A stretch of 64,000 nucleotides of DNA, taken from NCBI RefSeq assembly GCF_037042905.1, contig NC_087250.1:25546001-25610000 (forward strand). The letters run 5' to 3'. Under the pieces are notes generated by a model. That model was not told the DNA's origin. It saw only the letters and a program-made list of their open reading frames with translations, and did no database searches. The position numbers and the translations under genes are program-made. Of this stretch, positions 1-64,000 are shown piece after piece; within the stretch, counting starts at the first letter, position 1; each line of letters begins with the position of its first letter. This DNA is from Lytechinus pictus. Its lineage: Eukaryota.

Positions 1-2649
1 TCCAATCCATCTTAAACGAAAACTGAGTATTTGTTTGGTGATATCAATCATTCGTAATCCACCTTGGCTATAGTCTTGTGAGAGTGTACATCTTTTTACT
101 TTTTCAACCTTAGAATTCCAAATGAAATTAAAAATTGATCTATTTAGTTTCTTGATATATATTTGCGGAGTCACATCTACTGTCATAAGATGAATTACCT
201 GACTCAAAGCAAGCGATTTTACAACGGTAATTCTTCCGAAAAAAGTTAAACATCTGCTCCTCCAGTTATCTAGGAGTTTCTGTAATTTCGACAATTTGTT
301 TTCCCAACTTATTTTGATTGAGTAGTAGAGGTCCGTGGATATAAAATACCCTAAATATTTAACAGGCTCTGTTGTCCAACTTAGATTCAAGTCAGAAAGA
401 TTCCATCTTTTACTGGTGTCCCCAATCCAAAAAAAAACAGTCTTGTCTTTATTTAATTTTGGACCTGCAATGTTTCCAAATAAATCTAATTCACTTAATA
501 TATTAAGTAAAGACGGTTCATCTTTAACAAAGAACAGAGTGTCATCGGCGTACTGTAAAAGTTTTAAGACTGAAGTGCATCCTTTAAATTCAATATTTTT
601 AATTCCATCATTTTGCCTTATTCTATTTGCCATAAATTCAGCTGCTAATATAAACAATAGTGCCGAGAGGGGGCAGCCTTGACGTATCCCTCTTTTCACA
701 GAGAATGTTTCCGAGATCCAACCATTTACAATAACCGAACTTGTGATATTAGCATAAAGAACCCTTACCCACTTCTGAAAGTAAGGTCCAAAATTCATTT
801 TTTCTAGACAACTGTTTACAAACTGCATATTAATAACATCAAACGCTTTACTGAAGTCTACCAACATGATCGCTCCAGTTTTCTTATTCTTTATTGTATA
901 GTGAATCACATCTTTTACGAGTCGTACATTATGGGCCGCCAGTCGACCTTTAACATAACCAGTTTGATTTGGGTCAACAATCCGAGATATAACTCTTTGT
1001 AATCTGTGGGCTAACACAGCTGCTATGACTTTATAATCACTATTTAAAAGTGTAATGGGTCTCCAATTCTTTAAATTAAGTCTGTCTCCTTTTTTATATA
1101 AAAGTGTAATGAGACCTTTCCTCTGAGTGTTTGACATGGTTCCATTACTATAACATTCATTCAGTGCTTCAACAAGCATATGACTAACGTCGGACCAAAA
1201 CACCTGATAAAATTCGACGGGAAATCCATCACAGCCGGGAGCTTTATTCTTTTGCATGGAGAAAATCGCACGCTTACATTCCGAAACTGTCAACAAACCT
1301 TCACAAGAATTTTTATCATTATCATTCAGATACGGTACATTTTGTGATTGTACATATTCTTCAAAACTATCATCATTTATATTTTCATCAGTATATAAAA
1401 TACTATAAAATTTCATTGTTTCTTTTAAAATATCATTTTCTTTATTGAGTATTCTTTTCCCATCTACTGATCTTATTTGGTTTATACCTTTCCGAGAAAC
1501 GTTTCTTTTTTCCAAACTTAAGAAATACTTTGAGCTTCTTTCGCCTTCTTCCATCCATCTTACTCTTGCTCGAATACCTGCACCTTTTGATTCAAATTTA
1601 TAAATAGTTTCGAGTTCTTCTTTTACTGATTTATAATTCATTTCTGTTTCAATATCATTCTTTTTTTCATCAATCTGTTTTCCAAGAAAATCCATTCTTT
1701 CCTGTAAAAAATCTTTTCTCTCCTTTTTCCTTTCCTTATTTTTACTGCAAAATTTTTGTGTAAATTCACGAACCATTATTTTCAATAGTTCCCATTTTTC
1801 GGAAGAAGTAAAATCTTTAGTTTGAACCTTACATTTAATATTACGAACGTTGTCTTGATAGTTTTCATCTTTCAAAATACTAGTGTTCATTTTCCAATAA
1901 CCAGGACCTTTATTGTTGTTTTTAATTTTGATCCTAAGCGATATTGCGTTATGGTCGGCTCTTATTGCCGGTCTAATATCTGATTTTATTACTCTGGGCT
2001 GTACATTTTTGTTTACAAGCCAATAATCTAGTCTTGATGCGATTCGTAGAGATTGGTTTCTCCATGTAAATTGCCTGCATAATGGGTTCATTCTTCTCCA
2101 GATATCACAAAGGGAATATTGTTTTAACAGTTTACAAAAATTTCGTGGTTTTTTATAAAATTTACTGTAGGTACCTTGAACATCACGAGCATTTAATACA
2201 CAATTCCAGTCTCCACCTAAGATGAGATTAGAATCTGAATAATTCACACCATTCCTAGTAAGAAAAAGTTGTAAGTTTCTAAAAAATCTCTCCTTATTCT
2301 TTTTTGATGTAGGTCCATATATGTTAACAAGAGAATAGTGCATAGTATCAATAACAATTTTCAGAAGCAACATTCTCCCATAATTATTCTGTTTTACAGA
2401 AATAACATCAACATCAAATTTTTGATTAAAAAGAACTGCAATTCCTGATGAATGATTCGATCCATGTGAAAAGTAACATGGTCCTTGCCATTCATTTCTG
2501 ATTAAATTCTCTATATCAGTTGTCCAATATGTTTCTTGTAGAAAGATTATATCAGCTTTTTGTCGTTGGAACCATCGGAATATCTGTCTTCTCTTTTCTT
2601 TATTTCTAAGTCCGCGGACATTAAGACTGATCAAATGACAGACTGACAT
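1..2649 (-). CDS. L1/Tx1-type LINE ORF2 (APE endonuclease + reverse transcriptase), runs off the window's left edge
   Basis: The ATG at 2649 gives MSVCHLISLNVRGLRNKEKRRQIFRWFQRQKADIIFLQET. RT motifs GIRQGCPLSA (about 661-690) and QYADD (555-541) are present, and QYADD is in frame with the ATG. The ORF is absent from the ORF track, consistent with no stop before the window edge. Confidence 0.9.
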   Translation of the reverse strand, partial: MSVCHLISLNVRGLRNKEKRRQIFRWFQRQKADIIFLQETYWTTDIENLIRNEWQGPCYFSHGSNHSSGIAVLFNQKFDVDVISVKQNNYGRMLLLKIVIDTMHYSLVNIYGPTSKKNKERFFRNLQLFLTRNGVNYSDSNLILGGDWNCVLNARDVQGTYSKFYKKPRNFCKLLKQYSLCDIWRRMNPLCRQFTWRNQSLRIASRLDYWLVNKNVQPRVIKSDIRPAIRADHNAISLRIKIKNNNKGPGYWKMNTSILKDENYQDNVRNIKCKVQTKDFTSSEKWELLKIMVREFTQKFCSKNKERKKERKDFLQERMDFLGKQIDEKKNDIETEMNYKSVKEELETIYKFESKGAGIRARVRWMEEGERSSKYFLSLEKRNVSRKGINQIRSVDGKRILNKENDILKETMKFYSILYTDENINDDSFEEYVQSQNVPYLNDNDKNSCEGLLTVSECKRAIFSMQKNKAPGCDGFPVEFYQVFWSDVSHMLVEALNECYSNGTMSNTQRKGLITLLYKKGDRLNLKNWRPITLLNSDYKVIAAVLAHRLQRVISRIVDPNQTGYVKGRLAAHNVRLVKDVIHYTIKNKKTGAIMLVDFSKAFDVINMQFVNSCLEKMNFGPYFQKWVRVLYANITSSVIVNGWISETFSVKRGIRQGCPLSALLFILAAEFMANRIRQNDGIKNIEFKGCTSVLKLLQYADDTLFFVKDEPSLLNILSELDLFGNIAGPKLNKDKTVFFWIGDTSKRWNLSDLNLSWTTEPVKYLGYFISTDLYYSIKISWENKLSKLQKLLDNWRSRCLTFFGRITVVKSLALSQVIHLMTVDVTPQIYIKKLNRSIFNFIWNSKVEKVKRCTLSQDYSQGGLRMIDITKQILSFRLRWIG

Positions 2650-2692
2650 CGGAAAAATGGATGTAGATGTATAAAATCGTATTCAGATATGC

Positions 2693-3250
2693 TCATTTCT
2701 TTTTTGATTGTTTTTTTATTCCTTTCTGCTTCCTTTTTTGACTATTGACGCTTCCAGATCTTAAACGAGGTCGAACAAACTCTGGTGACTCAGCTGAGAC
2801 ATCAGAGAAAGGAGAATCAGCATGACCATTAGCGTGATGTTGACTTTGCACTGGTGTATCGCTGTAAGAAACTCCAGAAGCTTGGTCTTGTAGAAGCGGC
2901 GAATTGTTGCTGAAAAGATCTTGTTGCGGGTTGCGTGTAGCGGAGATGAAACGTGTTATCTTCGATTGTGATGTTGTATCGCTTGACGCTCGATCGCGAA
3001 TACGGGTGGGTCTTGACGGTTCGCTCTCATCATCCCCGTCGTTGCTAGAATCGTCGTTCGAAGATTGCGACTCGAAGGTGGGAACCACATTTTCCGTGAC
3101 CTTGCTAACTGCTTCTCGTTCTTTCTGCAAGAATGTCGTGATCATGCTTTGTTGCGCTACATTTGGCGGTTGATTTCGTTTGGTAGATGGTGATGAGGCA
3201 TCCTGTATTCCGGGTTGAGCGGTGTCGTCACGTGAAGCTACTTTGATTCA
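2693..3250 (-). pseudogene. C-terminal remnant of ORF1 of the same LINE (probably 5'-truncated)
   Basis: Low-complexity ORF with a basic C-terminus that ends about 45 bp upstream of the ORF2 ATG. The frame is open upstream to a TGA near 3250. Confidence 0.55.
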
Positions 3251-3554
3251 TAGTTTAACCTGGATAATAAAAATAATACTAGTGATATTTTATGAAGCGC
3301 GCGCACCGTCCAGAGACGCTCATGACGCTAGGCCAGCAACAGTTCCTTTAGATAGCAAATATTATATACACGTACATTACAAATAGCTACTTAGATATAA
3401 ATAGAAATTTTGAGTCACTACAAGTACCATCCTGGACATTCCCACCTACATCCTTGTAAATGATAACCAAAAAAAAATAACTGATCATTCTGTAATAAAA
3501 GTAATTTTCTTTATTTCCACATCATGATGGAATAAGATGAATAAATATGGATGT

Positions 3555-3800
3555 CACTGGCGGATCCAGGGGGCACAGCCGGCCCGTGCCCACCCCCCCC
3601 CCCCTGAGAGGTACAATTAAAGTTTTAGCAAATATGCGGTTCTTACTCAAGTGTGCCCCCTTTTTAAAGCGAGGACTTTTTTGCTTGCTATTTTTTTGTG
3701 GACGAATTACCTAAGTTGTAGTAGGAAAACTTTTTTGCGGGTCATTTTTCAGGAGAATGTCCCCCCCCCCCGCCTTTGGAAAATCCTGGATCCGCCCCTG
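3555..3800. mobile_element. MITE, CA(C/G)(T/G)GGCGGATCC family
   Basis: TIRs CACTGGCGGATCCAGG ... CCTGGATCCGCCCCTG. A related copy lies at 60255-60431. Confidence 0.75.
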
Positions 3801-4687
3801 ATTAATGTGATACGTATAATTAAATGTAAATGATACAATTATTGTTCAGTCTTTAGAACAATACCTCATTGCAGCTAGTCCAAGTAGATATCAGGTTCCC
3901 AAACTAGTGTATATGGTAACTGTACCACATGAATTTTGAAACGTGTAGCGAATTAGGGACTCAAAATTAATGGGTGTTTCTTATATAGGTACCATTCTCT
4001 GGGGGCTGTTTTGAAGAGGTAGTTCTCCCTAATGAATAATAAGAATAGCAGAAAATATATTGGTGAAGGTCTGAGGAAAATCAATCAAAGGTCAAGAAAG
4101 TTATTAGAAGTTTAAGTTTTAGTACGTGACGTCATATATGGGAAGCGGTCCCATGACATTTTATGCACTATAAAATGGTTCATAATTGTTAAAAAAATAT
4201 TTCATGGGCATGGGTGAATGATTTGTCTCTTGATATATACTAAAGGTAAAATAAAAACCTATTTGATTTTTTCTAGAAAATTACATTTCACTAGTTTTGT
4301 TTTACACCAAATATTGGATGGATTTCCAAAAATTCTCACCAATATAAATTTTTTTTTGCTATTATACAATGAATTTTATGTGAGGTTGACCTTCCCCCTT
4401 AATGAATTAAGGACAATTGCGATCTAAAGTATGCCTCAAATTTGAATATTAGTACAGCGATTTGACATGAGAAGGCCGTTCATGAGATTCCAGAAAAATA
4501 AGATATTCCAACCAAAAGATTATCAATTTGGTACAGACGATCAATCTATGATTTTAAAAATGTTACCCTTTCCATTATTTTTATTTTCTTAGAACCTTTC
4601 TTAGTTAATCTATGTAGGGCTAACATGCGAGGGCTTTTTGATATTTTTTTGCATGGGGGTTTAAGACCAATTTTACCTATACCATTA

Positions 4688-4805
4688 TGACCTTTGCCAT
4701 TATTACATCTGCCATTATTACCTCTGCCATTTTTACCTCTGCATTTTTTACATCTGCCATTATTACATCTGTCATTTTTACCTCTGCAATTCTTACACAG
4801 AGCCA
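4688..4805. repeat. 15-bp tandem repeat (TCTGCCATTWTTACM), possible orphan foldback arm
   Basis: About 7 degenerate 15-bp units, ending ...CACAGAGCC. Confidence 0.7.
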
Positions 4806-5265
4806 CCCACCCATCCCCCCCCCCCAGGTTCAATGCCAAAGATTCATTTTTGATAATTTGATAAACTGTCCGACCTTCTTCATCCGTAAAAAAATGGGTT
4901 TGATCAAGGATGTCACATTCGATCAGAAGTTTGCGCAGATAATACATTGGTGATTTATAAAACGGATGCTGAGGGCGCCCTTCGATTGAGGTTGACGGAG
5001 TTTTTACTTTTGCTCTGGGAATGAATGTTTATTTCATCTTTTTTATACTTTACATCAGTCATATGTTGCCAAACTTTAATATTTGCGATTTTGGATGTTG
5101 ATATTAACTACTTCTTTTGGCTAAATGGACATTGCATATCTGGTAAGACTATAATTGACTCGATTTTGAACGTACGTTATCAATCCACATTGAGCCTTCG
5201 TAATGAGGTTATAACCGTTATGCTCTGTAATGATACTTTGTCCAGTGTCCACTCTCTTATAGAGA

Positions 5266-6284
5266 ATGGCTAAATCAAAACTCTCAAAACCCAAAACCAA
5301 TGTCGGATATGGAACTCCGGGTTCGAATTACTTTAAGTGCAAACTGCCTAAAAACGTTACTTTACAAGGGATCGACATAGCCCTATATCATATTCAGAAA
5401 AATCATCTTGATCAAGATGATCATATTGACTATGTAGTGAATGACTTATACTCTTTCTACCCAAACTTGAGCAGAAATATTTGCCGTCATTATTGTATTT
5501 CATCAGTGAACAATAGTGAGAATATTAGATCAGATGTAGGAACTGAGAATGACATTTCTGACTTGAACGATGAAGATCAAGATAGTTTGATTTCGATTCA
5601 AAATGGCGCTGACATGGCTGATGATCAAGATGTCCCTCTTCTTGCTACTTCTAATTTGAATATCAATGACAACTCCCCTAATGAATCAGATCACCTTCAT
5701 GAAGTACCCGACAATCCTATGGACAATGAAGTCCTAAGTCAACCTCGACAGGTATCTCCTGATAACATTGATGTACCTAATCAACTTGAAAATAGAGTCC
5801 GGGATTTGGAATCCTCTGTAAACCACCTCCGAGCCCAGTTGCATTCAGTACAAGGGAGGATCGATCAATCTACAAACAATAGTCAACTGCCGAATACTGC
5901 CATTCATGAAACCATTGAGAATTGTGCTAGCCAATTGGAACCACTAAGATAAAAAATTAATGAATACAGACGCAGGCAAAGTCAACGGTACAATGTCAAT
6001 AAGCCCTTGACAAAAACCTGCCTAATTATTGGCGATTCGATGTTGAAAAAAAAAATTGTCCCTCATAAGATGTCACGGACGCAAAGAATTCATTGTCACA
6101 CTTTGTCGGGAGCAAAGATTGATGATGTTATTGAATACTCCTCTTCAGTGCTTCGATCGAATATGCCGGATAGCGTGATCATTCATGAAGGAACCAACAA
6201 CATTGAGAGTGATCACCCCTTGGAAATAGGTGCTAAGATGTCCTCATTGATTGACGAAATCATCAACATCGCTCCAACAGTGAA
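5266..6284 (+). pseudogene. CR1/L2 ORF1 N-terminal part (coiled coil + first half of SGNH esterase)
   Basis: Coiled-coil LENRVRDLESSVNHLRAQL, then IIGDSM (block I) and HEGTNN (block III). One in-frame TAA at 5950-5952. Confidence 0.8.
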
Positions 6285-7337
6285 GGATTCAGATTTAGAT
6301 TCAGATTCATTTATTATTGATTCATGATAAAATACATAGAAATTTGGCCTCCACTGGCTGTACATACAAATGATATAAAATATACAAACACAACGACATA
6401 TACATTGGGCGAATATATTGAAAGAAAATATACATAAACAATTCAAACAGATATTGCAATACAACATAGAAGGGAAATGTCAAATAATTTACCCATCAAA
6501 GACAAAGAGTGAGAAACGGCTGAGAGTTAACTAAGAGATAGATGGAAAAGGCCATGCAAGCAAGAAGAGAAAGAATAAACAAAGGTGGACACAGTGGAGA
6601 AAGTAAGTGAGCGAAGAAGATAGAGTAGTCCATTATAAATTTTTCATACCTGGAAAAGTAGTTAAGTACAAGGTTTTTTTGTTGATTTGTGTTCTAGATG
6701 GGTATTGAAGTAAATTCAGCTTGGTTGCCGCCTTGGCAACTTTGAGCAATTTTTTTTAAATTAGCCTTATTAGCATAATCATCTAATTAGCATATAATGA
6801 TATGTAATATGCTACTTCTCTTAAACCAGAAAGATTGAAAACATAAATAATATCATTTTACTAAGAGGTCCTTTGACGAGGAATCGATTCATATCAATAA
6901 GTTGAATATTTAAGTTATGCAATTATCGTAATCAGCCTAATTAGCATAATGAGCTAATTAGCATAAGTGTTATCTATACGTATTTGTGGATGTCTATCTA
7001 AAAAATGCCCAATACGTAGATAATGCATCCCTTTTAGGGTTTTCTATAGCGAGGAATTCATTTATGAAATCATTTTTCAATTTTAACCAATGTAATTGTT
7101 GTAATGAGCATAATTAGCATAATGCCCTAATTAACATATTTGTAATAAATATATTTCTATGTCAAAGTACTGTCTACATCGGCCTGAAAACATAAATAAT
7201 GCAGCTCTTCCAATGTTTTCTATGTTGATGAATTCATTTATGACAGTAGTTTTCCATTTTAACCAATGTCAATGCCTTAATTAGAATTACTGGCTCAATG
7301 CACTAATTAACTTCTATGTGCAATATATTAAGTATAG

Positions 7338-8405
7338 CAGTCAGTCCGCAAGCCCCTGTGTTAATGAGCAAATGAGCAAGATTTATCCAAGTCCTCTCGT
7401 GGCTGAATTCATGTCCCTGCAAAATCTCGTGAATTGTGAGACTTTCTTTCTCAAAGAATTTAACCACTTTCTCTTTGAGTAATATTGATTACTTTTGTAC
7501 CATGGGCAAGAGTAAATGTTACTCTTTTTTATTGGTCATTTCTTTTGAATGAAATATTTTGATAAATAAGTGAATTTTTTACCTGAAAAGATGCATTAAA
7601 CATAATTTTCTTCCTCTGTTTTCACTTGCAAATTGTGCAACATTTTGTGTTTTAGGCACCAACATTATTTATATCATCAGAAAGCTCAAACTCTATACTT
7701 TCTTACAATGTCACTCTTGATATGTGGCATCTTTTAGATGGGTCAGCAGCCAGCTTTGTCCATTAAGATGCAAGACGAGATTTCTAAAATTTCTGAGTAA
7801 CATAAAATCCAGAGTGCTGATTGGCTGAATACTGTTTTCAAAACAAACAGGCGCGGGTATTTTGAAGAGATTACCACATGGTGAGTGTGACCTTGCAGAG
7901 GCCCAGTGTGGGGAACATTGGAATTTGCGTGGGTGTGTGGTCTCTATGACCAATCAGAGCGCAGTATTCTTGTTTTTGAGCTGCAAAATGTACTTGGCCT
8001 ATGAAAAGCTGGCTGCTGACCCATCTAATATACATCTTCTTATAAAAAATATATCATATTAAAGCTTAGATCTTCAGCTTTATCATGATCTAAAAATCAT
8101 TTATGCCCAAACAGAAATTAAGTGTGAAAACAACAACTTTTGTTGCATGAAAAAAATATTTTGTTTCATGTTCTAGATCAAAAGCTTTTCCTATATTACA
8201 ACATTCTTTTAAAAATCCAAACACATGACCTAAAAGAATGTTTCTTCTTCTTTACAAAGATACCAAAAACATGAAATTTGGTCAATATTTAGAGCAGCAA
8301 TGGCCGAATAAAAAGAGGTGTTTTGGTTCGCACCAAGCTCATTAACTAGTCATGAATATCTCTTGGATAAAAGGAGCTACTTTTTCAGGGCTTGCGGACT
8401 GACTG
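7338..8405. mobile_element. MITE with 4-bp TSD
   Basis: TIR CAGTCAGTCCGCAAGCCC / GGGCTTGCGGACTGACTG, with ATAG on both sides. Confidence 0.85.
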
Positions 8406-8408
8406 ATA

Positions 8409-10087
8409 GGGGAGACTGGGGTTAGTTGGAACATGTGGTAAGTTGAAACATTGTAATTTTCTTTAACGTCTTTAAATACATTTCTGCAATACTGCCCTCA
8501 CGTTATTGTCATTATCAACAGCCATCCACCATATTACAGACAACACATGTGCAACAAGCCTGGTGAAGTTAGAAACATTTTTTTTTTACCTTCTGAGTAA
8601 ATTTTTTCTCGTTCAGAAATGTTTGATTATCTCAGAGAAGTTTATAGATCAAGTTGGCCAGTTTGGGGTATAATAGACACTTATACCAAGCTACAAAATG
8701 AGGTTATCAATATGCCATGGTGAAGTCCCTTTTTTGTGCTGTAAGCTTATAAATGTCAAATGGGCCTCCGGGGTTAGTTGGAACAAAATTGAAGGGGCTA
8801 ACTTACCCCAAACATAATTATGAATGAAAACATTGGATATGAGAAAAAAACAAAGTATTTCACACTCTTCTGAACATGTATTGTATACCATGCTTGTTTC
8901 GTTTATCAGTTAGGTCTGAGTGTGCATTTAAGGCCTATTGTAGGCACCTAATGCAATGTTAACCCTTATCAAAATGGGGGGGGGGGTCGATTTGAGCCCC
9001 CCCCCCTCAAAAAATAAAGTCACTACGCCGTCGCATGAAATTGTTTTACTACACTGCTAGCTGACTTTTTACTGTCAACTCTTGCGCATCATTTGAGACC
9101 AAATTTGCGATGCCTGTGTGAGCGGTTTCAAAATTATGCAACAAATTGTATGTGCATGTTCGGACCCAAAATTGTTCAAAAACGTGATTCCATGTACAAG
9201 GTCAATGTAAATTGTGTTTTTCAACCAAAATTCAAAAATGTATGATTATTGTTTTTACTTTTGCTGGTTCAAATAGATTCATTTTATGCTATTTATGATC
9301 GCAAAAGACTCCTGACAAAGTCCATCGGAAAAAACAAACTTCGAAAAAAAACTAAAATACAAATAAAAAACAAAAAATACATAAATAATTATATTTTTGG
9401 CATTTTTTGGTGGATATTTGTTATAAATGTGAAAATGTATACCCTCATCAAAAATTTGCATTCTACTAGCTTAATAAATAGAGTTAAAGGCAAAAACATA
9501 CCCCAAAAAAATCGGGAAAATTTAATATGCTTATTTGCATAGTTAATTATAAAAAAATATAAACAATCAATTTTTGTCTTAAAATTTTGATGCAGAAGTA
9601 CATGAAATTGCTGACAGTACACTTAATTTCATGTAAACTCAACGCACCCAAATATGCGGAATTCTACTACACAGTCTGCTTGCGTGAGTGGCTGTATAAT
9701 AGAAAACATAAAGTTCAACGAATCCACGCTTTAATATTTTGAACTTGAATAAGATAAAGGAAATAGGCTAAAACCATGTAATAGTACAGTTCTAAGTAGT
9801 TTTAGTATAATTCTTAATTGACCATGCAGTGTTCCAACTTACCCCATACCATGTTCCAACTTACCCCGATATGGGGGTAAGATATGGGGGTAAGTTGGAA
9901 CGTTTGCGATGGTCTTGTTCAAGGTGGATTTTTCCAGTAAGCATAATAGAGTTAAAAATGTTATGGGGTACATTTGAAGCCCTGAGATATATGCTTCAAG
10001 CTAATATATTAATTGCTAATCGATAAAATCTATTTGGATTTTACAGCCATTTTTGTCAAAAATGTTCCAACTAACCCCGGTCTCCCC
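8409..10087. mobile_element. Tc1/mariner/pogo-type MITE
   Basis: TIR GGGGAGACYGGGGTTAGTTGGAACA, flanked by TA. Internal copies of GTTGGAACA. Confidence 0.85.
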
Positions 10088-10215
10088 TATATTCCTATGT
10101 TAGTTTATAATATCGAGACTGTCTGAAAATATGAAAAATACAGCTATTCTATGGTTAGTGTTAATTAAAATATAGGTGCAAACCGTGCAATACATATATT
10201 TCGTGGTCACTGTAG

Positions 10216-12618
10216 TTATTGTCTCGCCTGCATAGCAGAGCAAGACTATAGGCGCCGCTTTTCCAATGGCGGCGGCGACGGCAGCGTCGTAAACACTGAA
10301 ATCTTATAAACCACACTATGCCAATGTCATCATAACTTGGAAAGTATATGAACCTAGGTCATACTTGATACTTGATGCAATAATTCCTCTTGCAGCTCCA
10401 AAAAGCTAAACTGGAATGAACTTTGCAATATGTCGTGAAAGATTGGTGTCGTAGTGAAGATCTCTATTTTACAATAAAAGGAGAGTGCGATGTGCAAGTA
10501 AAAACCTGGATACATCTTAAAGAACAAGAGATCCGGTTGGAGGCTGCAGATTTCTAATGATGGGAAGTGCAGCCTCTTTGAATGCTGGTAGACCTGTTTT
10601 GTATACAACTTCGCCAGGCAGGTGGTTCCATATTCGGATCGTCCTTGGGAAGAAGGAGTATTTGAAGGAATCAATTGACGATTTTGGCACAGCAGATTTT
10701 CAGTGTATGGTCCTTCCTTGCAAGATATGTTGCCGGAGTGACTATAGCTGGCATTGGCATGCTGACCAGTCTGTAGTGAATCTTGAAAAGAAGAGAGCAT
10801 TGGTCCAGGAGTCGCCGATGATGTAGCGTGTCCCATCCGTGAGCAGACAACAGGTGTGAGGATGACGTAGACCACCTGTAGTCATGGGCAACAAACCGAG
10901 CTGCTGTCCTTTGCACTTGCTCAAGGTTTCTGATGGCAGTCAAGGTGTAGGGATTTCATGCCTCTGAGGCGTATTCAAGCTGGGGTCGAACCAGGGCTGT
11001 GTAAGCTCTCGACTTCACTTCTCTTGAGCATGGCGAAAGAGTTCGGCGGATAAGTCCTAGGGTCTTGCTGGCTTTTTGCCTGATATTTTGGCAATGTGTA
11101 TTCCAGCGAAGATCTGGTGTTACAGTTACTCCCAGGTACTTATACTCCGACACTCTTGGGACAATATCATCCTGGATGTGATATTGGTAGATCCTTGGAC
11201 TGCTTTTTCGAGTAAGAGACATCACACCACATTTTCTAACGTTATAGTGCATGAGCCAAGTTGATGACCATGAAGTTAAAGTATGAAGGTCCTGTTGCAA
11301 AGCATTATAGTCAGAGTCTGATAAAAATTTCACGAAAGATTACACAATCATCAGCAAAGAGACGTATGGATGATGAAATGTCATCTTCAATGTCATTGAT
11401 ATAGAGTAGGAAGAGAGTAGGGCCGATAGCTGAACCCAGCGGTACTCCTGATGAGACCTCCTTCCATGATGATTGACTCCCATCAACAACGGCTGACTGT
11501 GACCTTCCAATAAAAAAGCACGGACCCAGTTGAGAAAATCCCTAGAAATGCCATAATATTGTAGTTTGATGGAAAGACGCTCATGCGGTACTCTGTCGAA
11601 GGCTTTCTGGAAATCCAGAAATACAGCATCAGACTGACTACGACTTTGAAGTGTTTGAGACCACTCATGGACCACCGAGGTAAGTTGTGTTACAGTTGAT
11701 AACCCTTGTCGAAAACCGTGTTGTGCATCAGCAAGAATGTTATTTACTGCAATGTGCTTTGAGATGTGGCTCAGAACGATATGTTCCATGATTTTGCAGG
11801 AGATACAAGTCAAGGAAATTGGCCTGTAGTTGGATGGGTCACTTTTTCCCCTGACTTATGGATCGATATATTATATGAAACTGGGACATAAAGGTAATCA
11901 AGTATTACTGAACATCTTGCCTTAGTTTCAGGTCACATAACTAAGGTTAAAGGTCATTTAGGGCCAATGAACTAAGATCTTGTTGGGGGAATACATATCG
12001 AAATCTTAACCAAGGATAAGTTTTTGAAATGTTGTCATAACCTAGAAAGTGTATGAACCTAGTTTACGAAACTTAAACATGAGGGTAATCAAGTAATACT
12101 AAACATCCTGTCTGAGTTTCAGGTCACATGACCAAGGTCAAAGGTCACTTAGCGGCAATGAACATTGGCCGTGTTGGGGGTATTTGTGGAATTGTCATCA
12201 TAACTTTAAAAGTTTATGGATCCACATGTAGTTCATGAAACTTGGACATTGAGTGCAACCATGTACGCCTATCCCTGTATATCTTTTGCGCATGTCAGGT
12301 CAAATGACCAAGATCAAAGGTAATGTAAGGTCAATGAACTTCGGCCATGTTAGTGGTATTTTTTAACTTGGCATCATAACTTAAAAAGTTTATGGATCTA
12401 GTTCATGAAACATAAACACATGGGTAAACAAGGATGAAGGAATGTTTTGCACTCGTGTTAGGTCACTTGACCATCGTCAAAGACCATTTTGGATCAATGG
12501 AAATCATATTAATTTTTCTTATGTGAATATTTTATGCAATAGCTGTTTTCAAAGTCAAAACTGCTGCTATATCAAATCGCGTAATGCATGCGAGACTGCC
12601 AGAGGCGTTCCACTTTGA
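10216..12618 (+). mobile_element. HINE / DINE-1-like (Helentron-associated) non-autonomous element
   Basis: 5' subTIR GTCTCGCCTGCA with a nearby inverted copy, a (GGC)n tract, internal repeats with AGGTCAAAGGTCA, and 3' subTIR TGCATGCGAGAC (12585-12596) followed by a short hairpin. Confidence 0.7.
10360..11850 (-). pseudogene. 5'-truncated CR1-group LINE RT fragment nested in the HINE
   Basis: Motifs QHGFRQG, DFQKAFDRVPH, LFADD, LVRPQLEYAS, LEQVQRTAARFV, with frameshifts. (CAAGTAT)n tail near 10361-10376. Confidence 0.85.
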
Positions 12619-13133
12619 TTAGCTCATCATGCTAATTAAGCTAATTACAGCATTAACATAGTGTAAAGTGAAATATGATATCATAAATGAATTCCTCGTC
12701 ATAAAAATTATGAAATAGCTGTATTATTCATATTTTCTGGCATTTTTTGAAATATAGAATGACAAAGGAATATATATTTATATGTTATTATATTGTTAAT
12801 TATTTTAATTAGCGCAGTATACTGATTACGCTAATTACACAATCACATTTGTTAAATGGGGAAAATAATGTCACTAAAGAATTCTTCATCCTAGAAAACC
12901 ATAGGATAGCTGTAATTATTTATGTTTTCAGGCTTTCTCAATATAAAATGACAGAGGAATATATATGTATTGCACATATTATGTTAATTAGCGCAATATG
13001 TTAATTACGCTAATTAAAACAATAACATTTGTTAAATGGGAAAAACAATTTCACAAAAGAATTCTTCATAGAATAATACCATAGGATAGCTGTATTATTT
13101 ATGTTTTTAGGCTGTTGTAGTACTTTGACAAAT

Positions 13134-13186
<53 letters not shown>

Positions 13187-14227
13187 CATATATTAATTAG
13201 TACATTATGTAAATTATGCTAATTATGCTAATTACAGCGACTGCATTGGTTAAAAAAAATGTGATAAATGAATTCCTCGCCATAGAAAACCATAGGATAG
13301 CTGTATTATTCATTTTTGGGGGCATTCTCGATATGAAATGACAAAGAAATATGTATTTATATATATATTTTAATTAGTGCATTATGCTAATTATGCTAAT
13401 TACAGCAATTACATTGGTTTAAATTGAAAAAAAAAATAATGTCCTAAATGAATTATTCGCTATAGAAAACCATTAAATTGGTTTGCATTATTTACATGTA
13501 CGTATTGGGCATTTTCTGGATAGACATCCACAAATACATGCATGTATACAGTGTGTTACACTTACGCTAATTAGCTCATTATGCTAATTAGGCTGATTAC
13601 GATAATTGCATAGCTAAACTATTTAAAATATTGTTATGCATGGATTCATAATCACAGGACCTCTTAAACAAATGATGTTATTTATGTTTTTAGTTTTTCT
13701 GGTTTAATAGAAGTAGCATATTACATATCGTACATATGCTAATTAGATGATTATGCTAATTAGGCTAATTAAAAAAATGCTCAAGGTTGCCAAGGTGGCA
13801 ACCAACCTGAATTTACTTCAATACACATCTAAAATACGAATCAACAAAAAAAACCTTGTACTTTTCCAGGTCTTGTACATGGCCTATGAGACCGTCTACT
13901 GGACTAGAGGGAAATCATAGCAGAGAGACAGAGAGAGATAGAGAGGGAGAGAAACAAAAAAGCTTAAACGGAATGATAATTAGGTATTACAAATTGAAGC
14001 AAGGATACTCAGCTTTATATAACGTTAAAAGTAAGTACATAATAAAAAAGAACACATTAAAAACCGACTTTGGAGTGCATAACAAGCTGGGAAGGACAGA
14101 GGCAAGAATGGGCTGAGGATCGATTGCAAGTTCGTTCGAATTGAATTACTTAAAATAATGATAATAAAGGGTAGGCAGGCAAAACGTTGTCAATGATTGA
14201 ATGCTGACATGCGTGATTACAAAAGCT

Positions 14228-15756
14228 TCAGCGTTTAACTTTGTCATTGTACATATGAATTGCATTGGGTACAAACGATTGTCTAAATCGTGAACGGTTA
14301 CTCTTGGGTGCACGGAGGCGAATGCCTGAGCGGTTGAATCCAAAGAAACTGTGCAATGGATGCGATGAATCATTCATGATTGTATGTATTTTTAGTAACA
14401 CACGTTTTTCATACAAAGTACTAATGGGGGGAAGATCCGAGTGAATCAGTCTCTGTGCGATTTTCCTTGGTCTTTCGATTTTTTTCAGATTTTTATTTGA
14501 GAGATTACCAAAAATGCACACACACAAAAAAAATTGAAGTGAGGATACTCTGAATAAGAGATTGGTAGAAAAAAACCAAGATCCTATTATCCACATGAAA
14601 CTCCTTGAGTTTCCTCAAAAAGTGTAACCTTTGACATGCCTTGCCTGCTACAATTTGTGAGTTCTTGTTCCAATTCAGTTTATCATCAATAGTGGTTCCA
14701 AGGTACTTAAATTCAGAAACTTGTTCAATCATTTCATCGTGAATAAGTAATGGTTCATGGGGTTGAGAAGAACGACGAAAATCAAATACCTTTTCCTTAG
14801 TCTTGTTTACGTTAAGAACTAGGTGATGTTGATCACACCAGTTTACAAATTGATCAACTTCCCTAAAATATGACCTACTGTCTCCTAGGATGAAACCAGT
14901 GATGACCGTGTCATCGGCATATTTAATTATTGCACAATTATCGTGGGTGACATTACAATCGCTTGTATAGAGAGAAAAGAGAGTTGGTGAAATTACACAG
15001 CCTTGAGGAGCACCTAAATTTAAACATTTGGTGACAGAATTCAAATTATTGCACTTAACCCATTGTGGTCTGTCTATAAGGAAATTGTAAATAATTCTGA
15101 CAATACAAGGTGAGACATTCATATTTAGTAGTTTATCTATCAGTATGTGAGGTAGTATGGTATTAAAGGCGCTTGAAAAATCTATAAAAACAGACCTGAC
15201 ATAGGACTTGGGAATATCTAAATGCTGATACACGCCCTGAAGAAAGACTAACACTGCGTCTTCGACGCCTCTATTGTTCTGATTTGCAAACTGAGCTTTG
15301 TCAAAAATATGGTTTCTTAGACGCCTTAACAATAAACGTTCAAAACATTTCATAGGATTGCATGTGACAGCAACTGGTCTGTACTGGTTCAATTCACTAG
15401 GGTTTTTAATCTTAGAAACTGGGATAATAATCGAAGATTTCCAAAGACGAGGAATCCTACCAGTACTCATGATCAATTGGTAAATACATGTAAAATCATA
15501 AGCAAGTTGTTGACTACAGTTATTTAAAACTTTGTTGGAAATGTGATCTGGCCCAGATGCCTTATTTACATTTGTCTTTGCAAATACATTCCGTACTTCA
15601 TGTTCACTGATACAAATATCCTCTCTTGGGTCAAGCATTACATCAGACAACCTATCAGTAATTGCATTATTCTGAATTGAAAAATCATGTACATCAAATC
15701 GGGCGTAAAATTCACTTAGACTATCAACAAAATCCTGATTACAATCTATTAATCTC
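14228..15756 (-). pseudogene. RT half of Rex1/Babar-like LINE A
   Basis: ORF track 14505-15857 carries the RT motifs, with a frameshifted C-terminus to 14228. The first 34 or so residues of that ORF come from the tail of element B. Confidence 0.85.
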
Positions 15757-18700
15757 ATAAGGTTCATAAGGTTCATAAGGTAGTATTTATTGTCCAGATA
15801 AATAAATAAGTGGAAATTTGCATTTTTACATGGTATTGAACATACATAACATAGCATAGAAAATGAACATATTTACAGAAAATCAAACAATCACATATAG
15901 TCAATTATGATATACACGTGCAAATGCTACCCACTGGGTAGCATTTGAAAAAAATACTGTTATTGACATTAAAATTAAGATTGAAATGGAAATCTGAACT
16001 GAAAGGTAGATATCGGATATTGAATTGAAATTACATTAGAATTGTAATAAATCAGTACTGTAAATCTTCACAGCATTGTCCACTTGTAATTGTTATTGTT
16101 ATCAGTATTTACATATTATTTTTATTTTCAATATTGTTGTTTTTAAGAATTAACATCAACTACCGGACAAGGTATATTTACATTATTAGGCATATCATTA
16201 TTCTTATACAATCCCTTCCTCATTCAGCATTCGGATTGAGCTTGGCACGAATGAGTTTAAGAACCTATTTGTTCGACAACGTGCTGACCGTAGTCTATTA
16301 CCAGATCTCATCCTTTCGTAGTTTACATTCAATGGGTGATCATTATTGTATAGTATCTCTTTTGCCTGTTCAAGTATTCTGTTTCGACATACATCAGTGA
16401 GGTTTAGGTCGTGTCCTGTTATTTTTTATGCTTGTCTGACCATTCTACTTAGTATATTCAGATCTTTTTTGCGACAGCTTGTGAACCAAACCACACAATC
16501 AAATATGAGGATGCTTTCAATAAGTGATCTATAGAATAAAACCATTATGGTGCGGTCAACATGGAATATATATTGTATTGCCTTCTTGTAAATTGAATTG
16601 CATTGATCTCCCCATTTTAATCCATCTTCAATAATGGTACCTAAGTATTTGAACTTATGAACTATTTCAATTTCCTCTTCATTGATTCTAACACGACAAT
16701 CACTTGGTTCTACTTGTTTATTATTTCTAAAGTCAAATATCATTTCTTTGGTTTTTGTTGCATTGAGATCTAAGAAATTGTCATTACACCAGTCGGTAAA
16801 CCATTTTACACAGTTTAGATACTCAAGTTCACATTCCTTAATTAGACCAACTATAACTGTGTCATCTGCGTATTTGAGAATAGAGACATTTTGAGAAAGG
16901 TAACGACAGTCATTGGTATATAGAACACATAGGATTGCAGAGAGCACACAGCCCTGGGGTGAACCTGTATTCGTTACTATGGGATTGCTCAAAGCATCTT
17001 GGACGCGCACGCGCTGGATTCTATTCCGAAGAAAGTCAGTTAGCCATAAAATTAGGGACGGTTTCACATCCAGACATTTCAGCTTCTCGACAAGTCGATG
17101 GGGTTGAATAGTGTTAAATGCGGACGAAAAGTCAACAAACAAAGTGCGAGCGTACGATTTATTTTCATCTGTGTGCTTGCAGAGAAGATGTGTCAAATAA
17201 AGGATCGCATCTTGAACGGACTTCTTTGGCTGATAGGCGTACTGATGGGGGTCAACCAGGTGCTTTATGGGTTGGAGAATATACTTCAGTATAATTCGTT
17301 CTAGGCACTTCATCGCTATTGAAGTCAATGCTACTGGACGATAGTCGTTATGTTCAGAGGGGCGGGGCTTTTTGGCTACAGGGATAACAATAGAAGACTT
17401 CCAGCAAAGGGGTATCACTTGTTTATCTAACGGAACAAAACGCAAAACGGCAATGCCAGTTCTCTCGAGCAATTACGTAGTACCTTTTCGGTAATTAGAT
17501 CGGGCCCGTATGCCTTCCTTGGATTGATTCTATTGAATTGGGCTAATACATCTCTTTCTTTAATCTTAATAGTATCATCTCGAGAGTCAGTTAATTCAGC
17601 TATCTGTCCGTCTATTATATCACTGAAGTCATGGGTATCAAACCGTCCGTAGAACCTATTAAGTTCATTTGCAATCTTAAAAGGGTCATCAACATTCGCG
17701 AGTGATTGATCTCTTTTGGGAACATAGTCGGTCATTGATTGCAAACACTGCCACGCTGCTCGCGGATTATTATTTTGAAAGTGATTTTCGAGCTTTCTTC
17801 GGTAGTCTCGTTTCGCTCTGTTTATTTCCTGACGCAGTCTAGTGTGAAACGACTTTACGGTTAGTCGATCACCGGCATCGAATGCTTCCTTTCTTGCTTT
17901 GATGATTCCTTTAATATCTTTAGTAATCCAGGGTTTAATATTTGGGTACACCTTAATCGTTTTACTTTGTATATGTAAATCCTGACAAAAGACGATGTAA
18001 TCATTAACTGCACTTGTAATTCCGTTTATGTCGTCCGAAGCTTCGAAGAACACATTCCAATCAGTTATTTGAAAGCATGTTTTGAGGTTGTCAATTGTTT
18101 CATTATTCCACATTTGTACCACTCGTTTCTGTACTTTTTGCGATTTAAGTTTCTGCCGATATTTTGGTAGCAAGTGTATTACGTTATGATCCGAAAGTCC
18201 TATTCCAGGTCGAATTACGGTCTTATAGGAATCTTTAACAGAACAATAACATCTATCCAATATATTCCCTTCTCGTGTCGGCTTGTCAATTACTTGACAA
18301 TAGTTCGGCAACATAGCTTCCAGTCTACAATGATTAAAATCACCGAGTACAATTTTGGGGGAGTCCGGTGATTCAGCTTCCATCTCCCTAACTTTATTTT
18401 GAATAAGCTGTTCTGCTTCATTTTGATTAGCATCGGGAGCAATGTAGACCAGAAATAAATGAACTTGGGGAAATTCTCTGGGCAAGTAGAACGGGCGAAG
18501 TGACACACATAGCATTTCCAGATTTTCGTTGCATGTAGAATTTTTAATTGTAAAGTTCGTACACCATCTATCATTTACATAGAGACATATCCCACCACCG
18601 CGTCTTTTCTTGGTTTGTTGAAATGAACGATCCAATCTCGCTACATTAAAACCATCTATTCGTATACAATCGTCATTAATGTCAGGGTTTAGCCATGTCT

Positions 18701-19211
18701 CTGTAAAACATATTATACTCGAATTCCGGAAATCATTAATGTACCTTGTTAGAGCTTGAATCTCATCCAGTTTATTGCACAGTGAACGAACATTGCTTAG
18801 TGTAATTGCAGGTAATGGGGGTCTGTTTCCCCTTTTCCGAATTCTGTTGCGGATCCCTCCGCGTTTCCCTCTCCGCTTTTGCTGAGGTATGCCATTATCA
18901 TCCTCGCGGGTCGGTGTCCATTCTGGGAGATTCAATGGGCTAGACTTGGACGTTGTGTAGTCGGCTAGGTAATATAAGTATTATCGCGAATACTTGATAG
19001 TAGTAGTTTGTCCGGGTGATGCATATACATGACTATTTTGTGGTAGAACGATTACGAAAAGTAGCACAAAACATACCCAGATGCACGAGATGGATTTGAC
19101 GAACATGATGACATAAACATAACTTGAAAGACAAATCACAAAATCCGGAAAATAAGCGACAAAAACAGAGACAAAATACCATGTAACAGGTCGCCGTAGT
19201 ACAGCGCCCTC
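15757..19211 (-). mobile_element. Full-length Rex1/Babar-like LINE 'B' nested in LINE A
   Basis: ATG at 19106 with an early in-frame stop, APE ORF 18935-17427, RT ORF 17472-16426 (frameshift). AATAAA + (CCTTATGAA)n tail at 15757-15791. GAG is shared at both junctions. Confidence 0.88.
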
Positions 19212-20593
19212 TTCTTAGTGTCCTTATAACCAGTCATGATCTGCATTTGCTGCCATGCAGCTCTTTGATTATTTTCATTAAAGTTCCTTTCCATTGTATT
19301 GTTGTACATCACTTTTGCTCTAGTAACCTGTTTTTTAATTTCCTTCTGTATTGTTTTGACACGTGACTTCTGTCCAGAAAGAAAAGCTTCCCGTTTCTGA
19401 CTCAACAACACCTTCAGTTCCTTCGTCACCCATGGTTTGCTATTTGGATACGACTTAAATTCTTTATGAGGAACCGAAGATTCACAACAAAAATTGATAT
19501 ACCCAGATATAACTGTAGCTGCTTCATCTACCGACTCAGATGAATTAAAAAAAGTGTCCCAATCTGTGCAATCGAAGCTCGCACGCAGTTTTTCGGTAGC
19601 GTCGGAGCTCCATACACGCTGTTTCCTAGCAACTGGTTTGCTCCTTTTCAGCTTTTGGCGATACGATGGTAGAAGCAGTATGTTGTTATGGTCGGAGTTA
19701 CCCAGCTGTGGACAAGTCTTCGATGTGAAAGCATTCGGAATATTACAATAGCATAAATCAAAAGTAGCATCATTACGTGTAGGCTGATGAACAAATTGAT
19801 TATATGTAGGAAGCACTTCATCTAATTTGCATTGATTAAAGTCCCCCAGAATGATCTTAGCCGAGTCTGGTGACAGTGTCTCAAGTTCGTTGACCTTTGA
19901 AGATATTATTCTACTGGCGATATCAACATTAGCATGTGGTGGAATGTATGTTACAAGTACGAAAATCCTATTAATCTCCCTTGGCAAGTAAAAAGGTCTA
20001 AGTCCAACAGCTAGCAACTCGTAGTCAGGTGTACATACTCCCTCTTTCACCGTCCAGTTATTGCACCACTTATTATTGACAAACATACACACACCTCCTC
20101 CACGGGATTTACCTGATTCCGAAGTACGATCACCTCTGACAACCTCGTAATCTCCAATGTCCAAGGCGCTGTCCGGAATGTTCTCATGGAGCCATGTTTC
20201 CGTGAAGCATAGTAAGCATGAATCCCTATACTCGTGCAGAAAACGGACATTTGCACGCAGTTCATCTAATTTGTTGGGTAGGGATCTGACATTACCGAAA
20301 ACGATAAAAGGTAATGGTGGTTTCACTCCTCTCTTCCTCACTCGTTGTCGTACCCCTCCCTTCTTGCCTCTCTTCCGGGGTAGAATTTCACGTGGGAAAT
20401 CAGCGAAGCCCCGTGGTTTGCTACCCGGGGACTGGGCGGTCCGGTAGAACAACAGTTCGGTATGCGTGTAAGAAATAGATCCTTGAGCATTTTGGGCGTG
20501 GCCGTATGAGTACACAGTCATCAAAAGTCGTGAAATCAGTAAAATTGTTAAAAAGATCCGGATCATTAATGAAGCAACACACGAAGAAGGCAT
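19212..20593 (-). pseudogene. APE endonuclease half of Rex1/Babar-like LINE A
   Basis: Motifs RKRGKKGG, GNVRSL, FTETWL, GDFN, SDH. The ORF is cut at TGYKDTKK by the 5' end of element B. Confidence 0.85.
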
Positions 20594-20709
20594 GATGGTA
20601 CATTGACAGTGACGAAAAACGAATAAATATACGATGAAATCAGAGAAATTAAATCCAAAAGATCAGAACAGAAAAAGCCAGTGGTGGTCGCCACAGTGCA
20701 GCGCCCTCT

Positions 20710-21108
20710 AATATCACGTTATCTTCCATCACTCATCGGTACAATGAGACACAAGATGACTACTTAAAAGTTGAGAGCGCTAACCGCCAGCTGAAACTTC
20801 TAGCCAATGAGAGGAAGGCTGACTACGTAGACAATGACAACGTTGATCATTCGATGCATCTCGCCGGTGATGGCGTTCGCCTAAATAGACGCGGTGTTGT
20901 AATCTTCGCCACTAATCTCATCAACTCGTTGAGAAAGCAAATACCCAAGCCACAAGTTGAAGGTCGTTCAACGGATTTTCACTACACTCAACGCACAATA
21001 ACAAATATAGCTCCTCACAATCGGGTGTTCCCACGCGATTGGATGGACTCATTCAGGGCAACAAAAAAGGACTCTCTCGATACGGCAAGAAGACTACTGA
21101 ACAAATAA
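20710..21108 (+). pseudogene. CR1/L2 ORF1 C-terminal half of SGNH esterase
   Basis: Translates as NITLSSITHR...YVDND...DGVRLNRRG (degenerate block V) and rejoins the 5266-6284 frame. Confidence 0.8.
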
Positions 21109-22024
21109 TAAGTCTTACTGAACGTTGTCTGACGCAATGCAAAGTGGGTCTACCATCTTCTGCCTATTTACCGTCCTTGACCACTCGTGAGGGTCATGCC
21201 AACAAACTTGAACTAGAAAATGACTCAGTGTCTCATGATATGACTTTTAAAAAGGATTGTGCTTCTCAGCTAAATTATTTTAAATGTCTTAAATGCGCAC
21301 ACATCAATGTCAGAAGCTTGATTCCTAAAATTGATGAAATAAGGTACCTTATTACTGAGCTAAAGTTAGATATCCTATGCGTTAGTGAATCTTGGCTGAA
21401 AGAAAACATTTCTGACAAGGAAATATTCACTGAGAATTACGATTTTTTGTCAGACGTGACAGAACATCGAAACGTGGGGATGGAGTTTGTTTATATGCTA
21501 AGGAACATTTACATTGCAAAGATAGAAGTGATGTTGTCACTAAATTTGATATCGAAGCAGTGTTAGTCGAAATGTCTTTGAGAAAGACTGATTTATTTGT
21601 CTGATGTATTAACAGACCACCTGATGCCCCGGTTGAATTTTACTCTGAATTACATAATCTCTTAGAACATATGGAATCTGAAGATAAAGAGCTTATCATT
21701 CTAGGCGATTTTAACAATGATTACCAAGTCAATGATTCTCTTGTTGACAATCCATTATATGTCATTGAATGTTTATTTTCTCTGTCACAAATTGTTACGA
21801 TACCTACACGAATCACTCCAACCTCCTCAAAATGTATTGACTTAATTTTTACGACTATACCGGAACAACATTTACTTTCCGATGTCGCCAAGATTGCCCT
21901 CAGTGATCATTATTTGATATTTACATGTATTGATCTCAAACCAGATGAACCTCTACATAAACTGGCCAAGTACAGAGACTTTAAGAAATTCGACGAATCC
22001 CAATTTCTTGAAGATATTCGTAAA

Positions 22025-24480
22025 TGTAGATCTAGATTGGTTGGCGGAGAGGAAAAGGGACGTCTTATCCTTTGCCAATTGTGCAACTTTTCTCCGCTAA
22101 CAAGGATACTTTTAACTTTTATTTGTGCTCATCCTGTTTTGTATAAGTCTTGTCATCATATTAGTGCGTATATTTTCTTCAAAACGTATCACCATCTTGT
22201 GAAACTTTTGAGCTATAATTTTACTGAAGTATGCAGCCCATCGCCATTTTGCTCCACGGCCTTCTACTTTGCTCGCCATCCAGTGGTTCAGCGGTCATGA
22301 TACCAGTACTGTCCGCTGCCTGTTCAATCGCGGCCTTTATACGGTTTGCTCTACCAGAATTGCCATTAACGCATTGGTATGACCTTGACAGCGACCTTGC
22401 CAAACGACTTGCACCCCTCCATCATGACCTATCTTCGGGGGCTACCCCCCCCCTCGAAAGCAGGATATTGTTTTTCGATTTTGTTGCAGATTTTGAACCA
22501 AAAAGTAGCACATCGTCTTTTGAAAGACCCCCCAAAACCCTCAATCAAGTGAAAAGAATGAAGAATAGATTAAGGAAGAGAGCCTTCGCTAAAGACGCCA
22601 CGGAAGATGATCGCCGGAATTTCTACGATGCGCTCCATACATACGACCATCTTCGCGGTTTAGACAGACGCCAGGAACGAATGCGAACTACTGCCCGGGA
22701 AGAAAAGCACTTCAATTCAATTTTTTGGGACTATTGTAAAAGGCTCGTCAACGGATCGTTATATAGTGATACTCCAAGGCCTTCTTTTTCACAGGAATTC
22801 GCCGACGAATACTTCACTTCCCGCTACCAATCGCCTTCAGAAATTATAACTTCAGATCTTAATTGGATTCCAGATACAGCTTGCTCCAGTACACAGGCAA
22901 CCCCACCCCAATTTGACACTACTCCAATTCGTCCATTAATTGCGAAGAATGTTTTACGGAAGAAGAGTTCGCATTCCTCACCTGAACCTGATGGACTGTA
23001 CTATGGTATGTTAAAGAAATTACCTTGCACGCACCACTTTTTAGCTACCCTCTACACCAAGGTGATGCAAACTGGTATTCCTCCTCCTAATTGGTCTAAA
23101 AGTAAAGTTACACTTATATACAAATCTGGCGATACTTCTCAGCCAGGCAAATTTAGGATGATTTCACTGTCAAATGTCGTAGGAAAAATCTATCACCAGA
23201 TATAAGCCGAAAGATTTGAAAATTTTATGATAGATAATAATATATTTGATTGTAACTTACAAAAGGCTTTTCTGAAAGGTATAAATGGATGTACTGAACA
23301 TAATTTAGTGATGCATGAAGTACTATCCCATGCGAAAAGTAAATCTAGGACAGTACATGTGACATGGTTCGATCTGGCCGATGCTTTTGGATCGGTTAGT
23401 CACGATCTTATTCATTACATGTTACAAAGATATAAATTTCCTACTTCTATTCAGTTATACATGAAGACTTTGTACAGCTCACTTTCTGGAAGAGTAATTA
23501 CTAAAGATTGGATTTCAAACGAGTTCAAGTTTCGGAAGGGCATTTTTCAGGGGGACCCACTCTCTCCTCTAATTTTCATTATGTGTTTCGATCCAATAAT
23601 TCAATTTTTGAAGGTTAATTCGGCTTATGGTTAAGATTTGAGTGGAAAACGGATCATAATGACACCTTTTGCCGATGATTTTTGCCTGATATCTAATAAT
23701 AAAAGAACACATCAACGGTTATTAAACCAGATAGACAACCACATCAAATCAATGGGACTATCTTTAAAACCCTCAAAATGCCGTTCTCTTTCTCTTACAT
23801 CTGGAAAGTTTAACGAACTGGAGTTCATGGTTGGGGAAGAGCAAGTGTCTTCGATTGGGAATGACATTCATAAATTTCTCGGGTCTGTAATAACCAAAAA
23901 CCTTGACTCTTCTGACGTTCATGCGTATATTTCAAATAAACTTGAATCTCGTTTGAAAAATATAGATGATTCTTTGATACGTAACGAATATAAACTAAAG
24001 GTTTACTCTCGATACTTGTTGCCATCACTACGCTTTGATCTTACCGTAAATGATATTACCCACTCTCATTGTCTAGCCTTGGATTCTGTTTCTAACGTTT
24101 ATCTTAAGAAATGGTGTGGTATGCCCCCCTCAGCAACGTTGGCTTTTGTACATATGCCAAATGGTCTAAACATTCCGAATATCTCAGATGTATATAGATA
24201 ATGTCATACACTTTCATACGTAACTATGAGAGAACAGGGTGATGAAAATGTAAACCACTGTTTGGATACTCGACTGGAACGAGAGAAGAAATGGGTTAGG
24301 AAGAATTCAACTATTGTTAAATCGGATACTGTATATTCTCAAATCGAACAAAATAGCTTGAAAGGGAAGAAATCTGAAGCAAAAAATCTGCTCACTCAAG
24401 AAGTAAGTGAGATTTGGCATTCACATGTAAAGAATCTACTAGTTCAAGGTCGGTTTCTGGATCTCTTGTCAACAGAAGAC
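22025..24480 (+). mobile_element. R2/NeSL/Hero-group (RLE-clade) LINE RT fragment, 3'-deleted
   Basis: Motifs QKAFLKGINGCTEH, WFDLADAFGSVSH, GIFQGDPLSP, FADD, LKPSKCRSL, GLNIP, with in-frame stops. No CCHC or RLE domain is visible. Confidence 0.75.
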
Positions 24481-26446
24481 AATTGTGTCATCTGTTCTAT
24501 CCGTGAAAGTAAAAAGAATTATGTTGATGATATCTCGAACAAATTTAAGAATAATGCTCGTAAGCTCTGGAAGAATATTATTATGGCAACCGGTAACTCA
24601 AAATTTAGTAACTCTATTGATCATGATCTATCACCCAAATTATTCAATGACTACTTTCCTAATGTTGGTCGCAAAATTGCAAATTCTTTTCATGAAAAAA
24701 AAAACCTTTTTGGAGAAACCCCGACTGTACTCATAGATTTATTTTTGATACGATACCAGACAGTACAGTTTTTTTTTTATTCGAAATTACTTCGGATAGC
24801 TGCGCCACTCATACAAACATCCTTGACATCTGTCTTTAATTATTCGCTCAGAAACGGAATCGTTTTTGATGAATGGAAATACTCAAGAGTTACTCCCATC
24901 TATAAAGGTAAAGGACCCAAGATGCGTGTTCCAACTACAGACCAATATCTGTCGTGTGTCATATAGCTTAGTTAATAGAAAAAATAATCCAATTGAATTT
25001 GCACCAGTATTTAATCTCAAATGAACTTATCACTATTGACCAATCTGCGTTTTTGAAATCACATTCTACGGTAACATGCCTCCATCGCGTCATCGATGAT
25101 TGATACGATGCATTGAATAATCATGATATGATTGGGGCATGTTTCCTTGATATATCAAAATGTTTCGACAGTATTAACCATGAATTATTATTGTTTGAAT
25201 TGAAGAAATATGGTATTATTAATGTTGAATTCAAATGGTTCAAAAAGTTATTTGTCTAACAGAAGACAATCTGTCCGATGTCATGGTCTTCAATCTCAAC
25301 CGATCGATCTTGATATTGGAATTCCACAAGGGGGAGTCATTGGCCCTGATCTTTTTTCTTATTTTTATCAATGACATAGTCCAAAGTGTTTCTAAGGGGA
25401 CTTGTAACATATTTGCTGATGACGTTATTATTTATTGTACTGATTCATCACTGAACAAGATTGAAGAATACAAAATTGTATAAATAGTATCAACGCCTGG
25501 TATACTGAAAACCGTCAGATAAATGCTTCAAAGACTGATGCCATGCTAATCTCTTCGCGTAAATCAAGAAATAGAGGAGAGCTTAGAGTTTAACTTGATG
25601 GAATTGAATTGAAACAAGTAAACAGTGTTAGATATTTAAGTGTTGAAGTTGACTGTTATCTTTTGTGGAAAAATCATGTCAAACAACTCTGTAGATCATT
25701 ATCGTTTAAAGTACATGCACTGAGGCGTTTAAGTTCTATACTAAATATAAATTGTTGAATACATTGTACAAATCTACTATACAGCCATGCATTGACTATG
25801 GTAGTTCAGTTTGGGGTAATTGCTCTGAAAAAAAAAAAACTTATCCATAAACTTCAAAAAAGAGCAGCCCGCATTATTACCAAACAATTCGATTTTTCTG
25901 TAAGTAGTGCCAATCTATTCAAGGAATTAAAGTGGCAGCCTTTTGAAAAAAGACGTGACTATTTTCTTCGTATATTAGCATATCAATGCATTTATGGGCT
26001 TGCACCTTCTAGGTTGTGTAATGAAATTGAAATGTATTTTGACAGACATGGTATCAATACTAGAAATCATAACTCCCTAAACGCAGTCTTGCCAAAACCT
26101 AATAAGGACATTCTTAAACTCTCATCCAAATATGCTGCTATAATAGTCTGGCATTCTTTGCCGACATCAACTCAAAATATCCGATCCCTGCAATCTTTTA
26201 AACGTATTTATAAAGCAAGTTTTTTTAACCAATGTCATTTTTATTCTTTTATCAATTGTTACCTTACCTCCCGAATATTATTTTAGTCTCATCTCTACAT
26301 ATTATTTTTAGTGAATTATTGATATATACATTGTTTTAACTTTTAATTCTCTTAGATTACTATATTATATTTTGTAGTTTTATATTATGAATTCCCTAGT
26401 TACTTTGTTAAATTGTATTTGTTATTTTTAATCTATCTGATGAATT

Positions 26447-26478
<32 letters not shown>

Positions 26479-27208
26479 CAGTGCGTTCCACAAAAAACGA
26501 AACCGAGATTCATCGATGATTTATTATAACTTAATCACAAATTAAATAGACAAATGACCTACCATTGTAAAGCTTAGAATCTCCTCTTTCATCTGAAATT
26601 ACTTAGAGAAACCCACATTTCTAAAAAGTTCAATATCTGCTCTTTAATTTGATACCTCAATTACAGAAAATGGTCAAGAAATAACAAAGTTCTGGTTATT
26701 TGAAATAAGGCTTGAATTTCAATAATTTCATAAAATGAAGAGGTCTTACAGGCTAGCGTTCAGACTCACTCGACACTCCGTTTTGTTGACGATCAGCCAT
26801 GCATTAAGTCTTTTGTTACCATGCGATAGCTTCTGTGGGAAACCAGTGAAAACACGTTCATTTAATGAAATTATGGAAATACAAGCATTGTTTCAAGGGA
26901 TCATAACTTTTTTACTTCTTGACCATTTTCTGTGATTAAGGTATCAAACGAAAGAGCAGATTTTGAACTTCTTAGTCATGTGATTTTCTTTTTGATATTC
27001 AGATACCCCCCGCCAAATGAGTTTTTGGCATCCTTTCTTCGAATTGTTTTTGCTCACTCAGGCGTGAATGAGGAATAATCTAAGTAGTGTCAGATGAAAG
27101 AGGGGATTCTAAGCTTTAAATTGGTACGTCATTTGTCTATAGTATTTATGATTAAGTTATGATAAATCATCGCTAAATCTCGGTTTCGTTTTTTTCTGGG
27201 ACGCACTG
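26479..27208. mobile_element. Tc1/mariner-type MITE in a (TA)n tract
   Basis: TIR CAGTGCGTYCCA(C/G)AAAAAA(A)CGAAACCGAGATT, TA-flanked. Confidence 0.88.
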
Positions 27209-27249
<41 letters not shown>

Positions 27250-27358
27250 CTATATATATTGTAAAGAAATGGATGAAGAGAACAATGGTAGGCGTAGCTT
27301 AAATCAAGGTTCCCCAGAGCTATCTACCCTTTTGGAAAAATTGGTGATGCCGAAAAAA

Positions 27359-27430
27359 TGTCTCTGCCGGGAATCGAACCCGGGCCCCCAGCTTTGAACG
27401 CCGGTGCCTTAACCACTAGACCACAGAGAC
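27359..27430 (-). tRNA. tRNA-like gene, anticodon TCA (copy 1)
   Basis: Identical to copy 3. Full cloverleaf followed by a T6 terminator. Confidence 0.7.
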
Positions 27431-27473
27431 GGGTTCGTGGCTAGGGCGACCCCGATCCGATTGACCGTCAGAT

Positions 27474-28212
27474 CATGGACCTATGAAAAGATGGACGATT
27501 AACGCGAGCATTTCTTTGACCCAATGATAGTCACCGTCACCTGGTTATGCGCATCTTAATGAGAACATACAGGTGTTGTAACAATAGCAATTACCATGAC
27601 TACCAAGGGTATCTGATCACTCAAAGACGGAACAGTTTCCCGGTCTTGACTTTTGTTGGCTGATCCCCTGTTTCAGTATGTGCCTTTCAGTCAATTTGCT
27701 TCATATATGGATCAGCAAACTTGAGAAGCAGACGATTTTTATGATATAAAATATGATATTATTCGATCCGCTAACTACCGCTCACACATAAGGACCTCAA
27801 TAACATTGAAAGATACACGATCTACACATGTTATGTGCCACGTATATCTGGAATATTATGGAGAAACTTGGGAAAATTGAATTTTAAATGGTAAACAATC
27901 AATCACAATATTGCCTCTATATTAAAATATGCAGACATTTCCCCAAATAAAACACATGGAACTAAGATTAGCAAAGGTAAACAAAAACTGCACATCGATT
28001 ATCCATTATTTCATTGATTTTCTATCAACTGCGCATATAATTTGTGAAATATAAATGTCCAATAACGAACTAATTCAGTCCCTTCTCACGGTGACGATCT
28101 TAGGACCAAAGAAGACTAGTATGAAGAGAATGTTATTCAGATGACAATTACCGTCACCTGTTTGTGAATTCATTATCTAAGCGATGAATGTCCATCTCTT
28201 CATAGGTCCATG
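27474..28212. mobile_element. P-element-like MITE, 7-bp TSD
   Basis: TIR CATGGACCTATGAA. GTCAGAT is duplicated at 27467-27473 and 28213-28219. Confidence 0.85.
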
Positions 28213-28509
28213 GTCAGATAGACAGATTTTCGACACTATACCAATTATAATTTCGTTTGTCGGGTGAAGGTGGGTTTCGAACAATGACAAGCCGACATGC
28301 TTCAGCTGGATCAAAGCTATTGCTTTGATACAGTACACGTATAGGAGAAAGTATACAAATGTGTGAAGTTACACATGTACAACAGCTTTGGCAACTCTTT
28401 TATTAAATATTGTAAAGAAATGGATGAAGAGAACAATGGTAGGCGTAGCTTAAATCAAGGTTCCCCAGAGCTATCTACCCTTTTGGAAAAATTGGTGATG
28501 CCGAAAAAA

Positions 28510-28581
28510 TGTCTCTGCCGGGAATCGAACCCGGGCCCCCAGCTTTGAACGCCGGTGCCTTAACCACTAGACCACAGAGAC
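28510..28581 (-). tRNA. tRNA-like gene, anticodon TCA (copy 2)
   Basis: Identical to copies 1 and 3. Confidence 0.7.
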
Positions 28582-29073
28582 GGGTTAGTGGCTAGGGCGA
28601 CCCCGATCCGATTGACCGTCAGATAGACAGATTTTCGACACTATACCAATTATAATTTCGTTTGTCGGGTGAAGGTGGGTTTCGAACAATGACAAGCCGC
28701 CATGCTTCAGCTGGATCAAAGCTGGATCCCGGCAGAGACATTTTTTCGGCATCACCAATTTTTCCAAAAGGGTAGATAGCTCTGGGGAACCTTGATTTAA
28801 GCTACGCCTACCATTGTTCTCTTCATCCATTTCTTTACAATATTTAATAAAAGAGTTGCCAAAGCTGTTGTACATGTATAACTTCACACATTTGTATTTT
28901 TTCTCCCATACGTGTACTGTATCAAAGCAATAGCTTTGATCCAGCTGAAGCATGGCGGCTTGTCATTGTTCGAAACCCACCTTCACCCGACAAACGAAAT
29001 TATAATTGGTATAGTGTCGAAAATCTGTCTATCTGACGGTCAATCGGATCGGGGTCGCCCTAGCCACTAACCC

Positions 29074-29145
29074 GTCTCTGTGGTCTAGTGGTTAAGGCAC
29101 CGGCGTTCAAAGCTGGGGGCCCGGGTTCGATTCCCGGCAGAGACA
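29074..29145 (+). tRNA. tRNA-like gene, anticodon TCA (copy 3)
   Basis: Acceptor GTCTCTG/CAGAGAC, D arm GTCT/AGGC with A box, anticodon arm CCGGC-GTTCAAA-GCTGG, T arm CCGGG-TTCGATT-CCCGG, discriminator A, then TTTTTT. Confidence 0.7.
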
Positions 29146-29294
29146 TTTTTTCGGCATCACCAATTTTTCCAAAAGGGTAGATAGCTCTGGGGAACCTTGA
29201 TTTAAGCTACGCCTACCATTGTTCTCTTCATCCATTTCTTTACAATATTTAATAAAAGAGTTGCCAAAGCTGTTGTACATGTAGAACTTCACAC

Positions 29295-29343
<49 letters not shown>

Positions 29344-29573
29344 CAATTTTTTATCCTGTTGTATCAGGACCATGATGTAAAACAGCTGTGCTGATCATGT
29401 TTTTATCCTGTAAAAATAAATAAATTCAAATAATTAAATAAATACATTTTTTTTTTCTAGCCTTTCCACAACGAAGATTTCGTCAGGTAAAATTCCGTTA
29501 TAAAATGTTGAATCTCTTTAACCATTTAATGTGAAATATTAATATCATCGAAATAAATGCATAACCTTGTTAA

Positions 29574-30155
29574 AGAACAAGTCAACCTCAACAAAAAAAT
29601 TGATTTGAATAAAAAGAGAAATATAACACTGAAAATTTCATCAAAATCGGATGTAAAATAAGAAAGTTATGACATTTTAAACTTTTGCTTCATTTCACAA
29701 AACAGTTATATGCACATCTCGGTCGGTATGCAAATGAGGGAACTGATGACCTCACTCAATCACTATTTCTTTGTATTTTATTATACGAAATATGAAATAT
29801 TTTGATTTTCTCGTCATTGTCATGTGAAATGAAGTTTCATTCCTCCCTGAACACGTGGAATTCCATTATTTTGTGCTTCAGGCAAGGAGGTCCTAATCGT
29901 CAAATTCGTAAAAATGGAAATATTGTATAATTCAAACAATAAAGAACAAAAGAAATAGTGAGTGAGTGACATCATCGACTCTCTCATTTGGATGTAACTG
30001 GCTCGTTCATATAACTTTTTTGTTAGAAATAAGCGGAACTTTGAAATGTCATAACTTTCTTATTACATCCGATTTTGATGAAATTTTCAGCATTGTGCTT
30101 GTCTCATTTTTCTCTATTGATTCAAATCTACATTTTTCTGAGGTTGACTTGACCT
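29574..30155. mobile_element. Kolobok-type MITE (TTAA TSD)
   Basis: TTAA|AGAACAAGTCAACCTCA ... TGAGGTTGACTTGACCT|TTAA. Confidence 0.8.
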
Positions 30156-32260
30156 TTAAATTCGCCAGTTTTGGTCTGTGATACATGAAAAGTACCGGAA
30201 TAAAGACTTTCTTTTAATGAAGATCCAACGACCACCGAGGTGTTTTTTTTTATAAATCAATAATTTATTTATTTTCTTGCCTTCTACATGTATGGAAGCT
30301 GGTATGTTTGCTAAATTTAGACATTTTACTACAAAATTCAAATAACAAAAAATAAAAAAAATTGGAGAAGTTCCATTGCTAGATATTCGCCGTTTAATAG
30401 AAGTTTACCCTTAAAGGAATACCTTCCCAGATATTAAGAGGGCGTTTTGGAAATGAGTACGCGAACGGCAACGGTGCGCATTGACACCAACGTCATACGA
30501 CGTTAAAGCCATGTTCTGAATGCTCGAACTCTGACCATTTGTAAGTAATTACACGCTTCGACTGCTGTTTGCAGATCTTGGTTCCACCTACTCGGCTGTG
30601 TGAAGTGACGTCAACAGATTTTGGGGGCTAGCACCGATGTAACAAGAATGTGTACCATGTGTGCATTTGCTTCCGTCAATGGCTGAACATTCGATTTTCT
30701 GGTGATCATCGTAATGGACATGGTGGCGAGTATGGCACGTAACATTAATGTCAAACAGCGCCCTCTTAAAGCCAAGGAACGCTTACCTTTCAATCTCACC
30801 TTTTTTTTGCCCTCCAGTATAAACTTATGAATTAATTATCTTAAATCACGAAATATCTAATAGTTTTTAGCTAAAAAAAAAAACCCGTTAGTTATTATTT
30901 TACTTGATTTTCAGAACTTTTCAGGTCCTCGGAAACGATTTTTAGATATTGGTGCTGAAGTATTTGTTTAGGGGGTTGTCATCAGTAGAAAATACTAGCA
31001 AACAATTGAATAAACAATCGTTACTGCTCCCACATCTCCGTCATAACTTTTTTTTTTTTTTTTTTTTTGGGGGGGGGGTTGTCAACATGATTTAAAGGGG
31101 TGCTGCCCATATGTGGTAAATTATATACGCCGCATTCTCACTTCCCATGGATATGGAACGTTTTGGTGTGGGGGGGGGGGGGGGTGAGGGGTCATGATGG
31201 ATTGAATGATTGTAATCGTAATGTATAATTCAGTTACCTTGTATTTTCTTTTTACCACTGGCGAACTTGTTATATTTTGGACTATAAACAAATAAATCAA
31301 ATTTTATGTTCCTTACGTACTTCACAGTCTTCTATTTTTTTTCTATTTCATGATTAAAACAGGTGTTTGGGAGGGGGTGGGATTTCAGCAGAAAAGTGTG
31401 GCTGACAATACGGAAATTCACATTCATATGGTCATTCTTTTTCACGTTTATTTAAAAAATGAGGAGCGTGTGCAGAAACAATCCCAAGCCCTGGTTATAA
31501 TTTTAGATCATACAGTGTTTACCTACAGGTCGTGTTTCCCTCAAGCAAATTACCCGAGAGTTGGCACTGTCATTGGATGACCTGCCCGACACTGCTCACC
31601 CATTAATATATATTTTTTTCGTCATGTTCAAGCAAGGGTCTCACGTTCAATCGATAGTTTTTGCATACTTTTATGAGTTATAGATGAACGAAATAAACCA
31701 ATTTAGAGGTGAAGACCTGATAAGATATACCAAAAACGATCAAGTAGGGTGTAGATTATTTCTGCCATTTATTACCCTTCATTTGAATGTCATATTCCAT
31801 TGCTGCATACATTTCATTTTCCCATACCTAGGAATATAAAAATGTATGTTTGAAGAGTAATGAAAACGCCACCTTTTACGATTGTTTGTTGGAACGGATA
31901 AAAACCAATGTTTGGTACTGCCTTGCATGTATCATATTATATATTTTTATCATGAATTATCGATCGCAAAACGTTCGAATTGTCAATATTAAATAATGAA
32001 TGAAATACCTCAAGGAAATGCTAGGTTTTTTCTTGTTTACTCTGTTATTATTATTATTTTTTTAATGAAAACATTCTTTTAATTGCCATGCATGAAACAG
32101 GGGAAAAGGATTCTGTTCAAAAGAAGTAATATCCCCCTTTCTTTTCAATTAAAATTTGTGTAACTAATTTCATTGCTTGCTAATTAATTATATGTCTAGT
32201 AGTGTATGAATGACTGATAATTCTTAGTTCAATTTTTCATTCATTTATCCTTCCAGAAAT

Positions 32261-32564
32261 ATGTCTTCTCATGGAGGTATTACCGATGAGCTTCTCTGTA
32301 AGCTAGCTGAACACATCGAGACAGGTGAACAGATGGAGGCCTTGGCACGAACGCTAGGATTCAACACTGCAGCCATCAATAGATACATAGAAACTAGCAG
32401 ACTGGAAGGACGGGTCACGTGTAAGGGAACACGTGACATGATGTTTGATTGGAGACAGAGGGTGGATCTATCCAATCAGCATCCTAGGCTGAAACAAGCT
32501 CTCATTGATGCTAGACTAATCATGCTTGCTGAAACTTATCTCAATGACACATTAACAACCCAAG
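32261..32564 (+). CDS. NLR gene exon: Death domain
   Basis: Acceptor TTCCAG at 32256, then ITDELLCKLAEHI...LARTLGF...MMFDWRQ...LKQAL, then donor CAAG|GTGAGT (phase 1). Confidence 0.85.
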
Positions 32565-33082
32565 GTGAGTATATTACTCAGGTCAGATATATTCTAAACG
32601 AATCAAAAATGAAATAATTATCTTTGTTTTGTTGCTTTTATGAATAATGAGTGTCAACCATGCACGCTAACTCTATCCGTAAAATCCTTATCTTTAAGGA
32701 GCATCAAATTATCATTTTTTTTTTAAATTGACAATAATGTACATTTTTCATTGTCATCTGATAAAGATGAACTTAGAGCATAATAAAAAAACCACAAATA
32801 ATCTTATTACTTATGAATATGAATTCGACATACTTTCACAAAATATAATGACCTTTTAATACGCAGTGTATATTACTCATCTCAAAGATAATTTTGGCCA
32901 TCTACTACTGAGTGTAAATATTTTGCATCAAGTTTCAATAAACATTTTTTTTTTCATTTTTCCTTTCTCGGGGAATTGTCTCTTTGAATGTATTTTTAAG
33001 ATGTTCGTTGTTCATATTTAATAACTTTGTACTATCATATTGAAAAGTAAAAAAAAAAAAAACCTGCACTAGTTTCTCATAT

Positions 33083-33889
33083 GAAGAGCTCACTTGCAAA
33101 AGGGGTTAGGTCCATTTTTCATCAAATTTGATTTTTTGGTCTCAATGTATAGATTTTTAGTAGCTCTATTAGATGATACCAAAGAAAAGTTGAAATTATC
33201 ATTAAAAAGTTATCTAAAATGGCAAATAATTTTTTTTTCAAAAGGGGTTAGGGCCATTTCAGTTTGTTGAAAAAAGGGCTAGGTCCACGCAGTATTTTTT
33301 GGAAAAGAATATTTAAAAAAATATGAAGACAGGTAGATTTCCTTTGTACCCAATTTGATGTTCTCATGGTAGGGTATCATGACAATTTAGTTTCGCATAA
33401 GAATATTGCAATATGGGAGAATAAAAAAATGATTTTCTTGGAGTGGACCTAACCCCTTTTGAAAACAAACTATTCTGAAGAGCTAATTTTTCAAAAGGGG
33501 TTAGGTCCATTGTTCATAATTTTTTAAGGTTTTCTGTCTCAAAACCTCTAAATTTTAAGTCATTCTGAAGAAAACAACGAAAATTTGAAATTCACATGAA
33601 AACGTGAATAAAAGTGGCAAAGAAAAATCACTTTTTTTTAATCAAAAGAGATTGGATTCATTTCAGTTTAGTTGCAAAAAGGGTTAGGTCCACGATGATA
33701 ATTTTTAAAAGAATATATAGAAAAAAAAGTGAAGACAGGTAGATTTCTTTTATAGCCAATTTTATGTTCACATGATAGGGTAGTACATCATGAAAATTTA
33801 GTTTCTCATAAGAGTATTGCAGTAAGTGAGAATAAAAATATGTTTTCCTCGGAATAGTGGACCTAACCCCTTTTGCAACTAAACTCTTC
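33083..33889. mobile_element. Sola-like MITE in NLR intron
   Basis: ATAT|GAAGAG...CTCTTC|ATAT, with repeated AAAAGGGGTTAGGTCCA motifs in both orientations. Confidence 0.75.
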
Positions 33890-34005
33890 ATATATCAAGT
33901 CGATTATGTCTCCTTTTTCGAATCGTCTATATTTGTCTTATTTGAAAGGGCGGATATCACGTGGCTGAACTCATTTTGCTCAATGTATTTGTTATATCAT
34001 TCCAG

Positions 34006-35573
34006 ATATATACAGTGAGAAGATTTCGGAATCTCTGACTGTTCGAAAATGTCGCACAATCTTGGAGGACAAATATTCGAATCAGCTATGTAAAATTCAA
34101 ATGAAACCTTGGGATAAAGACGATTATGCAGAGTTTGAAGATATGCACACCGTTGTTACCATAGTAAAAAAGGATGCTCGTGGGAGAGATATTACGGAAA
34201 AACAAATACTTCAAGGCTCTGTTGGGAAAATATTTTCAGCCAAAGTAAATGGAAAGTTTCCATCTCGAATCCTTATTTCGGCTCCGGCTGGACGAGGAAA
34301 GACGACAGCTGTTGCTAAGATGGCACACAACTGGGTTCACAGAGAGGAAGGGTCAGGATTAGAAGACTTGCCACTTCTGTTCGTAGTCAAGTTTCGAAAC
34401 ACAAGCCACAGTACATCGATTGGAGAAGCCATCATATCGCAACTCCTGAGTGATGTTGATGATCTGACGCCAGAGGGCCTAGAGAGTTTCATCAGGGAGC
34501 ATCAGGGAATCTGTCACATTGTACTAGATGGGCTCGATGAGTATGCTGGTATCTCTTCCTCGAGTAACATCATGAGGATTCTCCGCTGGGAAATGTTTCA
34601 ACAATGTCGAGTTCTTGTAACAACTCGACCTCACCTAGAAGACGTTTTCAGTAAAGAAGATCTACCAAGGGTGTACACAAAGATGGAAATCGAAGGTTTC
34701 TCAAGAGAGAGCACACGCGATTACATTGACATGTTCTTTACTTCAGTTCAGAAACCTATGAAAGCAAATGGTCTGAAATGTTACCTCGCTGAACATCCAC
34801 TTATTGAGGAACTAGTCAAAACACCCCTATTTTGCCTCATGGTTTGTCACCTATGGTCTGAAGATCTACTCCACCGTGAGATTTCAACCCAGACAGCAAT
34901 ACTCGACAAAGTAAACGTTTTTTTAATGCACCACGCAAATGAACGAACTGATGGATTATTCATGCCTGAAACTCTAGACGCAATAATCCACAAACTGGGT
35001 AAAGTTGCTCTTACTGGTCTGCTTAATGATTCTAAGAAGCTAGTATTTACCCCTCGTGATTTTCAGAAGATTCCCTCTGCCCTTGATATGGCTTGTGAGC
35101 TAGGAATAGTGTCTAAGACAACTGTATCAACTGCTCGCCTTTCTCGAACTAACAAAACAAACTCTACTACTATAGAATTTTATCACAAACTTGCCCAAGA
35201 ACACGCAGCTGGAAAGTTCCTCGCTGATAAAACAAGCCATTTGCAGCTGAAGTTGAAGATCTCTCAGTTAGACCGAGTGCTGCGAAAGATTAAAAGAAAC
35301 ATTGGTGAATATGAAAATCTTATTCGTTTTGCTGCTGGTTCAAAGAACAGCCTCTGTATTCGAATAATGGAGACGCTTCTGACAAATAAATATTTATCTG
35401 AGAGTGAGCGTTATCGTATTCTCCTAGATTGCTCGTCCGAGTCAGGGGTTAGCGATGGGAATGTGTCATTACTGGTGCAAAGGTGTGTGACGTCACAAAG
35501 TATTCTTTTGAGGTCACCAACAATCTACACTGCTGTTGGGATGCAAAATCTTCCAAGTGAGCTGAAACAGAAG
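34006..35573 (+). CDS. NLR gene exon: NACHT NTPase + winged helix/HD2
   Basis: Phase-1 acceptor at 34005 joins the Death exon in frame. Walker A APAGRGKTT, Walker B IVLDGLDE, sensor VLVTTRP, PLF, FYHKLAQEH. Donor AAG|GTATTC (phase 0). Confidence 0.92.
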
Positions 35574-35629
35574 GTATTCTAATGTCAGATAATAATTTCT
35601 AGAGAAATAGGATAATGTTATACTTCATT

Positions 35630-35825
35630 CACTGTAAAAAAAAAATGAAGTGCTAAATTACGGTGCTTGCATAGTGACTGCACTACAATTGCTAATATTC
35701 TAGTTTAAATTTAAACTAGTGTTGACTTTCTACTTTAAATTAAAACTAGAAAATCAACACTCGTCGTGCAGTCACTATACAAGCACCGTAAATGTTGAAT
35801 TAGCACTAATTTTTTTTTTACAGTG
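35630..35825. mobile_element. Palindromic CACTG-type (EnSpm-like) MITE
   Basis: CACTGTAAAAA...TTTTTACAGTG, with a nearly fully palindromic interior. Confidence 0.7.
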
Positions 35826-36143
35826 TAAAGGTCTATTTTATACCGTCAATAGTATAATGTTAACCGATTTAATCATTTTAGAATGAAAACAAATCAATTA
35901 ATTAATCCATGGGGCAAAATGGAAACATATTGAAAATGACAAGTAAAAAAAAAGGCATTTAAAGTCCGTTTTACTTAATTTGTGTTTATTGTAGGACATA
36001 ATCCTATGATATAAACAAAAAATTAACGGTACTCCATTTCCAGAAAGTATAGGTTATTGAAGCATCTAATACCAGTGATAATAGATAATTCGTCTGTGTC
36101 TCCCTTCTCTACTTACCATTCCCCCTTTCATGTTTATTTACAG

Positions 36144-36688
36144 GTTCTTAGTGTGAAATTCGAGAATTCTGTTCTGACAACCGTTGTGACAGAGGGACTA
36201 TGGAGATGCCTTAAATCATTTACGATGTTAAGTTCTCTCACCATCTCAGACTCATCTATCGATTTCCCTCCATCTCCTACTGAGCTACCATCCATCAGAA
36301 GTCTATCAGTTGAGGGAGTGACGTCACAGTGCTATAAAGGTCTGATCTCAACGCTCCCTGGTTTGACAGACATGATATATATCGATGTAACTATCGATGA
36401 TTCAGAGGAGGACATAGCCCATATCGTATCTGTTCTCCTTCGGACAGGGGGACAGAAGCTCGAACGAATAATTATTCGTGACACTCCGTCATCATTCCCG
36501 TCACGGAAGAGACCTTTGTGGAGTGAGACAGAGGGAGGACTGAGGCTGCTATTCGACAAATCTGATTATTCGGACACTGCCACGAACATGCTCATATTGC
36601 AAAGCGCTAGACATATGGAAAAGAAAGGTCATGTTGAAGTCTTAGAGTCGTTTGCATTTTTGGCACAATTGGCTCGACTTAAACTAGA
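36144..36688 (+). CDS. NLR gene exon: degenerate LRR region
   Basis: Acceptor TTACAG at 36143 (phase 0). LRR-like LSSLTI, LPSIRSLSV, LPGLTDM, LERIII. Donor GA|GTGAGT (phase 2). Confidence 0.8.
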
Positions 36689-37431
36689 GTGAGTTGATAT
36701 TTTTAGACAATAAAACATATTGTACGTGGTTGCGTTCTTAGATAAAAATTGAATCAGCTACAAAGATTAGGCAAATTAAAATCCACCACAATTCTATCAA
36801 TGCAACATGTACAGTTTATAGAAAGTTGTATGCCCTTCTTATTTTGTTTTCCTACTCTCAATCAATAATCATTTCCATTTGAATTTGCAACTGCGTCCAC
36901 AATTTTCAAATGAACGATTGTCCTAAAGAGCCTAGAGAAAAAGTAAAGCAATTAAAATAATATTGATAATTTTTATTACGCCTATACTAAATTATTGTCA
37001 TCACTTACTTTTCTTTTCGTTTCTTTTTTATTACACATTGATGACGTTATGTAAATCGTAATTTTCTTTAGTACTAACTTACATAACGTATTGCAAGAAA
37101 AAAAAACCGTGGACCTTACAAGGTAAAAAAACGAATGCTGTATTATACTGCATTATCATGACGATTGAATCATTTGACCACAGGGTTTTATTACGTTCCC
37201 GAAGTATATGAATTGGAGGCATAACTGGCCATTTCCCCTTGATATACATGCTAGGGATCTATTAAAAGGGTAATCCATTGACATGGAAGATTTCTTTTAG
37301 ACATTTTTTGTTAACAAAAAATAAAAACGGATTTAGAGATCATAAGGCCATCGATATGTTTCCGACAACACGTTTTTTATTTTTCCCTCAAAATGATATG
37401 TCATAATATAGCATTTTCCTCTATTATATAG

Positions 37432-37480
37432 ATTCCGTGATGGTGGGTCTTTCAACTTCGAAAGGACGTTTGGGGTAAAG
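37432..37480 (+). CDS. Probable small NLR exon (49 bp); the gene continues downstream
   Basis: TATAG acceptor with a matching phase, open frame (E)FRDGGSFNFERTFGVK, donor AAG|GTGAGC. Confidence 0.55.
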
Positions 37481-38702
37481 GTGAGCATTGATTGTTTCGA
37501 AGTGTTTTGATATGTTTAATGTGCTTAGCATTACCACTAAACGATCATTGAAAGCAATCGAACGTATGATCCCATCATTAGGAAAAGTGTTTAAACGCAA
37601 TTATTAGCCCCCTGTTCGCATGCAGGTTCTTATTCTAAAGTACTATATTTTTAAATACGATAACTAAAGGGGAAGTTTACCCTGAAGAAGAAAATGTTAT
37701 AACTGGCGCATTAATGATGTGGAGCTCATCCGGGATCTCGCAACAAAATTTTAATTTCAGCCTATTTGACACTGTAGTGAATTACATTGGTGACATAAAT
37801 TGAGGATATAGAATTGAAATTGATAAAAAAAAATGACATAGAAGCATTTTTTTGTGTGATCTATGATTAAAGTTTATGTAAATTAAGCATAAATAATTTT
37901 CTAGTCAAGATTCCTAAACTCTGTAGAACCTTGGTGAACCTCATGTAGCTCTCAGATGGAACAAAAATAATCAAAATCAATCAACAAAAAAATAAGTATT
38001 TTTGCGAGTTTTGAAAATATATGAATAAATTAGCATATTTAATGAGTTTCGAAATTCTGTGTCGAAATGTTGTATCTACACCTCGAGCTATCATATAAAG
38101 CAAACAAAATTGAAATTGATCAATAAATGAAAAAAAAAACGCTTTTTGTGATTTACGAATAAACTGCAGAAATTAGCATAAATTCCTACGATATCGCGAT
38201 CGCGAAACATTTCTACGAACAGCGTCATCGAAAGGGAAATCGCATAAAGTCAACGATTCTCGTATCTTCGTAAGCGACGACGTCCATCCATCGACTCGTA
38301 AGGAACATCAGATCTTGATGAAGAAAGTTCGCGAGCTTCGCGCTGCAGGAAACTTCGCCTTTATTCCGTGGTCAGTTCCCCGTGTCATCAAATATAAAGA
38401 AGGGAAAAAAGATGATCCTGGCGCTTTAAAAACAATCAGGCCGGACGACCTTTAACATGTTCGATCATTTGCAAAGGAAAATGTAAACACTGAGTGTCAC
38501 GTATGGAGCTCCATACACTGTTTGGCAGATGCTAATCATCAGTGCTGTTACTTTTTTGTTATGTACAATTTATGAGCAATATATTTTTTTACAGTGTCCT
38601 CTACACATGATACAAAGAATCAATTTATTCAAGGATACGAATAGTAGAAAAAAATTATTTTCCGAAGTGGTATATATGGGATGTAGTTTAATTAAAATGA
38701 TT

Positions 38703-39356
38703 GCGAGAATAAATACAGTTCACACATGAAATTGCCATTTCTCAACTTTTATTGTCACTGGGGGATATTCCCAGATTAAGAACAATTTTCCAACAATATT
38801 TAACAATTAAGCAAGATCAAACAATTGAGACCTCGGCGAAGGAGGTCCAAAGAAAGGGGGGTAACCGGGTCATGTGACCTGCGGAAGGAAGACATCCTAC
38901 CGCGACTCCAGGGCAGGTATTTCCTGGGGTGCGGTTCCCCTATACAATTATCAACTATTCAATATTATGTTCTCGAGTGTCAGAGATGTAGGAGGGAGAG
39001 GCGTATATGAGTATGAAATATTGGAGGGGGAACCGGGTCACATGACCTGCCGGAAGGAAGACATCCGACCGGGACTCCAGGACAGGTATTTCCTGGGGTG
39101 CGGTTCCCCTATACATTTTTCATCTATTCAATATTATAGTTATTTCGTGTGTCAGGAGGGGGAGAGGTTTCAAGACATGAATGTGAAATCTTGGAGGGGG
39201 AACCTGGTCATGTGACCTGCCGGGAGGAAGAAATCCATCCGGAATTCCAAGTCAGGAGACTCAGAAAGACGCGTTCCCCTCTCCAATATTTAATGACCCA
39301 ATAAGTACACAGTCCCTCCCCCTGGTGTTAATTTTTTTGTGAAATAAGACAGAAAC
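38703..39356 (-). repeat. Ngaro repeat B2
   Basis: Near-identical to 40124-40776. Contains a minus-strand AATAAA near 38750. Confidence 0.9.
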
Positions 39357-39759
39357 GAGCCCCCACTATTTGTGAAACGGGCCCCAGATCTAGCCCAACC
39401 AACCAGCCAAAACAAACCCAACCAACCAACCAAAACAAGCCTGACCGACCAGCCAGCCAAAACCAGGCCAATCCAACCAAATGGATCAGACCAATTAAAC
39501 AAGTAGAACAAGCCCATCCAACCAACCAATCAAGCCCATCCTCCAACCAGAACACATTCAACCAACTTAGTTCAATTGGCCCGTAAAGGGTCTCTATACC
39601 TAGCCATCAAGAATGTGGGGTATTCCTCTTGCCCACCACAACCCCCTTTGTCGCATATACCAGCGTAGTATTGAAATACAATGAAGTACAAAACATATCG
39701 TTTCCGGTTATCCCCCCCCCCCTACAGAAGTCAATGCTTTTAATGGGTGGGAGGGAGGG

Positions 39760-40123
39760 AAAAATAACGTCTTGAATCCCCCAGTGCGAAGTTGAGAATG
39801 AGCACACGTTTGCAATTCTTCCAGCGGGTGCGCACGTCCCGAAATCGCTTGCTATATTTCATTGGCTGTTCCCCGCATATAGGCGGAGCCTGCTCGGCAG
39901 TTGTTAAGCTATCACTAAGGACATTGCATTATGGGGCTAATGAGGCTGCTGTCGGCCAATCGCAGACCTGTTGTTGGGGGCGTGTCCTTGAAGATTTCCC
40001 GCGGAATACAAGCGCGCATTAATTGATCTTCACGAATTGTATGGAACGCTATTAGATACGTCTGCTGTAAGGACCTGCATTCTCTCACAAATGCGTCTAT
40101 TCGCTAATTCGAATAATCGTATT
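39760..40123 (-). repeat. Ngaro repeat A2
   Basis: Near-identical to 53126-53489. Confidence 0.9.
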
Positions 40124-40776
40124 GCGAGAATAAATACAGTTCACACATGAAATTGCCATTTCTCAACTTTTATTGTCACTGGGGGATATTCCCAGATTAA
40201 GAACAATTTTCCAACAATATTTAACAATTAAGCAAGATCAAACAATTGAGACCTCGGCGAAGGAGGTCCAAAGAAAGGGGGGTAACCGGGTCATGTGACC
40301 TGCGGAAGGAAGACATCCTACCGCGACTCCAGGGCAGGTATTTTCTGGGGTGCGGTTCCCCTATACAATTATCAACTATTCAATATTATGTTCTCGAGTG
40401 TCAGAGATGTAGGAGGGAGAGGCGTATATGAGTATGAAATATTGGAGGGGGAACCGGGTCACATGACCTGCCGGAAGGAAGACATCCGACCGGGACTCCA
40501 GGACAGGTATTTCCTGGGTGCGGTTCCCCTATACATTTTTCATCTATTCAATATTATAGTTATCTCGTGTGTCAGGAGGGGGAGAGGTTTCAAGACATGA
40601 ATGTGAAATCTTGGAGGGGGAACCTGGTCATGTGACCTGCCGGGAGGAAGAAATCCATCCGGAATTCCAAGCCAGGAGACTCAGAAAGACGCGTTCCCCT
40701 CTCCAATATTTAATGACCCAATAAGTACACAGTCCCTCCCCCTGGTGTTGAAATTTTTGTGAAATAAGACAGAAAC
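40124..40776 (-). repeat. Ngaro repeat B1
   Basis: Near-identical to 38703-39356 and directly adjacent to A2. Confidence 0.9.
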
Positions 40777-40859
40777 ACCCATCCAAAAAGGAAACCCCAA
40801 ATTTTTTTTCTTTTTTTTTGCCATCCTCCTAGCGACCACACTTCCTGAACCGTTACCTG

Positions 40860-41443
40860 TTAGGCAGCCAAGGATTGTAAAGCGATCCGGAAGTCATTTA
40901 TGAGCAGATCGCTACCACTATCAGATAAGTGTACCCCGTCTCGAAAGTACTGCCTGTGGTCCTGTATGCTTATGTTGTGATGCAGATAAGATGCTCGAAA
41001 CATTCTCCTTACTTTTCCCCGGGCATGTTTGTTAATAGTCTTACGGCAGTTGTTCAACGCCAATTGGGAGTGCGGACCATCTGATCTGCCGTAGTAAAAT
41101 AGCCTTGGTACGATTTCAGAAAAGCAGATGTGGCTGTTCGGAAGCTGCTGTCTGATAGACAGGAGAGTCTCGTCGACCGCCTGTCTGCAGTTCTTCACTG
41201 GGTGTCTACCGATGTTATTGGTGCCCGCATGAAGAATCACCACGTCCGGGGTAGCGTGATGCTTTAGCAGAGACTGTACAGACTTGGCCAGGTCATGCAT
41301 TTCAAGGCCGCCCCTCCCGAACCACCGGACTTGGCTCCCTGGCTGAACCTCAAGGTTTTGGAGACCTGTCGCCTTGGCCCTTTCTCCGGCCCTTCGCACT
41401 AGGCTGTCTCCTACGATCCATATCCTCCGGTTGCCTGTTGGTC
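40860..41443 (-). CDS. SGNH/GDSL hydrolase ORF of the Ngaro element
   Basis: IWIVGDSL (upstream of the ORF-track start), FGRGG, HAGTNN, DGVH. Preceded by a splice acceptor. Confidence 0.85.
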
Positions 41444-41886
41444 CTGCATGACAAAGAAATTATACTATCACGAGCATCATATATCTTTCGACTCTTGGGT
41501 GAATCCCCCCACAATGCGTAATTGTAATTGCTACCGCTTCAATATTTGTTTACTTCCTATATCGTGCTTTGTCCATTTTCTTCCATGGTTATCCTTATAT
41601 GTGCTACCTATTTTTTCATTTTTATTTATTTCTTATTATTATTATCTTTTTTTTTTTTTTTTTTAAATATGTATTAATAGATTCATAATTCACTTCCTTG
41701 TGTTGTATTATCCGTTAAACTCAATGGGATACGTCCTACATTAAATGACAGACTTTTTACCCTTCCTTCTTCCTGGTCGTAACATAGTTAGGCTTCCCTA
41801 TAGTCAAGTGCTTATACCTCATACTTGTACAAACCAAAATCATAAGCTTGTTTGCATCAACATAATGATAGAAATCTCAGTTCCCC

Positions 41887-42800
41887 TCAAATTCTCACAT
41901 ATGTTTTAAACGCACTGCTCCGCCATCTGCCCATTTCTTGAAGCTGTTCTTCTGTCGCTCCTCCAATGGCCGCTGTAGTGGCGGCCACAATTCGGAAGGA
42001 ATGGGTCCCATATTTCTCTGCTTCAAAGCCGGAGACTCCCAAGACTCTCCTCAACACAGCTCTAAACTGATACCTAGTTAGCGGTGACCCATTTGCATGG
42101 CAGAAGAGGGGGCCTTGCATCACTGGCCTCATTTTCAGATATCTAACCATCGCCCCTACTGGACAGCTGCTGTTCAATCCATTTCGCTTTATCTTCAGAG
42201 TTGTTGAAGTGCCATATTGATCTGTCTTTGAGAATCGAATGGTAACCAACAGGTAAGCTTCTTTAGAGCTTTGGAAAACACTTATGTCTTGGTCAAGGAG
42301 GGTCCTGTCTTCGGTCCCACCTGTGCCGTCTACCGTGAACTCACCAACCCGCAGCATTCCGAAAAAGGCTAACAGAAATGATGCCTGAAACATGACGGCT
42401 TCATAATGGGTTACACAGATGAGACAGAGGTTAGGTAAAATATTGACAAGGACATCCCATGTTATAGGCCTGCGCCAATCTTTCCTCTTCCGGCCTCGCC
42501 TGCTTCCTTCAATCATCTTCCTGATCAGAAAATGGGTGGTCGGGTCAAGCCAGCTGTATATCTTATGCAAGTATGATAGCGCTGCCACATGAAGTGTTAT
42601 AGTTGATGGTGCTCTACCACTCAGTGACATATGCGCGATAAATGACATGACCTGCTGGGGAGTAGCCGGCCAAGATGAATCCAGCATGCTCGCCAGTCGG
42701 AATCGCCGGAACGAGTCGATAGCTCTCTGGTACGAGGTCTTGGTCCCCTTAGTTGTAGCATCTGAAATAAGCCGGCATACCTCCTGCTCTATATCCGCTA
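41887..42800 (-). CDS. Tyrosine recombinase of the Ngaro element
   Basis: Motifs FGMLRVGE, SKTDQ, HSFRI, GRWRSSAFKTY. The frame is open upstream of Met 42687 and overlaps the end of pol. Confidence 0.92.
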
Positions 42801-44657
42801 AATGCTTTCTGGTATTGGTGTTGATGTTGCATCCGCCTGTGGTGCCAGCGTGTGGAACCTGCTCATCTGTAACCGGGATAGAGAGTCAGCAATATCATTT
42901 TCTTTTGTGGCGATATAGACTGCCTTGACTATCGTGTCTCTCTTCAAACATTGGAGAACTAGGGTTCTTACAAGTGACATTATTCTTGGGCAATGGGATG
43001 TCTGTTTGTTTATAACATTCTTGATGGCCATATTATCGGTATGAAGTCTAATTCGCTTCCCTGCTAGATCGGAACCCCATACCAACAGTGCTACGGCTAT
43101 TGGGACCATCTCTTTCCATGCAATGGAATAGTCCCCAGATAGAACAAAAGGGGGCCAATGGCCGCAAAACCATTTGCCATGAAAGTAACCACCGAAACCT
43201 ATTGTACCACTCGCGTCAATGAAGAGGTCAAGATCAAAGTCACTCTCCCAGCGACCCGGTCGAACTATAGTCACCCCATTGAAGTCATCTAGGAAGGCGA
43301 GCCATGTTGTTAGATCGGACTTTGTTCCCTCTGAGAGTTGTATTACACTGTCCGGTTTTGAAATTTTCTTTGTCTGATCTGTTAACCTCCTCAGAAAGGC
43401 CCTACCCGGTTTAACCGCCCTACATATAAAATTAAGCGACCCGATCAAGGACTGTATCTCCTTCAAAGACAAGGATTGCTTCCTAATTGTCTCTGTGATA
43501 TTCCGTTTCAATTGTGTCCTTTTCTCGCAAGGGACTCTTACTTCCATGCGTTCTGTGTCAATTTCAAGGCCTAGAAATGTAAGTCTGGTTGTGGGACCCT
43601 CTGACTTCTCTTGAGCGAGGGGGACCCCCAGTTCTTTGCATAATGTCCTAAACTCTTGGATAATTTCTAGACATGAGAGGCCCCCTCCCTTGGCTGAACC
43701 CACTGCTAAAAAATCATCCATGTAATGTATCAGCCGATCGGTTCCCAGTTTGTCTCTCACACAGAATTCGAGGAAGGATGAAAACTTTTCGAAATATGCT
43801 GGTGCACACCGAATGCCCATCGGGAGACATCTGTCAACATAATACAGACCCTGAAATTTCACACCCAACAATTCAAAATCCCGGGGATTTATAGGGAGCA
43901 ACCTGAAAGCTGACTTAATGTCTTCCTTTGCCAGCTGCACTCCTCTACCGATCCTTGACACTATGTCTACTGCATCGTCAAAGCTACTATATTCAACTTT
44001 ACATGCATCCTCCCGTATGAAATCATTTATAGAAAGACCTGTATGATAGGAAAGATGGTGAATTAACCTGTATTCTCCAGGAGTTCTTTTTGGCACAAGA
44101 CCAATAGGGCTGACCCTAAGGTTGGTCAGTGGTCTCTTGTCAAATGGTCCTAAATATCTACCTAGCCTAACTTCTTTATCAATTTTCTTCTTCGCCTCTT
44201 CCCTGTTGTGTTCCACTGATTTTAGATTCGGAAAATCGACTGGCATCCGGGGGCCTGTATAATTCAAGTCAAAACCAAACATAAAACCTAACTTAACAAA
44301 TTCGGCAGTCCTTTTGTCGGGATAGTCCCTTAATTTGGTAACTAACTTCTCAACCAAAACTGGAGTCGGGACTAACGCTGGCAAAAGACTAGGCCAACAC
44401 TCTATACCTAATTCTACTTTATCCCTACTTTTGCCCCTGGCCTCCAGTTGCTTGCAAGAACTTGGGGCACTTGACTTTCCCGTGTCCCGGGATGCCACAT
44501 GCAACGCACTTATGTAAGAATCTGCATTGCTGCCTATTGCAGATCCCTGGTCCGAAATTGAGCTCGTAACATACATTTGACGCGCTTGGCGTTCGCTCAC
44601 TGCTAACCTTTCGGTGGTCCGAATTTTGCCTCCACCCCCCGGCCTGCTGGCGGGCAA
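42798..44657 (-). CDS. Ngaro RT + RNase H
   Basis: Open 619-aa ORF with SPIGLVPK, YRLIHHLS, DIKSAFR, LPMG, YMDD, DAS, TDN, ADSLSR. Confidence 0.93.
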   Translation of the reverse strand: MPASRPGGGGKIRTTERLAVSERQARQMYVTSSISDQGSAIGSNADSYISALHVASRDTGKSSAPSSCKQLEARGKSRDKVELGIECWPSLLPALVPTPVLVEKLVTKLRDYPDKRTAEFVKLGFMFGFDLNYTGPRMPVDFPNLKSVEHNREEAKKKIDKEVRLGRYLGPFDKRPLTNLRVSPIGLVPKRTPGEYRLIHHLSYHTGLSINDFIREDACKVEYSSFDDAVDIVSRIGRGVQLAKEDIKSAFRLLPINPRDFELLGVKFQGLYYVDRCLPMGIRCAPAYFEKFSSFLEFCVRDKLGTDRLIHYMDDFLAVGSAKGGGLSCLEIIQEFRTLCKELGVPLAQEKSEGPTTRLTFLGLEIDTERMEVRVPCEKRTQLKRNITETIRKQSLSLKEIQSLIGSLNFICRAVKPGRAFLRRLTDQTKKISKPDSVIQLSEGTKSDLTTWLAFLDDFNGVTIVRPGRWESDFDLDLFIDASGTIGFGGYFHGKWFCGHWPPFVLSGDYSIAWKEMVPIAVALLVWGSDLAGKRIRLHTDNMAIKNVINKQTSHCPRIMSLVRTLVLQCLKRDTIVKAVYIATKENDIADSLSRLQMSRFHTLAPQADATSTPIPESI

Positions 44658-44763
44658 AGGGAAATTGACCAGGAGATGTGTAGTTGTTCTTCCCGTATCC
44701 TGTCAGTCTATAGCTCGAGGGGTTATGGGCCCCTTGCTTCGGAGAACCCCCACCGACCACATA
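44425..44763 (-). pseudogene. Ngaro gag C-terminus (Cys/His zinc fingers)
   Basis: CYELN...CNRQQCRFLHKCVACGIPGHGKVKC. Rejoins as GELWLMYVV once the insertion is removed. Confidence 0.85.
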
Positions 44764-45884
44764 CATGAGCCGGTTCCATGACAATTGCTCCGCCGACATT
44801 TGCTCCGCCGACAATTGCTACGCAAAATACGACAACTGCTCCGCCGACAATTGCTCCGGACAGTTGCTCCGCCGACAGTTGCTCCGTCGACACTTGCTCC
44901 GCCGATATTTGCTCCGTCGACACTTGCTCCGCCGATATTTGCTCCGCCGATATTTGCTCCGCCGATATTTGCTCCGTCGACATCTGCTCCGCCGAAAATT
45001 GCTCCGCCGACATTTGCTCCACCGATAATTGCTCCGCCGACATCTGCTCCGATTATACGACAATTGCTCCGCCGATATTTGCTCCGCCGAAAATTGCTCC
45101 GATTTTACGACAATTGCTCCACCGATATTTTCTCCGACGAAAATTGCTCCGATTATACGACAATTGCTCCGCCGATATTTTCTCCGCCGAAAATTGCTCC
45201 GATTATACGACAATTGCATGAACATCTTATTTCTCCAATGATACAAATTGCTTGTTGTTGTTTTGTTCTTGTTATTCGTTAATGTTTTATTCATTTTATT
45301 CTCCCCCTATCATCACAGCTCCCTGCTGCTGCCACTTGACAAATTGTAACGGAGAAGGGGAATGACACACTCCTCATTGAAATTGTGAATCTGGATTTTT
45401 GTTCATATATCATTATCATTGGTTTCACTCCGGTCTTGAGCGGGGAGAGAATTTGGGGGGGGGGGGTGCTGGACACAATATCTCTTCTATTTTCAAGCAA
45501 CTTATACACCATACATTCGCGCGGGCTCTCTCTCTCTCTTTTTCTCGTTTTGTTCTTTCACGTTGTTTATTTTCATTAGTGACTGCTTGATTTATTGTAT
45601 ATTTATCAGCATTATAATTATTAATATTTTTATCAATAATTTTTATTTACGTCTTGGGCCAATTACCCTTGCACCAGTTTTCTTTCAATTTGTTTCAAAC
45701 GAAAGTATGATAATCACTGGCGTACAGATGGGGGAGGGGCATGCTAGTGGCCACGGATCCCCCCCCCCCCCCTTTCTCCCTACCAATGAAAAAAAAAGAA
45801 TAAAGGAAAGGAAAATAAATGTCATCCTTGTCTGGCCCCCTCCATTTCTTTTTGTTGGCTCATTGCGAAACTGGTGAGTTACTA

Positions 45885-46208
45885 GCGTTGTGGAGCGTTG
45901 TGGCCCAGTGGATTAGTCTTCTGACTTTGAAACAGAGGGTCGTGGGTTCGAATCCCAGCCGTGGCGTAATTTCCTTCAGCAAGAAATTCATCCACATTGT
46001 GCTGCACTCAACCCAGGTGAGGTGAATGGGTACCTGGCAGGAATTGATTCCTTGAAATGCGTGTGCGCTGTAATCTTAGTAATTACGGTTGCCAAGCTAC
46101 AGCTGGGGTAATAATATCCAAGTCCTTTGGAAGCGCATAGAGACATTATTCATTAGGTGATATGCGCTATACAAGAACTGTTTATTATCATTATTATTAT
46201 TATTACTA
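45885..46208 (+). mobile_element. tRNA-derived SINE
   Basis: A box TGGCCCAGTGG, B box GGTTCGAATCC, core-like CACTCAACCCAGGTG...AATGGGTACC, (ATT)n tail. It is absent at the homologous site in foldback copy 2 (about 56880). Confidence 0.85.
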
Positions 46209-46748
46209 TAAAACTAGACTTCGGTTGTATTTTTGTTCTATTCTGTGCAATAGCGACAATATAAATATATTTTAATAACTGAATATGTATCTCCCTCATT
46301 ACGTCTAAACAAATAATGTTATTTCTAAAAGACAATAATATATATACCAGTAATAATATAGTTACAAATTCATGAAACCCAATACGCATCTAACTGAATT
46401 TATAATGCGAGCACGAAGCGCGAGCTGTTATTGACTTGGAAAGGGGACATTTATACGTTTTTTTTTCAATTGTAAACATGAAGCATATATCTCGGGGGGG
46501 GGGGGGGTATCTCGTAAAAGAAATGAGAGCGCGATGCGCTAATTTAATATTTTTGAGTTTATTTACCAGAAAAGGGACATTTTGAGATCGTGAACTTGAG
46601 ACATATTCAAGGAGTGGACCAAGCTTTCGCCACTAGGGCTGGGGGTGGAAAAAACATTTTCATCCTTTTTTTCGCCGATCAGCCGCTAAAAGCGGAGTTT
46701 TATTTTTTTGTTAAGGGTTAGTCCTAACTAAATACTAAAGTTTAAAGT

Positions 46749-47210
46749 GGAACCGTCGTGGTGTGGTGTAGCAGTTCTGACTCTTGGCTTGTACTTAAAC
46801 GGTCGTGTTTTCGAATCCCACCTTGGTGTAGCATCCTTTGGCAAGTCGTTAATCAACACTTTGCCATTCTCAACCCTGGTGCTAAATTGTAAGATGTGAA
46901 AGTTACTGTAGCTTGTCCTGCATGTCCTACATTGTGTGCGCCTCATCGCCGGTGACAGGCTGGGATACTCCCCACTCCCCCAGGGAATGGAGGATGTGCA
47001 TACGTTGTGTGCGGGAATAGCTGATTAAAAAATGATGACCGGGGTGATAAATATGTAAGCGCTTAGATACATACAATGTCTTATGCGCATTATAGATAAC
47101 CAGATGATTGTTATTGTCATTATTATTTTTATTATTATTATTATTACTATTTTCATCATAATTACTATTATCATTATTGTTATAACTAGTAGTAGTATTA
47201 TTTGTATTAT
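46749..47210 (+). mobile_element. Diverged tRNA-derived SINE
   Basis: Degenerate A/B boxes, CTCAACCCTGGTG core, long (ATT)n tail. Confidence 0.65.
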
Positions 47211-47335
47211 ATTTCATTCTCCTTCATTTCATCTTTTAAAAATATTTCAAAATATTGTTGATATCCGTTCCAGAAATTAGTCAAAAGGATACGTATCTCG
47301 CCAATTAAATTATGGGGGGGGGGGGGGGGGGCTAA

Positions 47336-48648
47336 AGCCCCAGTCACATATAGATATCGGACCACCCCGGACCATCCCGGATCTGATCCGGGGTGGTCCG
47401 GGGAGAGATCCGTGTTGGCGCCTTTGGCATCCTTGGAGGTCCGGGGTGGTCCGTGTTTGTCCTTGAACGTCCGGGAGGCCAACACGGCAGTTTTTGACTG
47501 TCAAAAACATCCGGCGTCATCCGTGGACTGCCGGGTTGGCAAAGCCATCCGGGATGGTCCGTGTAGGTCCGTGTGGCTGCCGTGTAGGTCCGTGTAGCTG
47601 CCGTGTAGGTCCGTGTGGCTGCCTGGAGTATCCTTGGCAGTCCGTGTTCTTTTTTCCCATCAAATCTTTACAACGCTATTTACTTTATGAACTTTTCAGG
47701 AGTTGTTAAACAGTTGACACAAACATGCTTAATTTATTTATGATTAAATGGATGATTTAACGATTCAGAATATTTTCTTACGTTTTGGAGATCGGCCCCA
47801 ACCTAATATTTGTAAACTTAGTGCATGTATCAATAATTCTTTTTTTTATTTATAAATATTTACCCAAACTTTGTCTGTTATTACTATTTCACATTTCATT
47901 TTCTTAAAATAAATTGTATGTACCTGTTACATCAAAATTGCACATTAAGTTTTATACCACTGCCCTGCATCGACAGTTATGCGTCATGACCTGGGCCTAT
48001 CTTAATTTTTATTATGTTTTCTATTGACTTTGTAAATTTCTTTCCTTTACTGTGATTTCAACAAAGTGATATCAAATCAAATCGAAATTAAATTTGTCGT
48101 TCAATATTTAAAGTACTTAACAACTACTGTTATAACAGTAAACTGCGTTGTATAAAAAACAGCGTTTTTACTGGTTAAGGAAGTTTTAAGTTTTGATATC
48201 TTTTTTAAAAACAACATAATATAATGTTGCGACAAGGATGAGAAAAAATAAATAAATATCAGCTCATTATTATGAGCAGATTTTCATTTGCCGTGCTGGT
48301 CAATATAGCCGCCGTGTTGGTCCTTGAGCTGACGTGTTGGTCCGTGTAGCTGACGTGTTGGTCCGTGTAGCTGACTTGTTGGTCCGTGTTGGTGACGTGT
48401 AGGTCCGTGTTGCTGACGTGTTGGTCCGTGTAGCTGACGTGTTGGTCCATGTTGCTGACGTGTAGCTCCGTGTTGACGACGTGCTCTGCCGGCATGGTCC
48501 GTGTAGATCCGTGTGAAGATGCCGTGTAGATGCCGTGTTTACAGTCATCAACGCTTAATCCGGGGCAAAACGATCCCGGACCTCCCCGGATCATGCCGGC
48601 ATTGCCGTGTTGATCCGTGAGGATCCGTGTCTATATGTGACTGGGGCT
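47336..48648. mobile_element. PIF/Harbinger-type MITE
   Basis: TAA|AGCCCCAGTCACATATAGA ... TCTATATGTGACTGGGGCT|TTA, with 21-bp CCGTGT-rich subterminal tandem repeats. Confidence 0.85.
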
Positions 48649-49665
48649 TTAGCTGAAACTTTTTTTCATAGGTTATGAAAATGGAATATAAAAAAAAAAA
48701 ACATGATGATGTTCCGTATCTTACTAAATAGCGCAATATGCGAGCTGGGATCATTTATAGGCCTACTGGTATGACGATCACAGTGACATAATGCGCCAAA
48801 AATGGCTGATGGAACAATAGTTCTAAAAAGGATGCGAGCGAGCAAAGCGAGCGAGCAAAATTTTTGACATTTTTGATACAGAAATCTATTTTTTTTTTAA
48901 AGAAATTGACATACTATTCAGAAAATAATATACCATTTCTCCCTTTCCATTTCATTTTCTTTCTTGTTCTCTTTTTTTCTTGGTCGTGAAAAATTTGGGG
49001 GCACATGGCCCCCCAAGCCGCCCCCATCTCGCCAGTGGACGCCCATGATATTCCATGGAACTTGGGGCGCCCCACTGCGATTTTTTCTCTAGGAGCGTCG
49101 AGGAACGTATGATGGGATGTAGGCATGCGTGTTAGACCACGTTGCCGGGGAGGGGGGTCATTTTCATTACACAGCGTGTACGTCTTACGTGAAGACAAGG
49201 CGTTGGTTCAGTGCATACACCATGGAAATAATCGAAAACATCGGGGGGGGGGGTCAAACTCGGACATGAAGGGTTTCTTTATGTAAAAAAAAGAAGCCGA
49301 CAAACAGGACAAATTCGCTAGCAGTGCGAATTTCAGCGGAGTTCCCATTGTAGTGGGGCAATAACAACAGATGGACCACCAGCTTATGGCAACCCTCAGG
49401 GGCGTGTTGTCCATAAAGGCAGGGGCTGAAAAGGGCGGCGCAAGATATAAACTCTGGCCCTACCACGCAGCTGATCGGAAACCATTTACTCGGTGCAACG
49501 GATGATGTAAGGGCAAACATTTGGTCCTTGGCAATGGCAACCCGAGATGTGCAACGGCAGAGGTAATGTATGATGTTTAAAGAAAACAACAAAACAACAA
49601 CAACACTACCACATCCACAGTCATGAAGATGATAATGATGTTGATAATGATGACGATAATAATAT

Positions 49666-51209
49666 CAGTGGCGTAACAGGCGGGGGGCAGGCTGCCCCCC
49701 TGGCGGATTTCACCGGGAAAATAGAAAAGGGAGGGAGAAAGAAAGGGAAATGGAAAGGAAAGGGGAAAAGGAGAGGAGGAAAAGGAAAGGGAAAGGGAAA
49801 AGAAGACGACGATTTTTTTTTTTATGGAAAAGGAAGGAAAGCGGAAAAAGGAACAAAAGAAGAACATTTGAGAAAGATCAAATCATTCCAAAATAGGCCT
49901 AAGTAATGCAATAGCATGATGGGAAATAAATTAAAAGATGACAAAATGGCAAACAATAGCGAGAAATTAAGGTAAAATGGAATTAGTCAAAAGCTGAATT
50001 GGAAAACAAAGAAAAAGGGACCAGAAAAAAACAACTTTACACGACCGGGCTGCCGAGGATTGAAAATAAAGAGCGGGAAGAAAGATGGACTGCATACAAC
50101 ATTGTGCTATAGGGCCTAAACTTGCTTAAATTTTATGCAAATAAGCTACCGGGCTTTGCCCCAGACCCCACGCAGTAGGGGCTCTTCATCTATAACCTTC
50201 AAATGGTTCTATAACGCCCCCTGTAGGGACCCTTCCTACATTAAGCTTTACGTTCAATCACTGGCGTACAGGCGCGCGGGGGGTCTTGGTTCCACACCAA
50301 AGAGGAAATAAAATAAATTATAGGAGAAAACGTATAATGAACTAAATGGAAACAAATTATATGAAATGTGTTGTTTGTTGAATATAATGTAAAAACCTAT
50401 CACATAATTAGGATTTAATTTCAATAGGCAATTTTTTTCCAGCTCGTTTTGCTCGCTGGCGACTTTTTACAAATTTTCCCACATTGCTATGTTTTGCCCC
50501 CTAAAATGTTTGGTTCATTACGCAAATGGGTTGAATAAATGTGTTGTGTAAAAGGCAGCTATATTCTGTATATACCCGTGATTTGATTAAAAATAGCGGC
50601 AATGTGCGAGGTTTAAATGGCTTGGTATCAAGTTCCGGGGGCTCCGCTCCGGACCCCAACGAAATAGCACTGCCGTATATGAGTATGGAAGGGTTAGGCC
50701 ATGGTCCCCAAATGTTCTACAACCAAGACAAAAAAAATGGAGGAAAGAAAAGTAAAGAAAAAGTGTAGGATATGATTTTATTTAATGAATATAATGTCAA
50801 AAAATATCCCAAAGTTAGATTCTCATGAAAAGGTGATTCTTTTTCTCGCTCGCTTCGCTCCCTCGGGACTTTTTTTTTTACTCTTCACGCTACTGCCGCA
50901 AAGAATCCTGTTCACAGTGGCGTACAGACCACAAAAAAAGAATGGAAATAGAGAAGAGTGAAATATGATTCTCTGGATATCATGTCAAAATCCATCAAAA
51001 AATTGTTTTTTTGGTATTAAAAATGTCAAAATATTTGCTCGCTCGCAACTTTTTTTTTAAAAGATAAATTCTACCCGATACGCAATATCTGGTCCTCTCA
51101 AAATCGTCGCCTCATGACACCATTACGCCTGTTCATACCATGATATGACCGGGACATTTTTGGCTCTTGCCCCCCCCCCCCTTGGCCACCGACCCCTTTT
51201 ACGCCGCTG
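49666..51209. mobile_element. Non-autonomous DNA transposon (CAGTGGCGTA termini)
   Basis: CAGTGGCGTAAC ... TTTACGCCGCTG. An inverted homolog lies at 62762-63960. Confidence 0.7.
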
Positions 51210-52050
51210 CCCGCCCCCCCCCCTCACCATGAATAAGAATTAAGAATATGTATCCCTCCTTTGTGCTTACCCCTATTTTTTCTATTTCTCTATATGTTAT
51301 GCATGTATCACCTTTTTCCAAAACCGTGTACAAAAACGTAAAAATTACCATATGATTATGATTTTTAGCATGGTCAGTTCCCCGCTTTGAAAACCGTTCC
51401 GCGGCCCCTGTGTATGTCATGTAATATATCATGCAAGCATAGTTTAATTTTACTTTGCAATATATTATAATATACAAATTTGTAAATTGACGCCTTCAGC
51501 CTGTGCTACAATTGTTATGCGCATGAAAGTACAAAATAATTGTCGCATTATCGGAGCAATTTAGGGCGGAGCCATTGTCGGCGGAGCAGTTGTCGGCGGA
51601 GCAAATATTGACGGAGCAGATGTCGGCGGAGCAGATATCGGCGGAGCAATTTTTATCGGAGCAGATGTCGGCGGAGCAATTATCGGCGGAGCAATTGTCG
51701 TATAATGGGTGCAGATGTCGGTGGAGCAAATATCGGCGGAGCAATTGTCGCGGAGCAATTGTCGTATAATCGGAGCAGATGTCGGCGGAGCAATTATCGG
51801 TGGAGCAAATGTCGGCGGAGCAATTTTCGGCGGAGCAGATGTCGACGGAGCAAATATCAGCGGAGCAAATATCGGCGGAGCAAATATCGGCAGAGCAAGT
51901 GTCGACGGAGCAAATATCGGCGGAGCAAGTGTCGACGGAGCAACTGTCGGCGGAGCAACTGTCCGGAGCAATTGTCGGCGGAGCAGTTGTCGTATTTTGC
52001 GTAGCAATTGTCGGCGGAGCAGATGTCGGCGGAGCAATTGTCGGGTCACC

Positions 52051-53064
52051 CATGAGCCATAATTCGCCATCTATTCTACCCCAAGCCTGGCCCAGAAGCG
52101 TCACCGACATGCGGGAACGGTACTGAATGTCGTATTCTCGCCACCCGAATCCAGTATATTTATTAGCAGCTGATCTGATAAGGCTGCAGTATTTAAGCAA
52201 GGCCTGGGCCGAGTGACTGTGCGCCTCTAAGTAGACGCTCGCATATACCAGAAACGCGCTGGTCCACAACTCGATATTGGTAATCTTGTTTTTTGAGCTA
52301 GCCACAGGTTTCAAGAAAATTTGTTGACCATTCTGGACCATCGTGAACCCAAATTGTTCCTCCTGTGGCCCCATGGGCCGGGTGGACATCCCCTGATCAC
52401 CAACTAGCCCATTTAGATCTATATATTCACCTCTCCATATTTTTTCTTTGATGTTCTTGGGAATCGCAGCCCCTAATGCTTCCCCGTGTATTTGAGTTGG
52501 GTTAACACTCACTGGCCTATCATTTAGTGCTGAAGCTTGGCCCTGGTTTGGATCTAGGCCTAAGTTCCGAGTCAAACTGGAGCTAGATCTAACGTTAGAA
52601 TTACTGCTGTAACCGTCCTCGGAAAGGATACGACCTACAGGGGGACCTAGGTCACTAGGCCTAGTGTATGATGGTGGCACAATACTCGGAAATGACCCCA
52701 TGGGAATGGGTGACACCACACCACTCTCATCCCTAGCAGTCACGGCATTACCGATATTAGCTGTATCTGCACTAGTAATCACGTTAGTTGTAATAACAGC
52801 ATCAGCAACCTCACCTGACACGGGTATTTGTGGTTGATTTGGCTGAGGCGTAGAGCTCATCTCCAGCTGCCCCGGTCCGGAGAGCGTCCGTTGGACTTCA
52901 CCACCCTCGGCCTGCGCTGACGCTGCTCCACCTTGCCCGGTATTTTCACCATTTCTCCTCCTTGATCTCGTAATAACTCTATTTGCCGTCCTCCCGGCAG
53001 TGTCAGTCTCTTGTTTGCGTGGTCTACCACGGCCACGGCCACGTCCAGCTTTCCGTTTGCCCAT
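52051..53064 (-). pseudogene. Ngaro gag N-terminal part (disrupted by the foldback)
   Basis: ATG 53064 with an AT-hook-like GRGRPRK, then IKEKIWRGEYIDL, WTSAFLVY, WREYDIQYR, WGRIDGELW. Confidence 0.88.
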
Positions 53065-53125
53065 GTTTTAACGCTAATCGGGAAAAATTCACGTAGTGAA
53101 CAAATCACAAAAAATAACGTCTTGA

Positions 53126-53489
53126 AAAAATAACGTCTTGAATCCTCCAGTGCGAAGTTGAGAATGAGCACACGTTTGCAATTCTTCCAGCGGGTGCGCA
53201 CGTCCCGAAATCGCTTGCTATATTTCATTGGCTGTTCCCCGCATATAGGCGGAGCCTGCTCGGCAGTTGTTAAGCTATCACTAAGGACATTGCATTATGG
53301 GGCTAATGAGGCTGCTGTCGGCCAATCGCAGACCTGTTGTTGGGGGCGTGTCCTTGAAGATTTCCCGCGGAATACAAGCGCGCATTAATTGATCTTCACG
53401 GATTGTATGGAACGCTATTAGATACGTCTGCTGTAAGGACCTGCATTCTCTCACGAATGCGTCTATTCGCTAATTCGAATAATCGTATT
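53126..53489 (-). repeat. Ngaro repeat A1 (5' end)
   Basis: Near-identical to 39760-40123. Confidence 0.9.
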
Positions 53490-54509
53490 TTCAAACCAAA
53501 GAAAAAAACTTTTATGTATGACCAGTTTTAAAATCATATCACTCAATGTACGAGGTACATGTATAAGGAATTACGTTAAAAGAAAGAAAAATTTTATTTT
53601 TTTGCAAAACCAAAGGGCAGATATATTCTGCTTACAAGAAACACACAGTACAAAAGAAGTGGAATTATTTTGGAGAAACCAAATGAAAGGTGACTTTTTC
53701 TTTTCTCATGGTTCTAATTGCAGTCAAGGTACCCTAATATATATTAAGAATGGTTTTGACTATGTGCTAAAGAGATCGATTTCTGACCCAAATGGTCGAT
53801 ATAATCTTAATTTGGTTCCATGACAATTGCTCCGCCGACATCTGCTCCGCCGACAATTGCTACGCAAAATACGACAACTGCTCCGCCGACAATTGCTCCG
53901 GACAGTTGCTCCGCCGACAGTTGCTCCGTCGACACTTGCTCCGCCGATATTTGCTCCGTCGACACTTGCTCCGCCGATATTTGCTCCATCGACATCTGCT
54001 CCGCCGATATTTGCTCCGCCGACAGTTGCTCCGCCGATAATTGCTCCGCCGACATCTGCTCCGATTTTACGACAATTGCTCCGCGACAATTGCTCCGCCG
54101 ATATTTGCTCCGCCGATAATTGCTCCGCCGATAATTGCTCCGCCGAAAATTGCTCCAATTATACGACATTTGCTTCACGACAATTGCTCCGCAGTCTATT
54201 GCTCCGCCGTCATGTGTTCCGATAATTGCATGAACATCTCACAAATTGTTTTGTTGTTGTTTTGTTCTTATTATTTTTATCTATTTATTTCATTCTCCCC
54301 TATCATCACAGCTTTCTGCTTAAAAAAACAAAATTGTTCTCCCTGCCGCCGCCACTGTCTTGACAAATTGTAACGCAGAAGGGGAATGACACACTCCCCA
54401 TTGGAATTGTGAATCTGGATTTTTGTTCATATATTATTATCATTGGTTTCAATCCGGTCTTGAGCGGGGAGAGAATGGGGGGGGGGGGTGCTGGACACAA
54501 TATCTCTTC

Positions 54510-56482
54510 CATAGGCGGATCCAGGGGAGGGGCCGAGGGCCCCCCCCCCCCCACACTGGCTGAACAAAAAAAAAGAAAAAAAGGAAAGAAAGAAAAAAAG
54601 ATGGAAAGAGAAGAGTAAAAAGAAGAGGAGGAAGACGAGTAAATAAAATAAGATGAGGGAAAGACTTGGAAAATAAAAAGAATCTTTCATGTCACTGTAT
54701 AAAATTTTCCCTCGCGCTTCGCGCTCGCATTGCCTGTTAGGTGATTTTTCATATCTTGTTCAATAAGTATGGAGTTTAAATATCAAGTTTGGAAGTCAAT
54801 ATACAAAACATATTTCACTTCGGGAATCGAACTTTCATTGTTTTGTGTGATTTACAAATTGATTTTTAAAAAGTGCTCTGTAAAAATGTCAGTTTTATGG
54901 TCTGAATTTTAATATTTTCTACTCGCGCTGCGCACTCGCAAATTTTGATATATCAGGTACCTATTATTTTCGTGTATTCTGTAAAGTTTTCAAAATATCC
55001 CTTTTCAGTTCTGATTGTCAAAACGTATCAGCTAGCGCTGCGCTCGCATTTGAATGGAGAGTTATGTATTTCTCAATATTGAATATACAAATAAACTACT
55101 TAAATCCCCATTTAATGACAGTTTATCAAAAAATTTGGCTCGCGATTTGCGCTCGCATTCATGGTTAAAAATATATTAACTGATGCATCCTATTTATGAC
55201 TACGAAAGTAATTAAAATGTCCAGTTTTCAGACCATGATATCATCAGATTTTGTGCCGTCATTAGGCATTAATGAGTAAGATATTACTTTAGAAATTAAA
55301 TTGTCCCTTTTGTTTTGTCTCGCGCTTAGCAAGAGGAATAGGAAAATAGTCATCATTTTCATATGATGACATGTCCTAAGGATGTCCCGGTCCTATATAT
55401 GTCAAAACTCAAAGTAATAATAGAACATATCAGCTCTTTATTAAGTGCAATCCATATCCACCTCACAAATTCACAAAGTGCTTGAAATATAGAGCAGAAA
55501 TTGACTCTTTTTTACGTCGGAAAATCAAATAGTTTATTCTATTTAAAACATTATCCAATTTCAGATCACAATATCAAAAATGTCCTGCTCGCGCTTTGTG
55601 CTCGCATTATCAAGTTAGGAAGATCCCATATTACTCATTCTTTTCATGGTTTACAAAACATGAATAGAGCGTCCCGTTTTAGGTCTAAATCTCGATTTTT
55701 CCACCCGCGCTTCGCGCTCGCTTAAATTGGTTAGTTATATAACTATCCTGTTCACGATTACAAAAATTGATTGAAATTTTCCATTCTTTATGTAGAAATT
55801 TCAAAATGTTTCAGCTCGCGCTTCGCGCTCGCATTATTTGATTGTTGAAATATGTAGCCTCTCATGGCTAAGTGCAAGCAATCCTTAACAGGTTATCTTT
55901 TCGATCACTTTAAAATGTATACATTAAAACAAATTCTGCTTGCGCTTTGCGCTCGCATTATTAATGTAAGGAAGATCCCCAATTACTCATCCTTTTCATG
56001 ATTCACAAAACATGAATAGAGTGTCTCGTTCAGTAGGTCTAAATCTCGAAATTTTCCGCTCGCGCTTTGCACTCGCTTTATATGATTTTTAAAGTATTTA
56101 ACGTCTTCATGGCTAACTGCAAGCAATCTTTAACAAGTTCCTTTTCCATCAGTTCATTTCTGATCGCGCTTCTCGTTCGTAGTAATTATTTAATTGCATA
56201 CACATCTTTCTCATGATAACAAACATTGACCAGAATGTTCCAATTTTAGAAAAAAAACATAAAATATCCTTTAAAAATTTAGCTCGGGCTTCGCGCTCGC
56301 ATTATATAAATAAGGATTATGATATTATCTATTTATGTTGATTTATAAGAATAAAGCTAAGAAGTGACTTTAGGACTACCCCTTCAAAGAAACCAAAATC
56401 ATCATCGAGCGGCCGATCGGGGAAAATATGGCTATAAACCCCCCCCCCCCCCTCCTATTGGCGAAGGCTAGATCAGCCCCTG
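54510..56482. mobile_element. Non-autonomous DNA transposon with periodic CGCGCTTCGCGCTCGC motifs
   Basis: CATAGGCGGATCCAGG ... CTAGATCAGCCCCTG. It is absent at the homologous site in copy 1 (about 45485). Confidence 0.75.
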
Positions 56483-57424
56483 CCCTTCTGCTTTCCAGCA
56501 ACTTATACACCATACATTCGCGCCCCCCATCTCTCTCTCCCTCTTTCTCGTTTTGTTCTTTCACACTATTAATTTTCATTGGTTACCGCTTGATTTATTG
56601 TATATTTATCAGCATTACAATTATCAATATTTTTATCAATATTTTTTAATTCGTCTTGGGCCTTATCTACCCTTGCACCTTATTTCTTTAAATTTGTTTC
56701 AAACGAAAGCATGATCATCACTGGCGTACAGATAGGGGAAGGGCGTGCTAGGGGTCACGGATCCACCCCCCCCCCCCATTCTCCCTACCAATGAAAAAAA
56801 AAAATAAAGGAAAGGAAACCAAATGTCATCCTTGTCTGGCCCCTCCATTTTTTTTGTTGGCTCATTACGCTACTGGTGAGTTATTATAAGACGAGACTTC
56901 GGTTGTATTTTTTTCAATTCTGTGCAATAGCAACAATATAAATATATTTTAATAAATGAATATATGTATGTATCTCTCTCATAACGTATAAACAAATAAT
57001 GTTGTTTCTAAAAGACAATAATACATATATATATACCAGTAATAATATAGTTACATATTCATGAAACCCAATAACGCATCGCACTGAATTTATAATGCGA
57101 GCACGAAGCACGAGATGTTAGTAACCTGGAAAGGGGACATTTATACGCATTTTTTTTATTGTAAACATAAAGCATACCTATTGAATTTCACCTGGAGTAA
57201 ATATCTCCACTTCGGAGCATATTTCGCCAGAGCGATTTTGACGCTAAGAATTTTTTTTTGTCCAGTCCTAATAATTACATGAACACGCGTATTTTTTTTC
57301 TTCATTTTAATCACCAGGCACGAAATAAAACTTAAACAAATGCCCCCCCAAGGAATAAGAATTAAGAATATATATCCCTCCTTTGTGCTTATCCCTTTTT
57401 TCTATTTCTTTCTATGTTATGTAT

Positions 57425-57573
57425 CAGGGGCCGCGGAACCGGGGGCTGGGGGCTTCAGCCCCCCCCTCCCCCCTTTTTTTTCCAAAACCGTGTACAAAAA
57501 CGTAAAAATGACCATATGATTGTGATTTTTGGCATGGTCAGCCCCCACTTTGAAAACCGTTCCGCGACCCCTG
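57425..57573. mobile_element. Small MITE (CAGGGGCCGCGGAAC)
   Basis: TIR CAGGGGCCGCGGAAC / GTTCCGCGACCCCTG. A partially deleted copy lies at about 51309-51410 and another starts at 63964. Confidence 0.7.
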
Positions 57574-60254
57574 TGTATGTCATGTAATATATCAAATTTA
57601 CTTTGCCATATATATGTTATAATATACACATTTGTAAATTGAGGTCTTCATCCTGTGCTACAATTGTTATGCGCATGAAAGTACGAATTAATTTAAATGT
57701 CGCAATATCGGAGCAATTTACGGCGGAGCAGATGTCGGCGGAGCAAACATTGACGGAGCAGATATTGGCGGAGCAATTGTCGCGATGCAATTTTCGGCGG
57801 AGCAGATGTCGGCGGAGCAATTATCGGCGGAGCAGATGTCGGCGGAGCAAATATCGGCGGAGCAATTGTCGTATAATCGGAGCAGATGTCGGCGGAGCAA
57901 TTTTCGGCGGAGCAGATGTCGGCGGAGCAAATATCGGCGGAGCATATGTCGACGGAGCAAATATCGGCGGAGCAAGTGTCGACGGAGCAAATATCGGCGG
58001 AGCAAGTGTCGACGGAGCAACTGTCGGCGGAGCAACTGTCCGGAGCAATTGTCGGCGGAGCAGTTGTCGTATTTTGCGTAGCAGTTGTCGGCGGAGCAGA
58101 TGTCGGCGGAGCAATTGTCGGGTCACCCTTATTTTGATTGAAGTTGAAGGAAAATTACTCGTTTTGTTAAACATATATGCAACGGACATTGTTACAGAGC
58201 AGAGATATTTTTGGTCTCGTGTAAAAGAGGTATTAGAAAGTATTGAGAACACTGAGGAAACAGTGTTACTGCTAGACGGAGACTTCAATATTTGTCTAGA
58301 TCCTCAATTGGATAGACTTGGAATTACAACCGTAGATAATTACAAAGAAAGTAGAAGAGATTTAATATCTCTGCTCTGTGAACATGACCTGCTGGACATA
58401 TGGCGTCGCCAAAACCCTAAATTGAAGAGGTATGCATGGAGAAGGAATGACTTAAAAAGTCAGAGTAGATTAGATTACTGGCTAATCTCAAATGATATTC
58501 AAGAGTTTGTGTCTGATGTTAATATCATACCATCGATAGCCAAAGACCATTCTGCGATTATATTGTATCTTACTTTGAAAAAAGAAAAACCGGGAAGTGG
58601 ATATTGGAAATTTAATTCTTCTTTATGTTCTGATGAAAAATACTGTAAATCCCTTAAGGGAGATTTTGAGATATGGAAACAAGAATGTGAATCATTCGAC
58701 CCTGCATTTACATGGGAATATCTTAAATTTAAAATTAGAAGAATGACACAAATATTTAGCAAAAAGAAAGCCAAGTTGGTTAAACAGAAACGTATTGAGT
58801 TAGAAGATAATGTGAAAAAACTAGAATATATCATCGGAGAAGGGGATAAGAATAAGATCTCACAGTATGAAAAAGCTAAAGAAGAATTAGAAGAATATTA
58901 TAGAATTGTCACAAATGGATTAGAGTACGGTGAAAGAAGTAATAAATATTTTTTGTCTCTTGAAAAGCATCATAAAAACAAATCTACCATTCGTAAGCTT
59001 GAAGTACAAAATGAAGTTCTAGAAGATGAAAGTAATATTCTTAAAGAAATAAAAAAAAATTATAAATCATTGTACTTGAAACAGCATGTTGAGTTGGACG
59101 ATTCTAATGCCAGATCATTTTTGTACAATGAGATTAAACGTTTGGATGAAGAATCCCGAAACAGTTGTGAAGGTCTATTAAAAATAGACGAATGTCAGGC
59201 AGCGGTTAAAGCAATGCCAGTCAGAAAAATCACCAGGTAATGACGGATTCACAAAAGAATTTTATGTGAGATTTTGGGACATTTTGTCTGGCCCTCTGGT
59301 AGCGGCATTGAATTATTCTTTTATAAAATCCGAACTATCTTCAAGTCAAAAACAGAGTGTTGTTACGTTGATACTTAAACCAAACAAAGATAAAAGATTT
59401 TTGGAAAATTATCTACCTATTTCATTGATGAATGTTGATGTCAAAATTTGCTCTAAAGTTCTTTCAACACGCTTACAAAAAGTAATACATTCAATAATCA
59501 ATCCAGATCAACATGCTTTTATTAAAGGAATAAATATTGCAGAGGCAATTCGGAATGTACATGATATGTTTTACTACCTTAATACTGAAGAAAAGGATGG
59601 TTACATTGTATCGATCGACTTTAAAAAGCCTTCGATTCGATCGATCACGAATTTATATTTAAAGCCCTTGAATCGATTGGCGTAGACCAATTTTTATCAA
59701 GTGGGTCAAAACCATAGAGATGTATACTAATAACGCTAGAGGGCGTACTTCGTCAAATTGCTGTGATTACGCGGAGACCGGCCGCCATTACTCGATAGGT
59801 CTTCGCAGCCTGCCATGCGCGTACAATCCCTATGGGGCATGTACAGAAACGGAACAAAATGATGACATATTATCGCGAAAGCAAATGGAAAAGTTAAATA
59901 GTATTGAATGTACAGAATTACAGTTTAATTTAACAAAAAATCTAACGAAACTGAGAACAAAAATGCCCATATATATATATATGGGAATATCAATATAGCG
60001 CATAATATACAGGCCAATGATACATCCCCAATTGTTTTTGCTTTGGTCATAACTTTTCGATGCACTAATATGACTGTTATTTTCTAAAGATTTGGAAGGG
60101 ATGAATATTAAAAATAACATGTAGGCCTGGGCATATTGTTCTAGGGAGTCCTGATTAACAAATTTATAACATGTTCAAGTTGACCTCAGAAATTTAGTCA
60201 AGAACGGTTACTTGGCCTATACAGGCCATATCACAGTGTCTAATGCATATGAGA

Positions 60255-60431
60255 CACTGGCGGATCTAAGTGGGAGGGGGGCAGAGCCGGCTCGTGACCC
60301 CCCCCCCCCCCAATTTTGAGAGGCACAGTTAAAATGTGTAATGTTAAATGCCGTTAAAACACACTAGTGTACCCCCCTTTGAATTATCTACCCCCGGCTC
60401 CCCCTTTTGGAAAATCCTGGATCCGCGCCTG
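60255..60431. mobile_element. MITE, same family as 3555-3800
   Basis: CACTGGCGGATCT ... AAAATCCTGGATCCGCGCCTG. Confidence 0.7.
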
Positions 60432-62761
60432 ATCTGATAGAAAACACAATTGCATTATTTTCAAGTAGTTTCATAATAACCATGATGCTGATAATTTATT
60501 TCTTCATTTTTTAGAATAATTGTTATAATTTATTTTCCGTATATACATGTATAGATCTACACATAGAAATCATATGGGCATAACTCCTTTTCCCCATGGA
60601 TTTAAATGTCGATGTAACCGTCATCACAATAACTCGTGAGTCATAAAATAACTTTTTATTGATAATATTTGAAAATGATTTACACATTGGTCCAATTAAT
60701 TGATGAATCTATAAGTTTATGATTTATATTTCCAATGTTGGCAACCATCCGATCATATACTTTCTTTCTTGCAAATCAATGTAGAAAAGTTTGTTGACAG
60801 CAAAATTTGCATATCGAATGCGCGCATGCATGCAGTCGTACAATAAAATATTTTGCAATGTATACAGGAGGCCTAATATTGAGTGAAATTGTGTTTACAG
60901 TATTGCCTTGTAAACATGATAAACAAATTACGATGCGTGTTTAACGCAACATAAAAGATTTTCACTTTGATTTTCTGGAAAATCTAGACTTGATTCACCC
61001 CGGCTGAAATACCATGCTGATCGGCAAACCGGTTGAGATATTGTGTTTGTGATCCTATGATTGAACCAATATTATGTGAACAATCAAGGATCGAATAATA
61101 AGAAGAGGAAGAAGGAGGAGAAGGAGAGGAGAATAAACAGAGCGGGAGGGGGATATAATATTTTTTTTTAAATTATACTACGAAGTACATTATTACTGCA
61201 TCTGAGTGTATAAAACCAATTGATAACAATATCCTGAAAGAGATACATACATGCACACTTAAACGTATCATAAAAACTTTGTGAGTACGAAAACCAAGCA
61301 TATTAAACAATAATTATAGACCTATTGTAAAACTGACAAATCCTTGGAATAAGATGTTACAAATTGTCGGCTGTTAAGTGATCATCCTAATTTAACCTCA
61401 AATATAATACCTGTCTTGAAATTGTGTTAATCAAATTAATGTGAATGTGTTGCTTGAATACTCACTTAATCATGTTAATGACAAAGATTTCCTAATTACA
61501 CTGGCTCCGGCCTCTCGGCTCTGTGTATAAACAGATATAAACACGCGTTTTACATAATCTTTTTCCCCCCTTTTTTTTGGTCATTTTAAAAGTATATACT
61601 GAATTTGATTTTCTCATTTTTTTTAATGATACGATTTCCATGGATGAACAAAATTATGTCAGTTTATTACGGGGCCGCGGAATGATTTTGAAAGTGGTGG
61701 TCGGGGGAGGGATGCATAAAATCACAATCAAATTGTATTATGTACTGTTCATTTTCACTTCAGGGGTCCGGTCGCGCCCCCTGTACTTGAATACTTTTAT
61801 TTTGATTGTGAATTTGCTTGGATGCGTATGTCACTTCACCCCACCCCCTAAAAAGCGAATAAAATAAACCGATTCTAACTCAAAGAGAAGGGTAATAAAA
61901 GCAAAAATTTTGGAACAATGAAAAGTCATTCTATATATTTTTTAAATCAATATCTCATTTTCGGTGCCGTATAGGCCTGCAGATTTTTATCATATTCCTA
62001 TGAGAAAAAAAATTAATAAAACCACTGATGAACCAATATAGTTTCACCATTGATGGTGTAACGGGAGGCTCACCAAGAAAAATTAATGAGATGCCCTGAA
62101 ATACTACTTGCTAATAAAACTAAAATAGCTCATATATATTTAGTATAAGATAAAAACACTAACTTATACAAATTATTGTACATTAAAAAAAAATATTACT
62201 AGAATATATTTCATACAAATTAAGGCAAGTTACATAATAGTAGGCCATGTATGCTCAATTTTATAGGCCTACTGTTTTCTTTTTTTTTCGAGATAAGAAT
62301 GTTCATCTGTAAAATTGTTATAGGGCCTATCCGATTTATATAACTTTGTATTATGTTTGAATGGAAATGAAAAAAAAAATGAATTGAAGTGAAGTGAAGT
62401 GAAGTGAATTGAAATTACAAAATTATATGCGACATAAATTGGTCGATGAGAACATGGAATCATGTGGATGAAGGAATTGCCAAAGGACGATGACAGTTAA
62501 AGCCAAAGGTAAGGAAATCCATAGAAGATGGGCTGATTAACTGTCTTTTGAATTAAATGTCAAAATTTACTATCAATGTTTTATTTTATTTATTTATCTA
62601 TTTATTTATTTATGTGTTATCAATATGTTGTCTTTTATTATAATAGGCCTATAAACGGACAGGGGGAACAGGTATTCGTAGATGCAAATTATTTGAGAAT
62701 TTCATCCCGAGAATTCAGGTAAAAGACAAATCAATAACTGATCCCCATGTAATCACACTAG

Positions 62762-63960
62762 CAGTGGCGTAACAGGGGTCGGTGGCCAGGGGGGGGGGGG
62801 GCAAGAGCCAAAAATTTCCCGGTCATACCATGGTATGAACAGGCGTAATGGTGTAATGAGGCGACTATTTTAAGAAGGCCAGATATTGCGTATCGGGCAG
62901 AATTTATCTTTAAAAAAAGTTGCGAGCGAGCGAGCAAAAATTTTGACCTTTTTAATACAAAAATCCAATTTTGTGATCGATTTTGACATGATATCCAGAA
63001 TGATATATTTCACTCTTCTCTCTATAGATTCCTTTATTTTGTGGTCTGTACGCCACTGTGAACAGGATTCTTTGCGGCAGTAGCGTGAAGAGTAAAAAAA
63101 AATATAAAAAAACCGATGGCGGAGTATAGCACATGTGCTAAAAAGCTGCTTTATAAGTTCCGAGCGAGCGAAGCGAGCGAGAAAAAAATCACCTTTTCAT
63201 GAGAATCTAACTTTGAGCTATTTTTTTACATTATATTCAGTAAATAAAATCATATCCTACACTTTTCCTTTGCTTTTCTTTCCTCCTTTTTTTTTGGTTC
63301 TTGTTTGTAAAACTTTTGGGGCCAAGGCCCATCCCTTCCATACGCAGTGCTATACGGTTGGGGTCCGGGATGGAGCCCCCGGAACTTCTTGATATCAAAG
63401 CCATTTAAACCTCGCAGATTGCCGCTATTTTAATCAAATCGCGGGCATATACAGAATATAGCTTTTACACAACACATTTATTCAACCCAGTTGCGTAATG
63501 AAACAAATATTTTGAGGGGGCAAAACATAGCAATGTGGGAAAAATTTGTAAATAGTCGCCAGCGTGCAAAGCGAGCTGGAAAAAAATTGCCTATTGAAAT
63601 TAAATTCTAATTATGTGATAGATTTTCCCACTATATTCAGCAAATAACACATTTCATTGTTCCCATTCATTTCATTATACGTTGTCTCCTATAATTTTTT
63701 TTATTTCCTCTAGGGTGTGGAACCAAGATCCCACCCCCCCCCCGCGCCTGTATGCCAGTGATTGAACGTGATTTAACGGGGGGGGGGGGGGCGTTATAGA
63801 GCCATTTGAAGGTTATAAATGAAGAGCCCCTACTGCGTGGGGTCTGCATGGGGCAAAGGTAGCTTATTTGCATAAAATTTAGCAAGCTTATAGCAGAATG
63901 TTGTATGCAGTCCATCTTTCTTCCCGCTCTTTAATTTCAATTATCAGCAGCCTGGTTGTG
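62762..63960 (-). mobile_element. Inverted copy of the 49666-51209 element
   Basis: Reverse-complement homology to about 50045-51209. Confidence 0.8.
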
Positions 63961-64000
63961 TTCCAGGGGCCGCGGAAGCGCGGGGGTGGGGGGGGGGGGC

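Follow-up and report, generated by a model that had tools for sequence, protein, structure and literature searches.

The window (that is, the whole stretch of 64,000 nucleotides of the Lytechinus pictus genome that was analysed; NCBI RefSeq assembly GCF_037042905.1, contig NC_087250.1, forward-strand positions 25,546,001 to 25,610,000) contains three identical 72-nt tRNA-like copies at 27359–27430 (−), 28510–28581 (−) and 29074–29145 (+), each with a T6 run directly 3′ of it and each assigned the anticodon TCA by ARAGORN (3/3), as a preliminary description of this DNA had reported. The period of the repeat in which they lie was measured as 405 bp, the unit length given in that description, and the longest open frame in the 405-nt unit has 86 codons. 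The copies belong to two head-to-head arms of one insertion rather than to a single tandem run; the left arm is split by a nested 739-bp element, and the insertion has one outer end at each of the two sites at which the 3′ ends of this family lie (fixed 3′ ends 1 and 2). The features, in window coordinates, are as follows.

27209–27259, no strand: (TA)n target tract, left
27260–29297: entire insertion of the 405-bp repeat, with head-to-head arms of about 1.8 units (left) and about 1.4 units (right)
27260–28723, − strand: left arm, broken on its 5′ side at unit nt 264; its outer end is untailed and lies at fixed 3′ end 1
27359–27430, − strand: tRNA-like copy 1 (TCA); T6 at 27353–27358
27474–28212: nested 739-bp element of a different family, bounded by terminal inverted repeats; 7-bp target duplication at 27467–27473 and 28213–28219
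28510–28581, − strand: tRNA-like copy 2 (TCA); T6 at 28504–28509
28724–28726, no strand: inversion junction between the arms
28727–29297, + strand: right arm; begins at tRNA nt 59; outer end at fixed 3′ end 2, with tail
28727–28740, + strand: fourth tRNA fragment (tRNA nt 59–72)
28954–29073, + strand: degenerate inverted copy of unit nt 1–140 without the anticodon arm; in the predicted fold, the 5′ side of a long rod
29074–29145, + strand: tRNA-like copy 3 (TCA); A and B boxes, 7-bp acceptor stem, 4-nt variable loop, G32
29146–29151, + strand: T6 run, Pol III terminator-like; a T5 run is next, at unit nt 91–95
29245–29297, + strand: tail of about 50 nt that separates fixed 3′ end 1 from fixed 3′ end 2
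29298–29340, no strand: (TA)n target tract, right

The nested 739-bp element was considered as a part of the tRNA repeat and rejected, as it forms a separate family (28 of 30 of its loci are without a tRNA call). It is a non-autonomous DNA element, which we take to be P-element-like, with terminal inverted repeats that start with CAT and with 7-bp duplications in five of six other loci checked; a first look gave 651 candidates, the top copies being 99% alike, and another copy of it lies inside the tRNA repeat at a different locus (L004). Elsewhere in the window, Death-domain and NACHT exons of an NLR-like gene (32228–36692, +) lie about 3 kb from the insertion, and a tyrosine-recombinase retrotransposon-like cluster (40860–45220, −), presumably Ngaro/DIRS-like, contains GDSL/SGNH hydrolase, integrase-like and RT frames together with a 15-bp minisatellite, further occurrences of which lie at 51.5, 53.8 and 57.7 kb. 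Decayed non-LTR retrotransposon frames, endonuclease/RT-like by eye, occupy 10354–11855, 14228–20662, 20961–26286 and 57588–59685.

An abundant family that inserts like a Penelope-like element

The 405-bp unit is a young, very abundant non-coding family. Exact matching across the genome returned 1,798 matches to the stem pattern with a free loop and 2,205 to the T-arm pattern (the latter including a few host tRNAs), and TCA is present in 98 of the first 100 stem-pattern matches listed, 42 of the 100 being from one array. Copies are spread over many contigs; some are fragments, others form short tandems or head-to-head pairs, and the longest arrays reach about 44 units. One array (G000:C2:8866126 onward; loci L272 and L273) comprises about 44 units of exactly 406 bp with 0.12% internal divergence; it begins at fixed 3′ end 1 beside (TA)n, and its units carry a one-base anticodon-arm change outside the listed loop bases and two private flank variants. 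At another locus (L234, about 1460–1540), a diverged copy has a different tRNA-like 5′ part and no antisense arm, and is possibly a further old subfamily or a 5′-truncated copy. Near-identical unit sequence is present in sequencing runs under four organism labels, and contigs from two of these four have no anticodon change among the matches listed. Contigs of a presumed-RNA run and of a metatranscriptome, which by their nature cannot show expression or ends, span the unit and extend beyond the tRNA ends.

The ends of the repeat were compared in 90 insertions of which both ends could be seen (matches below 90% identity, spans shorter than 60 nt and spans near locus ends being omitted), most of the loci having been picked because they contain the tRNA. 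In this set, two sites some 50 nt from each other (unit nt 165–185 and 215–235) account for 110 of the 128 3′ ends, and a microsatellite adjoins 111 of the 128; 38 of the 90 insertions are head-to-head and none is tail-to-tail, and one tailed and one untailed end are found in 27 of 37 head-to-head insertions. The outer 5′ ends are scattered and most copies include sequence upstream of the tRNA. A SINE would start at its tRNA head, whereas here the tRNA is internal and only 2 of 52 outer 5′ ends lie at +1. Among family members, 5′ truncation, partial tandems and adjacent inverted copies are present; repeat lengths and inverted arms differ from copy to copy, and there are neither fixed LTR ends nor target duplications.

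Insertions of Penelope-like elements (PLEs) are described as having partial tandems, an inverted 5′-truncated copy, a (TA)n bias and a tail of 30–40 bp that is frequently at one end only (PMC8557442). This tail has been shown to correspond to the interval between two internal positions at which the RT can start, in a process in which both strands are cut and extended and for which the hammerhead is dispensable in vitro (PMC11167929). Given its two fixed 3′ ends, scattered 5′ ends, inversions and microsatellite targets, the 405-bp repeat reads as a PLE-type passenger, that is, it inserts like a non-autonomous Penelope-like element. Partial tandems, an inverted 5′-truncated arm, an optional one-end tail, (TA)n targeting and the lack of an ORF are features that it has in common with PLE insertions (Neptune and Naiad) and with MRC1 and similar non-autonomous families of Chlamys, as these are described (PMC8557442; PMC11167929). 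Unlike those PLEs, it has an internal full-length tRNA-like gene with a terminator, its tail is about 50 nt long, and it shows no detected similarity to an autonomous partner in comparison with Neptune-type ends.

Intact ORFs with RT and C-terminal GIY-YIG (that is, Neptune-type PLEs) are present in the genome. Two Neptune-type families have two end sites, about 50–55 nt apart, that abut (TA)n, and in an intact Neptune-type family all nine classifiable end pairs, read by eye, combine a tailed with an untailed end. At least five young Neptune-type families (L145, L144, L146, L147 and L137) were seen, with open frames of up to 909–1026 aa and minimal hammerhead-like motifs, different families often being stacked in one (TA)n tract; a full-length PLE copy (L138:63–7345) lies within a tandem tRNA-Ala array. 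The unit has no significant similarity to the Neptune-type 3′ ends on the sense strand, one of 31 segments compared reached p 0.005 (uncorrected), and a profile of 11 non-redundant Neptune-type ends does not match the unit. An 8-nt motif that is shared with one family at a like distance was considered as a hammerhead remnant, but was rejected for want of a profile match.

Of 19 insertions of one Neptune family, 6 have the repeat within about 1.5 kb, as do 3 of 24 insertions of a second by BLAST (4 when a fragment read by eye is counted), as against 1 of 54 background TA tracts by a stricter 100-bp measure. As the two families are alike (p 0.29, computed with 4 of 25 for the second) and the background measure is the stricter one, we take co-location to indicate shared hot spots only, and rejected it as a means of naming the helper. 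Mobilisation in trans by Penelope-like, probably Neptune-type, retroelements appears likely.

Within 40 multi-unit insertions, the median divergence is 0.9% between units of one insertion and 2.5% between insertions, and in 17 of the 40 a private variant is present in all covering units and absent from other insertions. Given that the units of an insertion share private variants, one monomer template seems to have been read repeatedly, and each insertion likely copies one monomer more than once, although gene conversion or homogenised source arrays could also produce shared private variants. The 78 inversion breakpoints are uniform across the unit (p 0.95), with four at nt 69–82, and neither nt 73 (the RNase Z end) nor the anticodon loop shows an accumulation of 5′ breakpoints. 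Seven of about 130 breakpoints lie at +2 to +6 (post hoc, Poisson p 0.004), an excess that comes from samples chosen for tRNA content and from a region that coincides with the apical loop of the predicted rod; at −1 to −16 none was seen by eye, three indel artefacts being set aside. The +2 to +6 breaks, which would suit a Pol III start as well as the apical loop, hint at RNAs that may start near the tRNA 5′ end.

The repeat also resembles animal non-LTR retrozymes as these are described (PMC7229834; bioRxiv 10.64898/2026.07.22.740005), in its non-coding, self-paired unit of about 400 nt that occurs as monomers to long arrays, in its co-occurrence with PLEs and in a monomer template that is copied repeatedly. 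Retrozyme units are self-paired, in tandem, without an ORF and 170–400 nt long, and they are expressed as circular RNA; the 405-nt unit is likewise self-paired, in tandem and without an ORF, at the upper edge of the size range. Unlike retrozymes, it has a tRNA module in place of a type I hammerhead. The repeat works like a retrozyme or a non-autonomous PLE and, for want of a hammerhead, is not a member of the retrozymes.

The tRNA-like module, its fold and its anticodon

In the Infernal-type scoring that the preliminary description had proposed, the module reaches 60.9 bits against Rfam RF00005 (E 4e-12, full model), comparable with host tRNA-Glu(CTC) and tRNA-Gly(GCC) genes (59.5 and 65.8 bits with the same model), which were taken from the genome-wide T-arm pattern matches. 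Its anticodon stem includes one G·U pair and its D stem one U·G pair. The likeness of its D and T arms to tRNA-Glu, noticed at the outset, holds: relative to host tRNA-Glu(CTC) (L245:4897–4968), length and register are the same and nt 8–21 and the T arm are identical (44/72 overall), whereas the acceptor stem and anticodon arm have been replaced and still pair. Pattern searches of the genome for further host tRNA-Glu and tRNA-Arg genes gave no matches. Selenocysteine tRNAs (tRNA-Sec) have a long variable arm, a 13-bp acceptor plus T arm, a 6-bp D stem and G73. The module shares the UCA anticodon with eukaryotic tRNA-Sec but has a 7+5 acceptor/T arm, a 4-bp D stem, a 4-nt variable loop, A73 and G32; the Sec features are absent from both the sequence and the Rfam alignment, as the preliminary description had noted for the long variable arm.

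The unit is predicted to fold into a rod (−136.6 kcal/mol, z −6.8, equalled by 0 of 100 shuffles; z −7.6 for the core), the 120 nt upstream of the tRNA being a degenerate inverted copy of nt 1–140 in which the anticodon arm is skipped. In these predictions, the cloverleaf folds correctly without upstream sequence, with an acceptor pairing probability of 1.00 for the tRNA alone; with 65 nt upstream, the rod is favoured over an enforced cloverleaf by 23 kcal/mol, the pairing probabilities of the acceptor, D and T stems are 0.00, and that of the anticodon stem remains 1.00. Three of four middle-subfamily copies (the TCC group described below) fold into the same masked form; three old decayed copies fold variably, one of them (L288) with a retained cloverleaf in the prediction. 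In an RNA with the upstream 60–120 nt, the tRNA is predicted to be rod-folded and to escape tRNA processing, with the anticodon hairpin alone exposed. For long transcripts, this predicted masking disfavours the RNase P/Z processing signal that had been suggested initially, and nt 73 shows no excess of 5′ breakpoints. The unit has no Rfam hammerhead match and no hammerhead core motif on the sense strand, and a permuted hammerhead was dismissed as no core was found. The tRNA is followed by exactly T6 in 87 of 108 copies, and an encoded CCA tail was found in 0 of 108.

A pattern requiring a non-A at nt 36 matched only 39 copies genome-wide, 30 of which were analysed. TCT marks the most diverged copies (six at 80–90% identity) and TCC a middle group (17 aligned segments, 90–96%), and isolated TCT, TCC or TCG occurs in some young copies; at loci unselected on nt 36, TCA is present in 64 of 64 copies of at least 95% identity and a non-TCA anticodon in 5 of 10 below 95%. 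Flank markers co-segregate with TCC (−45 in 14 of 14 copies, nt 105 in 10 of 12) and with old TCT (nt 83 in 5 of 5), and a tree built without nt 36 places old TCT outside TCC outside TCA (midpoint rooting, low supports). G32 is unchanged across the three subfamilies, in which both boxes and T6 are intact. From these markers, the master lineage likely passed from UCU through UCC to UCA with G32 constant.

Given that the anticodon changed along the master lineage, which a decoding tRNA would not do, UCA is likely a drifting passenger rather than part of a working suppressor. The mobile UGA suppressor put forward in the preliminary description therefore finds no support, nt 36 being T in the oldest copies, C in the middle group and A only in the young ones, with G32 throughout; the free variation of the anticodon loop that was thought to count against it is found in part, in that nt 36 varies by subfamily, while G32 is constant and young copies are near-fixed for TCA. 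Among the features of an opal suppressor, the cloverleaf, A and B boxes and terminator are present, and pyrimidine 32 and a conserved anticodon are absent. No in-frame UGA is present in the intact PLE ORFs that were translated; selenoprotein Naiads are described as relying on SECIS elements (PMC8557442). In older copies, free tRNA sites diverge less than flanks (11.3% versus 13–20% and 5.2% versus 6.5–10%, the sites not being independent). Shared subfamily differences number 0 in 47 free tRNA sites versus 11 and 8 in flanks, too few to demonstrate selection on the tRNA; low D, anticodon and T-arm substitution rates in young copies were fixed by the search patterns and were set aside.

A proposed mechanism and its alternatives

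We propose, with reasonable confidence, that the locus is a head-to-head insertion of a repeat that is mobilised in trans by a PLE, with the tRNA as its Pol III promoter and UCA as a drifting passenger. The TRIMp3 elements Cassandra, Helenus and Ajax are described as likewise non-autonomous and as having an internal small-RNA gene that is the probable Pol III promoter, and Helenus also inflates suppressor-tRNA predictions (tRNA-Sup-CTA) (PMC10886601). Unlike TRIMp3, the repeat lacks LTRs, a PBS/PPT pair and a 4–5 bp target duplication, and has PLE-type ends and an intact cloverleaf. It is the analogy with Cassandra and Helenus that leads us to favour the module as probably the Pol III promoter of the repeat. 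Of the possibilities raised initially, that of a tRNA mimic used by a repeat family is retained, narrowed to a carrier that inserts like a non-autonomous PLE.

In the proposed mechanism, a PLE endonuclease would nick (TA)n and the RT would prime inside the RNA at unit nt ~172 or 222 (100 and 150 nt downstream of the tRNA), and priming on one or both strands may give the head-to-head arms. The RT would then reread a single unit-length template, either by a jump through a tRNA-long terminal redundancy or on a circle; a read-through RNA from +1 to the T6 of the next unit would be terminally redundant, as in Cassandra, and its second tRNA would be masked in the rod. Several points run counter to this proposal: the Neptune-type ends compared gave no convincing match to the unit; T6 and T5 lie directly behind the tRNA, such that a unit-length Pol III RNA would need read-through; the +2 to +6 excess is post hoc; gene conversion or homogenised source arrays could account for the shared variants; TCA is near-fixed in young copies (64/64, as given above); and the supports in the tree are low.

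Some possibility, although a small one, attaches to a Penelope-dependent circular RNA without a ribozyme, in which the captured tRNA would be both Pol III promoter and cut-and-ligate site and the antisense arm would hide the tRNA and show the anticodon hairpin; if true, such a ribozyme-free retrozyme would be to PLEs what SINEs and TRIMp3 are to LINEs and LTR elements, a class that our literature searches did not turn up. We also consider it doubtful that the tRNA is a functionless relic, that is, a captured tRNA or SINE head that was duplicated into a fold-back by an old PLE-type inversion and kept only through rod pairing, the templates being Pol II read-through RNAs. Such an origin would agree with the degenerate inverted copy in the upstream 120 nt, terminators that block Pol III, largely uniform breakpoints and shared differences too few for selection, but sits poorly with the lower divergence of free (if not independent) tRNA sites than of flanks in older copies, with boxes and T6 that are intact across subfamilies and with the excess of breaks near +1.

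It is rather unlikely that the module is a processing site that replaced the hammerhead. In that case host nucleases would make a single cut in every unit of a multimeric transcript, either at the anticodon hairpin left exposed or at +1 to +6 in the apical loop, and the unit-length pieces would be circularised by a tRNA ligase, as retrozymes are by RtcB. We know of no host enzyme for cutting such a loop, and no pile-up of breakpoints is seen at nt 69–82 or in the anticodon loop. The lack of a hammerhead core on the sense strand, the repeatedly read monomer template, the clustering of breaks in the apical loop and an antisense copy that spares exactly the anticodon arm (in young copies and in three of the four middle-subfamily copies folded) are all compatible with a processing site, as is the match to retrozyme size and self-pairing as described (PMC7229834), but hammerhead cleavage is reported to be dispensable for PLE insertion in vitro (PMC11167929).

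It strikes us as very improbable that the short Pol III transcript is processed into a tRNA that decodes UGA, such that a selfish repeat would have spread a weak opal suppressor: although the cloverleaf scores like a host tRNA, folds correctly without upstream sequence, has its own terminator and is present in about 1,800 copies (with TCA in nearly all of those first listed, many from one array), it has G32, an anticodon that moved from TCT through TCC to TCA, no Sec features and no encoded CCA, and the intact PLE ORFs offer it no in-frame UGA. So many active suppressor genes would, moreover, be costly to the host. An ordinary tRNA-headed SINE, Helenus-type TRIM, inverted-repeat DNA transposon or satellite is scarcely credible and largely refuted, as the tRNA-derived boxes, the terminal direct repeats of 1.2-unit copies, the apparent inverted ends and the long arrays are outweighed by an internal tRNA with almost no outer 5′ ends at +1, varying repeat lengths and inverted arms without fixed LTR ends or target duplications, and dispersal on many contigs with fixed 3′ ends.

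We found no tRNA-bearing non-autonomous PLE among the papers listed by our literature searches, and a catalogued entry may exist in Repbase or Dfam. For annotation, the repeat is a warning: about 2,000 ‘tRNA-SeC/Sup(TCA)’ calls in this genome come from its copies, the scores of which resemble those of genuine tRNAs. With regard to PLE biology, the proposed model would mean that PLEs can carry a tRNA-derived passenger, as LINEs do with SINEs and LTR elements with TRIMp3, and a 405-nt template with two mapped priming sites may provide a compact substrate with which to study the cis requirements of the PLE RT and how this enzyme makes tandems without a hammerhead.
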